Made by a program: the position numbers and the translations under genes
Origin: Thermodesulfobacteriota bacterium
GTDB taxonomy: Bacteria; Desulfobacterota; Desulfobacteria; Desulfobacterales; C00003060
Reading direction: 5' to 3'
Assembly (NCBI GenBank): GCA_034189385.1
Contig: JAXHVD010000005.1
Span: forward strand, 64,001-128,000
Length of the DNA stretch: 64,000 nucleotides
Part shown: in pieces, positions 1-64,000 of the stretch
How the letters are laid out: each line of letters begins with the position of its first letter
Numbering within the stretch: position 1 is the stretch's first letter
The notes under the pieces: generated by a model
What the model saw: only the letters and a program-made list of their open reading frames with translations
What the model was told of the DNA's origin: nothing
The model's database searches: none

Positions 1-5
1 CAGGC

Positions 6-1058
6 TTGATCTATTTGAAGGAAAAAGGTGCGAGAGCCCTTTTCCTTTTGTCTGTACTGCTCCCGTACTCGATGCAGTTTCGCACAGAATCCTTTCTCAT
101 TGTTCCCGTCGTCGGTTTTCTTGTTTTACTGCATGAAAGGGAGGCTCTGAGAGATTGGGATACATATATACTACTTGCCATCTCTTTTGTGCTCATAGCT
201 CCCCATATAGTGCAGCTCTACGCAGTAAGAGGAGAAAGTTGGGGGAGTAGCGGCCTAAGGATGAGCTTGGCCTATCTTTTCAACAACTTCAGAGTAAATT
301 CATTATTCTATATCAACAATGTAAAATTCCCGTTTCTTTACACCCTCCTTCTTGGTGTTGGCCTTTTATTGAAAGGAACGGTGAGAAAGAAGCTGTTCTT
401 GGTGACATGGCTTTTCCTGTTTTGGGGAATATTTCTTTTCTTCTATGCTGGGAGCTATGAATTTGGCCAAGATGTGCGGTTTTCTCTTGTTTCATACATG
501 CCATTATCTGTCCTAGCCGGCCTTGGCATCTTTAGATTGGAGAGGCTGTTGGAGCCAAAGGGTTTAACCAAGACATTCAGAATCGTGGTGGTGGCCGTCC
601 TTTGTCTTTCATTCACGAGCTTCTTGCCTCATGTACGGACTATTGGGGAAGAGGCCTGCCAGGCCCGGGCAGATCACAAGTATGCACGAGAGATGGCGAA
701 GCTCTTGCCAGAAGACTCCATGGTGTTGACCCATAACCCCAACATGTTCCTCCTCTGGGGAAAGAATGCTGCACAGGCCTCCATTGCCACGCACAATGCG
801 CCACTCATTGAACACTTTTTCAAAAGATATACAGGTGGGGTGTATTTCCATTTCAACTATTGGTGCAACACGGATAATGCAAGGGAGCGAGCGTTTTGCC
901 AGAATATCCTGGACAAGTATGGTCATGAAGCTGTTGCTAACTATGAGGAAGGAGGGTATACTTTTGCGCTATACCGGCTGAAGGGCAGATCAGTGCCCAC
1001 ACAGGAGAAAGCCGAAGAAAAGGATGTAACAGATGAGTTAGCGACACCAAAGCTGTAA
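6..1058 (+). CDS. Polytopic membrane protein, GT-C/glycosyltransferase family 39-like (probably 5'-truncated by window edge)
   Basis: Many hydrophobic helices followed by a soluble C-terminal domain; ORF is open at the window start. Confidence 0.5.
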   Translation: MIYLKEKGARALFLLSVLLPYSMQFRTESFLIVPVVGFLVLLHEREALRDWDTYILLAISFVLIAPHIVQLYAVRGESWGSSGLRMSLAYLFNNFRVNSLFYINNVKFPFLYTLLLGVGLLLKGTVRKKLFLVTWLFLFWGIFLFFYAGSYEFGQDVRFSLVSYMPLSVLAGLGIFRLERLLEPKGLTKTFRIVVVAVLCLSFTSFLPHVRTIGEEACQARADHKYAREMAKLLPEDSMVLTHNPNMFLLWGKNAAQASIATHNAPLIEHFFKRYTGGVYFHFNYWCNTDNARERAFCQNILDKYGHEAVANYEEGGYTFALYRLKGRSVPTQEKAEEKDVTDELATPKL

Positions 1059-1085
1059 TTTCTGCTACTGACCGTATGGAGAAAA

Positions 1086-1682
1086 ATGAAACCCAAGAGA
1101 TACGTTGTTTTGTTTCTGATTTTGGCCCTGTCATCCGTGGTGACTGGCTGCGCTGCCTTTAGAGAGGGGAGCATTTCCAGGGCCGGGATGCTGACTGAAA
1201 CCGCCATGAAGAAACACCCATCAATCGGTGTGCAGGTGAGTGGGGCAGTTATCTTGAATGGCAAGATATATCAATCCCACCCAAAAACCACAAAGAACTG
1301 GCGTGCCCAGACGATTAGGGCTTACGAAGAATCAGGCCTCTTTTCTCAAGTGGTGGAGAGTGCCGGCGACACAGACCTTCATGCGGAGGTGATGATAGTT
1401 GACAGAGGTGATCCGAATCGGTTTTTCTCCTTCATAACGGGTCTGACCTTATACATCATACCCAGCAAGGCGACTGATAAGTTCACTGTGAAGACAGCGA
1501 TCAGCGATGGGGATGGGAACATCCTTGAAGCATTCGAAAAGTCTGAGACAGTGACCCTTTGGCAGCACTTGTTTATGATTGTTGCTATGCCCTTTAATTG
1601 GCCTTCGTCAGTCGCAAAAGAAGCCCTGTATGATTTAAACCGTGCAACCATCAGCGACGCATATGCTCATGGGATATTGTAG
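1086..1682 (+). CDS. Putative lipoprotein
   Basis: Signal peptide MKPKRYVVLFLILALSSVVTGC ending in a lipobox Cys. Confidence 0.65.
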   Translation: MKPKRYVVLFLILALSSVVTGCAAFREGSISRAGMLTETAMKKHPSIGVQVSGAVILNGKIYQSHPKTTKNWRAQTIRAYEESGLFSQVVESAGDTDLHAEVMIVDRGDPNRFFSFITGLTLYIIPSKATDKFTVKTAISDGDGNILEAFEKSETVTLWQHLFMIVAMPFNWPSSVAKEALYDLNRATISDAYAHGIL

Positions 1683-1701
1683 GCTGAAAACAGTGCCTCA
1701 C

Positions 1702-3003
1702 CTAATGACTGTGCTCGTTATTTCCGACAGACAACTTATATGGTGAATCCCAGGCCATGGCCTCCAGACGCTGGATGCGCTCTGCAAGGGGTGGATGGGA
1801 ATAATAGAACCATGCATAAAGGGGGTGCGGATAGAGATTTGAAAGATTGTCACTGGCCAACCGCTTCAGGGCACTGATCAGGTCAGCAGGCTGCTTTAAC
1901 AATTGAGCGGCATAGGAATCAGCCTCTCTTTCAAACCGCCTGGAAATAGCAGCGCCTAAGGGCCCGAAGAATTGGCCCACAGCCTCCCAAAGCACGCCCA
2001 CAAGAAAAAGCCCTACATAGGAAACGCCGTGATCAAACCCAAATGTCTGGTACAGGGTGGGCCATGTCAGCAGCCTTGAAGCTGTGTAGAACAAAAGGAG
2101 TGAGACAAGGCTCACGAAGAACAGGTTTTTATGGAGGTGCCTTTTTTTCCAGTGTCCCACTTCATGGGCAAGAATAGCCACGATCTCATCGTGACTGTGG
2201 GAGGTAAGGAGGGTATCAAAGAGCACAATCCGCTTGGCCTTTCCCAAACCGGTGAAGTAGGCATTGGTGTGCCGACTGCGTTTGCCTGCGTCCATCTTAA
2301 AGACACCTTCGACTGCCAGGCCACCCCGCTCCATGGTCCGTTTTACCTGCTCTTCCAAGGCTTTGTCCTCCAGGGGAAGAAACTTGTTGAACCAAGGGGC
2401 AATGAGGGTCGGATAAAGGACAAGCAACAGGAGTTGAAAGCCGAAGAAGACCAACCAGGCCCAGAGCCACCAGAGGCTTCCGCCATGCTCCACGAGAAGG
2501 AGGACGGAGCCCAGCAAAATGCCGCCAATGATGGCGCCTACCACGACAGCCTTCAAAATGTCCGTAACCCATGTCTTGAACGTTGATGTGTTAAAGCCAT
2601 AGCGTTGTTCAATCACAAAAGTTTTATAGTAATTGAAAGGCAGGGAGAATACCCCTTGGACCACGGCAAGTGTGGCAAAGAAGATCATGGCGGAAGCAAG
2701 GACACCAAAGCCAAAGGTCTCCACCAGTTTGACAAACCAGGGAAGGAGACCGGAGAGAATAACAAAAAGAAAAAGGGCGCTGGTGATCCACGAGGTGAAT
2801 AGATCAAACTGCTCATTGTCAACGGTGTAGTCTGTTATGATCCTCAATTTGTCGCCATCGATGTAGCCCTTGAAAAGATCGGGCACCCTATGGCCATGGT
2901 GTTTAAAATGGCCCATATTCATCTTCGTCAAGACGGACTCAGTCGCCACGCCGGTCAAGAAAAGAACAAGATAGACTATGAGAAGTGGACTTATGGAGAT
3001 CAT
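1702..3003 (-). CDS. M48 family (Ste24-like) membrane zinc metallopeptidase
   Basis: HEVGH zinc motif, NAYFTG, SRRFEREAD, SHPPLAERI; multiple TM helices. Confidence 0.92.
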   Translation of the reverse strand: MISISPLLIVYLVLFLTGVATESVLTKMNMGHFKHHGHRVPDLFKGYIDGDKLRIITDYTVDNEQFDLFTSWITSALFLFVILSGLLPWFVKLVETFGFGVLASAMIFFATLAVVQGVFSLPFNYYKTFVIEQRYGFNTSTFKTWVTDILKAVVVGAIIGGILLGSVLLLVEHGGSLWWLWAWLVFFGFQLLLLVLYPTLIAPWFNKFLPLEDKALEEQVKRTMERGGLAVEGVFKMDAGKRSRHTNAYFTGLGKAKRIVLFDTLLTSHSHDEIVAILAHEVGHWKKRHLHKNLFFVSLVSLLLFYTASRLLTWPTLYQTFGFDHGVSYVGLFLVGVLWEAVGQFFGPLGAAISRRFEREADSYAAQLLKQPADLISALKRLASDNLSNLYPHPLYAWFYYSHPPLAERIQRLEAMAWDSPYKLSVGNNEHSH

Positions 3004-3818
3004 GTTTCGTTATTCCATACCTGTTTTTTACCTGCCCCTTTTCGGTGGCGTTTCGTGGCAGGGCGCTGGCGCAACAGGATATAGGTGGCCCCCGCACCCC
3101 CGTCGCATGCTCTGGCGCTGGTAAAAGCGATGACCCACTTCCGCCATGGGCCCGACGTGAGCCACTCCTTTACCTTGGCCTTTAAGACAGGCTCTTTAGG
3201 GGAAGAAAGGCCGCGGCCGTGAACGATCAGAACCGCCCTTTTTCCTGTGAGCAGGGCTTCCTTGAGAAAGCCCTCAAAGGCTTCGAGGGCCTCCTCCACC
3301 CCAAGGCCATGGAGGTCAAGGTGTTCCTGGATGGAGAAATCACCTTGATGCAATCGTTTAGCGATTTCAGGGCGTACGCCGTATCCCACGCCTTCCATGT
3401 ACTCTGCTGTGTCAGAGACAATAAAGCCCTCCCCATCTCTTATCAGATCCTCCAGCAAGGCTAGGGCTTCGGCTTCTGGATCCTTTTCTTCCATCTTCGG
3501 ACGGGCGGGCTGGAGTTCATGCAGGTGACTGGCCTCATGGACCATGGGTACAACGTCTGCCATGAGCTCTCGAAAAAGCTGTGCTTCCTCATCAGCATTC
3601 AACGGACTGTTATCTTCTTCTTTTGTTACAGGCTGTTCCTTGGGCTCAGAAACCACCGGAAAGGACTTTTCCTCAAGGAGGTCCTTGAGATTCTCAAAGG
3701 GTCTATAGGTGCCAGAGGCCTTAGAAGATTTCATGGATGCTTGTTCCAGCAAGGGGCCTGTGCCCACCGTCAGACTCCCTTCTCGGGTTGGAAGAGAAGG
3801 CCCCTGATGCTTTGACAA
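3000..3818 (-). CDS. Smr domain protein (true start may be ATG at 3734)
   Basis: LDLHG, VHGRG and GGAGATYILL Smr motifs. Confidence 0.88.
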   Translation of the reverse strand: MSKHQGPSLPTREGSLTVGTGPLLEQASMKSSKASGTYRPFENLKDLLEEKSFPVVSEPKEQPVTKEEDNSPLNADEEAQLFRELMADVVPMVHEASHLHELQPARPKMEEKDPEAEALALLEDLIRDGEGFIVSDTAEYMEGVGYGVRPEIAKRLHQGDFSIQEHLDLHGLGVEEALEAFEGFLKEALLTGKRAVLIVHGRGLSSPKEPVLKAKVKEWLTSGPWRKWVIAFTSARACDGGAGATYILLRQRPATKRHRKGAGKKQVWNNET

Positions 3819-3943
3819 GATATCCGAAAGATGCTAGAAAATGCAAGCCCAAGGGTGCAAGAAGAAGTGTTCTATGGTCTTCAGAAGACTTCTCGCTGCC
3901 ATCAACCCTATGACGGCAAGAGACAAAGATTTGGAGGCAGGAA

Positions 3944-4135
3944 ATGAAAGTCACCTGTGATCAATGCCAGTGCGACATGAAGATAACCTCTTCTTACAGG
4001 TACCATTGTCCAGAATGCAAAAACGAGATCGAGATGGCCTACGTTCAAGAGATGAACAAGAAGTACTGGGATGAACACAAAAAGAACATGGAGTGGGTGA
4101 AAATCAAGGGCACCGAGATCATCATGGTAGAATAG
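3944..4135 (+). CDS. Small zinc-ribbon protein
   Basis: CDQC and CPEC pairs; GGAGG RBS upstream. Confidence 0.6.
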   Translation: MKVTCDQCQCDMKITSSYRYHCPECKNEIEMAYVQEMNKKYWDEHKKNMEWVKIKGTEIIMVE

Positions 4136-4216
4136 CCAGCCGTTGGTTGTCCAGGAAGTGCCGATTTAGAGCGTTCTGGAGTGTGTGATTCCGTCTTGGG
4201 TCAAGCGTTACAGAGC

Positions 4217-4316
4217 GGAAAGCTCAAGGCTCAAAGCTGAAAGGCCAGGAAGTTCTTTTAAGAAAACCCCTTGATTGTTTTGCCCTTGAGCCTTCAGCTT
4301 GTGCCTTTCAGCTTCC
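4217..4316. repeat. Imperfect inverted repeat built from ~7-nt RGCTSAA units; possible bidirectional terminator
   Basis: aagctcaaggctcaaagctgaaaggc mirrored by ttgagccttcagcttgtgcctttcagctt between convergent genes. Confidence 0.55.
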
Positions 4317-4317
4317 T

Positions 4318-5235
4318 CTATCGTGTTTTATAGGCGAGAGACCGGAGTTTCTCGTAGCCAAAAAGCTCGTCTCTCACCATAGGGCTTTCCTTTAGTTCCA
4401 CTTCAAAGGCCTTCTCAAAAGCCCCTATCGCCGTCTCCTTGACCTGATCCCATGGCGGTCTCTTTCCTGTTTCCTGCTCTACAGACGTAAGTGGCTCTAC
4501 CACTTTGTCCCGCACCTCTGGTGGCACCCATACGATGCGCAAAAAGTCTCTGGTATCCAGGGGGGCCAAGAAGGTCAGGGCATTTACTAGCGCTATACCC
4601 TCAACCTCTGAGATGACGAAAGTGGCGATTTTGTCTCCCCGTACCCGAATGCTTCCCCGGTGCTTGTACCAGGCCTCTTTGACACCCAGATCCCTTACGA
4701 TTTCCAGCAAGACATGTCCGATCTTGTTGTAAGCCCCATCAATGTCATCCACGAGGTCCCCTGGGAGGATCAGTTGGATGAAAGCCGTGCTTTGTGGGTG
4801 GCCAAAGACCAGATTGCGCTCCCCAGTCAAGATGACCTGCTCCAAATCGGGTAGCTCCGGTCGAACCTCATTGATCATGGGGGCAAAGTTGGTCAAGGCA
4901 ACGAGGACTTTAGCACCAGAGTCCTTGAGGATGTGGAGGATCTCTCCGCCCTTGTAAAGGGTGTTGAAGGGCACGGCCACGGCCCCAAGTTTCAGCGTAC
5001 CTACCAAGGTGTACACAAACTCAGGGATGTTCGGAAGCATGATCGCCACCCTGTCCCCCTTTGCCACCCCCACCCCTTGGAGTCCGTTGGCCACGCGATT
5101 GGCCCTAAGGTTCAATTCCCCATAGGTGATGGGCTCTCCTTCAAACTGGAGAGCCACCGAGTCGGGACTGGACGAAGCCCATCTTTCAATGGACTGAACC
5201 AATCCTCGATTATTTTCGTTCAATTCTCCGCTCAT
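4318..5235 (-). CDS. Chimeric protein: acyl-CoA ligase N-terminal part fused to lipoate-protein ligase (LplA)-like C-half
   Basis: Residues to ~147 match the FadD N-terminus (TYGELNLRANRVANGL, GDRVAIMLPN, LGAVAVPFN); the rest resembles the LplA C-half (IRVRGDKIA, TSVEQETG). Confidence 0.75.
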   Translation of the reverse strand: MSGELNENNRGLVQSIERWASSSPDSVALQFEGEPITYGELNLRANRVANGLQGVGVAKGDRVAIMLPNIPEFVYTLVGTLKLGAVAVPFNTLYKGGEILHILKDSGAKVLVALTNFAPMINEVRPELPDLEQVILTGERNLVFGHPQSTAFIQLILPGDLVDDIDGAYNKIGHVLLEIVRDLGVKEAWYKHRGSIRVRGDKIATFVISEVEGIALVNALTFLAPLDTRDFLRIVWVPPEVRDKVVEPLTSVEQETGKRPPWDQVKETAIGAFEKAFEVELKESPMVRDELFGYEKLRSLAYKTR

Positions 5236-6634
5236 CCTGATAGTCTTCCGCAAGCTCCTTCTTAAGAACCTTCCCCGTCACACTCATGGGTAAGACCTTC
5301 CTAAAACAGATCTCATCGGGCACCTTGAAGCTTGACAGGGCCTCCTTGCAGTGGTCCATGACCTCTTTTGCTGTAAGCTCTCCCTTGGCTGTGACAAAGG
5401 CAACGATTTCCTCACGCTCCCCTTTTTTTCTGCCAATGACGGCGGCCTCCTTTATGGCCGGATGGCTCGACAGGACCTCTTCCACCTCCCTGGGGGAAAT
5501 GTTAAAACCTCCCTTAATGATGATTTCTTTCTTACGATCAGTAACATAGAAGTAGCCATCGTCATCCCGATATCCGATATCGCCGGTGAGAAACCAGCCC
5601 TCCCTAAAGGCCTCTTTCGTATCCTCTGGAAGACGGAAGTAGCCCGGCGTGACGCCATCTCCCCTTACTGCAATCTCTCCCTGCTTCCCCGAGGGAAGTC
5701 CTTTGCCGTCTGGGTCAAGGATATCCATTTCGAATCCGGGAAGGGGGAGGCCAATGGAGCCAGCCTTGCAGATGCCATCTGGAGGATTGGCGCAGCATGC
5801 TGCCACGGTTTCCGTCAAGCCATATCCCTCAAGCAGCTGAGCGCCCGAACAGTCCTCAAAGGTTTGGATCATCTCCTTGGGCAATGGGGCCGCCCCTGAC
5901 ACACAGATTCGGATGCTTCTAGGCAGCTGCACCTTTTTTCGTTCCAGGAGGGTGAGAAGATGGACATACATAGTGGGAATGGCGACCATGAGGGTGGGAT
6001 GATGATCCATAATAGTCTTCAGCAAGTTGGCGGGACTATACTGTGGAACAAGGATCACAGTGCCCCCGTGAATCAGACCCAGATGGAGCACATTTGAAAG
6101 GCCGAAAACATGAAAAAAAGGCAACACGCCGATCACCTTATCCTTGGGCGTGCAATCGAGCACATGTTCCGTAGACTTGCCTTCGGAAACAAAATTCTTG
6201 TGGGTCAACTGCACCCCCTTGGGCCGACCCGTTGTACCGGAAGTGTATAGGATGCAGGCCAGATCTTCCGGCTCAGTGGCAACGGAGACGAATGCGTCGT
6301 CTTCCTGTAACATCATTTCTTCAAAGTTGATGGTTTCTGCCGGCCGCAAGCTGGCTCTGCCAGACCTGGGTTGAAAGGCCACGTCCACGTCGTGCTCTGA
6401 TGCGGCCTGGAAATCCACTGCTACGTCCGCCCCTGCCAATATCCCTTTCTTAGAGAGGCCCTGAATGACAAGGGTGCCCCCTGAAGCCATGGATGAAAGG
6501 AGGTAGCGTCCGGCGATCTGGCCCTCTACAACAGCGCCTGGCAAGGCCATCACATCTGCTATGTCAGCTTGCGGCTTAAAGATAAGGCGCCACTGCTCTT
6601 TACGCTTTTTTCGAGAGAAAATCTTCCACTTCAT
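5210..6634 (-). CDS. Chimeric protein: LplA-like N-half fused to acyl-CoA ligase catalytic and C-terminal part
   Basis: YTSGTTGRPKG, GYGLTET, TGD and GKVLK adenylation motifs; the first ~100 aa (WRLI...VMAL...VDVAFQPRSGRA) resemble the LplA N-terminus rather than FadD. Confidence 0.8.
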   Translation of the reverse strand: MKWKIFSRKKRKEQWRLIFKPQADIADVMALPGAVVEGQIAGRYLLSSMASGGTLVIQGLSKKGILAGADVAVDFQAASEHDVDVAFQPRSGRASLRPAETINFEEMMLQEDDAFVSVATEPEDLACILYTSGTTGRPKGVQLTHKNFVSEGKSTEHVLDCTPKDKVIGVLPFFHVFGLSNVLHLGLIHGGTVILVPQYSPANLLKTIMDHHPTLMVAIPTMYVHLLTLLERKKVQLPRSIRICVSGAAPLPKEMIQTFEDCSGAQLLEGYGLTETVAACCANPPDGICKAGSIGLPLPGFEMDILDPDGKGLPSGKQGEIAVRGDGVTPGYFRLPEDTKEAFREGWFLTGDIGYRDDDGYFYVTDRKKEIIIKGGFNISPREVEEVLSSHPAIKEAAVIGRKKGEREEIVAFVTAKGELTAKEVMDHCKEALSSFKVPDEICFRKVLPMSVTGKVLKKELAEDYQDERRIERK

Positions 6635-8102
6635 CAAAAAACACCCGAATCACTTTTTCGCTGGGCCGGCTGGTGAGCAGGCTGATAACCACAAAGAGTA
6701 TGAGATTCACCAAAATGGTCGGAATGGCAGGCGGCAGGCCAAGCAGCAGCGGCTTGTGGATGAACCCTGCGACCAGATAGACAGATCCCGCAACCGTGCC
6801 TGCTAATGCCCCCTTCTTGGTGGCCCTTTTCCAGAGTATCCCCCCGACGAGAGCTGGCCCCCACTGCGCAAAACCAGGTATGGCAAGGTCGAGCAAGTAA
6901 CGGGCCAGTTCAACAGGGTACCAGAAGGCAATGCCCATGCTCATGAGGAGAATGGCAATGACCGACAGCTTCGTCGTTCTTATAAGGAACTGGTCCCTAC
7001 CCCTTGGAACGAAGACACCGTGGATAATGTCCCGGGCCACGATGATGCTGGCCGTCATGAGCTGGACTGCAGCCGTGGATATGGCTGCTGCAATGACTCC
7101 CATAAGCACAAAGGTTGAAAACCAGGGAGGCAGATAAGAGGTGACAATGGTCTGTACGATATTGTCTGCGGCCTTGCCTGACACCGGTGGCACGAGACTG
7201 CCTGGCATATGACTGATGGCTGGGGCTACCACAGCGCCCCAGATAAAAGGGATGGTGTAAAAGAGCATGCCTGCCACAATGAGGGCCAGGGCTGGCATCC
7301 ACTTGAATATGGTTTTGTCCTGGGCCGTCATGGTGCTGACAACGATGTGGGGCCAGGTAAAAGCCAATATTCCAAGCATGAACACAATACAGGTTACGTG
7401 GGGGAGGAATTTTTCCTGGGGGCCTGGTGTGAAGAGAAGGGCAGGTTGTTTTGCCTGAAGAATGGACACGGCTTCTGATAGCCCTCCAGGAAAGACCTTG
7501 ACGACGACAAAGACCAGAGATCCGAGAAAGGCAAGGGTGTAGAGGAGGCCAAGAATCACATTGACCCACGCCGTGATGCGCATGCCGCCCAGCAAAACGA
7601 TGAGAATGAGAAGCAAGGAGATATAGAGAATGCCCACAAAAGGAGGAAAGCCCAGCAGGGCTTTCAGTCCAAGGCCTACGCCCAGAGACTGATCAGCGAT
7701 GTAGGGCACAACAGAACCAAGGAGCACCAGGGATAGAAGAAGTCTTAAGGCAGGAGATTCGTACCTGGCGGAAAGGGCCTCAATGGGGGATAGAAACCGA
7801 TTTAATCGGCAAACGGCCCAAAGGCGCGGGCCGATAAACATGTATAAAACGACGAACCCTGCCACGCAGCCCCATATAAAATAGACGAACCCAGGCCCAT
7901 GGCGATAGAGGATGCTGGGATAGGCATAGAAGGTCCACACACTGGATATGGCAAAGAGGGCAAAGAAGAACATGACTGCAATGCCGATACCCCTGCCCGC
8001 GAGCATGTAGTCTTCTGCGGTCTTGGCCGAGACCTTGTATCCATAAACGGCCAAGAGCAAGACCAGCAATCCAAAGGCAGCCAAAATGAAGACCGTCATC
8101 AT
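6600..8102 (-). CDS. Sodium:solute symporter family protein
   Basis: EDYMLAGR, GGMR, AAAISTA motifs; ~13 TM helices. Confidence 0.9.
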   Translation of the reverse strand: MMTVFILAAFGLLVLLLAVYGYKVSAKTAEDYMLAGRGIGIAVMFFFALFAISSVWTFYAYPSILYRHGPGFVYFIWGCVAGFVVLYMFIGPRLWAVCRLNRFLSPIEALSARYESPALRLLLSLVLLGSVVPYIADQSLGVGLGLKALLGFPPFVGILYISLLLILIVLLGGMRITAWVNVILGLLYTLAFLGSLVFVVVKVFPGGLSEAVSILQAKQPALLFTPGPQEKFLPHVTCIVFMLGILAFTWPHIVVSTMTAQDKTIFKWMPALALIVAGMLFYTIPFIWGAVVAPAISHMPGSLVPPVSGKAADNIVQTIVTSYLPPWFSTFVLMGVIAAAISTAAVQLMTASIIVARDIIHGVFVPRGRDQFLIRTTKLSVIAILLMSMGIAFWYPVELARYLLDLAIPGFAQWGPALVGGILWKRATKKGALAGTVAGSVYLVAGFIHKPLLLGLPPAIPTILVNLILFVVISLLTSRPSEKVIRVFFDEVEDFLSKKA

Positions 8103-8141
8103 ACCTCCTCTTTCACCCTGAATCCCTGTCCGTCCTCAGAA

Positions 8142-8354
8142 TCAACGAAAGGGCCAATACTTAAAGAAATAAACCAGATATGCACAAAGCCAAATAAGCA
8201 GGAAAACGATGCCCGCTGCAAATGGCAGGCTAATCCACCCCATGACAATGATTGGTTTGGAGAACAAGGGGGTGACTGCTAAAAGCCCTGCGACATCCAG
8301 GAATAGAACCAGCAGGAAGATCCGACCTGCCCGGTGTGAAAAGGCCTCTCTCAC
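8142..8354 (-). CDS. Small 2-TM symporter-associated membrane protein
   Basis: Two hydrophobic helices immediately upstream of an SSS transporter; GGAGG-like RBS before the GTG start. Confidence 0.65.
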   Translation of the reverse strand: MREAFSHRAGRIFLLVLFLDVAGLLAVTPLFSKPIIVMGWISLPFAAGIVFLLIWLCAYLVYFFKYWPFR

Positions 8355-8642
8355 GTTGCCCTCCTTGACACACGAGATGCATGGGTTAGTTGCCCAAAGG
8401 ACGTTCGATTACATACTCTGGATGGGGGTCACATATCAAGCTAAAACCGTACACCAATGGGGCCGTGACCGAGCCCTTTTTCAGAGCCTTTGTTGGTAAG
8501 GTTTTGGGGCAGATATACTGGCAAAAAACATCTTCATGTCATGCCCCACAAAGAGATTCTTGGTTCGGAAGGTGGGGAAGAAAACAGATACTGACGGGCG
8601 TCGAGGGTGTCGGGCGGCGAGATCGCTTCACAGAAGGGCTTT

Positions 8643-9056
8643 TCAGAAAGCTGTCATTCTTGACGGTTTCTGGATGCCCCCAGCCACGTATGTTTGTACG
8701 ATGTTAAACAGATCCTTGAGATTGAAGGGCTTGGCCAAAAAAGAGTCCGCACCCAACTCCTTGGCGGACTTTTCATTAGAGGGGTCGGCTGACATGATAA
8801 TACATATCTTGCGTGGGTACTTCTTCTTTATTTTGGACAAAAGCTCAAATCCATTCATCTTGGGCATGTCTACGTCAGCTACTACAATGTCCGCCCTACC
8901 GTGACTGGCCAGATAGTTCCATGCTTCCACGCCATTCTCAAAGGACAAGACATTTCTGTTCACGCAATACATGAACACATTGACCACAAGCTCTCTAATG
9001 AGCTTATTGTCCTCAACCACAGCGATGGTGACATTCGGTATGATGGCCCACCTCAC
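8643..9056 (-). CDS. Stand-alone response regulator receiver protein
   Basis: VEDN, DVDMPKMNG, KPF receiver motifs. Confidence 0.9.
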   Translation of the reverse strand: MRWAIIPNVTIAVVEDNKLIRELVVNVFMYCVNRNVLSFENGVEAWNYLASHGRADIVVADVDMPKMNGFELLSKIKKKYPRKICIIMSADPSNEKSAKELGADSFLAKPFNLKDLFNIVQTYVAGGIQKPSRMTAF

Positions 9057-9550
9057 GCTACTTTCATGAACTTCATATCGTATGCCTGGCTGTCAAACGT
9101 GATGGCTTCACATATATAATTCAGATTATCCTCCAAGGCTTGCCGCCTGAATTCCCCCATGGGGTATCCCTCGGCAAAGGCCTTCGCCATCACGGCAAGT
9201 AGCTCGACTCTCAGGTGAAATACATGATCTTGATCCATCTCCTCCTTTGATTCAAGGCCTGCCATGTGCTCTTTAACATATTTGGCCACATGCTCAGCAT
9301 TTTCAATGACGGCTTCTTTTCTAAACTCGCCAAGAGGGTAGCCTTTCAGGTAACCCTTTGACATGATAATAAGTAGTTGTAATTTTGCCAGGGAAATGTC
9401 CTTTTCAGACATCTCCCCCATTTCTGCCGGACTCGACCCAAATCTCAGCATAATATGCCCCTTTGCTTGGAGGTCCTGAGCAAGACCAGCTACTGAGGCC
9501 CCATCTCTCAACATAATTGCGACACTATTCCTTAACCTATCGCTATTCAC
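9053..9550 (-). CDS. Hypothetical protein with an internal duplication
   Basis: Two copies of a ~35-aa unit containing GYP(L/M)GEFR; 4-nt overlap with the receiver gene. Confidence 0.7.
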   Translation of the reverse strand: MNSDRLRNSVAIMLRDGASVAGLAQDLQAKGHIMLRFGSSPAEMGEMSEKDISLAKLQLLIIMSKGYLKGYPLGEFRKEAVIENAEHVAKYVKEHMAGLESKEEMDQDHVFHLRVELLAVMAKAFAEGYPMGEFRRQALEDNLNYICEAITFDSQAYDMKFMKVA

Positions 9551-9797
9551 ATGTCAACAAGCTATTGGCTCGTGCCTCCAAAAAAATGTATTGAGGCGAC
9601 ATAGTTATGCGACTTTTTCGTGAGCCGGACAAGACCTAACATCGCAACCCCTTGTGTGTGCATGTGCCGGAGGGTCTCATATGGGGTGGAAAAAGCCTCT
9701 TGCTTTGCCGAGAGGCATTCTTTGCAGCGGAACGGAGGAGTTCGGTCCAAGGGACCCACTTGAGGGGAAAAAGCCTTCAACGGTTCCATGACGTCCC

Positions 9798-11102
9798 TTA
9801 GGGTCCAAATTTCTCTCTTGGGGGGTTGAAATATCCGAATTTCAGCGTGGGAAAAGCCTTTCGCACCCTTTCCATGACGGTGTGCATCCCCATCAGTTGT
9901 GCTTCGGGGCTACCGTCGCCCATAATTTGCCAGTAGCGCACCGGGTCAAAATTCAGGTTCCGCCATTGGATCATCTGGACGGGATGGTTATCCAGAAAAG
10001 ACAGAAAAGCGGCCATTTCCTCCTTGGAATCGGTGAACCCAGGCAGGTTCAGATAGTTCATGGAAACAAATTTGCCTTTATGTCCGGCCAAATCGATGCT
10101 TGCAACCACATCCTCGAAGCTGTAGCCTTTTGGTCGGAAATAGGCTTCATAGAACCGTTTCCTGACGCTGTTCATGCTTACCCGAATGGCGTCTAGGCCT
10201 GCCTCAAAGAGTCTCTCCAGCACAGACGGAAGGCTGGCATTGGTATTCATATTGATGGTACCCCGTTGAGTGGCCTGTCGAATAAGCCGAATGGCGGGTT
10301 CAATCACCTTTGCGGCCAGTAGAGGCTCCCCCTCACATCCTTGACCGAAACTGACCACAGGTCTTTTGGTATGGCTGATATGATGCATGGCAATCTGTGC
10401 AATCTCGTCCGGCGTAGGAGTGAAATCAATCCGCTTTTGGGTACTTGGAATGTCGCTCTCTCGCTGCAGGGAAAGACACCCGTGACATTTGGCATTGCAT
10501 TTCACCGACGTGGGTAGAGGGCCTTCACAGCGTTCCAGAAAGAAGTTCTTGGCTGCGGGACAGCCGTAAGTGAGGGCGCAGGTCTCAAGATGGGCCCTCA
10601 GTCGATTTGAAGGCATGGTACGACGAAGGGAGGCGATTCCCTCGACGATCTTGTCATGGGGCATAAGCCGCAGGTCCTGGCGTCTTTCCCGGTCCACCCG
10701 AATGGCTGCCACTCGAAATCTTCCCTTAAGCCAGCCAATAGCACCGTAAGAAAAAAGGGGGAGAGGGGCGGGATCGGGCTGCTCTGCATAGGCGCTTACA
10801 AGAGAGATAGTGTAGCCCGGGGCGTTAAAGGCTGCTACGGGATAGACCGGCTCGCCTGGAGCATGGGGATTATCAGTGAGGACTTCGAATGTCTTGGCTG
10901 CCATGTTATAGACAATAGGCCTTCTATCCGGCAGGAACAGGTGTTCGCCTCCAAAGGGCATGTTAATAGTGTCCATCTCCGTAAGGGGAACCAATGTGGA
11001 ACCAGCCATCCCTACGGCAGCGTAGTGATCGAGATCAAAGAATTCTCCTTCCCTGTTTGCTACAAGGGCCTTTATGAACTGTCTCCGTTGTCTAGACATC
11101 AC
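9798..11102 (-). CDS. Radical SAM protein of unknown function
   Basis: CNAKCHGC motif, GQGCEGEP, NTNAS. Confidence 0.88.
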   Translation of the reverse strand: MMSRQRRQFIKALVANREGEFFDLDHYAAVGMAGSTLVPLTEMDTINMPFGGEHLFLPDRRPIVYNMAAKTFEVLTDNPHAPGEPVYPVAAFNAPGYTISLVSAYAEQPDPAPLPLFSYGAIGWLKGRFRVAAIRVDRERRQDLRLMPHDKIVEGIASLRRTMPSNRLRAHLETCALTYGCPAAKNFFLERCEGPLPTSVKCNAKCHGCLSLQRESDIPSTQKRIDFTPTPDEIAQIAMHHISHTKRPVVSFGQGCEGEPLLAAKVIEPAIRLIRQATQRGTINMNTNASLPSVLERLFEAGLDAIRVSMNSVRKRFYEAYFRPKGYSFEDVVASIDLAGHKGKFVSMNYLNLPGFTDSKEEMAAFLSFLDNHPVQMIQWRNLNFDPVRYWQIMGDGSPEAQLMGMHTVMERVRKAFPTLKFGYFNPPREKFGP

Positions 11103-11144
11103 ATTCCTTCAAGCCTTGACCGTGTTTCTCTGAACAACGAAAAA

Positions 11145-11327
11145 CCGGGTCCTCGACTCCGTCCTTTTACCGCCTTTTCCCCGATTTCCTGGCCTTGGGC
11201 CTCAATTCAAGAAGCCTATTTTGAACACGGTCCCCTCCATTACGAACCCATCTGCGGCCACAAACATCATGGTCATCTCCGGTGCACCAAGTGTGGCAAA
11301 ACGATAGAACCTCAGGAAGGGCTTTGA
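11145..11327 (+). pseudogene. Fur/Zur family regulator relic (frameshifted, truncated)
   Basis: SFYRLFPDFLALGL in one frame, then IQEAYFEHGPLHYEPICGHKHHGHLRCTKCGKTIE in another; no start codon, premature stop. Confidence 0.7.
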
Positions 11328-11344
11328 AGCGGCGGCGGGTGGCC

Positions 11345-12394
11345 CTATCTCAGAATACCTGCAAAACGATCAGCAATTTCCTTCATGTTTTTTAGATAAT
11401 CTCTGGCCAACGGATCAATATGCACCACCTTGCCTCCAATGGCACGGGCCACGGTTTCAGCACTGGTTTTGCTGAACTGCTTCTGCACGAATATGATGCC
11501 GATGCCCTCTTCCTTCGCCTCTTCAATGATACGAATGAGATCTTTGGCCGTTGGCTCCTTGCCTTCGATTTCGATGGGAATTTGCTCCAGCCCGTAGTCA
11601 CGGGCAAAGTACCCCCATGCTGGATGAAAAACCATGAATTTACCGGTCTTTGCCTTTTTCAGGGACTGTGCGATTTTCCTGTCTAGCTCGTCAAGATCGC
11701 GCTCAAGGGCTTTGAGATTCTCCAGGTAATAAGTCCTGTGAGCAGGATCTTCCGCTGCCAGGGCTTCAAAGACGGTCTGGGCCTGTATCTTGACCAGTCT
11801 AAGACTTAACCAGATATGGGGGTCTTTCAGGCCTTCGCCGCGATGACGGTGGGCAGACCCACGTTCTCCATGGCCGTTGTGTCGGTGGTGTTCATCCTGG
11901 TCCTTTTCTTGATGACGACCTTGGAGCCCATGTCTTTCTTCATGATGATGGGCTTTCATGGGCAGAAGCTCGATGCCGTGACGGGTGTCAACAACCTTCA
12001 TGTTCGGGTTGATCTTGCTTATCCGTTCCATCCAGACTTTTTCAAAATCCACGCCAATGCGAAAGTAAAGCTTGGCCTGGCTGAGCTCGTACATCTGTTT
12101 TGGCCCGGGTTCGTACGTGTGAGGGCTGTGACCGGGCCCAACCATGACCGAGACGTCTACAAGGTCTCCGCCCACGCGGTCTAAGAAATAGGCTTGGGGG
12201 AGAATGCTGACGAAAACCTTCATCTCCGGTTCTAGAGGACCCGATATTTCCGCAGACGATTGGGATCCAATTGGAAGGAGCAATCCGGCGAACACCAGGA
12301 TAAGGCCAACGATGCACACAGAATGCCTTCTCCTTGTTTCTCGTTGCCTCCCTGCCAAGGATATCCGTTTCATGTGTGTCACTTGTCTTTGCAT
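11345..12394 (-). CDS. znuA: Zn/Mn ABC transporter substrate-binding protein with His-rich loop
   Basis: SPHTYEP, DPHIWLS, HPAWGYFA, His-rich insert. Confidence 0.85.
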   Translation of the reverse strand: MQRQVTHMKRISLAGRQRETRRRHSVCIVGLILVFAGLLLPIGSQSSAEISGPLEPEMKVFVSILPQAYFLDRVGGDLVDVSVMVGPGHSPHTYEPGPKQMYELSQAKLYFRIGVDFEKVWMERISKINPNMKVVDTRHGIELLPMKAHHHEERHGLQGRHQEKDQDEHHRHNGHGERGSAHRHRGEGLKDPHIWLSLRLVKIQAQTVFEALAAEDPAHRTYYLENLKALERDLDELDRKIAQSLKKAKTGKFMVFHPAWGYFARDYGLEQIPIEIEGKEPTAKDLIRIIEEAKEEGIGIIFVQKQFSKTSAETVARAIGGKVVHIDPLARDYLKNMKEIADRFAGILR

Positions 12395-12463
12395 GGGAAT
12401 AAGGTGTGGAAAGGGGCCATTGGCCCCAGATGGAAGCCCCGTAGTGTTGTCAAAGTGGCTGGT

Positions 12464-14653
12464 TCATGCCAATCCAATGATCTTGCCGCCTTGATAGATC
12501 AAAAAGGCAACGACCCAGGCCAGAACGGTGCTGTAACCGATGCTGAAGAAGGTCCACTTCCAGGAATTCGTTTCCCGTCTGATGACTGCCACAGTGGCGA
12601 GGCAGGGGACATAGATGAGCACAAAGGCCATCATGGCATAGGCGGAAAGGGCCGTCATCCCAGATTTCTTAAGGGCTCCTTTCAAGGCCTCATTTCTCTC
12701 GGTCCCATCAGCCCCGACGGCATAGAGAACGCCCATGGTGCTTACCACAATCTCCTTGGCAACAAAACCGGAGATGACTGCCACACTGCCACGCCAGTCC
12801 ATGCCAATAGGAGCAAAGATCGGGGCCAAGGCTTTTCCTAGATAGCCCATGTAGGATTTTTCCACCTTCTCTCTGGCCTTCTGCGCTTCCACGGCGGAGA
12901 TGGCTTTATCCCGTTGCCGCATGAGTGCTTCACCGCTATTCCCCTGCAATTGGAGGATCTGAGTCTCATACTTGGCATGGACGGTTGCTATCTCCGATTC
13001 GTAGTCCCTTGAGTACTCAATGTCCTGTGGAAAGGCACTCAAGAACCACACAACAACCGACCCGATTAGGATCACGCCTCCCATTTTCTTTAGAAAAATC
13101 TTGCTGCGATCCCACATATGGATAAGCAGTCCTTTAAACATGGGGGCCCGATACGGTGGAAGTTCCATGACAAAGGGAGCCACTTTACCTCTGAGTACGG
13201 TGGATCGAAACAGACGCCCCACAAGAATCGCCAGCACGATGCCCAAGGCGTAGATGGAAAAAATAGCGTTGCCGGCCTTGACTCCAAAAAAAGTACCGGC
13301 CAGAAGGATATACACGGGTAATCTAGCAGAACACGACATCAGGGGATTGATTAGAATCGTCAATATACGATCCTTTTCGCTTTCCAAGGTCCTGGTGGCC
13401 ATGATGGCTGGGGCATTGCAGCCGAAACCCATGAGCAAGGGGATGAAGGACTTGCCATGGAGCCCGATGAGGTGCATGACCTTGTCCATTAAGAAGGCAG
13501 CCCGAGCCATATAGCCGGTATCCTCAAACAGGGCAATGCAGAAGAAAAGGATCAGGATGTTCGGCAAGAATATGATGACACTTCCCACGCCGGCAATGAT
13601 GCCGTCTACGATCAGATCGTGCAGGAGGCCCTGTGGCAGACGCCCTCCGATGGCTCCGCCCAGCCAGCCCACGCCTGAATCTATCCAGCCCATGGGATAG
13701 GTCCCCAGTGAGAAGGTGATCTGGAACATGGCCCAAATGAAGAAGACAAAGATAGGAAGCCCCAGCAGTCGGTTGGTCAAGATCTGGTCTACTTGCCGGG
13801 AAATGTCTATACGTCTTCCCGATACTGTCTTTAAGGCCTCTTTCACAATACCGGCGATAAAACCGTACCGGTGGTCTGTCATGACAATCTCGGGTTCCTC
13901 ATCAAAGAATTGGCGGAGCCTCTCCCGTTTCTGCTCCGCCTCACAGAGGATAGCCTCTCCTTCTGGGCTGGCCGCCTGAAGGGTCCTTTCTTGAACGATC
14001 TTGTCCTTTTCAAGGAGCTTCACGGCAATCCAGCGAACACTGTGAGGAAGCCTTTTACCCATTTTGTCCTTTATGAATGTGGACAATTCCCCAATGGTCT
14101 TTTCAATGTCTTTGCCGTAATAAACACGGCGGGTGCGAGGAAGCTCTATATCCGTTTCTGCCACGGCGATGATGGCCTTGAGGAGTTGATCTGTGCCTTC
14201 GTTCTTGTTGCCGACCGTGAACACCACCGGCACGTCAAGCAGTTCAGACAGCTTCTCGCCGTCGATCTTGATACCGCGCTGGCGGGCCACATCGGCCATG
14301 TTCAGGACATAGATGACCTTCGTGTCAAGTTCCCGAAGCTGTGTGGCCAGGTAGAGATTGCGCTCCAAGTTCGAGGCGTCAATGATATCAACGACTACGT
14401 CAGGTTTTTCATCCAGGATGAAATCGCGAGCCACGATTTCTTCGATAGAATAGGCGGTAAGGCTGTATGTGCCAGGGAGATCGACAATGGTGAGTTCATA
14501 CCCGTTGGTGCTAAGATGGCCTTCTTTTTTTTCTACAGTGACGCCAGGCCAGTTTCCTACCTTCTGGCGGGTACCTGTGAGATTATTAAATATCGTGCTC
14601 TTGCCCGAGTTGGGATTGCCGGCAAGGGCTACTGTAATGGAGTGGGGGGCCAT
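12464..14653 (-). CDS. feoB: Ferrous iron transport protein B
   Basis: GNPNSGKS, GNWPGVTVE, DLPGTYSL, GFGCN, CSARLP, YVPCLAT. Confidence 0.97.
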   Translation of the reverse strand: MAPHSITVALAGNPNSGKSTIFNNLTGTRQKVGNWPGVTVEKKEGHLSTNGYELTIVDLPGTYSLTAYSIEEIVARDFILDEKPDVVVDIIDASNLERNLYLATQLRELDTKVIYVLNMADVARQRGIKIDGEKLSELLDVPVVFTVGNKNEGTDQLLKAIIAVAETDIELPRTRRVYYGKDIEKTIGELSTFIKDKMGKRLPHSVRWIAVKLLEKDKIVQERTLQAASPEGEAILCEAEQKRERLRQFFDEEPEIVMTDHRYGFIAGIVKEALKTVSGRRIDISRQVDQILTNRLLGLPIFVFFIWAMFQITFSLGTYPMGWIDSGVGWLGGAIGGRLPQGLLHDLIVDGIIAGVGSVIIFLPNILILFFCIALFEDTGYMARAAFLMDKVMHLIGLHGKSFIPLLMGFGCNAPAIMATRTLESEKDRILTILINPLMSCSARLPVYILLAGTFFGVKAGNAIFSIYALGIVLAILVGRLFRSTVLRGKVAPFVMELPPYRAPMFKGLLIHMWDRSKIFLKKMGGVILIGSVVVWFLSAFPQDIEYSRDYESEIATVHAKYETQILQLQGNSGEALMRQRDKAISAVEAQKAREKVEKSYMGYLGKALAPIFAPIGMDWRGSVAVISGFVAKEIVVSTMGVLYAVGADGTERNEALKGALKKSGMTALSAYAMMAFVLIYVPCLATVAVIRRETNSWKWTFFSIGYSTVLAWVVAFLIYQGGKIIGLA

Positions 14654-14656
14654 CTG

Positions 14657-14896
14657 TTATGTTGCTCCAAGCCTTACGTTTTCGACTTGAACCCAGGCGG
14701 CTTCATCCACGCGAAGAGACACATGGTAGCCTTTCAGGATGAGTTCAATAGGGTCTTTCAAGGGGGCGTATTTTTCAACATACACCTCTGTGCCGCGCAA
14801 AAACCCCATCTCAAGGAGTCGCCTACGAAAAGAACCTTTACCCGACACCCGAACGACTGTGGCTACCTGACCTTCCTGCAGTTCACTCAGGTTCAC
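14657..14896 (-). CDS. feoA: Ferrous iron transport protein A
   Basis: RRLLEMGF, APLKDPI; directly upstream of feoB. Confidence 0.92.
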   Translation of the reverse strand: MNLSELQEGQVATVVRVSGKGSFRRRLLEMGFLRGTEVYVEKYAPLKDPIELILKGYHVSLRVDEAAWVQVENVRLGAT

Positions 14897-15588
14897 GGCA
14901 AGTCCCTTCGGTCTCCATTTGGTTTGACCATGATCTTTCTGGCAATCCCTCGGCCCAAGGCCAACCTCGTGGCATTTACTGCCACCACCACTTGTCCCTC
15001 ACCCCTGTTGGTGATGACTTCCACTTCATCTCCGCTTCGCAGCCCCATGGTAGCCAAGCGCAGTTGTGCGCCAGCACCTCCCATGAACTCTTCTATGATG
15101 CCCCGCTCCCCTTCTTGGGCATACGATAGCGGCATCAATTGGACGCGTTCTTTCACACAGTCTGCGCAAAGCCCGTAGATCTCCATCTTGTGCTGGAGCA
15201 TGTGAAAGCCATGGGTAGCCGCTATTTCCACTTGCAGGTGTTCCATCTGCTGATTTTTGAACTCAACAATCTTCCGGCACTTCGTACATATGAGGTGATC
15301 GTGGTGTAACCCAAGGTGACGATGCTCGTAACGGGTGGGCTGACCTTCGAATTTTTCCTTTGAGGCAAACCCATACCGGCACATCAGGTTGAGTGTCTTC
15401 TTTACGAAGTCAGGCTCAAAATGAAGGCCTTTTCTTTCTAACAGGTCCATGAGATCTTTGAAGCTTACATGTGCCTCTTGTCCAAGAAAGACGCCGAGGA
15501 TGGCCATTCGATCCTGAATTTGGTCTATTCCTTCCCTTTCAAAAAGACGTTTGAATTGTCGCTTTTCCTGCTGATGAATCGGGTCCAT
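14893..15588 (-). CDS. Fur family regulator fused to a C-terminal FeoA domain
   Basis: HHDHLICTKC...GLCADC Fur motifs followed by FeoA-like RLATMGL...RLALGRGIA. Confidence 0.88.
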   Translation of the reverse strand: MDPIHQQEKRQFKRLFEREGIDQIQDRMAILGVFLGQEAHVSFKDLMDLLERKGLHFEPDFVKKTLNLMCRYGFASKEKFEGQPTRYEHRHLGLHHDHLICTKCRKIVEFKNQQMEHLQVEIAATHGFHMLQHKMEIYGLCADCVKERVQLMPLSYAQEGERGIIEEFMGGAGAQLRLATMGLRSGDEVEVITNRGEGQVVVAVNATRLALGRGIARKIMVKPNGDRRDLP

Positions 15589-15601
15589 AAAACAGGCCCC
15601 C

Positions 15602-15622
15602 TATTGCAACTAAATTTCAATA
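15602..15622. promoter_or_regulatory. Putative Fur box upstream of the fur-feoA-feoB operon
   Basis: Imperfect palindrome TATTGCAACTAAATTTCAATA just upstream of the operon start. Confidence 0.6.
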
Positions 15623-15692
15623 AAGTTAATGCACGACAGCGAGCTTGTCAATCCCTGCTTCGGGGCGTGCTGGTGACTTGACGTATGGTTGC

Positions 15693-15941
15693 CTAACTTT
15701 TGGAATAACCGGGGAACTCTATCGAGGTGCAGGTCCCGGAGGCACATTGCCTGGATTCGACCGTTGGGCGTCGTGCTTCGCCTCCACTCGGGCCTACTGA
15801 ATAGGTGGTGGTGCTCATGACACGTTCAAAGTCAGAGGATTGACAGTGGGGACACCTCATGTCAAACCCGTCCTCTTCTTTGACCTTGAGGAGCTCGAAG
15901 ACCTGGTTACACTTCAAACAGCGGAATTCATATATGGGCAT
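15693..15941 (-). CDS. FmdB family zinc-ribbon protein
   Basis: MPIYEFRCLKC...CPHC; RBS GAAAGGAG before the ATG at 15941. Confidence 0.85.
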   Translation of the reverse strand: MPIYEFRCLKCNQVFELLKVKEEDGFDMRCPHCQSSDFERVMSTTTYSVGPSGGEARRPTVESRQCASGTCTSIEFPGYSKS

Positions 15942-16225
15942 GATTATTCTCCTTTCTATATCATGAGTATAACAAAACCCAAAGATGGAGGCAATCATTA
16001 AATCTCCCACCGCGGAGACTGATGGGTTGTCCATGATCCCAGCTCGGCGGGAGAGCCTTCCCCTTGACCACCCAATAGGATTATCCTATTTTCTTATAAA
16101 AGGCTTAAGAAAAGCTTGCGCTCAGAAGTGGCAGTGAACCTCTTTGGCGGACGGTGATGAAAAGAGGCCCATGGCTGAAGTGGTCCACACTAGAACTTAT
16201 GAACATTACGACAAAATAATAGGAT

Positions 16226-16759
16226 ATGAGCGATACAAACTGGTGTGTCATCAGCGGTGCGCCGTCTTCAGGAAAAACAACGCTGGTGGAGGAGCTTGAA
16301 AGGCGCGGCTACCGGGTTATTCATGAAGTGGCCAGGGCCATCATTGAAGCAGGGATGGAGCAGGGCCGAACGCTAGAAGAGATTAGATCAGATGCAGAGT
16401 CTTTTGAAAACCTTGTCCTGAACACCAAGATTGCCATAGAGGCAGATCTTCCAAAGGATGAGGTCATTTTTCTTGACAGGGCCGTACCAGACAGCATTGC
16501 ATATTTTGAGATTGCAGGTTTGAATCCAGAGGAGGCTCTCGCAAAAAGCCCTCGCAATCGTTACAAGAAGGTTTTTTTGCTGGATAGACTTGCCTATCTG
16601 AGGGATGATGCCAGAATAGAAGATCAGGAGGAGGCCGCAAGTCTGGATCAAAGCCTGGAGGCCAGCTACTCAGCGCTCGGCTATGAGGTGATCAGAATTG
16701 GGGTGATGCCCGTCAAAGAGAGACTAACACGCGTCATAGAGGAAATAGAAAAAGAGTAA
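16226..16759 (+). CDS. P-loop NTPase, AAA_28 (NadR/Ttd14-like)
   Basis: GAPSSGKTT Walker A, FLDRA. Confidence 0.8.
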   Translation: MSDTNWCVISGAPSSGKTTLVEELERRGYRVIHEVARAIIEAGMEQGRTLEEIRSDAESFENLVLNTKIAIEADLPKDEVIFLDRAVPDSIAYFEIAGLNPEEALAKSPRNRYKKVFLLDRLAYLRDDARIEDQEEAASLDQSLEASYSALGYEVIRIGVMPVKERLTRVIEEIEKE

Positions 16760-16828
16760 GGGTTCATCCTGTTACCCTTGGCGAGTGACAACCACCGGCT
16801 GTTGCCACCAGGAAAAGGAGGTGCCTCT

Positions 16829-17359
16829 ATGGAGAGGAAGGTTGGGAATTCAGTAGTTGAGGTGAGCCAGTCCGACTTGACTGAGATGGACACAGATGCC
16901 ATCGTCAATGCCGCCAACGCGCAGCTTATCCTAGGCGCTGGTGTGGCCGGCGCCATCAAGGCCAAGGGCGGTCCAAAGATCCAACAAGCATGCAATGTCA
17001 TTGGGGGGACCTTTGTAGGCGGGGCGGTGATAACGACAGGAGGAAATCTAAAAGCCCGTCACGTCATCCATGCAGTAGGGCCTCAGATGGGTGAAGGCGA
17101 AGAAGACGAAAAGCTCAAAAACGCCACCCTAAATAGCCTCAAGGTGGCAGATGAAAACAACCTTGCCAGCCTCAGTTTTCCGGCTATCAGTACGGGCATC
17201 TTTGGCTTTCCAAAGGACCGCTGCGCCGAGATCATGCTTGGTACTGTCATTGAGTATCTAAAAAAGGGAGAGACCAGACTTCAAAGGGTGGTCTTCTGTC
17301 TTCACGGAGCGTCCAGTTTCGAGATTTTCTCAGCAGCCTTGAAACGGCTCCAAGCATAA
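16829..17359 (+). CDS. Macro domain protein
   Basis: DAIVNAAN, GAGVAGAI, HAVGP, PAISTGIFGFP; AGGAGG RBS. Confidence 0.92.
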   Translation: MERKVGNSVVEVSQSDLTEMDTDAIVNAANAQLILGAGVAGAIKAKGGPKIQQACNVIGGTFVGGAVITTGGNLKARHVIHAVGPQMGEGEEDEKLKNATLNSLKVADENNLASLSFPAISTGIFGFPKDRCAEIMLGTVIEYLKKGETRLQRVVFCLHGASSFEIFSAALKRLQA

Positions 17360-17508
17360 ACATAATCTGAGTGTCACTTACGTCGTGCATCCTGCCAGAT
17401 GGCGTCCACAGGTGGAAGCCTTAACTTGCCAGGGGCATGATGCGGCGCAACCCGATTCTGTCTGGTCGGAGGAGGCCAGAGGAAGCGGCATGGACTTCTT
17501 ACAAACCG

Positions 17509-18912
17509 TCATTGTGGTGGGCATGGCATGGAGTTGTTCACAGGCGAAGGGATCCTACTTGCAGGAACCATAACCTTGGCATTCGCCCTTTGTTCCCAGT
17601 CAGTGACATCTTCTTTCTGGAGAAAAAGCGCAGTGTTGCCGTGACAATTGTTGCAGTTTTTGTTTTGTGGCGTCACCCGTTGAAGCGTGTGAGGTGTGTC
17701 CAGTTTCCAGGTAGGAAGTCTGTCAAAATCGCTTAGCCCGTCCTTTACATAGAAATCAAAGAGGCCCGGATGTGCAGGGGCATGACGCAACACTACATAG
17801 TTATAGGGCCTGTCTTCACTCTTGCCAGGATTGATGCCTATCTTAAAGAGCATCGTGGTTTCCCTAGATTGGTAGTAGGGAAGGCCTTGTTTGTCTGTTC
17901 CAACGTGGCACTGGAAGCAGTTTTTGTAGGGCCTGCCGTGGCAGACTTGGCATGCCACCTTGTCCCTGTGAATCCTGTGTGACGCTGTGCTAGGGTTTTC
18001 CGATACAGCGTCCCAGTGGCAGTTTTCGCATCGGGGCCTCTCGGGCAGATCAAGTCGACTGGAAACCCCCATGGCATCAGCATGCATCTCCATGCCGGTG
18101 TGGCAGTCCATACACGTCATGTTCACTTTGGCATAATGGACGTCTGCTGGATACCCCTCGTTTCCCCCAGTATACTCCTTATAAGTGCGGCCGCTGTGGC
18201 AGCCCGCACAGCCAGAGTCCATTGGTGGGCTCTTCTGAAAAACATGTCCGGCCAGGAACCCCCCCTCCGCGTAATCTGGACGGCTGACATGACACTGCCC
18301 GCAGCTTGCGTGACAGACACTGCAGTGCTTATCTCTGGCCGACCAGACTTTGTCCATGATTCCCTGGTCCTTCTTGTTGGTCCGGGCCCTGATCGTCCTG
18401 CTGAAGGGAGCCAGCGTGTAGTGAAGGCTATTCTTGGCTGTGGACGTGATACCCTGGTGACATGCTCCGCAAGCCTTGTCGGCATCGGGAAAGGTGGGAT
18501 CTCTCACAAGCCCCTCGTGGGCGGCCTGCCAATTGGATGCCAGTGGGTTGCCTTGATGGCATGTCTGGCAAGGTATTTTCCCATGGCGGGTCTTGAGGAA
18601 TGACCGGTCAACATAGGTCCTCTCGTGCGGCTCGGACCAAGCCACAGGCTCGGCTCAACATTCGCCAGTGGATTCTGGTGACGGGCCAGGCTTTGGCCTT
18701 ACCTTTTCCATCTCCCTGGCCAAGGTGACTTGCCTTTCGGCATTGGTGTGGCAACTGACGCATTCACTCTGCGCCAAGTCCTGGTTAGCCACAGAACGCG
18801 GTGACACGCCACACGCCGGCAGGGCAAAAGATAAGACTAGAAGTCCAATGGAGATAAAAAATGCTCCCAGCCTATTTGTCCTGTTCCATTTCAGAGAGTC
18901 TATCTCGAGCAT
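17509..18912 (-). CDS. 11-heme c-type cytochrome lipoprotein, probable selenoprotein (Sec at TGA 18655-18657); start codon uncertain
   Basis: ORFs 18655..19014 and 17509..18645 are in frame across one TGA; lipobox LPAC; 1+10 CXXCH motifs; hairpin 3' of the TGA. Confidence 0.8.
18627..18654 (-). promoter_or_regulatory. Candidate bacterial SECIS element
   Basis: Minus strand after TGA reads GCCGAGCCT GTGGCTTG GTC CGAGCCGC: 8-bp stem (2 G-U pairs) with a G-containing loop ~17 nt from the UGA. Confidence 0.6.
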
Positions 18913-19093
18913 TTCTCGCATATTCGCTGTCGGGGTAATTAGCCACAATTTCCTGGTACAACTTCTTGGCGTGCTCTTCGTTGTGTTGCAACTCTTCCAG
19001 CCGTGCGGTATCAAAAAGCTCTTCAGCCTTATTGCCCGTGCAGCCAGAAAGGGCTAGGGCAGCCCAAAGAAAGAGGAAAGAATATCGTTTCAT
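18872..19093 (-). CDS. Small lipoprotein with a single TPR-like unit
   Basis: Lipobox LSGC; AKKLYQEIVANYPDSEYA; AGGAGG RBS. Confidence 0.75.
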   Translation of the reverse strand: MKRYSFLFLWAALALSGCTGNKAEELFDTARLEELQHNEEHAKKLYQEIVANYPDSEYARNARDRLSEMEQDK

Positions 19094-19398
19094 AGGCCCT
19101 CCTTAATTTATTGCTTATCACGAAATGGTGAGGGACATCAAATGGCCCCCCCCTTCTGTGGCGGTGGTTTTTAAGTCTACCAAGTCTCAGGGCGATTTTC
19201 CAAATAGATCTTGAGGGGCGGGATCTTTTCTGCCATACTATTAAATAATCGTCAATGATACCAAAGTATTGCAGAAAGCGTCATGGACCAAAGGGAGCGC
19301 TGGGGCTCGCTAGGACCACATTTAGTGGTTCTCAACGTTGTTGACGGGATGCAGCAACCAACATTCTGGGAACATGACCGCCTGCAGAGCACAGAGAT

Positions 19399-20040
19399 AT
19401 GCCGACAGAAGAGGACTACAAGACAGCTCGTGCGCTGGCATTTGAAAAGCTAGCAGAACTCGATGTTGGGGGGTGCTGCAAGAGGGCGGGGCTATCATTT
19501 GAAACAGTCTCACCAGACAAGAAGCGTGTCTCGATTCCGTATCTGGGCAAGACATACCATCTGAGTGTGTCGACCGAGAAGACCTCCTTTGATGAAGGTG
19601 AAGAGGCTCCCAAGATATCTGATCAGGTTCTCCTGCTCCACTATCTGATCACCGCTACCGGCATTCCTTTTGCGGACGAATGGATTACTTTTCGCGAAGT
19701 CCCGTCGGGCTCATTTTACTACCCGTCCTTTGTAAAACGGGCTATTGACCCCCTCGTAAGATCCTTTGGAAAGAGGCCAGAGCTCTTGGAAGGGACAGCC
19801 GGGAGGCTCGGTCAATTGATGGTGACCCTCCCGGGCGACAAGGGGGCGAAAATCTTAGCCCTTCCACGGGTGCCTGTAGTCCTTGCCCTGTGGAGGGGAG
19901 ATGACGAATTCCCGCCAGAGGGGAATGTCTATTTTGACGCCTCTGTTTCTTCCTATCTTTCCACAGAAGACATCGCCTACCTGGCCGGCGCAACGGTATA
20001 TAGGATCATCAGCATGGCACGTGATGTGGCGGGATTGTGA
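19399..20040 (+). CDS. DUF3786-like protein
   Basis: LLHYL, WITFREVPSG, LPRVP, DDEFP, STED pattern. Confidence 0.8.
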   Translation: MPTEEDYKTARALAFEKLAELDVGGCCKRAGLSFETVSPDKKRVSIPYLGKTYHLSVSTEKTSFDEGEEAPKISDQVLLLHYLITATGIPFADEWITFREVPSGSFYYPSFVKRAIDPLVRSFGKRPELLEGTAGRLGQLMVTLPGDKGAKILALPRVPVVLALWRGDDEFPPEGNVYFDASVSSYLSTEDIAYLAGATVYRIISMARDVAGL

Positions 20041-20101
20041 CCGCCTGTGGAGTGTTAGAGTAATGGAATGGCGAGGTGATGGCTTCCAAGAGGCTGGTGC
20101 C

Positions 20102-20869
20102 ATGAAAATTACCATACTTGGCTCAGGTACCTGTGTGCCCTCTTTGAAACGGAGCAGCTGTTCGGTACTCATCCAGATCGACAAAAAGTGGCTGCTTTTT
20201 GACTCCGGCGCCGGGACCATGAGAAGACTCCTTGAGGCAGGGGTCACCATTGACAGGATTTCGCATCTCTTTTATAGCCACCTTCATCCAGACCACTCTG
20301 GAGAGCTGGTCCCCTTCTTGTTTTCAACCAAGTACCCGGAGACCTACAGACGACGCACGCCCTTTACCGTTATCGCCGCCAAAGGATTTGTGGACTTCTA
20401 TAAAAAGCTGAAGTTGGCTTATGGAGAGTGGATTGAAATGTCACCAGGCCTCATGCGCATCTTAGAACTTGACAATAAGATTGGCGACCATCTCGATTGC
20501 GGCCTTTTTGACGTAGACAGCCTGCCCATGAATCATACGGACAAAAGCCTGGCCTATCGAATTACTGCGCCCAACGGCTGCTCTGTTGTCTACTCAGGAG
20601 ACACAGACGTATGTGAAAACCTGGTGACCCTGGCCAAGGATGCAGATCTGCTGATTTGCGAATCTGCCTTGCCTGATGAGATGAAGGTGCCCGGGCACCT
20701 CACGCCATCTCTGGCAGGTCACATTGCCACCCAAGCAGGCGTCAAGAGGCTTGTCTTAACCCACTTTTATCCTGAGTGCGACAGGGTGGATGTGTCCGCA
20801 CAATGCCGAAAGACCTATCAGGGAGACCTCGTTCTGGCAGAAGATCTTTTGGAAATCCACCTTTCTTAG
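20102..20869 (+). CDS. MBL-fold metallo-hydrolase (RNase Z-like)
   Basis: MKITILGSG, SHLHPDH, YSGDT, LTHFYP. Confidence 0.88.
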   Translation: MKITILGSGTCVPSLKRSSCSVLIQIDKKWLLFDSGAGTMRRLLEAGVTIDRISHLFYSHLHPDHSGELVPFLFSTKYPETYRRRTPFTVIAAKGFVDFYKKLKLAYGEWIEMSPGLMRILELDNKIGDHLDCGLFDVDSLPMNHTDKSLAYRITAPNGCSVVYSGDTDVCENLVTLAKDADLLICESALPDEMKVPGHLTPSLAGHIATQAGVKRLVLTHFYPECDRVDVSAQCRKTYQGDLVLAEDLLEIHLS

Positions 20870-21002
20870 GTAGTTTCCATCCATAAAGCGTTTAGCTATC
20901 AACAGGCACCGGCAGAGTATTGTATGGGACGCCGTCGAGGCGCCTTTACAAGAGGATCGTCAAAAGAAGAGGGTGCCGTTAGAAAGAGGGGAATCAGAAG
21001 AT

Positions 21003-21030
21003 AGCCCCCCCGCCCTGGAGGCGGGGGGGG
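21003..21030. terminator. GC-rich hairpin between convergent genes
   Basis: cccccccgcc-ctgga-ggcggggggg. Confidence 0.45.
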
Positions 21031-21044
21031 GTGGGGGAGGGGCA

Positions 21045-22292
21045 TTAATGGTCACACACGTTTTCTCCGGTAACCAATGCGTTTGAGAGATATTGCTGTA
21101 CCAGTTCCTCAGGTACAAGATTAGGCGCCCCTGTCATCACCTTAATGTCGTTTTCTCCAAAAAGGCTGAGGGCCCTCTGTCCCATGCCTCCCGCAATAAT
21201 CACGCTCACACCCTGTTCGTGGAGCCACTTGGGCAGCACGCCCGGCTCATGGGGTGGGGGGGTCAACATCTCTTTCTTCGTTATTTCCTGGTTTTCCACA
21301 TGAACAATGGCAAAATCTGCCGCATGGCCAAAATGGGCCGTGAGTTTACCTTCAGCGACAGGGATTGCGATTTTCATAACGCCATCCTCCTTCTTTCCTT
21401 TTTCCGTCTGTGATGTCTTGGGAGCAGGTTTAGAAGCAACGGCTCCTGTCTGGTTGTTTTCTATTATTCTTTCAACCACTTCATTGAACGCTTGCGTTGT
21501 CTCAGAGTCCGGATATTTTCCCATGTACGATTCCCCTGCATCACCGCACTGTACCAGCTTGGGATCAAAGGGGATCCGACCCAAAAAGGGCACATTCATG
21601 GCCAGAGCCGTTTTAAAACCGCCACCTGTTCCGAAGAGCTCCACCGATTGGCCACAATGGGGGCACAAGAATCCGCTCATATTTTCTATTAGTCCCAGGA
21701 TGGGCATCTTAACGGTCCTGCAAAAACTGATCGATTTCCTGATGTCGGCCAGAGAAATCTCCTGGGGAGTGGTGACGATAATGGCCTTGGCACCAGGGAT
21801 GGTTTGAGCGATAGAGAGCGGTTCATCCCCTGTGCCAGGCGGCGAGTCGATAATGAGATAATCGAGTCTTTCCCAATGCACGTCAGAGATGAATTGCCGG
21901 ATAACATGCATCTTCAAGGGACCCCTCCAGATCACGGCTTCGTCCTGATCTTGGGCAAGGGACTCAATGGAGACTACTTTGAGATTGTCGGAGTATGCCT
22001 TTGGTACCATTCGGTTATCGGCGCTGATGCCAAGAAGGCCCTTGAGCCCCAGCATTCTCGGTATGTCAGGGCCATGGAGATCAACGTCCATGAGCCCTAC
22101 CTTGGCCCCCTTTTTTGACAGAGCCACAGCCAGGTTGGCAGAGACACTGCTTTTGCCCACACCACCTTTTCCGCTCATGACCAGAAACTTATGCTTGATA
22201 AGACTGAGCGATTCTTGGATGGCCAGGTCTTGTGGGTCCGTCCCTCCACCCTGCTTGGATGGCCCTTGGCCAGATTTCTTAACTTCACTCAT
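21045..22292 (-). CDS. Mrp/NBP35 Fe-S carrier ATPase fused to a NifB/NifX-type domain (MrpORP-like)
   Basis: GKGGVGKSS, DSPPGTGDE, ENMSGFLCPHC; C-terminal KIAIP...HFGH...GGMG...NVCDH. Confidence 0.9.
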   Translation of the reverse strand: MSEVKKSGQGPSKQGGGTDPQDLAIQESLSLIKHKFLVMSGKGGVGKSSVSANLAVALSKKGAKVGLMDVDLHGPDIPRMLGLKGLLGISADNRMVPKAYSDNLKVVSIESLAQDQDEAVIWRGPLKMHVIRQFISDVHWERLDYLIIDSPPGTGDEPLSIAQTIPGAKAIIVTTPQEISLADIRKSISFCRTVKMPILGLIENMSGFLCPHCGQSVELFGTGGGFKTALAMNVPFLGRIPFDPKLVQCGDAGESYMGKYPDSETTQAFNEVVERIIENNQTGAVASKPAPKTSQTEKGKKEDGVMKIAIPVAEGKLTAHFGHAADFAIVHVENQEITKKEMLTPPPHEPGVLPKWLHEQGVSVIIAGGMGQRALSLFGENDIKVMTGAPNLVPEELVQQYLSNALVTGENVCDH

Positions 22293-22405
22293 CGAGAAAC
22301 CTCCTGTATTTGCTATTTTAGAATGTGGATGCCCAGTGTAGCAGGAACTATAAGCATTCAAACCCTTGGTGGCAACCCCTAACCCTTCACACCTGGGCCT
22401 ACTGA

Positions 22406-22768
22406 CTAGACCCAGTGCCCTTCTACATTGGGCCCGTCCACCTGCTCTAACCGGCCGTTTTTGTACTGCATGACGGCATCTATCACGCGTCCTTTGGCAC
22501 CCGTCACCACCTTGATGTCTGCAGCATTCAAGACATCAAAGGCCTTGGGCCCGCAATTGCCGGAGATCAATACACTCACCTTGTTATCTACAATAGTTTT
22601 GGCCGCTTGGATGCCCGCCCCTTGCGGCAAATTCAGATTTTGTACATTCTCCACGGCTTCATATTCCAGTGTCTTGGGGTTTACGACAACAAAATATGTG
22701 GCCCTCCCAAAACGGGGATCCATTTCGGAAATAAGCTCGTTCCCAGTAGAACTGACAGCAATTCTCAT
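22406..22768 (-). CDS. NifB/NifX family Mo-Fe cluster-binding (orange protein-like) protein
   Basis: DPRFGRA, GAGIQAA, GNCGPKA. Confidence 0.88.
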   Translation of the reverse strand: MRIAVSSTGNELISEMDPRFGRATYFVVVNPKTLEYEAVENVQNLNLPQGAGIQAAKTIVDNKVSVLISGNCGPKAFDVLNAADIKVVTGAKGRVIDAVMQYKNGRLEQVDGPNVEGHWV

Positions 22769-22793
22769 TCTTGGTTCTGCCTCCTCTTTTTCA

Positions 22794-23084
22794 CTAATTC
22801 CCGGCTTGTTTTAGCACCTCCATAAGCTGATCAGCCCTGTTGTATCCTGCCACCTTGATCTCCACCTCCTCAACGCCCTCTGTTTTTTCCACAGCCTTCT
22901 GAATGTTGTGGGCCAGTTCAAAGGCCATGGGACAGACTGGAGACGAGGGGTGAAAGGTAAAGCTGACTTTGCCGTGCTGGTCGACAGAGAGTCCTCTGAC
23001 CAGTCTCATGCGCATGATGTCAAGTTTGGTGCCTGGGTCAATCACTTCTCTTAAAGTATCTTCAACTTTTTTCTTTAGTGTCAT
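22794..23084 (-). CDS. DUF59 / metal-sulfur cluster assembly protein
   Basis: LREVIDP, SPVCPMA. Confidence 0.8.
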   Translation of the reverse strand: MTLKKKVEDTLREVIDPGTKLDIMRMRLVRGLSVDQHGKVSFTFHPSSPVCPMAFELAHNIQKAVEKTEGVEEVEIKVAGYNRADQLMEVLKQAGN

Positions 23085-24016
23085 CGGTAATCCCTGAGTT
23101 GATAGTAGACCTCAGCGTCCTTGTTGACCACCTTGATCTTATCGTCCTTAACCAACAGGTCCATGTATTTTATGACCTCGTTCTTATGCACAGCCAACCC
23201 AGAAGAGATGTCATCCAAGGTGCACGGCCGTCTTGCAAGGAGGTTCAACAAGTCTTGTTCAATGTTGGTCTTGGGTTCGTGCTTGTGGCCGTCTTCAAAT
23301 GGTGCAATCACTTCTGCCTTCTCGCCTAGAATCTTGCAGAACCTCGCCATCTCCTCTTGGGAAACCTTCTGCGCATGAGGTTCTGCTGAAGGGCGGACAG
23401 CGGTGTTCACGTGTACCTTCTGCGGATCCACCCTTTCGATCCATTGCCTAAAGCGTGTGGCGTCGGTTTCCGTGGCATTTACATTTTTGAGGATGAAGAC
23501 CTCAAGCCATATCTCCCCGCTGTATACCTTCCGGAAGTCAACGAGTCCATCGACCATGGCCCTAAAGCTGATCTCGGGATGGGGGCGATTGATTACCTCA
23601 AACCCCCTTTGGTCATATGCGTCTAAAGACGGCAGCACGACGTCAGCCTCCATGATAGATTCTTGAACCCTGCCGTCTCCCAAAAGGGAACCGTTGGTTA
23701 ACACCGCTACCGGAATGTCAGTGTGTTTCTTAATGTCATGAATCAGTGGGCCGATATCACTATTCAATGTGGGTTCCCCAGATCCTGCCAGGGAGATGTA
23801 GTCTGCGTCCAGACCCTCTTCCATGGTTTCATAGAACTGATCCAGGATCTTTCTTACCGGTATATAAGGCTTTCTTTCAATGGTCTTGGTCTTGGTTCGC
23901 CCAAGTTGGCAATAGATACAGTCATAGGAACAGACCTTATATGGAACCAGATCAAGGCCTAAAGAGCGTCCCAACCTCCGTGAGGGCACAGGCCCGTAAA
24001 GAAAGCGTTGCTTCAT
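23081..24016 (-). CDS. Radical SAM protein (ORP-cluster associated)
   Basis: YGPVPSRRLGRSLG, CSYDCIYC, GSGEPTL. Confidence 0.88.
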   Translation of the reverse strand: MKQRFLYGPVPSRRLGRSLGLDLVPYKVCSYDCIYCQLGRTKTKTIERKPYIPVRKILDQFYETMEEGLDADYISLAGSGEPTLNSDIGPLIHDIKKHTDIPVAVLTNGSLLGDGRVQESIMEADVVLPSLDAYDQRGFEVINRPHPEISFRAMVDGLVDFRKVYSGEIWLEVFILKNVNATETDATRFRQWIERVDPQKVHVNTAVRPSAEPHAQKVSQEEMARFCKILGEKAEVIAPFEDGHKHEPKTNIEQDLLNLLARRPCTLDDISSGLAVHKNEVIKYMDLLVKDDKIKVVNKDAEVYYQLRDYR

Positions 24017-24879
24017 TGTCTTCCCAGGCAGTCATCAACCCGATGCCAGATATCTTTTATGGCCTCAGACACCTTGCCCTTTGAGAACTCGACAACACTC
24101 TGTCCAGCCACCATGGCACGGGTGACCTCGGTGTCGTAGGGGATATGCCCCACCAATTCAATGCCGTTCTTTCCACAATAATCTGCAACCCGCGCAGACA
24201 TCTCCTCATTGAGGTCGAATTTGTTGATACAGGCCAGGGTAGGTATCTTGAAGTGGGCAGCCAGCCCGCCAACCCGTTCAAGGTCGTGAAGTCCTGACAG
24301 GGTGGGTTCGGTCACTATAAGGACCAAACTTGTGCCGGTTATGGAGGCAATGACGGGACATCCAATCCCCGGGGGGCCGTCCACAATAACGGTATCTAGC
24401 CCCCTGTCCTCGGCTAGGACTTTGGCCTGATTTCTAACGAGGCTTACCAGCAACCCAGAGTTCTCCTCTGCGATACCCAGGCGGGCATGGACCATGGGGC
24501 CAAACCTGCTTTCAGAGACGTACCACTTACCGCAAACACTCTGGGGAAAGTCAATGGCCTCCACTGGGCAGAAATGGACACACACCCCGCATCCCTCGCA
24601 ATCGATCTTATTGACTACAAACTCTGGACTAATGGCATTGAACTGACATCGATTCAGGCACTCCCCGCATTCCGTGCACCTATCAGGGTCAATGACGGCG
24701 ATTCGCCCCCCCTTGAAATCTTCCTCATGCCTGATCTCCGGGGCAAGAATCAAGTGAAGATCGGCCGCGTCCACATCGGCATCGGCCATGACCTTTTCTT
24801 TAGCAAGGGCCGCGAAAGAGGCTACCACACTGGTCTTACCAGTGCCGCCTTTGCCACTTATGATCGTTATTTCTTTCAT
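24013..24879 (-). CDS. MinD-like P-loop ATPase with 2x[4Fe-4S] ferredoxin insert
   Basis: SGKGGTGKT, CTECGEC, CEGCGVC, DGPPGIGCP. Confidence 0.9.
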   Translation of the reverse strand: MKEITIISGKGGTGKTSVVASFAALAKEKVMADADVDAADLHLILAPEIRHEEDFKGGRIAVIDPDRCTECGECLNRCQFNAISPEFVVNKIDCEGCGVCVHFCPVEAIDFPQSVCGKWYVSESRFGPMVHARLGIAEENSGLLVSLVRNQAKVLAEDRGLDTVIVDGPPGIGCPVIASITGTSLVLIVTEPTLSGLHDLERVGGLAAHFKIPTLACINKFDLNEEMSARVADYCGKNGIELVGHIPYDTEVTRAMVAGQSVVEFSKGKVSEAIKDIWHRVDDCLGRQ

Positions 24880-25712
24880 GCAGTCAGTTCCCCTATTTTC
24901 TCATAAACCGCTCGAAACTGATCCTTCATCTCAGGCCTGACGTCTATCATCATGATGCCACGGGAATAGGCCTCAGCGATCTTTCGGTCATTTGGGATCT
25001 CCATCAAGATGGGGATTCCCTCTTTTTTAGCATATGCCACAACGCGATCGTCTCCTACGTCAGATCGGTTGATAACGATCCCGAGGGGGATTTCCAGAAT
25101 CCTTACAGCCCCCACGGCCAACTTGAGGTCATGTAGTCCAAAGGGAGTGGGTTCGGTCACCAAGAGGGCGAAGTCCGAGCCTTTGAGTGTGACAATGACG
25201 GGGCACGATGTCCCTGGTGGCGCATCGATAATGGTCGTCTTTTTCGGATCAATGTATTCCTTAACCTCTTCAATGAGAGGGGGAGACATGGCCTCGCCAA
25301 TCCGTAAACGGCCATGGATGAATTCAACGGAGCCGCAGTGGCCCTTTTCCAGGACCCCAAGTTCACGGGGCTTCTCTCCTATGGCCTCTCTCGGACAGAC
25401 CATCATGCACCCTTTACAGCTGTGACAAAGCTCCGGGAAAGTCAGCACCTTCTTGCCAATGACGGCAATGGCACTAAACTGACAGATCTCTCCGCACATT
25501 CCGCAGTAATCGCACTTTTCCAAATCAACTTCCGGCACCGGTGTCGTCACCGTCCCCGTATAGTCGATGTCAGGTTTGGTAAAGATGTGGGCGTTTGGTT
25601 CTTCCACATCACAGTCCAAGAGCTGAACCCCTCCATCCAATGAAAAAGCCAGGTTGGTAGCGATAGTCGTCTTCCCCGTGCCCCCTTTGCCGCTGGCAAT
25701 AGAAATAATCAT
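24876..25712 (-). CDS. MinD-like P-loop ATPase with 2x[4Fe-4S] ferredoxin insert (paralog)
   Basis: SGKGGTGKT, CDYCGMC, CHSCKGC, DAPPGTSCP. Confidence 0.9.
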   Translation of the reverse strand: MIISIASGKGGTGKTTIATNLAFSLDGGVQLLDCDVEEPNAHIFTKPDIDYTGTVTTPVPEVDLEKCDYCGMCGEICQFSAIAVIGKKVLTFPELCHSCKGCMMVCPREAIGEKPRELGVLEKGHCGSVEFIHGRLRIGEAMSPPLIEEVKEYIDPKKTTIIDAPPGTSCPVIVTLKGSDFALLVTEPTPFGLHDLKLAVGAVRILEIPLGIVINRSDVGDDRVVAYAKKEGIPILMEIPNDRKIAEAYSRGIMMIDVRPEMKDQFRAVYEKIGELTA

Positions 25713-25797
25713 GCCTCTCAGATTCTCCTCAATCTATAATGATGGCCCGTTGCCGTCAGTGTATGGGTGTCGCCGGCATGGCCTGCCCCTCATTTGG

Positions 25798-26025
25798 CTA
25801 CCCTCGTGTCATGGCCGCCCCACACTTGGGGCATTTTTCTTCAAAGCAGGGCGTTCCCTGTCGGTGGGGAACCCTTTGGCCACAACTGGGGCAAACACAG
25901 TCTCCACCGGGACCTCTGCCAGAACCCGCACCCTGACCTGAGCCTCCGCCGCCTTGCCCCATGCGCCTTCCTGTGCCGGGGCCTTCGCCCCTCGGGCCAG
26001 TTCCGTCTCCTCGTGGCATTGTCAT
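25798..26025 (-). CDS. Small Gly-rich protein with C-terminal zinc ribbon (DUF5320-like N-terminus)
   Basis: MPRGDGTGP...CVCPSCG...CPKCG; AGGAGG RBS. Confidence 0.75.
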   Translation of the reverse strand: MTMPRGDGTGPRGEGPGTGRRMGQGGGGSGQGAGSGRGPGGDCVCPSCGQRVPHRQGTPCFEEKCPKCGAAMTRG

Positions 26026-26050
26026 CTCCTCCTAATTTCAGTTCTAACCT

Positions 26051-26110
26051 TGATGGTTTCGAAAAAAGTCTTTTTCAAATCATTGAGTCCGCGGGGGCGG
26101 ATGAGAAAAG
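26051..26110. mobile_element. Truncated copy of the MITE-like element at 28721-28942
   Basis: tgatggtttcgaaaaaagtc (18/20 to that element's terminal repeat) followed by a shared cattgag.ccgc..ggcgga stretch. Confidence 0.6.
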
Positions 26111-26113
26111 CAC

Positions 26114-26539
26114 TTACTCCTGGGCCCGTATTCGGTGGAGTTCTTCGCATCCACAGGAAGGGCATTTCTGGGGCCGGCCCGTGCCACGAGGTTCTTTCCA
26201 CTGACTTTTGCAGTGGTCGCAAAGGAAAAGCCGATTTTCTGCCGGGTCTACCCTTTTGTAATTTCCCCCTTCTACATTGATAGCCTTTCCGTAAATGAGT
26301 GCTCCTGCAATGGTTTTGCGCGCCTGTTCGACAATGCGCCCAAATGTGGCTCTTGATACCCCCATCTGCTTGCCTGCTTCTTCATGAGACAACCCCAGAA
26401 GATCAGCGAGCCTTAGCGCCTCAAGCTCATCCACGGTGAGTTGGACCTGTTCCAAGTCGATCATGGGAACTCCCCGCGGTTTGAAGTAGTTTATCTGCGG
26501 GTCAATATTTACAAGTCGGTCTTTTTGCGGACGTACCAT
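26114..26539 (-). CDS. DUF134 domain putative DNA-binding protein with C-terminal zinc ribbon
   Basis: FKPRG, ELEALRLAD, MGVSRATF, EGG; CDHC/CPSC. Confidence 0.88.
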   Translation of the reverse strand: MVRPQKDRLVNIDPQINYFKPRGVPMIDLEQVQLTVDELEALRLADLLGLSHEEAGKQMGVSRATFGRIVEQARKTIAGALIYGKAINVEGGNYKRVDPAENRLFLCDHCKSQWKEPRGTGRPQKCPSCGCEELHRIRAQE

Positions 26540-26779
26540 GGCGCCACCGTTATGAGTGCGTTATGAGTATATGCTAAAAACTACAGTAAACATCCCCCTG
26601 AGCCTTGTCAAGAAATAAAATCATGACCCTGTCAAAGACTCATCAACCTAGCTGACTTGGTCCGTTAGTCGGTGTTCCTCGCTGGGAAAAGCGCGTTGCG
26701 TGGCCATGGGAAGGGCCCTCTTTCGGAAACCTGGCACCAATTTACAGGGGAGCCCCTGTTAAGAGGGGGGCAAGCCTTT

Positions 26780-26979
26780 ACGGGCTGTTGCCCAAATCCC
26801 TTTTCGCTTGGGCTAAAGCGTTTTTTGACAAATGTGGGGCTCGCTCCAGGCGATGTCAAAACTCTCGGCCGCGGCGGATCAAGCAGTTGACATTGCTAGT
26901 CTTCCACTTCGCCAACAGTTGTTGGCAAAAAACGCCTTAATGCCCGCTCAAAGGAATTCTTGTTTGGGCAACAGCCCGT
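26780..26979. mobile_element. MITE-like element with perfect 17-bp terminal inverted repeats, overlapping the ycaO 3' end
   Basis: ACGGGCTGTTGCCCAAA (26780-26796) and TTTGGGCAACAGCCCGT (26963-26979). Confidence 0.65.
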
Positions 26980-28696
26980 TTAGATAGTGCCCGAATTGCC
27001 GCAGGCTCAGAGGGGAAAAGGAATCTAATTCGCTGAACATCTCGAGTCCAGGTATGAAGCTTTTTACCACCGGTATGTCCAAATCGTCTCTGGTGAGATC
27101 CACGTAGACCGGGCTATAGCCATTGGAGACCAGAAGCCTTTCCAAGAGCTTTAGATCCTCGTTGACGTCGCCAGACGAATAGTCTGGAAGATCTTTGTAG
27201 TCCAGTTCCTTGGGGCCGTGGATCACCGACCCAGGGGCAAACCAGGAGGGGTGATAAGGCACCTCTGTAAGCGCCGAGACAGCGGCCCTCTTTCCATCCA
27301 GGTGAGCGGCAGATCCTTTAAGGATTTGTCCATCTGGGCCCTGTATGAAGGCCTTGTAACAGGGGATACCGAATTCTGAAGTGATGTCCAAAAACTGGAC
27401 GTGGATGCCTTCCTTTCTGCAGCCACCTAAGATCTTCTGCACTGGCAGCTCATTCCATGCCAGGGAAAAACACCTTTCCGGAACATAGGGCATGACCCTT
27501 TCTGCATCCCTCTCGATGACCTCCAGCAAGCTGTGCAGTCTAGCCTCCTCAGGCGTGTTTCCGGCAGCCAGACCGGTGGAGGGCAAACCGGTTGATAGGC
27601 TTATTTCATCCAGATTGGAGAACAAAAAGACCAACTGGGCTGGCACGTAGACCGGATGTTGGCCCTTTTCATCTACCCTCACGGCAGACACCCAGTATAG
27701 GGGCTGGTTTCTGTAAGGGACCTCAAGATGGATCTCGTTAGGGTTTAACACGTCAGGGTATTCTTCTCTCAAGTTCTCATAGGTGCCATGGATCAAGGGG
27801 TGGCCGTCTTTGTAGCGCAAGGCCCCTCTTTCATCAAAACTGGCAAAGGATGACACCCTTTCCGCCACCTCCATCCAGCAGGAGGCCCTCGCTTGATCCC
27901 TATCGAGTCCCTTGCCATAACTGGTCTGGGGCCCGGCCAATTCCCAATGGTTTCTCCCGACAGACACCGTCACCTTAAGATGCCATGGTATCTTTAGAGC
28001 AAAGGGGCTGAGACTGGCCTGGTTTTCTGTCTCTTCTCCCGCCTTTAAATCAATGGCCTTCAGCCTTTCCCTGGCCGTGCATGCGATCTCAGAAGGCGTT
28101 GGGACCGGCAGGCCCCCTTTTTGACAGCGCTGGTTCCCTTCTGGAGGCAATAGTCGTGAAATGGGCAAGGTGCTGTTGTACCATGCATCTATCGCTTGCT
28201 GATCAAAGGGGATAGGCCGTTCAAAGTCTCCTGCGGCCTTAAGCGGCCGGTGTCTCAGGAGGTTTTCGGAGAAAAGTTCAAGCCAATAGGCCCTGTTGTC
28301 CCGATCCGCTTTCAAGGACCAGTTGATATAAATAAGTGGCGTACATTCTGCCAGTCCTTTGATGTCTAAACCCTTAAATTCTGGTATCAAATCGTGCAAT
28401 CTGTCATTGAGGAGACAGGTCTCGTACATCAATGCTAGCAAACAAGGGTTCCCCTTTTTTCCTTTTTCTATCAATTGGCGAGTCAGGTTTGGCCCGAATT
28501 TTCCTGCCAGTCCCAGGAGGTGTTTGTGCATGAAGTCGTCGTAAGGATGATCCTGGATATATTCAAACCCGTGTTCCACATCCAGGTCATCGCTGGGCAG
28601 GCACGCAAAGGACCCTGTCCCAAATCGCGTCTCTAGATGCGCCATTTCGTATCTGATAGTACGATGACATGCTGCAAACTCACTGCTTTCATTCAT
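26948..28696 (-). CDS. YcaO-like family protein with N-terminal extension
   Basis: YGKG...ASCWMEVAER and STGLAAGNT.EEA.LH.LLEVIERDA ATP/Mg motifs; PVVKSFIPGLE. Confidence 0.88.
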   Translation of the reverse strand: MNESSEFAACHRTIRYEMAHLETRFGTGSFACLPSDDLDVEHGFEYIQDHPYDDFMHKHLLGLAGKFGPNLTRQLIEKGKKGNPCLLALMYETCLLNDRLHDLIPEFKGLDIKGLAECTPLIYINWSLKADRDNRAYWLELFSENLLRHRPLKAAGDFERPIPFDQQAIDAWYNSTLPISRLLPPEGNQRCQKGGLPVPTPSEIACTARERLKAIDLKAGEETENQASLSPFALKIPWHLKVTVSVGRNHWELAGPQTSYGKGLDRDQARASCWMEVAERVSSFASFDERGALRYKDGHPLIHGTYENLREEYPDVLNPNEIHLEVPYRNQPLYWVSAVRVDEKGQHPVYVPAQLVFLFSNLDEISLSTGLPSTGLAAGNTPEEARLHSLLEVIERDAERVMPYVPERCFSLAWNELPVQKILGGCRKEGIHVQFLDITSEFGIPCYKAFIQGPDGQILKGSAAHLDGKRAAVSALTEVPYHPSWFAPGSVIHGPKELDYKDLPDYSSGDVNEDLKLLERLLVSNGYSPVYVDLTRDDLDIPVVKSFIPGLEMFSELDSFSPLSLRQFGHYLNGLLPKQEFL

Positions 28697-28720
28697 ACAA
28701 TCTCTTCTCTCTTTCAAGAA

Positions 28721-28942
28721 TGATAGAGTCGCAAAAAGTCTTTCGCGAACGACATTGAGCCCGCCGTGGCGGAGGAGGAAAACATTTGAGATGTTCCGGG
28801 TTAAGAAATGCTAACTGTTTGATCCGCCGCCGCGGAGCGTTTTAGCATTTTAGCTGAACCTCTCAAGCGCCCCCATCTCTTTTCAAGCCCGCAGGCGCAA
28901 ATGGTCACGGAGTGAGAAAGTCGACTTTTTACGAATCCATCA
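28721..28942. mobile_element. MITE-like element with 20-bp imperfect terminal inverted repeats
   Basis: tgatagagtcgcaaaaagtc ... gactttttacgaatccatca (17/20 complementary); no ORF. Confidence 0.65.
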
Positions 28943-29204
28943 AGGATGAAACCAATAGGCGACGTTTTTGCTTATTGCCGATAGAGTAAAAGACCCTCCT
29001 TGTCAACAGTGAGATGGACTAGGGCCCCTTTGCCGTGCGCCGTTTTTTCGGTGTCCGGCGGGTGGACGGGCGTGACGCCTTCAGACTTACCCGAAGGACG
29101 GTAAAGACTGGTGCCTAGTCCAAGGCACTGATTGGCCGTTGACAGAAGGCTTGAGGCTCTGTTATCAAGTGTCCACCTTATTTTCAGACTGTGAGGACTG
29201 AATC

Positions 29205-29867
29205 ATGTTGGATTTTTCAAAGACTTTCGAGAAATACGAGGCCCTGGTTTCTGAGGTTGACAAGATCTTCAAGGCCGTGCAGGAGGCGGAAAAGGGTTGC
29301 GTGCGGTGTGAAATCCATTGCTGCGACTGCTGTTACGCCGTGTTTGATCTTACCCTCATTGAGGCCGTTTATGTGAACTATCATTTCAACAGGTCTCTTG
29401 CCAGGAAAGAGAGACGCCCCATCATGAGGCGGGCGGAAAAGGCTGATCGCAAGTATTATCAGATTAAACAAAAACTTCAGAAGATGTACATAGACAAGGG
29501 AAAGCCTCCCGAGGAGGTCTTCCAGCAGTTGTCCCAAGAGCGGGTACCCTGTCCCTTTCTCAATGATGAGAAGATGTGTGACCTCTATGCCCGCAGACCC
29601 ATTACGTGTAGAGTCTACGGGATCCCGACTTCCATTGGGGGCATGGCCCACATCTGCGGAAAATCTGGCTTCAAAAAGGGCATTGCCTATCCTACGGTAA
29701 ACCTGGACAAGATGAATGACCGCCTCTTTGAGCTTTCCGAGGAGCTGCTCAAAGAGATTGGCTCGATCCGTTCAAGGCTTCATATGGGCCTTGTGCCCCT
29801 TTCAGCGGCCTTGATGACCGATTATGACGAGAAATACCTCTTGGCCAAGGACGTTGAACAAGCATAG
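29205..29867 (+). CDS. YkgJ family cysteine-cluster protein
   Basis: CEIHCCDCC...CPFL...CDLY..RP..CR. Confidence 0.88.
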   Translation: MLDFSKTFEKYEALVSEVDKIFKAVQEAEKGCVRCEIHCCDCCYAVFDLTLIEAVYVNYHFNRSLARKERRPIMRRAEKADRKYYQIKQKLQKMYIDKGKPPEEVFQQLSQERVPCPFLNDEKMCDLYARRPITCRVYGIPTSIGGMAHICGKSGFKKGIAYPTVNLDKMNDRLFELSEELLKEIGSIRSRLHMGLVPLSAALMTDYDEKYLLAKDVEQA

Positions 29868-29960
29868 GCTGCCGAAATGGATGTTCGGGGGTGCCCTAGG
29901 TGCTGAAGTAGTGCTTGAAGTAGTGCTTTTGATAGTCCTCAATGAAGGAGACATTGATAG

Positions 29961-30308
29961 ATGAGAAAACTATCGCCTGAAGAGGCAGAGAGAAAGAAAT
30001 TCATTTTTGACAGCATGTCCCCCAGGCGGCAGAAGCACATTCTTAAGAGAGAAGGCTATGACGAGTGGGACCCCTTTATTGAGCCAAAAGAGCCGATCGA
30101 TATACGGACCGACAAATCAAAACGGACGGCCATTCAACTGGCCAGGGAGTTTTTGGCCAGCTGGAGTCACGAGGACTACAGCAACGCCTTCGGGCAAGGG
30201 GCCTGGGAAATCTGCCTTGGGTTGATGAATGATGATGATCGCTTTAAAGGGATGTATGAGTTTTCCTGCTGGTATCGCGACCACCTGAAGAAGGAAGGGC
30301 TGGAGTGA
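29961..30308 (+). CDS. Hypothetical protein
   Basis: Clean ORF with GAAGGAG RBS in operon context. Confidence 0.75.
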   Translation: MRKLSPEEAERKKFIFDSMSPRRQKHILKREGYDEWDPFIEPKEPIDIRTDKSKRTAIQLAREFLASWSHEDYSNAFGQGAWEICLGLMNDDDRFKGMYEFSCWYRDHLKKEGLE

Positions 30309-30366
30309 GAAGGCAGCAACCTTCAAGGCATTCCAGATTCAAGAAAGGCCTTTCTGGTTCAGTCTT

Positions 30367-32694
30367 ATGTCTGTCAATTTCCTCTTCGTTCACGTCAACT
30401 TGTTAGCCCCCATTGAGTCTCCGGACACCATCCCCATATCTGAGGCTACTATTCTGGCCCACCTGAAGGATCACGGGTTCTCTGGTCAGATCTTGGGAGA
30501 TTTCCTAAATCGTCCCCTGAAACCTCACCTTTTGGGCAGGGCCATCCACACCCACGAGCCCCTTGCCGTGGGCTTTACCGCATATCAGGAGAATATAGAA
30601 CAGATAAGACTTTGGGCCAGATTTGCCAAGAAGATGTCGCCACATATCAAAATTATCCTTGGAGGACCCCAGGTCACCTTCATGCCTGCTCAGGCCCTAG
30701 GGCATATGCCGGAGGTGGATTTTCTTTGCAGGGGCGAAGGCGAGGAGGTGATGTTGGGCCTCGCCCGGGCCCTGAGCCGAGGGACAGACCCTGCTGGGGT
30801 GCCTGGGTTGTGCTTTTTTCAGGAAGGGAAGGTGGTGGAGACTGGCCCGGCCCACGGTGCCAAGGACTTGGATACCTATGCCTCCCCTTATCTCACGGAC
30901 CTCGTCGACCTGGCGCAAAAGGAACGGGTCGTGATGCTCACATCAAGGGGGTGCTCCTACAATTGCGCCTTTTGTTATACCCCGAAAGCCTGCGGCAAGA
31001 AAGTGAGATTCTACTCCATAGAGCGGATTATTGATGAGATGCAATATGTCAAATCCAAAGGGGTCAGGGCCTTTTGGTTTGCCGACCCCAATTTTTCTTT
31101 TTCCCGCAAGCGCTTGGAGGCACTGTTGGAGGCCATTATCACAAAGGTGCCAGGCATTACTTTCTGGTGTCAGACAAGGTACGACCTTGTTGACCGTGAG
31201 CTCTTGTCGCTGCTCAAGCGCGCCGGTGCTGATAATTTGGCATACGGATTGGAGTCGGCAAACCCCGGAGTCCTTGAGCGCATTAACAAAGGCATTGACC
31301 TTGAGCGTCTGTCAGAGGTCGTCCGCTTGACCCAAGAGGCCGGCATCCAGGTGGAGCTCTTTAGCATGTTTGGTCTTCCAGGGGAGACCTTTGACCAGGC
31401 ATTGAACACGCTGTCTTTTGTGAAAGAAAACGGGGTGGCCATAGACGGCAACTCTATATCCCAGCAAGCCCATCTCTTCTTTGGGACGCCCATGAATGAC
31501 AGCCCCGAGGCCTTTGGACTGCGCCCCTTCCCATGGGCACGCCCTGCCTACCTGAGCGTGTGCAGGGATTATGAGACCGACACCATGTCGGCAGACGAGA
31601 TTAAACAGATCAGTTTGATCTGGCGACTGAATCGTAGCGACTTTGCGGAAGACGTGCAAAGCGGAAGAAACCTGTTTCACAGGGCATCCTTTGTTACCCA
31701 AAATCAGAAGGCCTTGGCTCAGCGGCCTGAAGCTGCTTGCTTGCTTGCTCGGATATATCTCGGCCTTGAAGAATATAGAGCAGCCTTGGATTGCATGGAG
31801 AGATTGAACAAGGCTTTTCCTCAGGATCGTGCAACAGAATCGCTCCTGCAAGGGCCTTTCTTGTGCTTCAAGGTGACTCATGAGAGATCACGCCCCGGGT
31901 GTAAGGTCATCTACGACTGTCATGGTTCTATTGGTGGCAAGCCCGTGCCTGAAACGTGCGCAAGGTTTCAGGAGGCCATTCTTGGTGAAGGGGCACTTCT
32001 GCTGGCCTTTGAAAGGGAGCTTGCGGGGATGGGCCGAGGAGAAGAGAGAGAATTTGACATCACTTTCCCGGAAGGCTACGGACAGCCGCAGCTTGCCGGC
32101 GAGGCCGTTACGTTTCGTGTGTATTTGCATCATGTTTTAGAACCAATAACGGTGGAAAGATATGAAGACCTTGACGGAAGGGTGTCGGCCAATGAATATA
32201 CCTTGGCAGACAGTGAAGGGCTGCAACAATACAACATCAATCTATACTACAAGGTCCTTGGTGGGGCTGTTAGGAGAGGGTGGAAACCTCCCATGGCCGA
32301 TTGCCTCATGCTCATGAATCTGTTCCTTACGTTGGGGTTCGTGGATCGGGCCGCAGCGCTTATTGAAGACCTTCCTCAAAACCCCGTGGCCCTGTCCCAC
32401 GGAGCCCACATCTTTGCCGTGAATGGTCAACCTGAGAAGGCCCTGGAGCTTTTGGACAGGGCAGGTAACGATGGGCCTAGGGGGCCTTTGATCCGGGCCC
32501 AAGCGTTATTTGATCTAGATAGGTTCGAGGAAGCAGAGGCACTGGTGAAAGACATGAAAAACCTCAACGATATCCAGCTCACAGGCCTTCAAGTGGAGCT
32601 TGCCTCCAGGCTATGCCTTCCCATGGAGACGCTGCTTGAGAGAAAAGAGCGTCTCCTCGATGCAAAAATGCAGGCCCTTCTTCAAACGAGGTGA
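30367..32694 (+). CDS. B12-binding radical SAM protein with trigger-factor-like FKBP domain and TPR-like repeats
   Basis: B12 domain (IILGGPQVT, RGEGE), RGCSYNCAFC, GLES; then LAGMGRGEEREFDITFPEGYGQPQLAGEAVTFRV; helical repeats. Confidence 0.85.
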   Translation: MSVNFLFVHVNLLAPIESPDTIPISEATILAHLKDHGFSGQILGDFLNRPLKPHLLGRAIHTHEPLAVGFTAYQENIEQIRLWARFAKKMSPHIKIILGGPQVTFMPAQALGHMPEVDFLCRGEGEEVMLGLARALSRGTDPAGVPGLCFFQEGKVVETGPAHGAKDLDTYASPYLTDLVDLAQKERVVMLTSRGCSYNCAFCYTPKACGKKVRFYSIERIIDEMQYVKSKGVRAFWFADPNFSFSRKRLEALLEAIITKVPGITFWCQTRYDLVDRELLSLLKRAGADNLAYGLESANPGVLERINKGIDLERLSEVVRLTQEAGIQVELFSMFGLPGETFDQALNTLSFVKENGVAIDGNSISQQAHLFFGTPMNDSPEAFGLRPFPWARPAYLSVCRDYETDTMSADEIKQISLIWRLNRSDFAEDVQSGRNLFHRASFVTQNQKALAQRPEAACLLARIYLGLEEYRAALDCMERLNKAFPQDRATESLLQGPFLCFKVTHERSRPGCKVIYDCHGSIGGKPVPETCARFQEAILGEGALLLAFERELAGMGRGEEREFDITFPEGYGQPQLAGEAVTFRVYLHHVLEPITVERYEDLDGRVSANEYTLADSEGLQQYNINLYYKVLGGAVRRGWKPPMADCLMLMNLFLTLGFVDRAAALIEDLPQNPVALSHGAHIFAVNGQPEKALELLDRAGNDGPRGPLIRAQALFDLDRFEEAEALVKDMKNLNDIQLTGLQVELASRLCLPMETLLERKERLLDAKMQALLQTR

Positions 32695-32725
32695 TAGGTG
32701 CCGCTTAGTCATTTGGAAGGACCCT

Positions 32726-33544
32726 ATGGCCAGCGAAATAGAAGAGAGAGTATACAAAGCGGTCTGTGAATCGAACAGGAAACTCACCCCCCGTGAGGTA
32801 GAGCTCGCCTGCGTAAAAGAGATCGGAACTGACAGACAAAGGGTAAAACAGGCCGTTAGGGCGTTGGTGAAGCAGGGGGCCCTGAGCTACACCTATGTCT
32901 ATGGTACCAGTTTCCTGGAGCCCTCTTTTGACAGGCCTGTGAGGGTTTCCAAGCGGATCGTCCTGAAGCCCCCTCAGAAGCGGTATGAACCACTCCCGGG
33001 AGAGGTGGTGATGGACATTGCAGGGGGAGCTGCCTTTGGAAACGGGGCCCATCCGACCACGTGCCTGGCCCTACAGGCTATAGATGGTGCCCTAGACGAT
33101 GCTTTTTCCTCAACAAGAAAGGGGCCTTTTACTGGGCTGGATCTTGGGACAGGCACAGGGATCTTGGCCATTGCACTGGCAAAACTGGGTGTTGAAAGGG
33201 TCCTTGGCCTTGATATCGACCCCTGTGCGGTGTCTGAGGCCAGACACAATGTTTCTTTAAATGGGCTTTCGGAACAGGTTACGGTAGCGAACACTCCCTT
33301 GCACAAGGTGGCTTCAAGTTTTTCTGTCATTGCGGCCAATCTGGCCTATCCAACCCTTGCGGGCTTCTGCGCCCGGCTATCAGAGAAGTTGGAGGCAGGG
33401 GGCATCCTGGTCCTTTCAGGGTTTAAGGGGGCTGCGGCCAAAGACCTTAAAAGAGCCTATTCAGAACAGGGTTTGAGATTGATTCGAGAAGAGACCGATC
33501 GTCAGTGGGTCGGCCTGGTGCTAGGCAAACCAGAAAGGCCTTGA
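32726..33544 (+). CDS. PrmA-like SAM-dependent protein methyltransferase with an atypical N-terminal domain
   Basis: AFGNGAHPTT, LDLGTGTGILAI, DIDP, ANL, LVLSG. Confidence 0.85.
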   Translation: MASEIEERVYKAVCESNRKLTPREVELACVKEIGTDRQRVKQAVRALVKQGALSYTYVYGTSFLEPSFDRPVRVSKRIVLKPPQKRYEPLPGEVVMDIAGGAAFGNGAHPTTCLALQAIDGALDDAFSSTRKGPFTGLDLGTGTGILAIALAKLGVERVLGLDIDPCAVSEARHNVSLNGLSEQVTVANTPLHKVASSFSVIAANLAYPTLAGFCARLSEKLEAGGILVLSGFKGAAAKDLKRAYSEQGLRLIREETDRQWVGLVLGKPERP

Positions 33545-33578
33545 AGCCGGCGCAGGATGTGAGAGAACGACGCACCTC

Positions 33579-34889
33579 TCATGAAAAAAAGCTCCCCATG
33601 ATCCTGCTGAATGCCTCTCCCTGCTGGGGGGCCGAGGGTTTCGTCTCCTTTGATATGAGGATGTCTCTTCTCAGGAAGGGCAAAAAGTCTGACACCTTTG
33701 GGATGATGACCCTTACGGCTGGAAAAGCCAACACCGGATGGGTATGATCTAGGATGATACATTCAGTGTTAAGCTGTGTGCATATCCTTTTGACTTCTTC
33801 AATTTCGCTAAGCATGTCTTTGATCTCAATAGGTTTACAGGTGGTCCTGTCTCCTTGTTCAAGAAAGGAGATGTCCTTCAAGGAAACACCGCATCTCATC
33901 AACATATAAAGATCCCTGATGCGGGATCTGTGAACTACTGGTCGATCGAACTGCGGACGCGGTGCTCGGAGTGTCTCTCGGCCTTGAACACCTTCTAAAA
34001 GGCATCTTCTCAACCCTTCCCATGAATGGAAAGATGCGCCGGCTATGAGCATTCTATGTTCCAATCGGTCAGGGCGCAGATTGTGGTTGATAAACAGGAC
34101 GCCTATGCTGGGAAGGAGTCCATTGAAAGAAAGGTCTTTGATCATGATAGCAACATTGCTCTTTTGGTAGAGCTCGATCATATCCTTTATAAGCGGGTCG
34201 TCCACCGAGTCCAGTTCTATCGTGGGCACGGTTTTTTCAGGTTTGATGATTTGTATTTGGGCGTGACGTTCAAATATCTCACATGAGGCCTGGATGATGG
34301 CCTCTTCAATGGTATTTCCCGCTGCCATCCCATTGGAACCATGGATATAGGCGATGAAATGGACTGGCACTTTTACGATCTTTTCGCTGATGATTGAAAA
34401 CCCGTCTACCCAGTCCCTGGCCATTCTGCTGTTCTTAATCTCTTCAATGTCTTTCTCTGTCAGGTGACGCTCGGCTGCCAGCAGGTCCTCTATTTTCAAA
34501 GGATTCTCCAAATCATCCTGATGGGCATGGACGTATCCCTCCATCCATTCGTAATTCAGAAATCGGTTGGTTTCCTGATTGTAGAGGCCGGGTGCGTTAA
34601 CCCTCACCTGTTCCTCAAAAACCGGATAGAACAGACCAGCGCTGAAACGTTCTGCCAGTTCGGCGTGTGCACTGGCCTCTGCCAGCTCTGGAGTAGTGCC
34701 TTTTCCCTCACAGACGATCCTCATGGAATCAATCCATACACGGCCCCAATGCATATTGTTCGAGATGCCGAAAGGGGAGTATTCCGTGTAGAGCTCCAGT
34801 TTCTGTAAACCGTCCTTAATTCTACTAACCGTGTTGGACGGAAGATCACACTTGCCGTATTCATTTCTGATGTCGTTTTGAAACTCCAT
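33579..34889 (-). CDS. Second YcaO-like family protein
   Basis: EGKGTT...ASAHAELAERF and GSNGMAAGNTIEEA..QA.CEIFERH; VRVIIP. Confidence 0.88.
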   Translation of the reverse strand: MEFQNDIRNEYGKCDLPSNTVSRIKDGLQKLELYTEYSPFGISNNMHWGRVWIDSMRIVCEGKGTTPELAEASAHAELAERFSAGLFYPVFEEQVRVNAPGLYNQETNRFLNYEWMEGYVHAHQDDLENPLKIEDLLAAERHLTEKDIEEIKNSRMARDWVDGFSIISEKIVKVPVHFIAYIHGSNGMAAGNTIEEAIIQASCEIFERHAQIQIIKPEKTVPTIELDSVDDPLIKDMIELYQKSNVAIMIKDLSFNGLLPSIGVLFINHNLRPDRLEHRMLIAGASFHSWEGLRRCLLEGVQGRETLRAPRPQFDRPVVHRSRIRDLYMLMRCGVSLKDISFLEQGDRTTCKPIEIKDMLSEIEEVKRICTQLNTECIILDHTHPVLAFPAVRVIIPKVSDFLPFLRRDILISKETKPSAPQQGEAFSRIMGSFFS

Positions 34890-35248
34890 TCGACCTGTTT
34901 CTCCCAAGTTATGATGATAGAGAAGGCATTTTTTGAGGGAAGAATATAAAAAGAGAGGGCCTAGTGTGTCAAGGTTTGGATATCGAGCTGTGGACCCATC
35001 TGTTTTCACGGGTGGGCAACCGCTCTTGACAGGGGATGATGGTTTATAATATACGACATTGATGTTTTTAGGGCAGCATGCTGGCGGCGTACACAATAAG
35101 TCTTTTTGAACGAAAGGGGGGGTGCGCGTTTCGGTCAGGAAGCATGTCTTAAGAAGGTTCCCACTCGAGGTCAGGGGGGGGTGTTTTTTGGGGGCGGTCT
35201 AACCGCACATATCAAGTCAAGAAGCTGTTAGTAACAGGAGGTGTCTAA

Positions 35249-35581
35249 ATGGCGGACTATTACATCAATGTCTTTTTGGATGGGGACAAACTCAAGCAGG
35301 TCGAGGATGCTGGATTGGCAGATCAGGTTCAGGAAATAGATGGCAAAAAGGCCGTTCAAGTGGTTGTTAACAGAAAGGAACAAAAGAAACTTGCGAAAGG
35401 GTTTCCAGATATGTCCTTTGACGCTTCAAATGCCTGCGTGCTTCCTGAAGAAGCGGAGAAGACCTTGATGGGTTTTATAACGGAAAACAAGTCCTTGGAT
35501 GTGATGAAGTTTGCGATTCTGAAGCTATACAACCCTCTTGCCGGAAGGGGCATCTCTGGAAGGGGGACGGGGGGGCGCTAG
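35249..35581 (+). CDS. Hypothetical protein with Gly/Arg-rich C-terminal tail
   Basis: Strong RBS CAGGAGG; clean ORF. Confidence 0.8.
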   Translation: MADYYINVFLDGDKLKQVEDAGLADQVQEIDGKKAVQVVVNRKEQKKLAKGFPDMSFDASNACVLPEEAEKTLMGFITENKSLDVMKFAILKLYNPLAGRGISGRGTGGR

Positions 35582-35772
35582 TAATAGACAAGAACGCCCT
35601 TTTTCAAACAACATGCCGTTCAGAGAGGGAATGGGCCCGTCTACCCATTCCCTCTCTTATTCCGATGGGTTCTGACCCGGCAAGGGTGTCAAGCGGCCAC
35701 TTGGATTTCTTGGCACCAAAAACAGAAACGTCGTTAGTGAACGACTGAAGACTCAACGGTTCAAAAAGGAAC

Positions 35773-36399
35773 GTGATGAAAAAGCCGAAGACTACGAGAG
35801 AATACATTGAAGACCAGGTGCGGACCTTGGTTAGCACCCCTGAGTGTGGAACGACGCACTACAACCTTGCCGTGGGGCTGATTGCAGAGGGAAGGTGGGA
35901 TGAGGCCAGGGAGGAACTCCTGGCTGCCGTCAATGAATGCCCCACTTTGGGAGAGGCTTACGTGGCCCTAGGTGGCCTTTCTTTGCGCAAGGGAGATCTG
36001 GACGCCTGTATCCACTTTAATCAGCGGGCCATTGCGGTGAGGCCGAAGTTTGCCCAGCCCTATGGAAATCTTGGTTTTGTCTATGTACAAAAGGGTGATC
36101 CAGAGACGGCCGTTGATTTCCTGGAAAAAGCGGTCTCCATTAACCCCATGTTCATTCAGGCGTACAGCACCTTGGCCAGTGCCTACTTTATGCTGGGCCG
36201 ACTGGATGAATCGATTGCAGTCGCCAACAAGGCGTTGGAGCTTGATTCCACCTTTCCCGTTGCTCATAACAACCTGGCCCTGGCTTATTTTGAGAAAAAG
36301 GCCTACAAAGAGGCTATCGAGCATTGCGACAAGGCCCTGTCTGGAGGATTTCAGGTTGAGCCGAAGTTCTTAAAGGAGTTGGAGCCTCATCGGCAGTGA
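35773..36399 (+). CDS. Tetratricopeptide repeat protein
   Basis: Repeated AY.NLG / AHNNLA TPR units. Confidence 0.9.
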   Translation: MMKKPKTTREYIEDQVRTLVSTPECGTTHYNLAVGLIAEGRWDEAREELLAAVNECPTLGEAYVALGGLSLRKGDLDACIHFNQRAIAVRPKFAQPYGNLGFVYVQKGDPETAVDFLEKAVSINPMFIQAYSTLASAYFMLGRLDESIAVANKALELDSTFPVAHNNLALAYFEKKAYKEAIEHCDKALSGGFQVEPKFLKELEPHRQ

Positions 36400-36426
36400 T
36401 GGGCCTTTTGTCCAACGGTTTCCGAC

Positions 36427-37680
36427 TTGATTTCGGATATCCATTATCCACCTCTATGCCCTACTGATAAGGGCATCTTGCAGTCTTTGACTATCGCCCA
36501 CCAACCCAACATCAAGTACCTGCTCCCTTCCCCTGAAGGATACGTGCCAGCTGATGCGTCTTTGTGCCAGACTCCCATGCGTCTGACCCGTTGTGAGGCC
36601 CGCCCGTCCCATGGCCCTGCCTTCACATATGGTGCCTATTTCAAAGCGATTCGAGACGTCATTTCCAAAGATGGCCACAAGCTGCTGGTCCACGCTACAG
36701 AGAGGCGACTGGCAAGGAAGGTCCTGCTCTCTGATATGGAAGCGGTCCTCATTTATGGGGAAAAGCACGGGAGTGACTACCATCCGGCCAGGATCGAGGT
36801 ATGGGCGCAAGGCGCCTGCGTCTCTTTTGTCATGAACGTGGCTGTTTCGGCAAGGGGAAAGGTGCGGCTGTGTCACGAGTATGATGTCTTGCGGCACCTT
36901 GACAGGAAATTTGTTTTTTCCTTTTTGCCGCATCCTTATTTTTACGGAGAGGCCTCCTGTCATGGGGGCCACGATGGAGAGACAGATACATTAATGACCA
37001 TGTTTTTGGCAGACTGGTTTGAGGGGTATCACGAGTTCCACCTTTCCATGGACAAGGCGACTGGTTCCCAAAGGCTGGTGATGTGGGATGCGGACAAGGG
37101 CAACCCATCCCTTTCACGCCAACAGGCCTGGGAGCTATACCGTCAGGGGGCCATGATTCTTACCCTCTATTACGACATCGAGACCTTCGAACAGATCTTC
37201 CCCTGGCATCATGCCGCCGGAGACTTCGTGGTCAGGGCAGAGGACGATGGCCTTGACATGAAGCTGGTGACGGCAAGGCAATATGGCCCTATGGTGGACC
37301 CCTGCCAAGGGGTTTCAGCCTATGAGGCATTACTCCTTTTCTTGTTGAACCTGTCCATGAGGATGCGGCTGGACCGTCTGGATGGTGTGGGCGCTGTGGC
37401 TTGGGCAGACAGCGAGTGCGTGGGCGCCATCGTGAAGGGCTTTGTGGATGGACTCAGGATGAAGGAGCAAGAAGGGATGATTCCCAGGGGTTTTGTAAAT
37501 GCCTTCCTCCGACAATGCGCTTCCTTTGCCAGACGCCACCTATCAGAGAGGTTCCATGCCCTTGTGGATGCCTGTGATCCAGGGGCTCCAGATATGCCTG
37601 TTATTAGACGGTGCCTGGGAAGGCATATCCAAGAGTGCCATTTGACCCTTCAAGAAGAATCCAAGAGCCAGTTGGCATAA
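36427..37680 (+). CDS. Hypothetical protein, possibly kinase-like fold (start uncertain)
   Basis: Long ORF; HHAAGDFVV...MKLVTAR loosely resembles the catalytic-loop region of kinase-like folds. Confidence 0.65.
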   Translation: MISDIHYPPLCPTDKGILQSLTIAHQPNIKYLLPSPEGYVPADASLCQTPMRLTRCEARPSHGPAFTYGAYFKAIRDVISKDGHKLLVHATERRLARKVLLSDMEAVLIYGEKHGSDYHPARIEVWAQGACVSFVMNVAVSARGKVRLCHEYDVLRHLDRKFVFSFLPHPYFYGEASCHGGHDGETDTLMTMFLADWFEGYHEFHLSMDKATGSQRLVMWDADKGNPSLSRQQAWELYRQGAMILTLYYDIETFEQIFPWHHAAGDFVVRAEDDGLDMKLVTARQYGPMVDPCQGVSAYEALLLFLLNLSMRMRLDRLDGVGAVAWADSECVGAIVKGFVDGLRMKEQEGMIPRGFVNAFLRQCASFARRHLSERFHALVDACDPGAPDMPVIRRCLGRHIQECHLTLQEESKSQLA

Positions 37681-37748
37681 ACGGGTTGCCCCTTGCCAAC
37701 GCCCTCTCGTGCAAGAAAAAACAACCCGGCCAGGCAAGGTTTTTTTTG

Positions 37749-37777
37749 TTGACAAAACGCACGAATAAGTCTATAGG
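37749..37777 (+). promoter_or_regulatory. Sigma70-type promoter for dsrAB
   Basis: TTGACA-N17-TATAGG. Confidence 0.55.
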
Positions 37778-37971
37778 CTGGGGCTGCACAAGCGTCTTTT
37801 CATCCTTAAGTTTGCGACATTCCTTTAACACACTAACACCCATTTTTCTCTGCGCCGGCGGTTGCGTTGCACAGGGATCATCGGACATGGAGAGGAGGTG
37901 AGGAGCGACATCCTTGTAATCGGAAGCGAGCTACAGAGAGATTTCTCAAATAATGAAATGGAGGTGGAATA

Positions 37972-39294
37972 ATGGTTGAGTTCAAACACAAAACTCCCAT
38001 GATTGATCAGCTGGAAACTGGGCCTTGGACGAGCTTTGTCTCAGACATCAAGCGCGAACACGAGTCCAGGATGAACAACGAAAAAGGGATCGATTACCAG
38101 TTTGACCAGGATTGTTGCGATGACCTCTTGGGTGTATTGGAGTTATCCTATGAGCACGGCAGGACCCACTGGAAGCACGGCGGCATCGTGGGCGTGTTCG
38201 GATATGGCGGCGGCGTCATCGGCCGGTATTGCGACCAGCCTGAGATGTTTCCAAGTGTGGCCCACTTTCATACCATGCGTGTGAATCAACCCATGGGGCA
38301 CTACTACACCACGGAGTACTTGGAGCAGCTCATGGACCTGTGGGAAAGACGCGGCAGCGGTATTACCAATATGCACGGTTCCACAGGGGACATCATCTTT
38401 CTCGGGACAAGCACGCCCCAGTTGGAAGAGGTCTTCTATGAATTGACCCACAACATCAACCAGGACCTGGGTGGTTCAGGGTCGAACCTGCGGACCCCCT
38501 CTGACTGCATGGGTCAGTCCATGTGCGAGTGGGCCTGCTACGACACGCAGGAGATCTGTTATCAGCTTACCATGGAGTATCAGGACGAGCTGCACAGGCC
38601 GGCCTTCCCATACAAGTTCAAGTTCAAGTTTGACGGATGCCCCAACTGCTGCGTGGCTTCCATTGCCCGATCTGACCTCTCCTTTATCGGCACCTGGCGC
38701 GATGAGATCCGTATCGACCAGGAGGCGGTCAAGGCCTATGTAGGCGGTGATTTAGTGCCTGGCGGCGGTGACCATGCGGGTCGCGATTGGGGCGCCTTTG
38801 ACATCGAAAAAGAGGTGATCGATATTTGTCCCACTCAGTGTATGCGATGGGACGGCAGCAAGCTTGAGATCAATAACCCTGAGTGCACCCGGTGCATGCA
38901 CTGCCTCAGCGTCATGCCCAGGGCCCTTCGAATAGGAAATGATAGGGGCTGTTCCATCTTGGCCGGCGCCAAGGCCCCCATCCTGGATGGGGCCCAGATG
39001 GCTACACTGATTGTACCGTTTATCAAGGTTGAACCGCCCTATGATGAGATCAAGGAGACAGTCGTCGAGCCCATCTGGGATTGGTGGATGGAAGAGGGCA
39101 AGAACCGCGAGCGCCTTGGTGAGTTGATTAAACGGCAAGGGATGCAGAAGCTTTGCGAGGTCACCGGTTTCAAGGCCATCCCCCAGATGGTCCAGGAGCC
39201 TCGATCCAATCCGTACGTCTTCTGGAAAGAGGAAGAAGTACCTGGCGGATGGAAGCGCGATATTAACGAATTCAGGAAGTATCATCAGAGATAG
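37972..39294 (+). CDS. dsrA: Dissimilatory sulfite reductase alpha subunit
   Basis: [50 protein letters not shown]. Confidence 0.99.
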
Positions 39295-39305
39295 GGGGTG
39301 AAACC

Positions 39306-40457
39306 ATGGCGTTTATTTCTTCAGGATACAATCCCGACAAACCGATGGAAAACAGGATTACCGATATCGGACCGCGATATTACGAGGAATTCTATCCACC
39401 AATCATCAAGAAAAACAAAGGCAAATGGCTCTATCACGAAATCCTAGAGCCGGGCATTGTGGTGCATGTGGCTGAAAGCGGAGACGAACTCTATACGATC
39501 CGCTGTGGCGGCTGTCGCTTGATGACTGTGTCGCACATCCGTGAAATCATGGAGATTGCCGATAAGTACTGCGACGGCTATGTCCGGTGGACGACGCGGA
39601 ATAACGTGGAGTTCATGGTGGATAGCAAGGACAAGGCCATGGCCTTGAGAGACGACGTAATGGCCCGGAAACAGCCTGGCGGGTGTTACAAATTTCCCGT
39701 TGGTGGCACGGGCGCTGGCATTACCAATATCGTCCACACCCAGGGCTGGATTCACTGCCACACACCGGCCACGGATGCCTCTGGAACGGTCAAGGCCACG
39801 ATGGACGAGGTCTTTGACGATTTCACCAGCATGAGGCTTCCGGCCAAGCTCAGGATTTCCATGGCCTGCTGCCTGAACATGTGCGGCGCAGTTCACTGTT
39901 CCGATATTGCGATTCTGGGTTACCACCGCAAGCCGCCCATGATTGATGTGGAGTACATTGACAAGATGTGCGAGATTCCCCTGGCCGTTGCAGCCTGCCC
40001 CACGGCAGCCATCAAGCCGGCCAAGGTGGAAGTCGATGGCAAAAAGCTCAACAGCGTAAAGGTGAACGAAGAGCGGTGCATGTTCTGCGGCAACTGCTAC
40101 ACCATGTGCCCGTCCATGCCGTTGGCTGACACAGAGGGAGATGGTATCGTTCTGATGGCAGGCGGCAAGATATCAAACAGGGTAGACGCACCGAAGTTTT
40201 CCAAGGTTGTCGTCGCCTTCATCCCCAACGAACCGCCTCGCTGGCCCACGATGACCAAAACTATCAAGAAGATGGTTGAGGTGTACTCCGCCGACGCAAA
40301 CAAGTACGAGCGCTTTGGCCAATGGGCTGAGAGGATCGGCTGGGAGAGATTCTTTGAGAAGACCGGTCTGGAATTTACCCATCATCTCATCGACGATTTC
40401 CGTGATCCGGCCTATTACACCTGGCGTCAGACCACGAACTTCAAGTTTACCAAGTAG
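39306..40457 (+). CDS. dsrB: Dissimilatory sulfite reductase beta subunit
   Basis: [49 protein letters not shown]. Confidence 0.99.
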
Positions 40458-40545
40458 AAGAGGTAAAAACGAAAACACTAGCCCCTCCCCCCGCGGGGGA
40501 GGGGCGACACACACGATACTTTGAATCTCGGAAAAGAGGCAAGCA

Positions 40546-40785
40546 ATGGACGAAGAAGCAGCAAAAAAGACGATCATAGAAGCGCTTGAGAAGAAAAAGG
40601 GGAAGTCCAAATTTTATCTGAAGGACTTCTACAAGATGCTTCCTGACGAGAAAAACAGGGCCGTGAAGAACCTGGTGAACAAAATGGTGGGCGAAGGGAC
40701 CCTCGAGTACTGGTCCAGCGGAAGCACTACCTTGATCGGTCTTAAAGGTGCCGGTAAGCAGCAGCACGGAGAAGGCGAGGATTAG
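40546..40785 (+). CDS. dsrD: DsrD protein
   Basis: KSKFYLKD, LEYWSSGSTT; directly after dsrB. Confidence 0.95.
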   Translation: MDEEAAKKTIIEALEKKKGKSKFYLKDFYKMLPDEKNRAVKNLVNKMVGEGTLEYWSSGSTTLIGLKGAGKQQHGEGED

Positions 40786-40868
40786 CCGAAGCTCGTTCCT
40801 TGAACGGGGTCTCTCGGGCCACTGTTCAGGAAAGCCAGCTTATTGACGGCTGTCAAGAAACCAAACCT

Positions 40869-42272
40869 ATGGCTGTTCCCCGTATCCTGATTACGGCCCT
40901 TCGGGGCGGGTCGGGGAAGACGATCGTCTCTCTGGGAGTGATCGCGTCTTTGCGCAAGCGAGGGATGGCCGTTACCCCCTTTAAGAAGGGACCGGATTTT
41001 ATCGATGCGGGGTGGCTGGCCCTAGCCGCCGGCCACCCCTGTCATAACCTGGACACCTTCTTGATGTCCTCCCGGCAGATCTATCTTTCCTTTTCAACCC
41101 ACACACTTGAGTCAGACCTGGCCGTGATCGAAGGCAACCGGGGTCTCTACGATGGTATGGACCTTGAAGGCAGTACCAGTACCTCGGAACTGGCCAAGCT
41201 CCTGAAGGTCCCTGTGGCCCTTATCATCGATTGTACCAAGACGACCCGCACTGTGGCGGCTCTGGTCTTGGGCTGTGTCCAATTCGACCCCCACGTGAAC
41301 ATCTGCGGCGTAATCCTGAATCGGCTGGCTGGCGCCCGCCATGAATCGATCACCCGCCAGACGGTTGAGCAGCAATGTGGCCTTCCTGTCCTGGGTGCCA
41401 TCCCCAAGATCAAGGGTGAAGCCTTTCCAGAAAGGCACATGGGCCTCGTGCCAACGCCCGAGCATAACTGGGCTGAGGAATCGATTGCCCAGGCGGCGCA
41501 GATGGCGGACAAGTACTTGGATCTGGATGCCATTGTAAAGATCGCCGAAGGGGCACCTGGTTTAGATGATATCCCGCCCACACCATCCCCCCGTGGCCAG
41601 GGGAGAGGAGAGAAGGGTCTATCGCCTCGCATTGGGATCATCCGCGATGGGGCCTTTCAATTCTACTATCCTGAAAACCTGGAGGCCCTTGAGGCCGCCG
41701 GCGCAACGATTGTTACGTTGAATGCCCTTTCAGATCAAGGCCTTGGCGATCTGCATGGCCTTTACATTGGGGGAGGGTTTCCAGAGACGCAGGCCCAGGC
41801 CCTTTCCGCAAACAGAGGCTTTCGGCAGGACCTGCGCCGGTTGGCCGAAGAGGGGCTTCCCATCTATGCCGAGTGCGGCGGCCTCATGTATCTGGGGGAG
41901 CGCTTGGTCTTGGACGGCGTAAGTTATCCCATGGTGGGGGTCCTTCCTGTTACCTTCGGGTTCTCAAGACGGCCTCAAGGACACGGCTACACCATTTTTG
42001 AGGTAGCAAAGCCCAACCCCTTTTTCAAGGTCGGGGCCCATGTTCGGGGCCATGAGTTTCATTATTCCAACGTGTTGGAATGGCAAGAAGCATCAGAGGA
42101 TCTGGCCTTTAAGATGATCCGGGGAGAGGGGTTTAACGGCACGGGGGACGGTCTTTGCTACAAGAACACTCTGGCCACCTATTCTCATATCCATGCCCTG
42201 GGGAACCCTCTCTGGGGCGAGGCCATGGTCAAGGCGGCGGGGGCATTTCAAAAAGGAAAGCTCACGGCGTAA
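40869..42272 (+). CDS. dsrN: Siroheme amidase / cobyrinate a,c-diamide synthase homolog
   Basis: GGSGKT, KKGPDFID, EGNRGLYDG, AECGG, GHEFHYS; position after dsrD. Confidence 0.9.
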   Translation: MAVPRILITALRGGSGKTIVSLGVIASLRKRGMAVTPFKKGPDFIDAGWLALAAGHPCHNLDTFLMSSRQIYLSFSTHTLESDLAVIEGNRGLYDGMDLEGSTSTSELAKLLKVPVALIIDCTKTTRTVAALVLGCVQFDPHVNICGVILNRLAGARHESITRQTVEQQCGLPVLGAIPKIKGEAFPERHMGLVPTPEHNWAEESIAQAAQMADKYLDLDAIVKIAEGAPGLDDIPPTPSPRGQGRGEKGLSPRIGIIRDGAFQFYYPENLEALEAAGATIVTLNALSDQGLGDLHGLYIGGGFPETQAQALSANRGFRQDLRRLAEEGLPIYAECGGLMYLGERLVLDGVSYPMVGVLPVTFGFSRRPQGHGYTIFEVAKPNPFFKVGAHVRGHEFHYSNVLEWQEASEDLAFKMIRGEGFNGTGDGLCYKNTLATYSHIHALGNPLWGEAMVKAAGAFQKGKLTA

Positions 42273-42295
42273 GGCTTTAGGGTAAGCTTTTCTCC

Positions 42296-42338
42296 AAAAA
42301 AAAAGGGGTAAGCTCCCAAAAGAGAACCTACCCCATTT
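42296..42338. terminator. Terminator hairpin between dsrN and the cytochrome c3 gene
   Basis: A-run, ggggta...tacccc stem. Confidence 0.5.
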
Positions 42339-42361
42339 CTAATCCATCTTTCTCTGCGTTG

Positions 42362-42817
42362 CTATTTCTTCTTGGGATGGCAATCCTTGCACGCAGTGGG
42401 CGGGGTCTTGCCAGCCTTTTTCGCATCCTTGTGGCACCCCACACAGTTTTCATGGATGGCTGAATAGTAGTAGCCCTGTGCAGCCTTCTCCGGCCGCGTC
42501 AACTTCTTTTCGCCTTCCTTTGCCTTCGGGGCCTTGGCCTTGTCGTGACATCCTGCTGCGGAACACTTTTTGACCTCGTCGCCTTCCTTCCACACGTTCT
42601 TGCCCTCTTTGTACACATGGTGGCAATCCGCGCACGGCGCTTTGTAATCCACGTTGTGCTTCTTGTGGCTCAGCGTAACCAGGGCCTTTTTGTGTTTTGT
42701 AAAGACCTTGGATTCCAGGACGATGTTGTCAGGCGCCTGCTGGGTGGCATACACTCCTGCAAAGAGGAAGGCCACGCCCATGGCTACAACAGCCAGTACG
42801 ATCAACGATTTCTTCAT
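42362..42817 (-). CDS. Tetraheme type I cytochrome c3
   Basis: Signal peptide; CADCH, CSAAGCH, CVGCH, CKDCH. Confidence 0.92.
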   Translation of the reverse strand: MKKSLIVLAVVAMGVAFLFAGVYATQQAPDNIVLESKVFTKHKKALVTLSHKKHNVDYKAPCADCHHVYKEGKNVWKEGDEVKKCSAAGCHDKAKAPKAKEGEKKLTRPEKAAQGYYYSAIHENCVGCHKDAKKAGKTPPTACKDCHPKKK

Positions 42818-42936
42818 AAGCTCCTTTCACCCCCTTTCCTACAGAGTTTATCATCGGCAATATACCAACCATTTGCACACAAAAATACGTCGTCTTGGCT
42901 AACAGATTTTCCTATTGGTGTCAAGAAGAAAACCCC

Positions 42937-43698
42937 TTATCCAGCACTTTCCTGCGGCTCATTGCTATCTGCCTTTTCCCTCTTTTTTCCAAAGACCCTG
43001 GCGCCCACAATGCTCACTTCATAGAGGAGTATCAAGGGGCCTGCCATCAGGATCTGAGTGACAACATCTGGCGGGGTGAGGACGGAGGCGAAGACAAAGA
43101 AGAGAAGGATGGCGTATTTGCGCTTGGCCTTTAGAAAGGGGACATCCACGATCCCAAGCTTTGCCAAAAAGGTAATGAAGAGGGGTAGCTCAAAAACCAC
43201 ACCAAAGGCAAAGAGGAGCTTGGTCGAGAAGCTTAGGTATTCTCTCATCGATGGCAAGGGCTTGATGGCGTCTGATGCAAAACCCATAAAAAACTTGAAC
43301 CCAAAGGGAAAGACAACAAAGTAGCCAAAGAGTGCACCGCCCAGAAAAAAGACCGATGAAAGGAACACAATAGGCACAACCAGACGCTTTTCCTTGTCGT
43401 AAAGGCCTGGGGCAATGAACATCCAAAGCTGGTATATGATGACAGGCACGGCGAGAAGAACCCCTGCCAGGAAAGCGACCTTCAAATAGGTGAAAAAGGC
43501 CTCGGGAAGTCCTGTGTAGATGAGTTTTTCGTCAGGCGGCATGGCTACCAGCAAGGGATGCATGAGGATATCAAAGAGCTTCTTGGAGAAAAAATAACAG
43601 ATGACAAAGCCGACACCGACAGCACTGAAGCAAATAATCAGGCGTTTACGAAGCTCTTCAAGGTGTGTGGTGAATGGGAGCTTCTCGTCTTCAGGCAT
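42937..43698 (-). CDS. tatC: Twin-arginine translocase subunit TatC
   Basis: HLEELRKRL, FIAPGLY, FELP, TPPD. Confidence 0.96.
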   Translation of the reverse strand: MPEDEKLPFTTHLEELRKRLIICFSAVGVGFVICYFFSKKLFDILMHPLLVAMPPDEKLIYTGLPEAFFTYLKVAFLAGVLLAVPVIIYQLWMFIAPGLYDKEKRLVVPIVFLSSVFFLGGALFGYFVVFPFGFKFFMGFASDAIKPLPSMREYLSFSTKLLFAFGVVFELPLFITFLAKLGIVDVPFLKAKRKYAILLFFVFASVLTPPDVVTQILMAGPLILLYEVSIVGARVFGKKREKADSNEPQESAG

Positions 43699-44095
43699 CT
43701 TTAGAAGGCTCCTTCTGTGCTTGCTTTTGTGAAGATGTGTCCTCCGTCGGCTTCTCCGGGGCGCCCTTTATGTCCCCATCAAAGGAATGCTCCAGATCTT
43801 CTTCTGCCACGGCATCCTCCGTTGACACACTTTTCTTTTTGCCAGAGGCTGTGGGGTCGGTCATAGGTCTCTTGACCGTCTGTTCAATATCCCCCTTGAT
43901 CTCCTGTATGGTCTCCCGCGCCTCTTTTAGGTCATCATCTACATCAAGGCTTTCCTTGAAGTCCTTGGTGGCCTTCTTGAACTCAGAGATCCCCCTGCCT
44001 AAGGCCTTAGCAATCTCCGGAAGTTTTTTGGGGCCAAGGACAATAAGGGCAATGGCCAGGATCAAGATGATTTCCGGCATCCCCATGCCAAACAT
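43691..44095 (-). CDS. tatB: Twin-arginine translocase TatA/TatB family subunit
   Basis: MFGMGMPE...LGPKKLPE; upstream of tatC. Confidence 0.85.
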   Translation of the reverse strand: MFGMGMPEIILILAIALIVLGPKKLPEIAKALGRGISEFKKATKDFKESLDVDDDLKEARETIQEIKGDIEQTVKRPMTDPTASGKKKSVSTEDAVAEEDLEHSFDGDIKGAPEKPTEDTSSQKQAQKEPSKDA

Positions 44096-44303
44096 AGACG
44101 GCTCCTTGTAGGTTAAAATTTGGGAATTATGCACAAAATGTTGATGAATTTATAATGGTATCTAGGTTTTCTGTCAAGCCATATCCAAATGGCAACAAAA
44201 GACCTGCGGTCGTAGTCCGCAAAGCGGTGTCATTGGCCGGGCAGTCCCATAGGGTCACTTGGAGAAGGCACCTTCAGCAATCTGAGCCCAGGTCACAATA
44301 GTG

Positions 44304-44332
44304 TTGACAAGCCCTCGTCCCTTTTTTAGACT
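44304..44332 (+). promoter_or_regulatory. Sigma70 promoter for tRNA-Leu
   Basis: TTGACA-N17-TAGACT. Confidence 0.6.
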
Positions 44333-44345
44333 TTTTAGTTATCCC

Positions 44346-44433
44346 GCCGGAGTGGTGAAACTGGTAGACGCAGAGGACTCAAAATCCTCCGAGCCTTGGG
44401 CTCGTGTCGGTTCGATTCCGACCTCCGGCACCA
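44346..44433 (+). tRNA. tRNA-Leu(CAA)
   Basis: Cloverleaf with GAGGA-CT-CAA-AA-TCCTC anticodon arm, long variable arm, GTTCGA, encoded CCA. Confidence 0.96.
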
Positions 44434-44445
44434 GTGATGTCATAA

Positions 44446-44480
44446 AACAGGGCCAGCGTGAGCTGGCCCTGTTTCTTTTT
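44446..44480 (+). terminator. Rho-independent terminator
   Basis: acagggccagc-gtga-gctggccctgt followed by a T-rich run. Confidence 0.85.
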
Positions 44481-44805
44481 GTGCCTTCTCCTTGGTAGAG
44501 TACCCCCCCAAGGCTTCTTTTGGATAGTTAAAGAAATTGGATTTGGTGCGAGACCTTGGCGCCTTGAAAAACCCTCTGTTGCAAAGGCCATTGCCTTTAC
44601 CCTGACAGATGGGAGTCTGGTATCGTGACAAGGCAGAGACAGTGCTATTGAAACTGCCATAAGACAGCCAGTATCCTTTTTTTTCTCTTGGCCTTGCCCT
44701 TATTTTTGTCTTGACAAGCCACCCCATTTTGTATATGGGTCGTGGTGTTTGTGCCGCATCCCAAGACAGGTTCCTTCCGGAACTGTGAGGACAGCCCTAC
44801 TAACT

Positions 44806-45357
44806 ATGGACCTATCAGATCTGCTAATCGAGAAAAAATCTCCAGTCCTTGAAAAGTGGTGTGACCTGATTCTAGAAGCATATCCTGAAGAGGGCCAGAG
44901 ATTTTTTAAGAAGCAAAAAGATCAATTCGCGAATCCAGTGGGCCTTAGTATTTTTGAAGGCGCTGAATCCATTTATGATGAACTTCTAGGCGAAGCTGAC
45001 TCTGACAAGATTTCAGTCTTTCTCGACAATATCATCAGGGTGAGGGCGATTCAGGATCTTTTGCCTGCCCAGGCCACAGGCTTCATCTTCGGCCTAAAGA
45101 AGATTGTCCGAGAAGAGCTAAGAGACCATCTTCAACAAGAGGGCATCTCCGACCAGTTGGCGGCCTTTGAGTCCAGAATAGACGGCTTGGCCTTGATGTG
45201 TTTTAATGTCTATACAGAATGTCGGCAGAGGGTTTTTGATATCCGCGTTAAGGAGTTGAGAAATCAGTCACACAAATTGTTAAAAATGGCAGGTCTGGCC
45301 TATGAGCTTCCCGAGAATGAAGGGACTCTCAAAGAGGACAATGGTAACAACGGATAA
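44806..45357 (+). CDS. dsrT: DsrT (RsbRD N-terminal domain protein)
   Basis: KDQFANPVG, IIRVRAIQ; directly upstream of dsrM. Confidence 0.88.
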   Translation: MDLSDLLIEKKSPVLEKWCDLILEAYPEEGQRFFKKQKDQFANPVGLSIFEGAESIYDELLGEADSDKISVFLDNIIRVRAIQDLLPAQATGFIFGLKKIVREELRDHLQQEGISDQLAAFESRIDGLALMCFNVYTECRQRVFDIRVKELRNQSHKLLKMAGLAYELPENEGTLKEDNGNNG

Positions 45358-45384
45358 CCTAACACGGAAGCGAGGGAACATTAG

Positions 45385-46422
45385 ATGAACGTTATACTGA
45401 GTCTCATACTTTCGGGTGGAGCGGTTTTCGGGCTCGTTGTATTTGCCTTCCTGGGCGTGTGGGGGGCACACCTTGAGTGGCTTTTTGGGGTGGTGATTCC
45501 TTACCTGGCGGTCGTTATCTTCTTTGTGGGAATCGTCTACCGGGTGGTAAAATGGGCCAAGTCACCAGTGCCTTTCCGTATCCCGTCCACGTGCGCCCAG
45601 CAAAAGACCCTTCCCTGGATCAAGTACAGTTATGCCGATAGAATCGATAACCCGGCTACTACGGGCGGCGTCGTGGTGCGCATGATACTGGAAGTCTTTT
45701 GTTTCCGTTCCCTGCTCAGGAACACAAGACTTGAATTTGGCAGTGGCGATGAGATCACCTACAAGTCGGCCAAGTGGCTATGGCTTGCAGCTATCGTCTT
45801 TCATTACACTTTCCTCGTAGTCCTCCTTAGACACCTCAGGTTTTTCACTGAGCCCATGCCTTTTTTTGTTACCCTTATCGAAAGGGTGGATGGGTTCTTT
45901 CAGGTGACCTTACCGGTCCTTTATCAAAGCGGCTTTCTCCTTGGGGCAGCGTTGACCTTTCTGCTTTTAAGAAGGCTTATTGACAACAAGTTACGGTATA
46001 TTTCCCTGCCTGCCGATTACTTCCCGTTGCTCCTGATTTTGGCCATCGCCAAGACCGGTATCCTGATGCGCTATGTGTTCAAGGCCGATGTGGTGAGCAT
46101 CAAGGAACTGACCTTGGGGCTGGTCAGTTTTAGCCCGACCGTTCCCGAGGGGATCAGCGTGCTGTTCTACATTCATGTATTTCTTGTGAGCGTACTCTTT
46201 GCCTACTTTCCCTTCAGTAAGCTCGTGCACATGGCAGGAGTATTTCTGAGCCCAACAAGGAATCTATCGAACAACAACCGCGTGGTCAGGCACATTAATC
46301 CTTGGAATTACCCGGTCAAGCTTCATACATATCAGGATTATGAAAACGAGTTCAGAGAGAAGATGATAGGCGCCGGATTGCCAGTGGAGAAACAAACCGC
46401 ATCCACGGAAGAGAAGGAATAA
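45385..46422 (+). CDS. dsrM: DsrM membrane cytochrome b
   Basis: PVPFRIP, FHY, RHLRFF, YFPFSKLVH, SPTRN. Confidence 0.95.
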   Translation: MNVILSLILSGGAVFGLVVFAFLGVWGAHLEWLFGVVIPYLAVVIFFVGIVYRVVKWAKSPVPFRIPSTCAQQKTLPWIKYSYADRIDNPATTGGVVVRMILEVFCFRSLLRNTRLEFGSGDEITYKSAKWLWLAAIVFHYTFLVVLLRHLRFFTEPMPFFVTLIERVDGFFQVTLPVLYQSGFLLGAALTFLLLRRLIDNKLRYISLPADYFPLLLILAIAKTGILMRYVFKADVVSIKELTLGLVSFSPTVPEGISVLFYIHVFLVSVLFAYFPFSKLVHMAGVFLSPTRNLSNNNRVVRHINPWNYPVKLHTYQDYENEFREKMIGAGLPVEKQTASTEEKE

Positions 46423-46441
46423 ACCTGGAAAAGGAGTCATC

Positions 46442-48088
46442 ATGGCAGATACACCAAAACCCGAAGAGCTATTAGACATTAAGCACAGCAAGGTTTCTAT
46501 GGGGTTGGAGAAGGGGTGGCTGCGTAGTGCCCCAGATGTGGAGATTAAACCGGGCATGCATTGTTTCGCCTGCGAGCCGCGACGCCTTGAGATCGTGGGG
46601 ATGCCGAATCCCAGGCAGTGGTCGGCCAGCGATGAAGACTGGAAAGTGCCCAACGACTGGAAAGAGATTGTCCTGGATGGCTTTAAGGACCGCCTGGACA
46701 AGTTTCGCAGCCTTCGACTTTTTATGGATATTTGCGTGAGGTGTGGTGCCTGCGCCGACAAGTGCCACTACTTTATCGGGTCGGGAGACCCCAAGAACAT
46801 GCCGGTGATGAGGGCCGAGCTCTTCCGGTCAATCTATCGGAAGTATTTCACTACCGCAGGAAAGGTATTGGGGCCCATTGCTGGCGCAAGAGAACTTACC
46901 TATGACGTACTCAAAGAGTGGTGGTACTATCTGTATCAGTGCAGTGAGTGCCGTCGCTGCTCGGTTTTTTGCCCTTATGGGATCGATACGGCCGAGATCA
47001 CTATCCTGGGCCGGGAACTGACCAATTTACTGGGTTTGAACATTGACTGGATCGCCGCCCCTGTGGCCTTTTGCTACCGGACGGGAAATCACCTTGGCAT
47101 TCAGCCCCACGCCTACAAGGGGATGATGGAATTTTTCCAGGATGAGATAGAGGACATCACCGGGGTGCGGGTCGAGCCAAGCTTTAACAGAAAAGGGGCC
47201 GAGATCCTGTTCATCACCCCTTCCGGTGACGTATTTGCGGACCCAGGTACCTATACCTGCATGGGATATCTCGCACTGTTCCACCAATTGGGCATTGACG
47301 TTACATGGAGCACCTACGCCTCAGAGGGCGGAAACTTCGGGCTCTTTACGTCCCATGAGATGATGAAGCGGCTCAATTCCAAGATGTATGCCGAGGCCAA
47401 GCGCCTGGGGGTGAAATGGATCCTGGGCGGAGAGTGTGGCCATATGTGGCGGGTCGTCAATCAGTATATGGGTACCATGAACCTGGACCTCGCAGAGGGG
47501 AGTAACCTGGAGAACCCGGTCTCACCCATTACGGGAACCAAATTCGAGAACGCGAATTCTACCAAGATGGTACACATCACGGAGTTTACGGCAGACCTTA
47601 TTAAGCACGGCAAGCTGAAACTAGATCCCAGCAGAAACGACAACCTGAAAGTGACCTTCCATGACTCCTGTAATCCTGCCCGGGCTATGGGGCTTCTTGA
47701 GGAACCACGATACGTGATCAAGAATGTGTGTAATCATTTCTACGAAATGCCGCCAAACACCATCAGGGAACAGACTTTCTGCTGTGGAGGCGGGTCCGGC
47801 CTGAACGCAGGTGAAGACATGGAGCTTAGGTTTAGAGGAGGGCTCCCTAGAGCAAATGCAGTAAAGTATGTCCATAAAAAACACGGCGTCAACATGCTTG
47901 CCAATGTTTGCGCCATTGACAGGGCCGTTTTCCCAGCACTCATGGAATACTGGATACCAGAGGTAGATGTAACAGGTGTTCATGAGATGGTGGCAAATGC
48001 CATGATAATGGACGGAGAAAAGAAGAGGACATTGAATTACCGTGGAGAACCCCTACCAGGAGTAGAGGAGGAATCTGAGGATGTATGA
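46442..48088 (+). CDS. dsrK: DsrK Fe-S protein
   Basis: CVRCGACADKC, CSECRRCSVFCP, GECGH, HDSCN, CCGGG. Confidence 0.96.
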   Translation: MADTPKPEELLDIKHSKVSMGLEKGWLRSAPDVEIKPGMHCFACEPRRLEIVGMPNPRQWSASDEDWKVPNDWKEIVLDGFKDRLDKFRSLRLFMDICVRCGACADKCHYFIGSGDPKNMPVMRAELFRSIYRKYFTTAGKVLGPIAGARELTYDVLKEWWYYLYQCSECRRCSVFCPYGIDTAEITILGRELTNLLGLNIDWIAAPVAFCYRTGNHLGIQPHAYKGMMEFFQDEIEDITGVRVEPSFNRKGAEILFITPSGDVFADPGTYTCMGYLALFHQLGIDVTWSTYASEGGNFGLFTSHEMMKRLNSKMYAEAKRLGVKWILGGECGHMWRVVNQYMGTMNLDLAEGSNLENPVSPITGTKFENANSTKMVHITEFTADLIKHGKLKLDPSRNDNLKVTFHDSCNPARAMGLLEEPRYVIKNVCNHFYEMPPNTIREQTFCCGGGSGLNAGEDMELRFRGGLPRANAVKYVHKKHGVNMLANVCAIDRAVFPALMEYWIPEVDVTGVHEMVANAMIMDGEKKRTLNYRGEPLPGVEEESEDV

Positions 48089-48488
48089 CGGAGGTAAAAT
48101 CATTGCCGGTATTATCATCGGTCTCGTTCTGTTGACATTCCCGATTTGGTATACTCATGGGATGGCCCCCAAGAGGCCAGAAGTCAAGCTTCCTGAGAAG
48201 GAAAAGAAGTGTGTAAAAGACGGGCCGTACATGAAGACCAAGCACATGCAGCTGCTAGACCTGTGGAGAGACTCTACTGTGCGCGCACAGAAGAGGATTT
48301 TCGTGAGCGAAGACGGTAGAAAGTTTACCATGAGTCTTCAGAATACCTGCATGAGCGCAAACTGTCATGCCAAGAAGTCGGAGTTTTGCGACAGGTGTCA
48401 CAACTATACGGGGGTGGACCCGTACTGTTGGGATTGCCACATTCCACCAAAGGAAGAACCTAAGGAGAAATCAGAGGAGATGCTGTGA
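48081..48488 (+). CDS. dsrJ: DsrJ triheme cytochrome c
   Basis: [27 protein letters not shown]. Confidence 0.94.
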
Positions 48489-49360
48489 TGGGCGTGAACA
48501 GAAGAAAATTTTTGAAGATCGCCGGGATTTCCACATTGGGGGTAGCGGCCAAACCTGCCACGGATGCCCTTGCCTTCAACCCCAAGGAGTGGCTGGACGA
48601 AAAGCTAGGCGGCTTCACTCCTTCGGAAATACTATTACACTTTGGTCACCAGCCAGAAGGGAGCGTGCCAGGAGAGGCCCTGACGGGAACGCGATGGGCC
48701 ATGGTCGTCAATGTAAGGAGCCTCGATGAGGAGATAGCAGAGGCCTGCATGGACGCCTGCCACAAGGTGCACAATGTTCCTCATATTGAGAATTCCAAAC
48801 ACGAAATAAAGTGGCTCTGGCATGAGCATTATGAGAACGCCCTGCCGGGGCAGCACCATGAGCACATCGACGACGACATTAAGAAGCTTCCCTTTCTGGT
48901 CATGTGCAACCACTGCTACAACCCTCCCTGTGTGAGGGTTTGTCCAACGAAGGCTACGTACAAGAGGAAGAAAGACGGCATCGTCATCATGGATATGCAT
49001 CGCTGCATCGGGTGCCGGTTTTGTATGGCAGCGTGCCCCTTTGGATCCAGGAGCTTCAACTGGAAAGACCCTAGGAAATACTTCAAGGACGAGGAGTATC
49101 CGAATCCCAAGTATCCTACGAGGATGAAAGGGGTCGTAGAAAAATGCAATTTCTGTGCAGAGCGTCTTGCTGAGGGACAGATCCCGGCCTGTGTGGAAGT
49201 TGCCCAAAAGCTCTGCGCGGAGAAGGGCAAGGAGCCGGCATTGGTATTCGGAGATCTGGATGATCCAGACTCTGAGGTGAGACAGGTGCTTCGGTCCCAC
49301 TACAGTGTGCGGCGCAAGCCAGAACTAGGTACCCATCCCAACGTTTACTATATTGTGTGA
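48488..49360 (+). CDS. dsrO: DsrO periplasmic Fe-S protein
   Basis: Tat signal [28 protein letters not shown]. Confidence 0.94.
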
Positions 49361-49368
49361 GGTGAGCC

Positions 49369-50526
49369 ATGCTTGAGAAGGCATTTCTTGGAGGGCGTAA
49401 ATACTGGACTTGGATGATATGCTTGCTCATTGTCATGGGAGCAGGGTTTGGTGCGTGGCTGTTTCAGCTTCGGGATGGTCTGGGCATCACCGGGATGAGC
49501 AGGGATATCTCGTGGGGGGTTTACATCGCCAACTTCACCTTTCTTGTTGGAGTGGCTGCTGCGGCCGTCATGGTGGTTATCCCCTATTACATCCACCACT
49601 ACAAGGCCTTTGGCCGTATTACTATATTGGCGGAGTTTTTGGGGGTGTCTGCCGTGCTCATGTGCCTCCTATTCATTCTTGCAGACCTGGGTAATCCAGT
49701 CCGGGCGCTGAATGTGCTGTTACACCCCACACCCAATTCCATACTTTTCTGGGACATGGTGGTCTTAAATGGCTATCTCTTTTTGAACATCTTTATTGGG
49801 TGGAATGTGCTCATGGCAGAGCGCAAAGGGTCACCGCCTCCTGGATGGCTAAAGCCTGTCATTTATCTTTCCATACCATGGGCTGTGAGTATCCACACGG
49901 TGACGGCCTTCTTATACGCTGGTTTGCCGGGAAGGCATTTCTGGCTTACGGCCATTATGGCAGCGCGCTTTCTGGCATCGGCATTTGCTGCCGGACCGGC
50001 CTTGCTCATCCTTTTCTGTCTCATTATTAGAAAAAACACGAAGTTTGACCCAGGCGAAGAGCAAATCCACACGCTTTCAGGTATTGTCACCTATGCCATG
50101 ATCCTGAATGTGTTCTTCTTCCTGCTTGAATGCTTCACGGCCTTTTACAGCCAGATCCCGGGCCACATGCACACGATTCAGTATTTGTTTGCAGGCATCC
50201 ACGGACATACGGGACTGGTGCCTTGGATGTGGACCGCGGTCTTCTTCTGGACAGTCTCACTCGTCCTGTTAATTGTGCCGGCGGCTCGGCGGGCAAATGA
50301 TGTCTTGGCCGTGGCCTGCGTGACAGTATTCATTGGGTGCTGGATCGATAAGGGTGTGGGCTTGGTCATCGGGGGATTTATCCCCAATCCGCTGGAGCAC
50401 ATCACAGAATACCAGGCCACCGTGCCTGAGGTTCTGATCACGCTGGGGGTTTGGGCCACTGGGTTCTTTGTGCTGAGTTTCCTTTACAAGATCGCCATCA
50501 CCGTAAAGGAGGAACTGGGGGCCTAG
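49369..50526 (+). CDS. dsrP: DsrP NrfD-family membrane protein
   Basis: WGVYIANFTFLVG, SIHTVTAF, ARFLASAF. Confidence 0.94.
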   Translation: MLEKAFLGGRKYWTWMICLLIVMGAGFGAWLFQLRDGLGITGMSRDISWGVYIANFTFLVGVAAAAVMVVIPYYIHHYKAFGRITILAEFLGVSAVLMCLLFILADLGNPVRALNVLLHPTPNSILFWDMVVLNGYLFLNIFIGWNVLMAERKGSPPPGWLKPVIYLSIPWAVSIHTVTAFLYAGLPGRHFWLTAIMAARFLASAFAAGPALLILFCLIIRKNTKFDPGEEQIHTLSGIVTYAMILNVFFFLLECFTAFYSQIPGHMHTIQYLFAGIHGHTGLVPWMWTAVFFWTVSLVLLIVPAARRANDVLAVACVTVFIGCWIDKGVGLVIGGFIPNPLEHITEYQATVPEVLITLGVWATGFFVLSFLYKIAITVKEELGA

Positions 50527-50561
50527 TCCCGGCAAGAGGATTTTCTAAGAATAGACAAAGG

Positions 50562-50597
50562 AGGCCCATTTCCGAAAGGAAATGGGCCTTTTTTTTG
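50562..50597 (+). terminator. Rho-independent terminator after dsrP
   Basis: aggcccatttcc-gaaa-ggaaatgggcc + T-run. Confidence 0.9.
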
Positions 50598-50919
50598 ACT
50601 GGGCTGGACCCGCCAGGGCCTGCTGGGGCGGTGGCAGCCCCTTTCAGATTGATCAGGCCAGTGCATCAGGGGGAAGGGACACCCTGTAGCTTGATTTGTA
50701 CAACCTGAGTGGGTCGGTAGGCGGGTGATTCATGTGAATAGCAGAACTGCCTAAAAGACAAGAGGCCATAGAAGACAAAGGGGGGGAAGGAGACAGGAGA
50801 AGGGGCCAGTGCTGTTGTAGGGACCACCGCCACGGGGCGGGGTAAACAGAAAAAAGACGGCGCTTAAAGGTGCCGTCTTTGAGTATTGGAGATTGTTGAT
50901 AGTGGCAGAAGCGAGCTGC

Positions 50920-51105
50920 CTAGTGTTCGCTGGCCGCAGGTTTGGAGCAGGCCTTGGTCGCGACTTTGATGGCCAAGACAAGGAGCAATGCCTCATAGAT
51001 CCATACGGCCACGAAGCTGTGAAAGAAACCATAGATAATTCCACCGCCTATGATGGCAGGGACCCCAAAAACTACAAGGATTCCGATCAGTCTCGCAAGT
51101 TGCAT
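50920..51105 (-). CDS. Small 2-TM membrane protein downstream of qrcD
   Basis: GAGGAG RBS, two hydrophobic helices, terminator-like hairpin at ~50850-50880. Confidence 0.65.
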   Translation of the reverse strand: MQLARLIGILVVFGVPAIIGGGIIYGFFHSFVAVWIYEALLLVLAIKVATKACSKPAASEH

Positions 51106-51322
51106 ATTATACTCTCCTCGGCTGTCCCGAATGGGCTTCCAATCAATGATGTTCCTCTTCTTTCCCCTTCTTGCAGATCAAGTCCAGGAAAGCACGAATG
51201 CCAGCATAGTGTATTAGGATCACAAGGCCTAACAAAACCGCGTAAAGGGCGCCCATGAAAACATAGCGCGTTGGCTCAACGACCCATTCAAAAGCAAAAG
51301 GAAACATAGCCGCTTCTTCCTC

Positions 51323-52582
51323 CTATGTTGGATTTAACTCCCTCTCTTGGGAAAAGATGGGAAGATATCGGTACGAGAGGGAAATGAAGATCGCCCCTAG
51401 CCAAAGCCACATCAGTGTGCTTGCCCACTCCACCCAGTTGGGATGGTAGCCCACAGCCTTGTCAAAGGGCATGACGGGCAGCACCAAGGTCTGCACTGTC
51501 ATGATCCACCGATTCATGAAGATCCCCGTACAGTTCAAAAGACAGGCCAGGAGCAAGAAGAAGTCATTCTGTCGCCACTCCTTCTTGAGCAAGATGACCA
51601 GGGGAATGTATCCAAAAATGCCAATTTCGGCGATCAAGACCCAAATGCCGTATGGGGCAGTGGAATAGAAGCTCTTAAAAGGTGCGCCTACCTTGGCAGC
51701 GGTGCTGATCCAGTAGAGGGTGTCAAGGGTTTTCAAGACCAGGTAGACCAGCAACATCCTGCCGGAGATCTTGGCAAGAATATCTATAACATTTCTCTTC
51801 ACCAGCTGTTTTCTGGCAAATCCTTCCGTAATGCGGGTAATGAGGATGGTGAAGCAAGGGCCGCAGGCCATGGCCGAAAGAATAAAAAGGAAGAAGGTCC
51901 AGGGCCAAATCAGCAACCCTTCGCGATAGGCAAAGGGCCTACCGTAAAGGACGCCAGGGACGCCGCCCAGAGAGCCTTGGTGAAAGCAAGAAAGGAAAAC
52001 GCCGATGGCCGCGATCGTGGGCATGGCGCCATGCAGATGGTGTGCCATGCCGTGAAAGAAACCAAGCTTGTTTATCTGACGATTCTCCAAAAGCAGCGGC
52101 AGGTACTCTACACAGAGCACGGAAAAGTAGCAGGTGATACAAAAGGCCACCTCTGTGAGCATAGAGTGGACATTGGCATGCCAGAAGATGAACCAACCCC
52201 TCAAGGGCTGCCCGATGTCTACTCCCAAGATACCCTGGGCGGCCAAATAGCAGATGAAGCCGATGACGACGGCAAAATTGACAATATGCTTAAGGTCGTC
52301 TATGTCGAGAACATACCGCAAGAAACCGGTGAAGAAAGCACCGCCTCCCAAGGCGATGACGCCCAAGTCTGCCGCGATCCAAAGGCCAAAGGGGAAATTG
52401 TTGTTCAGATAGGTCACATTGAGTGCCAAGCCCCAGCACATGAGGTAGCTGAGGACACCTATCATCAGCGGACCATGCAAAAGGGCCATCCAGAAAAGAA
52501 ACCATTTCAACTGGCACCGTTTCACACCCTCTGGGATCAATGCAGAATCAAATGGGACTGTTGCAGAATCCATAACAGACAC
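51323..52582 (-). CDS. qrcD: QrcD quinone-interacting membrane subunit
   Basis: NrfD family; FGLWIAADL, DIGQPLR, FHQGSLGG. Confidence 0.92.
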   Translation of the reverse strand: MSVMDSATVPFDSALIPEGVKRCQLKWFLFWMALLHGPLMIGVLSYLMCWGLALNVTYLNNNFPFGLWIAADLGVIALGGGAFFTGFLRYVLDIDDLKHIVNFAVVIGFICYLAAQGILGVDIGQPLRGWFIFWHANVHSMLTEVAFCITCYFSVLCVEYLPLLLENRQINKLGFFHGMAHHLHGAMPTIAAIGVFLSCFHQGSLGGVPGVLYGRPFAYREGLLIWPWTFFLFILSAMACGPCFTILITRITEGFARKQLVKRNVIDILAKISGRMLLVYLVLKTLDTLYWISTAAKVGAPFKSFYSTAPYGIWVLIAEIGIFGYIPLVILLKKEWRQNDFFLLLACLLNCTGIFMNRWIMTVQTLVLPVMPFDKAVGYHPNWVEWASTLMWLWLGAIFISLSYRYLPIFSQERELNPT

Positions 52583-52600
52583 TCCTTCTAAGATTAAGGG

Positions 52601-53431
52601 CTAGCCGGGAAATACGTCCTTTCCTTCTTCACCCATGTAAACATCGGCGGCCTTTCGGACCCAATCCCTTTGGGAAAGATAATAGACCTTGGGATTGGTG
52701 CCCAGTTTCTCCAAAAGTCGGAAGGCATAAGGGCTGTCTTTGAGTTTGTGGACCTTGTGCTCTGGGTTCTGTAAATCCCCAAACGTGATGGCCCCTGCAG
52801 GACAGGCCTGCGTGCAGGCGGTCTGATACTCATCCTCGCGGAGCTCGCGGCGCCCCTCGGCATAGGCCTTGTTTCTGGCCCGCTGGAAACGATGGAAGCA
52901 GAAGCTGCACTTCTCCACCACCCCCCGCATGCGAGGCGACACGTCAGGGTTCAAATATTTTTCCATCCCCTTTGGCCACCGTGCGTCCCACCAATTGAAA
53001 ACCCGCACGTGGTAGGGGCATGCAGCCATGCAGTACCGGCAGCCAAAACAGCGTGTATAGATCTGGCTTACGATACCCGTTTCCTCACTGTAATCTGTGG
53101 CCGTTGCCGGACACACGGACACGCAAGGCGTTGCGGCATGATGGCCGTGCCCCTCGCAGTGTTGGCACGGCCTGGGTATATAGGAGATCTCTGTGTCCGG
53201 AAATGGGAGGCCATTGGATATCTTGTAAACCCGCATCCAGAAATTTTGGGTTAATCTGTTGTTCGTGTCCTCTTTCCTGAAGGGTATGTTGTTTTCTGCC
53301 ATACAGGCCACCATGCAGGCCCCACAACCTGTACATTTGTCCAGATCAATAACCATACCAAACTTGTACTTCGTTCCGTGTCCGTGACCTTCTTCGTGTC
53401 CATGTCCTTCGTCGTGATGTGCCTCTTTCAT
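52601..53431 (-). CDS. qrcC: QrcC Fe-S subunit
   Basis: CTGCGAC, PCQHC, CFGCRYC, KCSFC. Confidence 0.92.
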   Translation of the reverse strand: MKEAHHDEGHGHEEGHGHGTKYKFGMVIDLDKCTGCGACMVACMAENNIPFRKEDTNNRLTQNFWMRVYKISNGLPFPDTEISYIPRPCQHCEGHGHHAATPCVSVCPATATDYSEETGIVSQIYTRCFGCRYCMAACPYHVRVFNWWDARWPKGMEKYLNPDVSPRMRGVVEKCSFCFHRFQRARNKAYAEGRRELREDEYQTACTQACPAGAITFGDLQNPEHKVHKLKDSPYAFRLLEKLGTNPKVYYLSQRDWVRKAADVYMGEEGKDVFPG

Positions 53432-53451
53432 GGTTTCCCCTTCTTAGATGA

Positions 53452-55764
53452 TTAAGCCCTGGTCAGCTTGGCCCGAATGCCCCACGTGGCGCACAGGCCA
53501 GAGACGGGATCTTCCACAACACCCATGAGGCTGTTTGCGTTAACACCTTTGCCTGCCAAGTAGTCATCATAGGCCTGATGACCTAACCCCTTGGGAATGC
53601 CAACGACTCCTGGCATGATGCCCTCAAAGAGATGGACCAGGACTTGGGCCTTTCCTCTGGGTGTTTCGAGTATGGCAGGCTGACCTTCAGAAAGGCCATG
53701 GTCGCCAGCTGTCTTGGGATTGACTTCCACAAACAGCTCATCGCCTTTCAATTCGGTCTCTTCCAGTGTCTTTATGCAAAAGGGCGGATTCCCGACGGCG
53801 CCGTCAGCCAACCGCATCAATTCCGTGGGAATCAAGGTTAGCGGATAAGCGGCAGGATCTCCCTCTGGCTCTAACGGCTCATAATGAGGGAGATAATCTT
53901 GGTCTTCCTTCATCTTCATGCCCGCCTGGTCAAAGGCCGTGACGTAAAACTCAAACTTGCGAGAGGCCGTCTGGAAAGCCTTTCCCCATGCAGGAGGCTC
54001 GTACCCCTTTTCTTCCACATAGCCCGTCTCCTGGAGGGTATCCCATTTGTCTCCCATGGTTTCCTCTAGCAAGGCCTCATAGCTTTCCCAGGCAAAGGCC
54101 TCTGACATGGACCCGCCTAGGTCCCTGCCAATTTCCATGATCACATCGCCCACATGCCTTGTGTTAAACTGAGGAGACACTGCCGGTCTGAGCAAGGCCA
54201 GCACAGGGTTCCTCAATCCAACAGGGGTGGGACAATCCTCCCATCGCTCCAGATAGTGATGATTAGGAAGGATGAGATCTGCCTGGTTAGCCGTTTCGTC
54301 AAAATAAGTGGAAAAACTGACCACAAATGGAATGCGGTCAAAGGCTTCAGCCACCGCTGCACTGTCCAACGTCGTATAGTAAGGATCGGCCTCGTGTACC
54401 AAAAGGGCCTCAATAGCACCGCCATTTTGTCCATTAATAATTTGAGGCAGTCGATCCGGGAGATATCTAGTCAACGGGTATTGGCCACTGCCCGCGCCAT
54501 CCACACGGGGCATTCGATTGCCGGCTATCGCCACGTTATCCTGAGGCACTTCCGGCCATTGTCTGGTCGCTAATTGAGGGCGGGCAGAAACTCCTCCCCG
54601 CTTGTTGATGTTGCCTACCAAGGCGTTGAGCGCATGGACAGCCATGCACTCGTAAAGGCTTCCCGACGTGGTTCCCTTGCCCCGTCCCCATACCGCCAAG
54701 GGGTGCTTGGCTTTTGCAAAGGCCAAGGCAAGGCTGACGATCTTGGAGCCCGGAATGCCCGTGATCTTGGATACGGCGTCAGGATTGTACTCGTTCAAGA
54801 CCAACTCCTTGAAACCCATGCACGTTTTGCCAGCAAAAGCACAATTTTCAAACCCAAAGGCGTGTTTCTCTATGAAGTTGGAGTCATAGAGGCTTTCCTT
54901 AATGATGACATGGGCCAGCCCCAGAGCCAAGGCCCCCTCTGTTCCGGGATTGATGGCAATCCACTGGTCCGCCTTACCAGCTGTGTTGGAAAGGCGCGGT
55001 TCAATCTGAACCACCGTAGCCCTTTCATTGGCATTTCCACTACGCCATATGCTGTGGGCCTGAATCACACGCACGGGCGATCCCCAACCTTCTATAAGAC
55101 CACAGCCGAAACTCAAGATGAAGTCTGCACCTTCCAGGTCATAGGCCCTTGAAGCAGCTACGCCCTCCATGAGGCCCGTGGCCAATTCGTATGTATCCTC
55201 GGAAGACGTCGTGCATATAAAATTGGGAGATCCATAGGAACTTAGAAAACGGTCAAACAGCTGCGCCACCGTTCCCTGGTCCGACCCGAGCACACAAGCA
55301 ACCTTGTGGGCCTGGCCATTGTTGCGCAAATCGCCGAGCTTTCCGACGACTTCCCCTATGGCAGCTTCCCAGGATATCTTCTCCCACTTCCCTGCACCCC
55401 GTTTCCCAACGCGTTTCATGGGAGCCGGCACGCGCCAAGGTCCGTACAGGAGCTGAAGGCCTGCTGTCCCGAGGACACAGATACCGCCGTCGTTGACTGG
55501 ATACCCCACCCTGCCTTCAATCTTGGTGGCGCGATCTTCAACTTTGCGAACCGTGATACCACAACCCCCGGGGCACAGTTTGCAGATGGTGTCTGCCTGT
55601 GTGACTGCTCCCCGATCAGGCACCGGCACCCAAGGCCAGTTCTGGGTCCAGATGGCCATATCATCCATCAATTTCCAGTTAACAGGCGTAGCCATAAAAC
55701 CGGCCCCGGCCCCGGCCGCGAATCCCACTGCCAGCTCAATAAAAGTTCTTCTGCCCAGTTTCAT
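53452..55764 (-). CDS. qrcB: QrcB molybdopterin-oxidoreductase-like subunit
   Basis: Tat signal GRRTFI, WTQNWPW, CKLCPGGC; DMSO-reductase-family motifs. Confidence 0.92.
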   Translation of the reverse strand: MKLGRRTFIELAVGFAAGAGAGFMATPVNWKLMDDMAIWTQNWPWVPVPDRGAVTQADTICKLCPGGCGITVRKVEDRATKIEGRVGYPVNDGGICVLGTAGLQLLYGPWRVPAPMKRVGKRGAGKWEKISWEAAIGEVVGKLGDLRNNGQAHKVACVLGSDQGTVAQLFDRFLSSYGSPNFICTTSSEDTYELATGLMEGVAASRAYDLEGADFILSFGCGLIEGWGSPVRVIQAHSIWRSGNANERATVVQIEPRLSNTAGKADQWIAINPGTEGALALGLAHVIIKESLYDSNFIEKHAFGFENCAFAGKTCMGFKELVLNEYNPDAVSKITGIPGSKIVSLALAFAKAKHPLAVWGRGKGTTSGSLYECMAVHALNALVGNINKRGGVSARPQLATRQWPEVPQDNVAIAGNRMPRVDGAGSGQYPLTRYLPDRLPQIINGQNGGAIEALLVHEADPYYTTLDSAAVAEAFDRIPFVVSFSTYFDETANQADLILPNHHYLERWEDCPTPVGLRNPVLALLRPAVSPQFNTRHVGDVIMEIGRDLGGSMSEAFAWESYEALLEETMGDKWDTLQETGYVEEKGYEPPAWGKAFQTASRKFEFYVTAFDQAGMKMKEDQDYLPHYEPLEPEGDPAAYPLTLIPTELMRLADGAVGNPPFCIKTLEETELKGDELFVEVNPKTAGDHGLSEGQPAILETPRGKAQVLVHLFEGIMPGVVGIPKGLGHQAYDDYLAGKGVNANSLMGVVEDPVSGLCATWGIRAKLTRA

Positions 55765-55809
55765 ACGTTTTCCCCTTGTGCGTCTCTGAAAAGGACTCTG
55801 TCCTATAAC

Positions 55810-56574
55810 CTACTTGTGGCAAACAAAGCAGGCATCCCTGTAGCCCTTGCCCTTGTGACCCTCGTGGCACTCTGCACAGTCATCCATCTTCATGCGAGCA
55901 GGCTCAAGGTCTCCCGCCTCGGCCAAATCATCTCTATTCAATCGCTCCCAGCCGCTCTCGGCCATACCAGCAATATTCCAGCCCCAAATATCACGACTAT
56001 ACTTGGTGAGGCGGTTGTACTGGTAGGGCCGTGTGTGTTTCGAATCCCCCATGGATCCGTGACAAATCAGGCATTCGATTTCTGCCATATTGACGTGGGC
56101 CGCATGAGAGAAAAAGACGCAGACAGGCTGGCGGGAATAGATCAACCACGGGATCTCTTTACCGGGTTCAACATATTCCGCAACAAACTTGGCCTCTTCA
56201 GGATTCTCTCCCATGGCCTCTTCGTGACACTCGAGACAGTTGTCAAGTTTGGGGACCCCTGAGAAGCTCCCGTCTTCACGGAAATAGTGACAGCCTTCAC
56301 ACTCGCCCAATTCTTCTACGTGAAGTTGATGGTTAAAATCAATGGGCTGTTCTTTCTCAGCATAAAGGAGGACCGGAAGGGCCACCCACCCCACAACAAA
56401 GTGCGACACAAACCCGACGAAAAACGCGGCCAGAGGAATGAGAAATCGCCATGTCCCTGGCTCTACAGGTTCGCCCTTTGCCTCACCTTGGGCATGTTCT
56501 TCGGCTTGCTCCTCGCTTGCTTCTTCTTGCTCACCCGCGGCTACCGTTTGGTCTTTTTCTTCTTCTGCACTCAT
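55810..56574 (-). CDS. qrcA: QrcA membrane-anchored multiheme cytochrome c (5 CXXCH)
   Basis: QPIDFNH, VFFSH, YSRDIWG, five CXXCH. Confidence 0.92.
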   Translation of the reverse strand: MSAEEEKDQTVAAGEQEEASEEQAEEHAQGEAKGEPVEPGTWRFLIPLAAFFVGFVSHFVVGWVALPVLLYAEKEQPIDFNHQLHVEELGECEGCHYFREDGSFSGVPKLDNCLECHEEAMGENPEEAKFVAEYVEPGKEIPWLIYSRQPVCVFFSHAAHVNMAEIECLICHGSMGDSKHTRPYQYNRLTKYSRDIWGWNIAGMAESGWERLNRDDLAEAGDLEPARMKMDDCAECHEGHKGKGYRDACFVCHK

Positions 56575-56926
56575 GGAGACTCCATATCATTTAGTTTTAG
56601 AGCCTGAAAACGGCACGTCCACTCACATGCCAGGCCTTTACATGACGACCGCCAACGCTGCAAGCTACCCCCGTTGCAGTAACACGTGCATTTTGAAATC
56701 TTGCCGCTCTGTTGGGGTAAGGACTTGCGCTAAAAAACAGTCAGACGAGACTATAATGGTTGAAAAAATCACGGCTTGTGCCACCGAGACATCGTGTCCC
56801 CTTTACCCTGAAGTCCTCATTTTGTCAAGGAAAAATCACGGCAAAACCAGAAAGCTGAAGCCTTTTGCTTCTGACTAAAGGCTGGGGCACAACCAAAGAC
56901 GGACCACAGGGAATCGACTGGAATTC

Positions 56927-57343
56927 CTACGGAAGCTTTCGGTTCAGGAAGAGGTAGAGAACCACTTGGATTGACTCTAGGAAAAAACCAAAGGCATAAA
57001 GGGCGGCATGCTTGTAGAATACAAATTGCATGGCAAACAAGGCGGCTGCCAGTAGCAAAGATACCTGGAGCACCCTTACATAGAGTCGGGCCTGAAGTGG
57101 CCTTCGCGCTGCTGAAAAGGCAAGAAAGGCACGGGTTCCGGGAACGCTTACTGCCAGAGAGTACCAGAACTTCTCGATGGGGAAAAACACCATAGGCCAG
57201 TTGAACCGAGCAAAGGCCTTGTTTGCCATGAGAATAGGATAGTCGGGATTTACCACAAAAAGCACGGCCACTGCCACGTAGATCATAGCCATTGTCTCAA
57301 GACACCACTGGACCCCTTTCAAAGGAAGCTCATGGGATGACAC
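56927..57343 (-). CDS. Hypothetical 4-TM membrane protein
   Basis: Hydrophobic helices; RBS before GTG start. Confidence 0.65.
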   Translation of the reverse strand: MSSHELPLKGVQWCLETMAMIYVAVAVLFVVNPDYPILMANKAFARFNWPMVFFPIEKFWYSLAVSVPGTRAFLAFSAARRPLQARLYVRVLQVSLLLAAALFAMQFVFYKHAALYAFGFFLESIQVVLYLFLNRKLP

Positions 57344-57398
57344 GGCACCTCTATCCTTTCTTTACCAGGCTCTTGCCCAATGGCGGTGACAGCCCCTA

Positions 57399-58145
57399 TT
57401 AAGATTCGGCCATCTTTTCAAGGAGGTCTCTTTTCAGGGCATCAAGGTCTTCCCGGTTAATGCGAGCGCCTTTCATGCCGCCGTTAAGGGCGATTTCAGA
57501 CAAATAGCTCTCGCCTTTTACAGTGACCAGCAAATCAATGTGGGCGTAAGGGAACTTTCCCCGCTCCATCACCTCACGGCACAGAGCAAGCTGATCTTTT
57601 CCCAAGTCGTAGGGCCTGCTCGTCCCACCTGCCGTCAGGTTCATCCTGAAGTTGTGCAGGTTCTCTCGGATGTAGGCGTCCACATAGCCCCCTGCAATAA
57701 TGGCCCGCACATCCGTGTAGTTTTCCAGAAAGGGCTGTACCACAAAGGGATACAAGATGGCATTGAAGGAGGCTTGGTTGTATACGGCCTCCAGGTTGTC
57801 CCACCGGTGTACGCCGAATCCGCAGTGTCGGCTGTCCTCTTTGGTAACCACTGCACCAATACCGTGCTCATTGTAGGCGTTGATACCGTGCATGAGGTCC
57901 GCCCGTCTTGTGATGATCAGCGTATGAGGAACCATCCACGGCCGAAAGGCAAGGGCCTGGGCCACCTTTGATCCGGCCAGGCTTTGGGAAAGGGCAGAAG
58001 GAAAAAACCGAACCCCTCTTTCTATCAGGTCCACGAAGATACGACGCCTGAGGTGTTTAAAGCCGAGGACGCCTATGAAACAGTCCCCGGCCTTTAGCTC
58101 ATGGTATCGCTTTTTTAGCTCCATATTTTTTCGAAGGATCATCAC
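57399..58145 (-). CDS. RimK-like ATP-grasp protein
   Basis: VVQPFL..YTDVR, NFRMNLTAGG, AHIDLL, YLSEI. Confidence 0.8.
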   Translation of the reverse strand: MMILRKNMELKKRYHELKAGDCFIGVLGFKHLRRRIFVDLIERGVRFFPSALSQSLAGSKVAQALAFRPWMVPHTLIITRRADLMHGINAYNEHGIGAVVTKEDSRHCGFGVHRWDNLEAVYNQASFNAILYPFVVQPFLENYTDVRAIIAGGYVDAYIRENLHNFRMNLTAGGTSRPYDLGKDQLALCREVMERGKFPYAHIDLLVTVKGESYLSEIALNGGMKGARINREDLDALKRDLLEKMAES

Positions 58146-58381
58146 CTTAGATGTATCTTCCTAGTTCCGCGTCAATACTCGCCTCTTTTTGCTCCAAATC
58201 TGGCCAGGAGCCTCTGGCGGGGCGGGTGTCATGAGGCATACTGGTCTTATCGATGCTGGCAAGAGAACACCAGAGAGATGGCGTCGTAGCCAAGCAAATC
58301 CATTAAGCATCTCGCATGGAGTATCCGTTCCAATCGTCGTGATCTTTCAGGATGCATGCCATTTCGTATTCGAACTCAGAG

Positions 58382-59332
58382 TCATTTGCCGGAACCGTTT
58401 TCCCTGCCTTCCAAAGCGAGCTCGATAAGTCGATCCAAAAGCTGGCTGAACGAGATGCCTGCTGCCTTGGCTGCCAATGGGAAGAGGCTTACCGGCGTCA
58501 TTCCAGGAATGGTGTTTGTTTCCAAGACGTAAATGGTCTCGCCACCAATAATCATGTCGGTCCTGCTATATCCCCGGCAGCACAGGGTCCTGTGGGCCGT
58601 GGCAGCATAAGATCGGGCACGCTCAGAGAGGGTATCGCTAATAGGGGCGGGACAGATCTCTCGGGTAGCCCCTTTCTTGTACTTTGCCTCGTAGTCAAAG
58701 AATGTATAGTGGGATTCAGGAACAATCTCCACAATGGGGAGCACCTCGAGGTCGTAGTTGCCGAGAACGCTGCCTGTGATCTCCGTACCCTTCAGGTAAC
58801 GCTCGACGATCACATGGGGCCCCTGTGCAAAGGCCCTGTCAAGGGCCTCGTCCAGCAGTGGCGCACTTTCCACGATACTTGTGCCAATGCTCGATCCTCC
58901 ATAGCGTGGCTTCACGACCAGGGGATATCCGGGATTCTCTGCCAAGGCTTCTGTGTCATAGGAGTGCCCTTTGGTGAGAACACAAAAGGGTGGTACAGAA
59001 AGGCCCGCTTCTTTGTACAACCGCTTGGAGGTCCATTTGTCCATTGCCAGAGCACTTCCCAGTACGCCTGAGCCCTGGTAGGGGATATTGAGCAGATCGA
59101 GAAGCCCCTGAACCGTTCCGTCCTCGCCATAAGGGCCATGAAGCACGATGAGGGCTACATCAATGCTGGACGCGTTGGTTACAAGTTCTCCTAGGTCCGT
59201 AGCGGGGTCATAACGTGTGATGCCGTACTTGGTGTTGTCTAGGGCGTCGTAAACCTGATCACCACTTTTGATGGAGACTTCGCGCTCAGAGGAGATACCA
59301 CCTGAAAGGAGGGCCACATTCAGCTTTGTCAT
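58382..59332 (-). CDS. ddl: D-alanine--D-alanine ligase
   Basis: GGISSEREVS, LHGPYGEDG, GSS, FDYEAKY, ETNTIPGMT. Confidence 0.96.
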   Translation of the reverse strand: MTKLNVALLSGGISSEREVSIKSGDQVYDALDNTKYGITRYDPATDLGELVTNASSIDVALIVLHGPYGEDGTVQGLLDLLNIPYQGSGVLGSALAMDKWTSKRLYKEAGLSVPPFCVLTKGHSYDTEALAENPGYPLVVKPRYGGSSIGTSIVESAPLLDEALDRAFAQGPHVIVERYLKGTEITGSVLGNYDLEVLPIVEIVPESHYTFFDYEAKYKKGATREICPAPISDTLSERARSYAATAHRTLCCRGYSRTDMIIGGETIYVLETNTIPGMTPVSLFPLAAKAAGISFSQLLDRLIELALEGRENGSGK

Positions 59333-59823
59333 TGCCCCATGAGTTCCTTCTTGGCCTCCAAGAATTCGTCTATGGAGATGAGATCTTGCTTAAGGAGACG
59401 ACCTAAATTGGCGAGCTGCTCAGAACGATTCACACTCGGGGCCTGGAGTTGTTTGGCGCTGTCTGAGTGGCCTTGTCCAATGGCCAGAGGTTCGTTGGTG
59501 TTGCCCAGTTTGAGGCTTGCAAATCCTCCCAGGAATGAGACCTCTACAGTCCGTCCTTCGAGAACAGGGTCCTTCAGGATGTCTTTCAGTTTTTTCCCTC
59601 GCCGTTTCATATGCTTCCACCACAGATATGCAGACCCGAGGGTCAAAACTCCTCCAGTGGCCAGGATCCAGGGCAAATAGGTAACAACTCCGCCGAACAA
59701 GAGCATGACGATCCCCAAGGCCATGATCAAGATAATGTGGAGGAAGAGGACAAAAAAGGCCAACAGGACACTTCTGAAGTGGCTTTCCTTTGGGTTCAGG
59801 CTGTTGCGTAGCTTATTCATCAT
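59329..59823 (-). CDS. Membrane protein with C-terminal SHOCT-like segment
   Basis: Two TM helices; LGRLLKQDLISIDEFLEAKKEL. Confidence 0.7.
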   Translation of the reverse strand: MMNKLRNSLNPKESHFRSVLLAFFVLFLHIILIMALGIVMLLFGGVVTYLPWILATGGVLTLGSAYLWWKHMKRRGKKLKDILKDPVLEGRTVEVSFLGGFASLKLGNTNEPLAIGQGHSDSAKQLQAPSVNRSEQLANLGRLLKQDLISIDEFLEAKKELMGQ

Positions 59824-60466
59824 TCCACCCCCTGACAGGACATTCGGAACACTTTGGCTTTCTTTTGCTGCAAAAGGTGTGCCCTAGGTGGACAAGGAGT
59901 GCATGGTATTCGTTGAACATGGCAACATCAGGTGCAAGACAGTCCATAAAAAAATCGCGAACCTCATCATAAGACGCCTCTTCGGGCATGAGACGGTGCC
60001 TAAAGAGGATCCTTTTCGTGTAGGCGTCCACAACAAAAGTAGGCTTGTTCCCAGCATAAAGGAGAATGCTGTCCGCCGTTTCCGGCCCCACGCCGTTGAT
60101 GGATAGCAGTTTGCCTCTCAGGGTGTCAAGGTCTCCGGCCAAGAGACGATCAAGATTGCCCCCATCTTCCGTAAAGAGAAAATCTAAGAAGTGCTTCAGA
60201 CGCCGGGCCTTTATGTTGTAATAACCTGCCGGCCTGATGACGGCTGCCAGATCTTCAACTGGAAGATGCTGAAGGGCCTCTGGGGAAAGGAGGTTTGCCG
60301 TTTTCAGGTTCCTGATGGCCTTTTCCACATTTCGCCAGGCCGTGTTCTGTGTCAGGATGGCGCCAATACTGATTTCAAAGGCAGAGTCTCCCGGCCACCA
60401 ATGGCGCGGGCCAAAGGCCTTGTAAAGCCTGTTGTAGAGATCCAGTAGAGTCCTTTTTCTGTCCAA
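59813..60466 (-). CDS. Endonuclease III-related HhH-GPD protein
   Basis: GAILTQNT, GVGPETAD, VVDAY, C-terminal Cys cluster. Confidence 0.9.
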   Translation of the reverse strand: MDRKRTLLDLYNRLYKAFGPRHWWPGDSAFEISIGAILTQNTAWRNVEKAIRNLKTANLLSPEALQHLPVEDLAAVIRPAGYYNIKARRLKHFLDFLFTEDGGNLDRLLAGDLDTLRGKLLSINGVGPETADSILLYAGNKPTFVVDAYTKRILFRHRLMPEEASYDEVRDFFMDCLAPDVAMFNEYHALLVHLGHTFCSKRKPKCSECPVRGWNDE

Positions 60467-60524
60467 TTTCTGTCCAACATGACGGTATCACAAGAAGCCT
60501 ATTGTTTTCACCCAACCTCAAGGA

Positions 60525-60893
60525 TCATGGGCCGAAGCGTTCTATCAGCTTCTTCTCATACCGCTGATCCTTTTCAAAGCTGAGATGAGTGCCACGCATG
60601 ACGTTCAGTTTCATGACAAGGAAGTTGAGTTTCTTGATCTGTCGATACTTGGCCTTTGTGTCTTCCATGTCGGCCAAGAGGTCCTCGGTCTTTGCGATTT
60701 CTTTTCTGAGCGAGACCTCAGGGGGGACACAGTTTGCGTTCTTTAACACCTTGTAAGCAACACGAAGATCTTCAGGTATATGAGATTCGTCCTCTAGTTT
60801 CAGGGGTTTTCCAGCCCCAGGAAGGTCCTCAAAAACCCCGTCCCGGACGGCTTGCTGGATACGCTTCTCAGCGATTCTCTGAAAACAGATCAT
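60525..60893 (-). CDS. DUF1992 / DnaJ-family domain protein
   Basis: IAEKRIQQA..G.FEDLPG.GKPL, LKNA. Confidence 0.85.
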   Translation of the reverse strand: MICFQRIAEKRIQQAVRDGVFEDLPGAGKPLKLEDESHIPEDLRVAYKVLKNANCVPPEVSLRKEIAKTEDLLADMEDTKAKYRQIKKLNFLVMKLNVMRGTHLSFEKDQRYEKKLIERFGP

Positions 60894-61187
60894 GAGTGCC
60901 TACAACTTATCGATTCTCTTTAGAAAAGCCACCAATCTGTGACGGGCCCCACATCCCCTATTTCATATATGTTCTCAGCCCATCTTTCAAGGTTTTTTGG
61001 GCTGGCCACCTCATGCCAGCCAAGTCCAAAGGTCAAGACCGGCATGCATTGCGGTACGATCTTGATTGTGCTAAAAGGAGGGGCTGTATTGCTCCTCATT
61101 GCCACGCCACCACTCACGGAGAGAGCAAAAAACACTTTCTGCGAGACTATCAAGACAGTCTCTCAAGCTCGCGAGGATTGGATCGCC

Positions 61188-62045
61188 ATGATGACAACCC
61201 ATGCCTTTGGTTACGGTAAACTGGATCAGCCGGAAGTACTGGACTCGCTCTTTCATCCTCGTCAAGAGATTGACGCCACCGCGCCACCGGACGCCATTGA
61301 CCATGACATGACGGTAGAAGAGGGCGTTTCCATCAGTGCCAGGTTTCATTTGGCTGAGGAGGAAGCACCGAACATTTTGTTTTTTCATGGCAATGGAGAA
61401 ATCGTTGCTGATTATGACCCCGTGGGTCCCATCTACAATGACCACGGACTGAGCTTCCTCGCCGTGGACTATCGGGGCTACGGGAGGAGCGGCGGGCTGC
61501 CCACGGTAACGGCCATGATGAAAGACGCTCATGTGGTTTTTGGGAAGATCCGGGCCTGGCTGAAAGATGAGAATCGTAATGGACCCCTTCTAGTCATGGG
61601 GAGATCCCTGGGGAGTGCCTGTGCTGTGGATCTGGCCGCTTCCTACGAGGCAGACGTTGCCGGTCTCATTATTGAGAGTGGATTCGCCCACACCGTGCCT
61701 CTGTTGACTTGTCTAGGTATTGACACACAGACTTTGGGCATTACCGAGGTCGATGGATTTAGGAATCTGGAAAAGATTGCACAAGTTGCCACGCCCACGC
61801 TGACCATACATGCCCGTTATGACCAGATCATCCCTGCAATGAGTGCGGAGCTTTTGCAGGTGCACTGTGCCGCACGGAGCAAGGAATTCCACATGATCCC
61901 TGGCGCTGACCACAACACCATCATGGCCCACGCCGGCAAATTCTACTTTGAGATCATCAAGCGATTTACTAATAAAATCGAGGGAAAACGCCCAAAGCGC
62001 TCCTACAAAGAAAGACGCAAGGCATCACTTGAGGAGACCGATTAG
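61188..62045 (+). CDS. Alpha/beta hydrolase
   Basis: FHGNGE, DYRGYG, GRSLG nucleophile elbow, GADHN. Confidence 0.9.
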   Translation: MMTTHAFGYGKLDQPEVLDSLFHPRQEIDATAPPDAIDHDMTVEEGVSISARFHLAEEEAPNILFFHGNGEIVADYDPVGPIYNDHGLSFLAVDYRGYGRSGGLPTVTAMMKDAHVVFGKIRAWLKDENRNGPLLVMGRSLGSACAVDLAASYEADVAGLIIESGFAHTVPLLTCLGIDTQTLGITEVDGFRNLEKIAQVATPTLTIHARYDQIIPAMSAELLQVHCAARSKEFHMIPGADHNTIMAHAGKFYFEIIKRFTNKIEGKRPKRSYKERRKASLEETD

Positions 62046-62118
62046 ATGGACAGGTGCAACTTCTGTTACGTGGCCTTCTCGTTGGAGAGATGTCAGGCGC
62101 AGACAGGAAGAAAGAAGA

Positions 62119-62195
62119 TGGTGGCGGTGCAGGGACTCGAACCCCGGACACTGCGGATATGAGCCGCATGCTCTAACCGACTGAGCTACACCGCC
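62119..62195 (-). tRNA. tRNA-Met(CAT), elongator-type
   Basis: Minus strand GGCGGTGTAGCTCAG...TGCGG-CT-CAT-AT-CCGCA...GTTCGA...CACCGCCACCA. Confidence 0.93.
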
Positions 62196-62461
62196 ACACA
62201 GAGGGACCCTTGAGATGTGCAACCTTATATATAATACTAACACCTTTTGACTTTGCCAAGCCAAAAGGTGTGCCTGTTGTGTGAAGCCGAATCTCCTGAC
62301 GTCAAGTTGGGCCTAGATATCACCTTGCCGTTTATTAGTCAAGGACACTGCTTTTGAATGTTGAGGCTTCACGGTTTAGGCGGTACGCCACGGTTATGCA
62401 ACTCAATATCCATAAGCCTTGTTAAACCAATCCCCTTAGGGTTTGGAGATTTCTGGAGGCA

Positions 62462-63082
62462 ATGAGCTATTCCTGTTCCGGGGCAATCTTGTCCGGTGGT
62501 CTGAATACCCGAATGGGAGGTCAAAACAAGGCCTTTGTTTCAGTTGGAAATCAGCGGATTTTAGATTGCCTTTACAACACGTTCCAGAACCTTTTCCCAG
62601 AGCTGCTCCTGGTTACCAATGATCCGCTAGCATACCTATCATGGGACATGATGATCGTAACGGATCTTTTCGCCATTCGCAGTTCCCTTACCGGCATTCA
62701 TGCCGCCCTTTTTCATTGCTCCCAACCCCATGTCTTTGTCACGGCCTGTGACACCCCCTTCATGAAACGGGAACTCGTCACCGCCCTTTTGGACGAACTC
62801 GAGCCAAAGTGGGATGTGATCATGCCTGTCACCGAGGAGGGACATCAGCCCCTGTGCGCTATCTATTCCAAACGTTGCCTTAAGCCCATTGCACATCAGC
62901 TTGAGCATGAGGATCCCAGGATCGTGAACTTCTTCTCCAAGGTCAAGGTAAAAGAGGTGCCGGAAGAAAAGCTGAGGGCCGCAGATCCTGATCTCACATC
63001 CTTTTTTAACATCAATACCCCGGAAGACCTGGCTACGTCTGAAAAGATATTGGCACAAGGCCTTGAAGAGTTCCGGCATTGA
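62462..63082 (+). CDS. mobA: Molybdenum cofactor guanylyltransferase
   Basis: ILSGG..TRMGG.NKA, ACDTPF, PLCAIY, NINTPED. Confidence 0.92.
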   Translation: MSYSCSGAILSGGLNTRMGGQNKAFVSVGNQRILDCLYNTFQNLFPELLLVTNDPLAYLSWDMMIVTDLFAIRSSLTGIHAALFHCSQPHVFVTACDTPFMKRELVTALLDELEPKWDVIMPVTEEGHQPLCAIYSKRCLKPIAHQLEHEDPRIVNFFSKVKVKEVPEEKLRAADPDLTSFFNINTPEDLATSEKILAQGLEEFRH

Positions 63083-63273
63083 CTGCATTCGCCACAAGGC
63101 TATAGTGCATCGGGCTCCCTGCTCAGGGCCAACCTAATGCGGGATAACCATTCCACGGGTCTCAAGACTTGTGCCCGCAGATTTCCCCATCCCTAGGCTT
63201 CCATTGTATGGAAAAGGCCCAAACCACTGCGTTGCCGTTTTCTGGAAACCTCGCCACGTTTCTAGCTTCTATT

Positions 63274-64000
63274 TCAAATGGTTGAGATGGGTGCGCCTCT
63301 TTTCAAGCCGTGAGGCGCAGACTTGAGTGAAGTTCTAAGGCGGGATGAGTTTGTCAGGAATGTCTGCTCCACGAAATCAGCAAGGCCCTGTACGTCGTCT
63401 AACTCAAAGCGGGGCACGCCAAGGTCCAGGGGGGCGTCTGATACCAGGGCCACGAGATGGTCGTCCATGGTGCAAAGGGGTTTGTCATGGACCTGGCTCC
63501 GAAAGATCTCTATCTTAGGTTTGTCCTGCCTTTTGTACCCTTCGGTCAAGATAATATCCACGTCTTGAAAATACTTGGAAGCAAGGCCGTCAAGGGTCGC
63601 CTCTGTGTCCATATCTCTGATGACCGACACCTTTTTAGGCGATGAGATGACTACAGTGTGGGCCCCGGCCTTCTTGTGACGCCAGCTGTCTTTTCCTTCA
63701 TGATCAATGTCAAAGCCATGGACATCGTGTTTAATGGTTCCCACACGATAGCCCCTTGTCTTCAATTCCGGTACAAGCTTTTCCAGCAGGGTTGTTTTCC
63801 CGGAGTCTGATTTGCCTACAACGGAGACAATGGGGGCCGTGTTGGCCTCCTGTTCGTGGGCTTTCTCCCGTTCAAGGCAAGGGTTTGTGGACAAAGGCCG
63901 CTGAAATGGGTGGAGCGGTTGGACCATCACTTGCTCCCCCCTTCGCAAGCTGCTTCTTTCTGGCTCCACAAGGATCAACCCATTGGCCATGGCCATGGCG
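63274..64000 (-). CDS. mobB: MobB with an N-terminal MoeA C-terminal-like segment (5'-truncated by window edge)
   Basis: GKSDSGKTT, IKHDVH, GKDSWRH, EGYK; upstream ANGLILV...GEQVMV resembles MoeA domain IV. Confidence 0.85.
   Translation of the reverse strand, partial: AMAMANGLILVEPERSSLRRGEQVMVQPLHPFQRPLSTNPCLEREKAHEQEANTAPIVSVVGKSDSGKTTLLEKLVPELKTRGYRVGTIKHDVHGFDIDHEGKDSWRHKKAGAHTVVISSPKKVSVIRDMDTEATLDGLASKYFQDVDIILTEGYKRQDKPKIEIFRSQVHDKPLCTMDDHLVALVSDAPLDLGVPRFELDDVQGLADFVEQTFLTNSSRLRTSLKSAPHGLKRGAPISTI

Follow-up and report, generated by a model that had tools for sequence, protein, structure and literature searches.

Two overlapping genes of a Thermodesulfobacteriota bacterium encode complementary parts of an ANL-type ligase and of an LplA-like fold

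Introduction

Acyl-CoA ligases of the ANL type and LplA-like catalytic domains are both textbook enzyme folds, and the locus described here raises the question of why two adjacent genes would each encode one part of both, and what their products could do together. Here, we describe genes A and B on the reverse strand of a 64,000-nucleotide stretch of DNA (contig JAXHVD010000005.1, positions 64,001 to 128,000; hereafter the window, to which all coordinates refer) from a Thermodesulfobacteriota bacterium (assembly GCA_034189385.1), a metagenome-assembled genome (MAG) of 64 contigs that is 90% complete. The original prediction, made from the letters of the window and its open reading frames, was that A and B are reciprocal chimeras with complementary break points, and Pfam, NCBIfam PRK06187, BLASTP to an unsplit LplA-like protein (P0137) and hhalign agree on this. 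We found no description of a reciprocal cut with crossed halves on two polypeptides, and a literature search outside subscription journals found none of an LplA/ANL chimera.

Results

Gene A (5210..6634, minus strand; 474 aa plus stop) encodes an LplA-like N-terminal part followed by the portion of a ligase that starts immediately ahead of motif A3 and includes the C-terminus, and gene B (4318..5235, minus strand; 305 aa plus stop) encodes a ligase N-terminal fragment followed by an LplA-like C-terminal part. The open reading frame list gives spans of 5210-6637(-) and 475 aa for A and of 4318-5253(-) and 311 aa for B; the lengths used here start at conserved ATG codons at 6634 and 5235, respectively. 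The genes overlap by 26 nt (5210..5235, minus strand), with the TAA stop of A at 5210-5212, the ATG of B at 5233-5235 and B in the +1 frame. Both reading frames are intact, as had been claimed, and A and B are likewise adjacent and intact in 11/11 relatives' loci; with the window locus counted in, the overlaps span 26-50 nt. In public records B goes under the name 'AMP-binding protein' or 'long-chain acyl-CoA synthetase', with its second fold overlooked.

B residues 1-141 (4813..5235, minus strand) comprise the N-terminal subdomain of an ANL ligase as far as motif A2 and end in LEQVILTGERN, and A residues 100-474 (5213..6337, minus strand) continue from the a2-a3 region to the end of the ligase. 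Together they account for PRK06187 positions 12-526, neither leaving a gap nor overlapping: model positions 12-139 are matched by residues 20-147 of the B frame (311 aa), and positions 140-526 by residues 94-470 of the A frame (475 aa; E 1.5e-108). Pfam PF00501 is covered in full only by the two chains together (B, positions 2-127; A, positions 136-384), B also matches NCBIfam PRK06178 positions 35-174, and the C-terminal mobile domain PF13193 is complete within A (residues 384-456, positions 1-76 of 76, E 1.2e-15). The stretches YTSGTTGxPKG, GYGLTE, TGD, DRKK..GG.NISP.E and GK, the ANL motifs A3, A5, A7, A8 and A10, are kept at a conservation of at least 80-95% among 72 sequences; in gene A, motif A3 (YTSGTTGRPKG) lies at 6215-6247 and the A10 Lys455 at 5270-5272, both on the minus strand. 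The closest solved structures to the ligase part of A are oxalyl-CoA synthetase 6qjz (4.6e-68) and malonyl-CoA synthetase 4fuq (2.2e-66), and Foldseek with the B model returned only ANL matches (at least 500), with B 1-141 matching ANL N-domains such as 3ivr_B (E 7.3e-10). All core motifs and the complete C-terminal domain are shared with ANL acyl-CoA synthetases (PRK06187; 6qjz, 4fuq, MenE 5buq), whereas here the chain lies on two polypeptides, each with part of a second fold. By domain content, B 1-141 and A 100-474 would make up a CoA ligase that presumably forms acyl-CoA; its substrate cannot be named because A reaches no NCBIfam equivalog model (363 bits against a cut-off of 476).

The second fold has its larger part in B. 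B residues 142-305 (4321..4812, minus strand) correspond to the last two thirds of the BPL/LplA/LipB catalytic fold; residues 159-279 match PF21948 (LplA-B_cat) positions 77-199 of 200 (E 7e-6) at 26.5 bits, just below the cut-off of 27, which more distant B-type relatives pass (28.7-34.3 bits). Fold comparison (VIA-align wide) aligned B 138-282 with LipB 2qht_A (Z 12.2, rmsd 2.7, 128 aligned, chain residues 78-210 of 210), and VIA-align gave biotin protein ligases at Z 11.2-12.8 for the same residues (BPL 2eay_A, Z 12.8). The ESM Atlas clusters closest to the B C-terminal part are LplA-B_cat (score 0.90-0.91), and a PDB sequence search with this half alone gave weak LipB matches at most (E 0.55). 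Among the structure comparisons with B, the LplA-like part was seen with VIA-align wide only, the Foldseek matches being ANL alone.

A residues 13-95 (6350..6598, minus strand) correspond to the N-terminal third of the same fold and end in an altered Gly loop, PRSGR (6356-6370, minus strand). Pfam and PDB searches with this part gave no LplA-family match, the best PDB matches being unrelated proteins (E 0.18 by single sequence, 0.49 by a 26-sequence profile), and an AF2 model of A alone has a mean pLDDT of 41, with residues 1-158 all below 50; because A alone folded poorly, the assignment rests on profile evidence by way of an intermediate family of unsplit LplA-like proteins. A 13-92 matches residues 3-79 of P0137, the N-terminus of this family (BLASTP E 2e-11), and the A N-terminal part aligns with the family at an hhalign probability of 97.8% (E 1.2e-12, 71 columns). 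With the PF21948 and VIA-align matches of the C-terminal part, both halves thus have LplA-fold matches, as the original prediction had proposed to check. B 147-301 matches P0137 residues 86-245 (E 1e-21), and since A and B match adjoining parts of this unsplit protein, the LplA break is complementary too. In 3/5 related genomes the best unsplit match of A is the same gene as one match of B. Unsplit relatives occur in Asgard archaea and Sulfolobaceae; the closest unsplit relatives are proteins of 353-391 aa, named lipoate--protein ligase family protein in their source, and the unsplit sister profile matches Thermoplasma LplA 2ars (E 2.6e-38) and LplB 3r07_C (5.6e-12).

The LplA fold is cut directly after the Gly-rich ligand loop, which runs straight into the ligase. 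The RR..GGG loop kept in unsplit relatives is absent, its consensus being PRSGRGG (P89 63/72, R90 66/72, G92 70/72, R93 68/72), and both loop Arg residues that are invariant in the unsplit family are replaced in A by Q88 and P89 (BLASTP alignment to P0137). The Lys of the G-x-K-I motif is catalytic in LplA; B K202 (4630-4632, minus strand) is kept in 71/72 sequences and corresponds in the alignment to K141, which is invariant in the unsplit family. That the RRxxGGG motif is degenerate and the GxKI Lys kept had been noticed from the window alone and extends to these sequences. The Asp ahead of this Lys, invariant in the unsplit family, is Ser at B195 in 53/72. Other conserved pocket-equivalent positions are W189/Y190/H192 (67-71/72), E240 (71/72) and D243/K244 (68/72 each), and a loop of the form PPE..DK..EP.TS is kept across phyla in the C-terminal part. 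LipB and LipM use a catalytic Cys that forms an acyl-enzyme; no Cys is conserved here, the column maximum being 28/72 in B 142-305 and 2/72 in A 1-99. The LplB-type domain PF10437 was found by Pfam in neither A nor B, and B ends right behind the catalytic domain. Compared with archaeal-type Lpl(AB) (Thermoplasma acidophilum LplA 2ars and LplB 3r07_C), the catalytic fold, family-specific motifs and ligand-site Lys are the same; in contrast, the fold is divided between two chains behind the Gly loop, LplB is absent, RR..GGG has become PRxGR(G/A)(G/S) and the Asp has become Ser.

A complex model of A and B reached an ipSAE of 0.90 in each of 3 runs, against 0.00 for the best of 3 controls, and the runs share at least 87% of contacts with a partner pLDDT of at least 83. 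The confident interface that the original prediction had called for is thus present in the model; the same mark is reached by 116/157 solved complexes and 2/215 mismatched pairs, and because split-gene halves resemble solved single-chain structures, it is support in the sense of likeness and not of binding. The modelled interface takes in the halves of the ligase as well as those of the LplA fold; A:128, for example, is in contact with B:86-88 (ligase), and A:56 with B:154 (LplA). The ligase fragments alone form a large interface. A and B probably pair to rebuild both folds, and probably must do so.

The same two-gene architecture, for which a search of other genomes had been suggested, occurs in several phyla. 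In a species-representative scan (best 80 of 326 stretches), B is immediately preceded by a match to A in 78/80 loci, and the remaining 2 are truncated by a contig end; the ligase chain break lies between motifs A2 and A3, on two proteins, in all 78 of these loci with both genes. Carriers belong to Desulfobacterales, Spirochaetota, Fibrobacterota, Planctomycetota and other groups, and include the cultured Alkalispirochaeta alkalica DSM 8900 (locus L089). Among plasmid sequences, none of 10 records with a match reaches 80% coverage of B, the matches being to ligase fragments alone. Median dN/dS (66 pairs, 63-66 usable) is 0.138 for LplA-N, 0.131 for ligase-C, 0.137 for ligase-N and 0.108 for LplA-C, and columns at least 90% identical among 72 sequences make up 21% of each LplA-like half and 25% and 37% of the ligase parts.

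A and B are the last genes of a conserved cassette in the order small membrane ORF, SSF symporter, A, B, with gene overlaps at the symporter/A and A/B boundaries. The first gene (8142..8354, minus strand) is a small hydrophobic ORF of 70 aa with no Pfam or NCBIfam match and is probably a small membrane subunit of the symporter; in 41/81 loci the symporter is immediately preceded by an ORF of about 72 aa (cluster c3), a count that leaves out the window's own small ORF. The SSF permease (6600..8102, minus strand; 500 aa, PF00474 E 9.2e-27) has a stop that overlaps the start of A by 35 nt, and its cluster (c2) is directly upstream of A in 59/81 loci. Its NCBIfam matches are weak and far below cut-offs (PutP 2.2e-31, PanF 1.6e-29), and it scores only 26.6-38.4 bits against ActP models. 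Beyond the four genes, no neighbour cluster occurs in more than 9/81 loci. The upstream radical-SAM gene (9798-11102) was considered as LipS/LipA and rejected, having weak MoaA-like matches alone. A riboswitch search of window positions 4000-10000 gave 0 matches at E up to 1, and in 8 diverse loci just an unrelated tmRNA, a tRNA and a distant c-di-GMP aptamer.

Elsewhere, the genome has a separate canonical lipoylation cluster with GcvH, an LplA/LipB-family (LplA-B_cat) gene and LipA, and encodes three GcvH-like proteins. A canonical lipoylation gene is present in 9/12 genomes of the genus with the cassette and in 5/13 without it, counts that are confounded by kinship and incomplete MAGs. PF10437 was detected in neither this genome nor any of 24 genus relatives, and an LplB domain was present in only 2/41 genomes, irrespective of the cassette. 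The idea that the chimera substitutes for a stand-alone LplA-type ligase was rejected, given this cluster and no anticorrelation in the counts.

Discussion

We favour, as the probable explanation, an obligate heterodimeric carboxylate-CoA ligase that is coupled to uptake and has an LplA-like part serving as a ligand-binding clasp. A and B would be co-translated from their overlapping genes into an obligate heterodimer, in which B 1-141 and A 100-474 would form a complete ANL-type, AMP-forming carboxylate-CoA ligase and A 13-95 and B 142-305 one LplA-like catalytic-domain fold. As the ligase is cut in the a2-a3 region and the LplA fold after its ligand loop, each fold would clasp the other. The four-gene cassette may import a carboxylate and activate it to a CoA thioester. 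The LplA-like module appears to descend from archaeal-type Lpl(AB) lipoate ligases, with LplB lost and the pocket remodelled and strongly conserved. We see in it a clasp built into the complex that may have kept the ability to bind an acyl group or an adenylate as ligand, not a proven enzyme of protein lipoylation. In E. coli, the acs-yjcH-actP operon encodes an AMP-forming ligase together with a small membrane protein and a permease of the SSF family; the cassette has the same three kinds of component, but with another SSF subfamily, another ligase subfamily and a split, interlaced ligase. In its topology, the arrangement of the four segments would fit an origin in which a circular ligase gene entered lplA by one crossover.

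A frameshift or stop read-through could join the products into a single chain of LplA-N, permuted ligase and LplA-C, since B directly follows A and, in 8/78 loci, the two are in the same frame with one stop codon between them; across phyla (78 loci, best 80 of 326 stretches), however, the frame offset is 0, 1 or 2, and the position of the A stop relative to the first aligned residue of B ranges from 201 nt upstream to 67 nt downstream. Because offset and stop position vary, no conserved recoding site is possible, and the ATG of B is conserved at this locus and at each of the 11 relatives' loci. The 78 loci hold no fused A-B form, and among 30 matches of a search with the LplA-like C-half against 1.84 billion proteins there was no protein longer than 391 aa. 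We regard recoding as very improbable. No evidence was found that the junctions are an assembly artefact of this MAG or decaying rearrangement debris; they recur in 80 independent assemblies (best 80 of 326 stretches), all three are bridged by metagenome contigs (records 10, 12, 14) of a run from another study, and all four segments are under purifying selection. The junctions are thus not confined to this assembly, and the artefact reading is refuted.

The role of the LplA-like module admits two further readings. It might be a ligand-free pseudoenzyme whose halves just hold the split ligase together, in keeping with the altered canonical LplA motif residues, the missing LplB (B stopping behind the catalytic domain, with no PF10437) and the canonical lipoylation genes of the organism. 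We think this unlikely: conservation is concentrated at the positions that correspond to the pocket (K202, the motif WYKH, the PRxGR loop and PPE..DK), the module is as constrained as the ligase (dN/dS 0.11-0.14), and the two ligase fragments have a large interface of their own in the model. Pocket conservation beyond the needs of a mere clasp leaves room for a catalytic role, and the other reading is a new two-step protein or amine acylation enzyme. In it, the ANL ligase would have taken over the adenylating role that LplB supports and would make acyl-AMP or acyl-CoA, and the LplB-less LplA-like domain would pass the transporter-delivered acid to a lysine of an acceptor protein, an outcome of one non-homologous recombination kept in several phyla. 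This would suit descent from true Lpl(AB) ligases (the 2ars and 3r07_C matches of the unsplit profile), the retention across phyla of the Lys and the PPE..DK..EP.TS loop, a cut exactly at the ligand loop, which leads directly into the ligase, and the loss of LplB, a domain that PMC10332631 links to ATP-dependent ligase function and whose repeated loss, according to the same paper, made transferases out of ligases; the 9/12 against 5/13 co-occurrence is a weak and confounded hint. Against it, no acceptor-like gene is conserved near the cassette in 81 loci, the Arg residues of RR..GGG (Q88, P89) and the Asp (Ser B195, 53/72) are replaced, all features of a full CoA ligase are retained, including the C-terminal domain and the A10 Lys, and the genome has its own GcvH, LplA/LipB-family and LipA cluster; as no Cys is conserved, a mechanism of the LipB/LipM type is unlikely. 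The idea in the original prediction that an acyl-adenylate is channelled into protein acylation finds no direct support: the cassette has no acceptor gene, a conserved Cys and LplB are missing, the Gly loop and Asp are changed, and the genome has its canonical cluster elsewhere. We consider the acylation enzyme, too, to be unlikely.

The favoured heterodimer has partial parallels in known systems. Interrupted NRPS adenylation domains, as described in PMC8341866, carry a foreign domain between motifs a2-a3, a6-a7 or a8-a9, so that the same a2-a3 region tolerates a foreign fold and one body holds two enzyme folds. There, the insert is whole and on one chain, with ligase-N joined to insert-N and insert-C to ligase-C, whereas in A and B the connectivity is crossed, ligase-N to LplA-C and LplA-N to ligase-C, and both folds are broken over two proteins. 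LipM/LipB-type transferases arose repeatedly from LplAB through LplB loss and use a donor that is already activated, according to PMC10332631. The catalytic domain alone, with no accessory domain, is common to these octanoyltransferases and the module described here; the latter differs in its lack of a conserved Cys and in being split and interlocked with a ligase.

Since database records name only the ligase side of B, annotations of such genes call for caution. The cultured carrier Alkalispirochaeta alkalica DSM 8900 makes these questions testable at the bench. If each fold can form only when the other does, A and B would offer an example from nature of mutual fragment complementation, and one illegitimate recombination, if that was the origin, gave rise to a viable and long-lived architecture. 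If the LplA-like module is active, the cassette would provide a new acyl-transfer route coupled to uptake.

Four closely spaced genes lie on the minus strand of the window: a hydrophobic ORF of 70 aa (8142-8354), an SSF-family symporter (6600-8102; both from the window ORF list with peptides checked), gene A (5210-6634; 474 aa) and gene B (4318-5235; 305 aa), with the last two running from conserved ATG codons and checked for coordinates and peptide. The symporter stop overlaps the A start by 35 nt and the A stop overlaps the B start by 26 nt, placing B in the +1 frame. Two overlapping minus-strand genes lie just upstream of this cassette (8643-9550), one for a 137-aa response-regulator receiver protein and one for a protein of 165 aa with no family match; across 81 loci, neither is conserved alongside the cassette in other phyla. 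Between gene B and a Smr-domain gene (3000-3818), a plus-strand ORF of 63 aa (3944-4135) has two Cys-x-x-Cys pairs and matches zinc ribbons weakly (E 0.011).

Residues 94-470 of A (475-aa ORF) correspond to positions 140-526 of the NCBIfam model PRK06187, and residues 20-147 of B (311-aa ORF) to positions 12-139. Pfam PF00501 is likewise divided (A, 136-384; B, 2-127), with the C-terminal domain PF13193 also in A. From these ranges it takes both B and A to make up a whole ligase, with the cut falling between motifs A2 and A3, which bears out the original prediction of an acyl-CoA ligase divided between the two genes. Core motifs of the ANL superfamily of AMP-forming acyl-CoA ligases are all conserved across 72 sequences, and the nearest solved relatives are oxalyl-CoA synthetase, malonyl-CoA synthetase and MenE. 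Foldseek with the B model returned only ANL structures for residues ~10-140.

The rest of both proteins is LplA-like, as had also been proposed. Residues 159-279 of B match positions 77-199 (of 200) of Pfam LplA-B_cat at 26.5 bits (cut-off 27), with scores of 28.7-34.3 bits in more distant B-type proteins. In an AF2 model of B alone (mean pLDDT 76.9), residues 138-282 match LipB (2qht_A, Z 12.2, rmsd 2.7, 128 aligned, chain residues 78-210 of 210) and biotin protein ligases (2eay_A, Z 12.8; 6ndl_A, 12.6; 1wnl_A, 12.3). The first ~95 residues of A have no Pfam match and no PDB sequence match. The C-half of B as query gave only 30 matches among 1.84 billion representatives, including unsplit proteins of 353-391 aa (LplA-B_cat E 1e-12 to 1e-36), some carrying an LplB-type C-domain. 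Against P0137, one such single-chain relative, A 13-92 aligns with residues 3-79 (E 2e-11) and B 147-301 with residues 86-245 (E 1e-21), and a cross-phylum profile of the A N-part (26 sequences) matches the N-terminus of the unsplit family with an hhalign probability of 97.8% (E 1.2e-12). The unsplit family profile matches Thermoplasma LplA 2ars (E 2.6e-38) and LplB subunit 3r07_C (5.6e-12); its named members are archaeal (Asgard archaea, Sulfolobaceae) and titled lipoate--protein ligase family protein. In the printed alignment, the LplA break falls directly after the Gly loop, where the LplA part of A ends PRSGR(A/G)(S/G), and B picks up at LVF..P.ST.F.Q, the strand following that loop in the solved ligase.

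Constraint on the LplA-like part is as strong as on the ligase: columns at least 90% identical make up 21% of it against 25% and 37% of the ligase parts (72 sequences), and median dN/dS over 66 pairs is 0.138, 0.131, 0.137 and 0.108 for LplA-N, ligase-C, ligase-N and LplA-C. The predicted degenerate Gly loop with a retained Lys was recovered: both Arg of the canonical RR..GGG loop are missing, PRxGR stands in its place (of 72: P89 63, R90 66, G92 70, R93 68), and K202 of B is present in 71/72. A junction signature T-G-x-R-x-L-x-F-x-x-P (T137 68, G138 71, R140 71, L142 60, F144 70, P147 69), W189, Y190, K191 and H192 (65-71 each) and a P-P-E-x-x-D-K-x-x-E-P-x-T-S stretch (E240, E247 and P248 71 each; P238 54; P239 64) are similarly kept. 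B195 carries Ser where the unsplit family has an invariant Asp, and the LplA-like part has no LplB domain and no conserved Cys.

Shorter and divided LplA-like proteins were also seen. Only the C-part is present in P0121, a 166-aa protein that shares 61% identity with B 143-305 and bears the source name lipoate-protein ligase A, and in ESM Atlas clusters (155-163 aa); these may be independent half domains or genes cut off where a contig ends. Canonical LplA-B_cat matches as two adjoining pieces in two genomes of the relatives set (G031:C192:5194-5758 and 13284-13630, G005:C204:1727-2232; model positions 2-114 with 121-199, 20-83 with 84-132, 2-120 with 114-175), either MAG frameshifts or other natural splits of the fold.

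Complex prediction for A plus B gave the confident interface expected of a heterodimer (ipSAE 0.90 in 3/3 runs; best of 3 controls 0.00), with at least 87% of contacts agreeing between runs and partner pLDDT at least 83. The two ligase halves touch at high confidence between A:126-129 and B:86-88 and between A:191-195 and B:27-30; for the LplA-like halves, the confident contacts are A:56 to B:154, and A 12-89 to B 150-158, 211-236 and 262-304. The benchmark mark was reached by 116/157 solved complexes and 2/215 mismatched pairs, and split-gene halves tend to pass it through likeness to solved single-chain structures; the model supports complementary halves and is no demonstration of binding. 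A alone folds poorly (pLDDT 41) in a program different from that of the complex run, so its contrast with the confident complex is only a hint.

The two-gene architecture recurs in other genomes. In a relatives set of 41 genomes including that of the window (24 relatives in the genus), full-length B is an open frame in 12 of the 40 others (66-82% identity; 11 of the 12 in the genus), and all 11 fetched loci have full-length A directly upstream, overlapping by 26-50 nt. In a run from a separate study, contigs cross all three junction points: record 10 (4446-5503) spans the B internal junction and gene boundary, record 12 (4872-5668) the boundary, and record 14 (5974-6617) the A internal junction. 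B matched 876 database proteins; the best 120 are 279-313 aa and 63-100% identical, the named ones almost all AMP-binding protein, acyl-CoA synthetase or long-chain acyl-CoA synthetase. Scanning a single genome for each species gave 326 stretches, with counting limited to the best 80 because the search patterns fall in the ligase fragment. All 80 reach the C-terminal part of B, and come from Desulfobacterales, other Thermodesulfobacteriota, Spirochaetota (including the cultured Alkalispirochaeta alkalica DSM 8900), Fibrobacterota, WOR-3, Planctomycetota (Kuenenia MAG), Latescibacterota and Clostridia. In 78 of them B is immediately preceded by a match to A (contig ends cut the other two); none of these 78 has a fused frame, and in eight (L061, L064, L071, L074, L080, L081, L090, L093) A and B share one frame with a single stop between. 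A quick maximum-likelihood tree of 72 A proteins has two groups of 36 rows (SH-aLRT 100 both), one with 34 rows labelled Spirochaetota, by submitters' titles, and the other mixed.

Several scan loci have features of their own. In MAG Deltaproteobacteria bacterium RBG_13_52_11 (L053:5263-7986), one 907-codon frame joins the symporter to A from residue 84, lacking the LplA-like N-part while B keeps its C-part; an assembly error would explain this, as would a natural fusion of transporter and ligase accompanied by a deletion. On MAG chromosome CP070817.1 (L055:7393-7986), A is represented upstream of intact B by no more than its C-terminal ~147 residues and there is no symporter; the module looks like a truncated copy. 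Two divergent modules on Alkalispirochaeta sp. chromosome OZ271854.1 (L090, L092) are placed apart in the A tree, in separate Spirochaetota subclades, pointing to an early duplication and perhaps to distinct substrates. In a Desulfobacterales MAG, a c-di-GMP-I-GGC riboswitch aptamer (L031:13403-13480, plus strand) scores 65.2 bits against a gathering score of 59; it is ~4.5 kb downstream of B and not evidently linked to the cassette.

Each half of one fold is joined to the opposite half of the other, LplA-N to ligase-C and ligase-N to LplA-C; a plain domain insertion cannot produce such crossed connectivity. One crossover joining lplA to a ligase gene present as a circle, as originally proposed, or as a tandem copy would yield this order and is a putative origin. 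The best unsplit match of A and one match of B are the same gene in 3/5 related genomes, which fits, and does not prove, one ligase ancestor for both parts. PMC8341866 describes the a2-a3 region as a known site of embedded domains in NRPS adenylation domains, where the insert is whole and the protein one chain; the A/B pair shares the site but has two chains and crossed connectivity. No description of an interlaced LplA/ANL architecture was found in the literature searched, a scope outside subscription journals.

Across phyla only the four-gene cassette is conserved: the symporter is in 59/81 loci and the small ORF in 41/81, many loci being cut upstream, and no other neighbour is in more than 9 of 81. 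A lipoylation role for the LplA-like part is opposed by a separate cluster in this genome that encodes GcvH, a complete LplA-B_cat protein and LipA, by the lack of any acceptor gene accompanying the cassette, and by the absence of a substitution pattern in a phyletic test. According to PMC10332631, gain of LplB turned transferases into ligases and its loss did the reverse, which keeps open that the ANL part supplies an activated acyl group to the LplA-like part. The symporter has weak best matches to PutP and PanF, reaching no equivalog. From the symporter and small ORF neighbours, the nearest ligase relatives and the conserved ANL motifs, the cassette is read as having a predicted function in uptake plus CoA activation of a carboxylate.

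Follow-up and report, generated by a model that had tools for sequence, protein, structure and literature searches.

Several described systems resemble parts of the locus reported here. MccSep (ExtKL, GSU2937-2936 of Geobacter sulfurreducens; NF040886; PDB 9wt8) is an exported multiheme c-type cytochrome with one UGA-encoded selenocysteine (Sec, U) and an associated hairpin. It is common in Desulfobacterota, has Cys-type homologues and is split in two by gene callers. Its five hemes all lie before the Sec, it has an Ig-like domain, and a distant residue, Cys239, serves as a heme ligand. The octaheme tetrathionate reductase (OTR) of Shewanella oneidensis (PDB 1sp3; TIGR04315) is promiscuous (PMC13510729), and its catalytic heme II carries a Lys ligand, Lys56 (PMC3769277, PMC4484225). 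In Wolinella succinogenes, Sud is a periplasmic polysulfide-binding carrier that presents the substrate to a reductase (PMC2628731). The reductase of the Sud system, PsrABC, is a molybdopterin enzyme. A vicinal Cys-Sec centre is found in mammalian thioredoxin reductase, from which the selenenylsulfide chemistry of such pairs is known. In SaoL, SaoC, HgcA and MbdU, families that are defined by the C-U pair, Cys and Sec also stand side by side, preceded by a flexible stretch that contains Gly. No cytochrome stands among the C-U rows of Table 1 of PMC13188914, in the part of that review covered here, and a literature search on vicinal selenenylsulfide chemistry found no paper.

The stretch of DNA analysed here (64,000 nt, referred to as the window) carries a gene for an 11-heme protein that shares with MccSep all of the general features given above, from export and the single, predicted UGA-encoded Sec to the splitting by gene callers. 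In the window protein, however, the Sec lies between hemes 1 and 2, and its family has no conserved free Cys besides the Sec column. An earlier note on this DNA, made from the letters alone, had cited a Geobacter multiheme selenoprotein as precedent. MccSep holds up as an analogue, and as a polysulfide reductase (PMC13510729) it appears to be the best functional one, but it is not a close relative: NF040886 matched neither the window protein nor nine full-length homologues at E<=0.01, and the family profile reached E=0.021 against 9wt8. MccSep, a helical cap plus an Ig-like stem, was not among the fold-search matches, which does not show that the folds differ. With OTR the window protein is predicted to share a distantly matching heme core, to which it adds three hemes and an N-terminal Sec loop. 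The exported rhodanese of the family would resemble Sud as a carrier serving a reductase; here the acceptor would be a heme/Sec protein in place of a molybdopterin enzyme and, unlike the Sud/PsrABC system, the window gene has no carrier gene beside it. The C-U pair, which is like that of thioredoxin reductase, is attached to a heme chain instead of a flavin, and is a minority state that occurs internally within the 11-heme family.

The split frame and its internal TGA

The window gene is one 467-codon frame that is interrupted by a single TGA, at residue 86, and terminates at a second TGA (Table 1). The residues around the internal TGA read E-S-T-G-E-C-U-A-E-P-V. Eleven CXXCH motifs are encoded, one before the TGA and ten after it, and the downstream ORF of translation table 11 (17509-18645, 378 aa) has no signal peptide at its start; both observations had been made in the earlier note and were confirmed on the sequence. 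The lipoprotein signal that it assigned to the upstream ORF, along with the one CXXCH, is only probable, as the L-P-A-C box misses the strict standard lipobox pattern, while every clade member seen retains the Cys itself, and in one relative, 91% identical, the box reads L-L-A-C. There are 25 frames with at least four heme motifs in the genome, and the window gene is the only one with a TGA among its motifs. It overlaps the upstream gene for a 73-aa TPR-like lipoprotein by 41 bases, and the two are probably co-transcribed. Promoter and terminator scans gave results near chance. Read-through of the final TGA was also considered, and was rejected because the fold behind it is weak (-6.6 kcal/mol over 40 bases) and the terminal stops of family genes vary (TAA 70, TAG 44, TGA 43).

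Table 1. Features of the selenocytochrome locus, in window coordinates
Feature	Position	Strand	Basis or comparison
Whole gene, 467 aa if TGA 18657-18655 is read as Sec	17509..18912	minus	sequence
Alternative start of the gene, in-frame ATG	18921		
Signal peptide (residues 1-33) and Cys34, probable lipid attachment site, clade-specific	18811..18912	minus	sequence
Heme motif 1 (C51-H55), the sole motif before the TGA	18748..18762	minus	invariant in 143/143 aligned homologues
Sec loop region, residues 70-101	18610..18705	minus	longest invariant run among three full-length clade members
Cys85 (TGT); Gly in most of the family	18658..18660	minus	locus and fragment comparison
In-frame TGA, predicted Sec86	18655..18657	minus	sequence, homologous loci
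SECIS-type hairpin, +9 to +29; loop 18637-18635, G at +18	18626..18646	minus	folding, covariation
Heme motifs 2-11 (C115-H424)	17641..18570	minus	sequence, alignment
Stretch aligning with OTR 1sp3, residues 107-461	17530..18594	minus	predicted model
Heme motif 4 (C197-H201), inferred counterpart of OTR catalytic heme II	18310..18324	minus	motif order
Upstream gene, 73-aa TPR-like lipoprotein	18872..19093	minus	same arrangement in L041, L042

The homologous loci collected at >=200 bits numbered 213 (178 distinct), including 80 metagenome loci, the best 80 of 569. A TGA is present in the loop between hemes 1 and 2 in 168 of the 178 distinct loci. The remaining ten comprise three with Cys, two whose TGA is at a contig edge, four that start downstream and one that is out of frame at this point. 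In whole-genome searches, one TGA was found in 55 of the 58 order-level matches and in 46 of the 47 from the phylum. Cys homologues, which the earlier note had named together with TGA as the expected states, do exist: the Sec column of 31 TGA-free homologues holds Cys 15 times, Trp four times and Tyr three times, and Cys also occurs in the DNA of loci L029, L151 and L152. The loci examined show neither TAA nor TAG at this column. Trp or another non-Cys residue, and TAA or TAG, had been listed as evidence against Sec; the former do occur, and the Trp and Tyr forms are read as losses or miscalls. One Trp form, P0098, has tree neighbours (L096, L120) with TGA. These three, together with P0097, are of a Syntrophales type with a C-terminal extension that carries more heme motifs and a hydrophobic tail. 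Two apparently broken copies were also encountered: L040 (G045 C35) is out of frame at the Sec loop, and L177 (G683 C27) has an extra in-frame TAA.

The hairpin with a G-containing loop, described by the earlier note as lying 3' of the TGA, is present from +9 to +29, with a 9-pair stem and a 3-base loop (-15.3 kcal/mol in the window gene). G occupies +18 in 113 of the 114 distinct junctions, and in 158 of 168 loci of a wider set. In the 103 junctions with a loop beginning at +18, pair +16:+22 is never broken, and +15:+23 occurs as T-A (52) or G-C (51). The loop-closing pair is G-C in the window clade as against C-G in most homologues, a swap that cost amino-acid changes. The codons across the loop are also strongly biased, Pro being CCG in 100 of 101 cases and Leu TTG in 98 of 98, compared with 33% and 16%, respectively, in the rest of the same genes. 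In 36 chosen sequences, the kin among which are not independent of one another, 90% of stem cells are paired and 27 show two-sided change, while none of 500 shuffles reached the pairing or covariation score and slid controls paired at 34-47%. Because of the near-invariant loop G and the two-sided covariation, the hairpin goes beyond chance.

The genome encodes selA, selB, selD and selC (tRNA-Sec), all above curated cut-offs, and the machinery for which the earlier note had proposed a check is complete; selD itself contains a TGA. Co-occurrence with selA (57 of 61 genomes) was rejected as evidence for Sec, as Cys-form genomes have selA too and the comparison does not discriminate. The proposal that gene callers split one protein of about 467 aa is borne out in the databases, where 118 of the best 120 protein matches cover no more than 80% of the query, starting after the TGA or being shorter. 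At least 120 separate N-terminal fragments (120 listed of 127 in the protein collection) end directly before the TGA, an end point that is inferred, and some of them overlap the DNA locus set. A homologue search limited to residues 45-125 returned one protein.

With the TGA in a conserved loop and followed by a covarying hairpin, the two ORFs are very likely one exported 11-heme selenocytochrome, and TGA 18657-18655 is very likely read as Sec. That the TGA is a real stop, so that the gene would be a pseudogene or encode two proteins, is highly improbable, as is its reading as Trp. The four Trp forms among the 31 TGA-free proteins would fit such a reading, as would the four of 57 TGA-form genomes in which selA was not found, but the latter are drafts of 82-97% completeness. 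A real stop would also leave ten heme motifs without an export signal, would not explain the covariation and fixed spacing of the hairpin, and sits poorly with the existence of full-length Cys homologues; as to Trp, the 43 family genes that end in TGA indicate that it is a working stop in these genomes.

Fold and heme ligands

A structure model was built from 149 sequences, with Cys in place of Sec and without hemes (pLDDT 94.8, pTM 0.91). The top match in both fold searches was OTR (1sp3), with E 1.3e-4 and TM 0.28 by Foldseek, and with Z 9.2 and rmsd 5.0 over 276 aligned residues in the other, where the next match had Z 4.4. Residues 107-461 are therefore predicted, on a distant match, to fold like OTR; the TM-score is only 0.28, and a shared fold is no proof of function. 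The TIGR04315 model scores 18-32 bits against a cut-off of 375. A profile aligns OTR residues 4-47 with the stretch H132-heme 3-H164 of the window protein (second sequence match, E 2.5e-10), and by motif order heme 4 would be the counterpart of OTR heme II. No invariant Lys was seen in the alignment between hemes 3 and 4 of the family, and an invariant Arg, Arg177, lies there. Together with Arg242, Arg286, Arg376 and Glu246, which are likewise nearly invariant in the Sec forms, Arg177 may line an anion site.

Nine non-motif His residues are invariant, and two more are conserved at about 92% (H196 in 104 of 112 sequences, H377 in 103 of 112), for which reason a free catalytic heme site is not established. 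The same count bears on the role of Sec86, which might act as an axial ligand (His/Sec) that tunes or gates one heme, and not as a free nucleophile. There are 11 hemes for nine invariant His, and sulfur-converting multiheme enzymes with His/Cys-ligated hemes exist (PMC13510729), but H196 and H377 could take the two remaining sites. Furthermore, the residue is replaced or dropped in some homologues that keep all hemes, and the Gly-rich loop, in which the family motif is G-x-G-U-G/A, resembles a mobile arm and has the lowest internal confidence of the model (block means 84-88). A ligand role for Sec86 is accordingly considered rather unlikely, and a nucleophilic Sec is preferred.

The rhodanese partner and the residue before Sec

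Using a profile built from 81 neighbouring rhodaneses, a rhodanese gene was found adjacent to the cytochrome gene in 129 of the 178 distinct loci, fused to it in 13 and near it in 2; it was not found in 10, and 24 loci were too short to tell. Thus 144 of 154 informative loci have a partner. Several types are represented, some single and others tandem; those sampled are Pfam rhodaneses that have an active-site Cys and an N-terminus resembling a signal peptide. In L215 (G800 C24) the fused rhodanese domains stand before heme 1 and not behind it, and next to this locus lies another tandem rhodanese ORF, whose end reads C-G-G followed by TGA. The commonest other neighbour is a PAS sigma-54 activator (33 of 126 loci), often with a NifX-like gene; it is not found beside the window gene. 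Formate dehydrogenase-type genes stand beside 12 of 126 loci.

No rhodanese neighbour was found at the window gene; of the ten loci that lack such a neighbour, eight are this gene and its genus-level relatives. The closest relative with a partner is G010, in which a search detected that partner but did not find it in any of nine window-group genomes (65-96% complete). Four other rhodanese domains occur in the window genome, two of them with a TGA, and a partner for the window protein may be encoded elsewhere in that genome. The two TGA-containing genes, at G000 C1:36071-36436 (-) and C23:169535-169861 (+), have the codon in a C-A-U-P motif, and the first has a signal-like N-terminus. This first gene encodes an exported NF041203 protein; it was rejected as a clade-wide substitute, as NF041203 is over its cut-off in only one of 37 genus genomes, that of the window, where alone it may serve as the partner.

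The window clade also differs from its sister clades in position and history. It is at another locus, behind the small TPR-like lipoprotein gene, has acquired a new signal peptide with a conserved Cys at its end, and its stem branch is 0.34, compared with 0.02-0.10 for the sister stems. Purifying selection is nevertheless evident in the clade (dN/dS 0.16-0.17), with values of 0.33-0.55 before the TGA, on about 26 synonymous sites, versus 0.15 after it. The three full-length members are 83-84% identical, and the 32-residue run around the Sec is the longest invariant one in the protein; within it, 10 of 32 codons differ, all 10 synonymously and none by replacement.

Vicinal Cys-Sec had been put forward as a possible catalytic redox site of the protein, but it is not the catalytic motif of the family. 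Of 168 loci, 163 encode Gly directly before the Sec and 5 encode Cys, which makes Cys-Sec a clade-level variant, conserved in the window clade, and means that Sec alone must suffice in most members. The last residue of the 120 N-terminal fragments is Gly in 109 and Cys in 11, never Ala or Ser, and Cys is the only alternative to Gly seen at this position. A single origin of C-U was rejected on full-length sequences (p 0.0025), with a group that was named after a quick tree had been viewed; on 75-column fragments it was not rejected (p 0.067), the fewest changes being four. From these comparisons, Cys before Sec appears to have arisen at least twice. A second thiol near the Sec site seems to recur in other forms as well: among the Cys-form proteins, two have G-E-C-C-G-G and two C-x-x-C at this site. 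The post-TGA fragment of P0004, a relative of the clade, starts A-W-C-E-P, with a further Cys in the hairpin-coding stretch.

The partner is missing in all three informative C-U loci, but in only 7 of the 142 informative loci of the G-U type. This association of partner loss with Cys-Sec is suggestive only, because both well-supported origins of C-U lie inside one partner-less clade, and the seven partner-less Gly-Sec loci indicate that Cys85 is not required once the partner has gone. That Cys85 functionally replaces the rhodanese is, on present evidence, doubtful. The family may also be just as described with the window copy an orphan left by loss of its partner, in which Cys85 is tolerated and has no role. 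The long stem branch, the new genomic position and the new signal peptide would be expected of such a copy, a single base change turns Gly to Cys, and Gly is kept in seven of the ten partner-less loci. Low dN/dS, the invariant Sec loop with its purely synonymous differences, the restriction of fragment ends to Gly and Cys, and the repeated origin of Cys all speak against it, and we regard an idle Cys85 as fairly improbable.

Proposed reaction, distribution and neighbouring genes

A reaction can be outlined that starts from the frame, the 11 heme motifs, the conserved TGA, the hairpin and the Sec machinery as observed. SelB would very likely mediate read-through of the TGA, after which the chain would be exported, probably lipid-anchored, and its hemes attached outside the cytoplasm. 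In front of the OTR-like part, as modelled, there would be two additional hemes that flank the Sec loop. In most members, to judge from gene context, the exported rhodanese would supply sulfane sulfur; Sec would attack the S-S bond and electrons from the heme chain would release sulfide, in a manner comparable to MccSep and Sud/Psr. The weakest step concerns the window clade, which in the absence of a rhodanese might use free polysulfide or a carrier encoded elsewhere. Here Cys85 might resolve the Sec-S adduct to give a Cys-Sec selenenylsulfide that is then reduced by the hemes. The suggestion that the pair is a redox site for sulfur or selenium species fails for the family and survives as a possible resolving role in this clade.

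Taking together the partner, the fold, the formate dehydrogenase-type neighbours and the analogy to MccSep and Sud/Psr, there is about an even chance that the window protein is an exported, periplasm-facing sulfane-sulfur reductase, acting on polysulfide or a persulfide with Sec as the nucleophile. The main clue to the substrate is the rhodanese link, yet this is missing in the window genome, which counts against the reading. The fuller scheme, of an undescribed 11-heme selenoenzyme family in which, after loss of the rhodanese, a Cys beside Sec (at least two origins) produced a self-resolving Cys-Sec selenenylsulfide served by a periplasmic heme wire instead of a flavin, is put forward tentatively, as an unlikely possibility.

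Rhodanese coupling is silent on direction, and TsdA-type heme enzymes are reversible (PMC5146829), so the protein might instead oxidize sulfide or polysulfide, or take part in sulfur disproportionation, with the rhodanese being loaded and electrons passing to the periplasmic heme pool. Since both the closest fold (OTR) and the closest functional analogue (MccSep) are reductases, and the formate dehydrogenase-type neighbours suggest an electron source, the oxidative direction appears unlikely. Still less likely is a role in detoxification or selenium supply in which selenite, tellurite or a soft metal(loid) would be reduced or bound. MccSep reduces selenite as well, and C-U motifs occur in the metal-handling SaoL, HgcA and MbdU (PMC13188914, Table 1), but the partner of the family is a sulfurtransferase bearing a Cys loop, and a look at the 45 most frequent neighbour clusters (15 representatives annotated) showed no recurring metal-resistance genes. 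Reduction of sulfane sulfur is the reading preferred here.

The family was found by whole-genome searches in 14 of 37 genus genomes, 52 of 401 order genomes and 45 of 401 phylum genomes, i.e. in about 11-13% of the sampled genomes of the host's order and phylum. None of the NCBIfam models scores above its cut-off on the window protein or on nine full-length homologues, and the GSU2204 model does not match the window protein. In the part of the 119-family table of PMC13188914 covered here, the three heme-bearing entries are ExtKL, GSU2204 and an annotated OTR-family octaheme protein; the annotated Sec form of TIGR04315 in that review is WP_331457571.1. Cytochrome or heme terms gave no match in the accessible main text of deep-Sep (PMC12013277), BSepDB (PMC13326102), PMC1976440 or PMC8318568, and the accessible part of PMC1914089 names only GSU2937-2936. 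A literature search found no paper on an 11-heme selenocytochrome, and members may be included in the supplementary lists of deep-Sep, BSepDB or the MccSep study. The window protein is very likely a genuine hidden selenoprotein of an apparently undescribed family, the OTR-family Sec entry WP_331457571.1 being known by its description only. As far as the compared sequences go, what is new is the recurrent Cys beside Sec and the loss of the rhodanese partner in the window clade.

Because databases hold the family as two hypothetical proteins, neither selenoprotein inventories nor reconstructions of the sulfur cycle include it. If the proposed function is true, MccSep would be joined by a second heme-plus-Sec route to S-S bond chemistry, one that was built separately. 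The natural series of Gly-Sec, Cys-Sec, Gly-Cys and Cys-Cys forms, with and without rhodanese, makes the contribution of a vicinal Cys to Sec catalysis on a heme chain testable.

A related family with 8-9 hemes, which has neither the N-terminal hemes nor the Sec loop, is represented in the window genome by G000 C7:93858-94487 (+) and elsewhere by L018, L019, L020, L023 and L031-L033, and includes loci of Archaeoglobaceae and Gemmatimonadales. The host has dsrA, which with a paralogous match, probably dsrB, lies at G000 C45:102002-104439 (about 38000-40400 in the window), some 19 kb from the cytochrome gene. A metal-uptake run (11345-15588, minus strand) encodes a Fur-FeoA fusion, FeoB and a His-rich ZnuA-type binding protein. 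On the other side of the cytochrome gene, a cluster at 21045-26539 (minus strand) carries DUF134, radical SAM, DUF59-type and NifB/NifX-like proteins, an Mrp-NifX fusion, and two ferredoxin-containing P-loop ATPases that were named from sequence only.

Follow-up and report, generated by a model that had tools for sequence, protein, structure and literature searches.

YcaO proteins beside dsrAB in Thermodesulfobacteriota: a tentative case for backbone modification of a sulfite-reduction protein

What might two YcaO proteins, a cobalamin-binding radical SAM protein, and a methyltransferase be modifying when their genes lie next to those for sulfite reduction? In the window, by which we mean the entire 64,000-nucleotide stretch of a Thermodesulfobacteriota genome analyzed here, nine ORFs directly precede dsrA, all of them present between 26948 and 37680 as stated in an earlier note on this DNA. 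The two YcaO genes, which that note called divergent, both lie on the minus strand, and the remaining seven are plus-strand genes; what stands is that they belong to two separate clades. The features are as follows.

26948..28693, minus strand: YcaO-A, 581 aa (PF02624, 165 bits)
29205..29867, plus strand: YkgJ/CxxCxxCC cysteine-cluster protein, 220 aa (PF03692, 24.4 bits, cut-off 23)
29961..30308, plus strand: conserved 115-aa protein (no Pfam or NCBIfam family above cut-off)
30367..32694, plus strand: cobalamin-binding radical SAM protein, 775 aa (PF02310, PF04055, and PF00254 above cut-off)
32726..33544, plus strand: PrmA-like SAM methyltransferase, 272 aa (PF06325, 141 bits)
33579..34889, minus strand: YcaO-B, stand-alone, 436 aa (PF02624, 167 bits)
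34943..34972, minus strand: sigma-70-like promoter match 5' of YcaO-B (11/12 consensus bases)
35249..35581, plus strand: DUF6955 protein, 110 aa, divergent from YcaO-B (PF22271, 84.5 bits)
35776..36399, plus strand: TPR protein, 207 aa (Pfam TPR models)
36427..37680, plus strand: orf417, with an APH/choline-kinase-like fold in a structure model (400 aa in the database call)
37972..42272, plus strand: dsrA, dsrB, dsrD, and dsrN (TIGR02064, TIGR02066, PF08679, and cobB-type models above cut-off); dsrA starts at 37972 and scores 601 bits with TIGR02064

Both YcaO proteins exceed the PF02624 cut-off of 25.7 bits. The start of YcaO-B is most likely ATG 34889 (436 aa) rather than TTG 35096, because nearly all of the best 120 homologues have this length; the sigma-70-like site at 34972-34943, a consensus match only and the best of 12 sites versus 7.4 expected, also fits this start. 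The protein is highly conserved, with the best 120 homologues at least 69% identical, and YcaO-B C-termini end in SFFx. Its clade, which carries no name, is separate from the unnamed clade of YcaO-A. The intact ATP-binding motifs previously ascribed to both proteins are complete in YcaO-B and present only in part in YcaO-A. In the former, 16 of 17 ATP/Mg-binding positions checked are invariant in 25/25 sequences, and the remaining one is Ser or Thr. In the latter, all Glu ligands, Ser271, Arg279, and Arg395 are invariant, but in the Sx6-7Ex3Qx3ExxER motif His takes the place of Gln (His, Ser, or Ala across the clade), and Ser or Ala occupies the position of E. coli Arg286 in 34/38 sequences (the E. 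coli number was placed on the window proteins through alignments). YcaO-A joins a YcaO core to a helical N-terminal extension of about 190 aa without a clear fold match; its model (pLDDT 90.9) has M. jannaschii YcaO 6PE3 as its best fold match (Z 29.8, rmsd 3.1, 338 residues aligned), and its C-termini bear HYL-like tails. YcaO-B is predicted to activate a backbone amide with ATP.

Such an activity has parallels among known systems. Supplied with Na2S, Mg, and ATP, the YcaO of E. coli thioamidates uL16, a folded protein, at Met82 in the absence of TfuA; other findings of the same work are that stand-alone YcaOs thioamidating folded proteins without TfuA exist, that TfuA is optional in sulfide-rich habitats, and that MCR and uL16 are the only two thioamidated proteins named (PMC13063428). 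The SSN data in the supplements of that paper may include the window YcaO clades. A profile search of the present genome, which is 90% complete, indeed found no TfuA (PF07812), and, again in agreement with the earlier note, no E1-like partner, azoline dehydrogenase, exporter, or precursor is found among the window ORFs or recurring neighbors; the window's listed ORFs likewise include no ThiS-like one ending in GG. Like the E. coli enzyme, YcaO-B is stand-alone, lacks TfuA and a precursor peptide, and has the same ATP-site motif, and it aligns over residues 60-404, yet it is 150 aa shorter and, unlike that enzyme, is dsr-linked and almost confined to genomes with dsrA. A second parallel is the methanogen YcaO(/TfuA) system acting on McrA: the YcaOs of M. 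jannaschii (6PE3) and M. kandleri (6CI7) are the best PDB sequence matches to both window YcaOs, and there, too, a central energy enzyme is the target, as it may be here, with a B12 radical SAM enzyme nearby. In contrast to that system, no TfuA was found and the window YcaOs are patchy rather than universal in their host group, and they score 119 and 79 bits with TIGR03266, the methanogen type, whose cut-off is 365. A third is the sulfate-reducer YcaO DVU2210 (PMC7774982), whose SAGN/AAGN..EE...Q..CE..ER motif is similar to that of YcaO-B but whose C-terminal TPR fusion is absent from both window YcaOs, which form separate clades. The third YcaO of this genome (contig C2) has a TPR tail and is 23-28% identical to the window YcaOs; its architecture and motif, rather than a sequence comparison, suggest a likeness to DVU2210.

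The link to sulfite reduction was assessed in a phylum sample of 251 genomes, 129 with dsrA and 122 without. Four YcaO clades are almost restricted to the former, with dsrA in 87/88 carrier genomes (YcaO-A, 17/17; YcaO-B, 4/4; DVU2210-like YcaO-TPR, 83/84; the fourth clade, 11/11), and 42 of the 129 dsrA genomes have none of them. The chance for a gene to fall within 10 kb of dsrA is about 0.6%; linkage is far above this for orf417, the TPR protein, DUF6955, and YcaO-B; YcaO-A and the radical SAM protein show only weak linkage. YcaO-B maps to within 10 kb of dsrA in 3/3 other phylum-sample genomes and beside it in 20/41 metagenome loci spanning 10 kb or more, in several gene orders; among clusters at 90% identity, arranged in a quick YcaO-B tree, 16/38 are linked. 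These loci differ in order and orientation; in some, YcaO-B immediately precedes dsrA or TPR-dsrA and is read in the same direction. In an order sample, the linkage holds in only 4/13 other YcaO-B carriers with dsrB found. Three YcaO clades are each found beside dsr genes. The gene for orf417 occurs in 40/251 genomes, 38 of the 40 having dsrA, and lies within 10 kb of it in 30/39 other genomes, while DUF6955 occurs in 53/251, 51 of them with dsrA, and adjoins either dsrAB or sat-aprBA (sat is its neighbor in 27 of the best 30 loci; within 10 kb of dsrA in 10/13 of the window-type subgroup). Synteny and profiling, then, show that in other genomes these genes accompany dsrAB and one another, in line with the earlier proposal of a system acting on a Dsr protein.

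That proposal named DsrAB and DsrD as examples of a target; the residue-level evidence points to DsrB, and there is none for DsrD. The signal lies at DsrB residue 186 (Met codon at window positions 39861-39863), two positions before the cluster-binding cysteines; the motif match begins at 39864. Met is found here in 19/19 YcaO-B loci versus 11/77 others (control, 1/300), in a column first chosen among about 820 and with kin that are not independent. In an independent sample, Met186 is present in 10/12 YcaO-B carriers versus 25/77 others, and the column is the best of 22 variable ones. Two YcaO-B carriers (G281 and G325) lack Met186, and 25 genomes that have no YcaO-B show it; among same-family pairs, one speaks for the association (f122), one against it (f99), and two are neutral. 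Co-variation scans of DsrA, DsrD, and the TPR protein gave no column like it (best differences, 0.68, 0.64, and 0.68). DUF6955 remains a second candidate substrate: it is adjacent to YcaO-B in 4/4 phylum-sample genomes and 20/80 loci. It is disfavored in that its tail varies among YcaO-B carriers, it is present in about 49 genomes in which no YcaO-B was found, and it is missing beside YcaO-B in L207-L218, L200, and L249. An Atlas search with it gave no usable match.

Taking these findings together, we tentatively propose, with a probability of roughly 0.45, that YcaO-B thioamidates a sulfite-reduction protein, the likely target being DsrB near Met186, amid a neighborhood of optional, stand-alone enzymes predicted to modify proteins. 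By analogy with E. coli YcaO on uL16, ATP-dependent O-phosphorylation would activate one backbone carbonyl of the target, which the cell's own sulfide would then attack to yield a thioamide, TfuA being unnecessary. The radical SAM protein might C-methylate, and the PrmA-like enzyme Lys-methylate, proteins of the same pathway, while the TPR, orf417, YkgJ, 115-aa, and DUF6955 proteins could serve as scaffolds or chaperones. The radical SAM protein is B12 binding, as noted before, with a cobalamin domain and a CxxxCxxC radical SAM domain (CSYNCAFC), and additionally carries TPRs and an FKBP/trigger-factor-like C-terminal domain; methyl transfer is predicted from these domains. All of its 25 best NCBIfam models are below cut-off, including that for the MCR Gln methyltransferase (TIGR04014, 94 bits, cut-off 360). 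The PrmA-like protein has its own N-terminal extension, with residues 97-293 alone matching Pfam PrmA, and its long form is found in 16/20 hand-picked genomes. A more far-reaching version is rather improbable: here sulfate reducers would modify their central sulfur enzymes much as methanogens do MCR, with the thioamide in DsrB beside Met186, two residues ahead of the cysteines holding the siroheme-coupled cluster, and with DsrC and its partners as substrates of the other YcaO clades, the radical SAM protein, and the PrmA-like enzyme. The full-length radical SAM form occurs in 15/251 genomes, 15/15 with dsrA, and by coordinates within 10 kb of dsrA in 0/14; in family f24, the gene lies between YcaO-TPR and dsrC in 4/4 loci examined.

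The most serious rival, doubtful as it is, holds that these are housekeeping genes of sulfate reducers that drifted near dsrAB, with ribosomal or unrelated targets and a linkage reflecting inheritance or co-expression. The best NCBIfam matches of YcaO-B and the methyltransferase are indeed E. coli-type YcaO and PrmA, but the scores are far below cut-off: 92 bits of 700 with NF040716 (19 bits for YcaO-A) and 112 of 183 with the PrmA equivalog TIGR00406, four further PrmA models also being below theirs. The genome moreover has a second PrmA-like gene, a paralogue on contig C62. The window YcaOs have pI values of 5.6 and 5.35, with homologue medians for their clades of 5.65 and 5.89, unlike the 4.4 of the uL16 type. 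YcaO-A is the loosest member of the neighborhood: by coordinates it is mostly unlinked (within 10 kb of dsrA in 2/16 genomes), and in a scan of named genomes its one locus lay away from dsr genes. That YcaO-A has no neighbor in common outside one family fits this rival. The absence of a dsr gene from the available DNA of 21/41 long YcaO-B loci also fits, as does the normal growth on sulfate of a D. vulgaris strain deleted for DVU2210, a YcaO-TPR (PMC7774982), and both count against our preferred reading. Conversely, only 1/122 dsrA-negative genomes of the phylum has any of the four YcaO clades, yet all have ribosomes, and the dsr link persists through many rearrangements.

It is distinctly improbable that the enzymes act on small molecules or cofactors, as in siroheme tailoring with DsrN or the handling of sulfur oxyanions. 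The earlier idea that orf417 is kinase-like holds for its fold, which is bilobed in a model of pLDDT 92.5 and is shared with APH/choline-kinase-like small-molecule kinases (8AGY: Z 13.7, rmsd 3.8, 226 residues aligned; 8AGY, 4DBX, and NahK 4OCJ: Z 13.0-13.7), a Foldseek search giving E 2.6e-4 for the kinase fold; the usual catalytic motifs are rewired. By motif spacing and predicted strands rather than superposition, His stands at the catalytic Asp position in 56/59 sequences, T-A/V-R at the DFG position, and mostly Asn at the beta-3 Lys position, whereas K96, G98, W243, D249, and R267 are invariant. No match came from Pfam/NCBIfam, and nothing under E 0.4 from a profile search against PDB sequences; DUF6206 is a lead (Atlas feature score, 0.94). 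This fold speaks for small-molecule substrates, as do the weak BchE, BzaD, and HpnR matches of the radical SAM protein, whose class B relatives often methylate cofactors, the position of YcaO-A beside dsrN in G005, and the contribution of DVU2210 to molybdate sensitivity, with a proposed role in activating molybdate (PMC7774982). Against them, the YcaO enzymes of PMC13063428 work on peptide backbones, and the TPR and FKBP-like domains of the radical SAM protein and the helical extension of YcaO-A suit protein binding.

Less likely still, in fact very unlikely, is that the nine genes form one dedicated DsrAB maturation system directly parallel to the MCR modification cluster. All nine genes are seen again in the identical order in 4/80 metagenome loci (protein identity 54-92%), but these four are close kin, as their DsrA is 84-96% identical to the window DsrA. 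A backbone of YkgJ, 115-aa, (PrmA-like), TPR, orf417, and dsrA is kept in three other families (L099, L157, and L033). L189 lacks the radical SAM gene, however, L099 lacks it and both YcaO genes at this site, and YcaO-A, YcaO-B, the full-length radical SAM protein, and orf417 are found together in only 2/251 genomes. The plus-strand backbone of YkgJ, 115-aa, TPR, and orf417 genes is a recurring dsrAB neighborhood, in which matches to the YkgJ, 115-aa, and TPR proteins appear in 16, 12, and 43 of 80 dsrA neighborhoods, some of the last being weak generic TPR matches, and the nine genes are optional, separately inherited modules rather than one obligate system. The original notion of a maturation system for a Dsr protein is supported in part, by co-occurrence and the TfuA-free precedent and not by the unity of the nine genes; of its two small hypotheticals, one is DUF6955 (PF22271) and the other the 115-aa protein of no named family. 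Finally, it is highly improbable that the locus is a cryptic RiPP cluster built around a small precursor: a YcaO, a B12 radical SAM enzyme, and a methyltransferase are a common RiPP enzyme set, and YcaO-B relatives of about 600 aa exist at 30-40% identity, but the gaps hold only ATG-started ORFs of 14-28 aa, an E1-like partner, dehydrogenase, protease, or exporter is not recurrent among the clustered neighbors of 83 YcaO-B loci (representatives scanned), TIGR03604 gives 109 and 63 bits with a cut-off of 219, the window YcaOs lack the Pro-rich C-terminal tail of azoline-forming RiPP YcaOs, and the enzymes occur singly and scattered in other genomes. An Rfam search of 26000-46000 recovered one tRNA and nothing else.

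Full-text searches, covering main texts and few subscription journals, turned up nothing on YcaO beside dsrAB, DUF6955, or Dsr thioamides. Should thioamidation by YcaO-B be borne out, it would add a third thioamidated protein, on a key sulfur-cycle enzyme, and backbone chemistry would then adjust the terminal enzymes of both great anaerobic energy pathways; shifts of +15.977 on Dsr proteins would have passed as Met oxidation. Even with the target wrong, the neighborhood points to proteins that likely assist Dsr. It also offers several unannotated marker families for sulfate reducers (orf417, DUF6955, the 115-aa protein, and the YcaO clades), a peptide and a mass to look for, and candidate enzymes for the Lys methylation reported, with no enzyme assigned, for AprA, AprB, and DsrC of D. 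vulgaris; in the same study a DsrC peptide that lacks Met, Cys, and Trp bears an additional "oxidation," in keeping with our preferred reading (PMC3125180).

Nine ORFs occupy positions 26948-37680, immediately upstream of dsrA, dsrB, dsrD and dsrN, which bears out the earlier note's description of a dsrAB-adjoining locus with two YcaOs:

26948-28693, minus strand: YcaO-A, 581 aa
33579-34889, minus strand: YcaO-B, 436 aa
36427-37680, plus strand: orf417, a kinase-fold protein just upstream of dsrA (37972)
Remaining plus-strand ORFs: YkgJ/CxxCxxCC protein; 115-aa protein; cobalamin radical SAM (TPR plus FKBP-like tail); PrmA-like methyltransferase; DUF6955 protein; TPR protein

That these genes make up a protein-modification locus, as the same note had suggested, stands in part: the neighborhood recurs with dsr genes and its unnamed YcaO clades are found, in our sample, almost only in dsrA genomes, but it is modular and patchy rather than a fixed unit. 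We propose, with a probability of about 0.45, that it is a recurring dsrAB accessory neighborhood of stand-alone candidate protein modifiers, in which YcaO-B would thioamidate a sulfite-reduction protein, with DsrB near Met186 as the likely target. The GC content is even over the whole window. The genome, which is 90% complete, additionally codes for a third YcaO with a TPR tail and a second PrmA-like protein, and gave no match to TfuA; its nearest named relatives are labeled Desulfobacterales or Thermodesulfobacteriota.

In a quick tree, YcaO-A and YcaO-B form separate clades, each distinct from the TPR-fused clade C (YcaO-TPR, DVU2210-like) and the 484-aa clade D, and both score under every cut-off for the named YcaO subfamilies. 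The 120 best homologues of YcaO-B are at least 69% identical and fall into nearly one cluster at 50%, and 16 of 17 checked positions of the ATP site are invariant across 25 sequences. In YcaO-A the Glu ligands are retained, but the motif Gln is replaced by His and, in 34 of 38 sequences, Ser/Ala stands at what we take, via E. coli YcaO numbering, to be the Arg286 position. Its model best matches methanogen YcaOs (6PE3, Z 29.8; 6CI7, Z 27.2) and includes an additional N-terminal helical part with weak matches only. A wider unnamed family around YcaO-B (P0363-P0401, P0404) comprises proteins of 440-650 aa with 30-44% identity and a common C-terminal "..SFF" helix; one of them is a fusion with an FAD oxidoreductase domain.

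The proposed mode of working is like that of the stand-alone YcaOs that thioamidate proteins, although the YcaOs of the window belong to neither known subfamily. By analogy with characterized YcaOs, YcaO-B would use ATP to phosphorylate a backbone carbonyl oxygen, which sulfide would then displace. One study shows that E. coli YcaO thioamidates Met82 of uL16 in its folded state, given Na2S and without TfuA, notes that organisms of sulfide-rich habitats may manage without the latter, and warns that the thioamide mass shift is easily mistaken for Met oxidation (PMC13063428). A Desulfovibrio vulgaris study reports methylated Lys in AprA, AprB and DsrC, the enzyme not being named, and a DsrC peptide without Met, Cys or Trp that carries "trimethylation + oxidation" (PMC3125180); this "oxidation" is possibly a candidate thioamide. 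The portion of PMC8477390 consulted makes no mention of YcaO, TPR or radical SAM genes. Deletion of the YcaO-TPR gene DVU2210 leaves sulfate respiration normal and, combined with sat deletion, results in molybdate resistance (PMC7774982); any modification is therefore likely to be tuning rather than a requirement. As for orf417, it has an APH/choline-kinase-like fold with rewired catalytic motifs, and we infer that a helper role in nucleotide binding is more probable for it than that of an ordinary kinase.

Our sample of the phylum comprised 251 genomes, 129 of them with dsrA. Orthologues (weaker cross-clade matches being excluded from each count) were found in dsrA genomes in 17/17 cases for YcaO-A, 4/4 for YcaO-B, 11/11 for clade D and 38/40 for orf417. 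The corresponding values are 15/15 for the full-length radical SAM and 83/84 for clade C (the exception being G193), for both of which misses are likely because only 4-5 candidates were scored per genome. Kin genomes in the sample are non-independent. Any of the four YcaO clades is present in 88 genomes, 87 of them with dsrA; none of the four was found in 42 of the 129 dsrA genomes. DUF6955, compared by eye in this sample, occurs in 53 genomes, 51 with dsrA. In family f9, orf417 is carried by two genomes, each 99% complete, that yielded no dsrA (G001:C10:43612 and G175:C28:43524), and three others (G005, G138, G273) have two copies of dsrA or dsrB each, with G005 also having two full radical SAM copies.

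Physical linkage to dsr genes differs from component to component. We analyzed 80 dsrA neighborhoods, none longer than 20 kb, which represent 78 dsrA genomes out of the 129. The TPR protein appears in 43 of them (with some weak hits), orf417 in 20, YkgJ in 16, the 115-aa protein in 12, DUF6955 in 7, YcaO-B in 3, YcaO-A in 2 and the long PrmA-like form, with its N-terminal extension, in 1. By coordinates, the gene lies within 10 kb of dsrA in 30/39 other genomes for orf417, 10/13 for dsr-type DUF6955, 3/3 of the phylum sample for YcaO-B, 2/16 for YcaO-A and 0/14 for the full radical SAM. The latter is still tied to the pathway by its placement elsewhere: both copies in G005 are at contig ends and start downstream of dsrD or orf417; in G197 it heads TPR and YkgJ; and 4/4 fetched loci of family f24 have it between a clade C YcaO and dsrC. 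The long PrmA-like form is present in 16 of 20 hand-picked genomes, in 3 of these within 10 kb of dsrAB.

For YcaO-B, 137 metagenome loci were confirmed, and dsrA is found in 21 of the best 80 of these and in 20 of the 41 that extend to at least 10 kb. Clustering at a 90% identity threshold, in which three genome loci and the window were included as well, gave 38 clusters: 16 dsr-linked, 7 with other block genes, 10 long and unlinked, and 5 too short. The gene orders vary: in some loci YcaO-B diverges from DUF6955, in others it immediately precedes dsrA, lies upstream of TPR-dsrA, neighbors dsrC, or forms a tandem with YcaO-A behind dsrABD. The nine-gene order in full is seen in 4 of the best 80 metagenome loci (L178, L187, L188, L194), whose DsrA identities mark them as close kin. 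Another set, of 109 genomes of the order, includes 15 with YcaO-B; here the gene is dsr-linked in 4 of 13 other carriers in which dsrB was found; several of the remainder have it on separate short contigs, and two (G325, G281) are clearly unlinked. The plus-strand series YkgJ-115aa-TPR-orf417-dsrA is present again in other families (L033, L099, L157). This series is thus a recurring backbone, which modifying enzymes of several clades joined independently.

The choice of DsrB as likely target comes from co-variation. DsrA, DsrB, DsrD and TPR were compared between YcaO-B loci (the window and 20 of 24 dsr-linked loci, four near-identical ones being excluded) and 77 loci of genomes in which YcaO-B was not found. 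DsrB186 is Met in 19/19 YcaO-B loci versus 11/77 others, and mostly Leu elsewhere; when the four distant carrier lineages were swapped for random ones, one trial in 300, taken across every column of DsrA and DsrB, reached this value. In the order sample, where the motif was present in 97/109 genomes and 8 already-used genomes and one duplicate copy were excluded, Met occurs in 10/12 carriers versus 25/77 others (Fisher 0.0012), or 7/9 versus 25/77 without families f1 and f3 (0.012), P values that, taken across kin, overstate the association. With G285 also excluded, the column is the best of 22 variable ones nearby. The exceptions are Leu in two carriers and Met in 25 non-carriers, and of the same-family pairs one is for, one against and two neutral. 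The residue stands before an A-C-C-L-N-M-C motif, whose cysteines presumably ligate the [4Fe-4S] cluster that is coupled to siroheme in the catalytic site. An indirect origin of the co-variation is possible, and we give Met186 itself a low probability as the site of modification.

DUF6955 directly follows sat in 27 of the 30 best loci (L294-L323, e.g., L303:124-3276) and precedes aprBA in 11-13 of them; it is a candidate Sat/Apr helper and marker. It was also detected in a control genome, Sulfolobus acidocaldarius, and our literature search found no paper naming it.

Several further associations were observed around dsr loci. YcaO-TPR (e.g., G000:C2:101852-103579, L094, in the window's own genome) has dsrA close by in G161 and G247, and dsrC in family f24. 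In the window's genome, a short (~430 aa) radical SAM paralogue precedes a gene whose TPR tail resembles that of YcaO-TPR (G000:C2:51254-54180); in family f29 (L112, L113; no YcaO found) such a pair immediately precedes dsrA. A DVU0298-family HEAT-repeat protein with an N-terminal CPFCG/CxCG domain recurs in dsr loci (L200:13974-15110, L096:13110-14228, L256:5179-6276), and in L186-L189 and L194 a separate gene, placed between those for the methyltransferase and the radical SAM, encodes only this domain (L186:3356-3739); the window lacks that gene. Seven near-identical loci (L207, L213-L218), with YcaO-B directly upstream of dsrA, have a LarE-type sacrificial sulfur transferase divergent from it (L214:5782-6654; TIGR00268, 313 bits). 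Window positions 21045-26539 code for a Mrp-type ATPase with a NifB/X-like tail, two MinD-type ferredoxin ATPases, DUF134 and small Gly/Cys-rich proteins, a set that we take to resemble an orange-protein (Orp) cluster and that remains beside YcaO-A in L178, L187 and L188. At 42362-44430 a class III cytochrome c, tatC, a tatA/B-like gene and a tRNA split the dsr cluster between dsrN and dsrT, an order repeated in several related loci.
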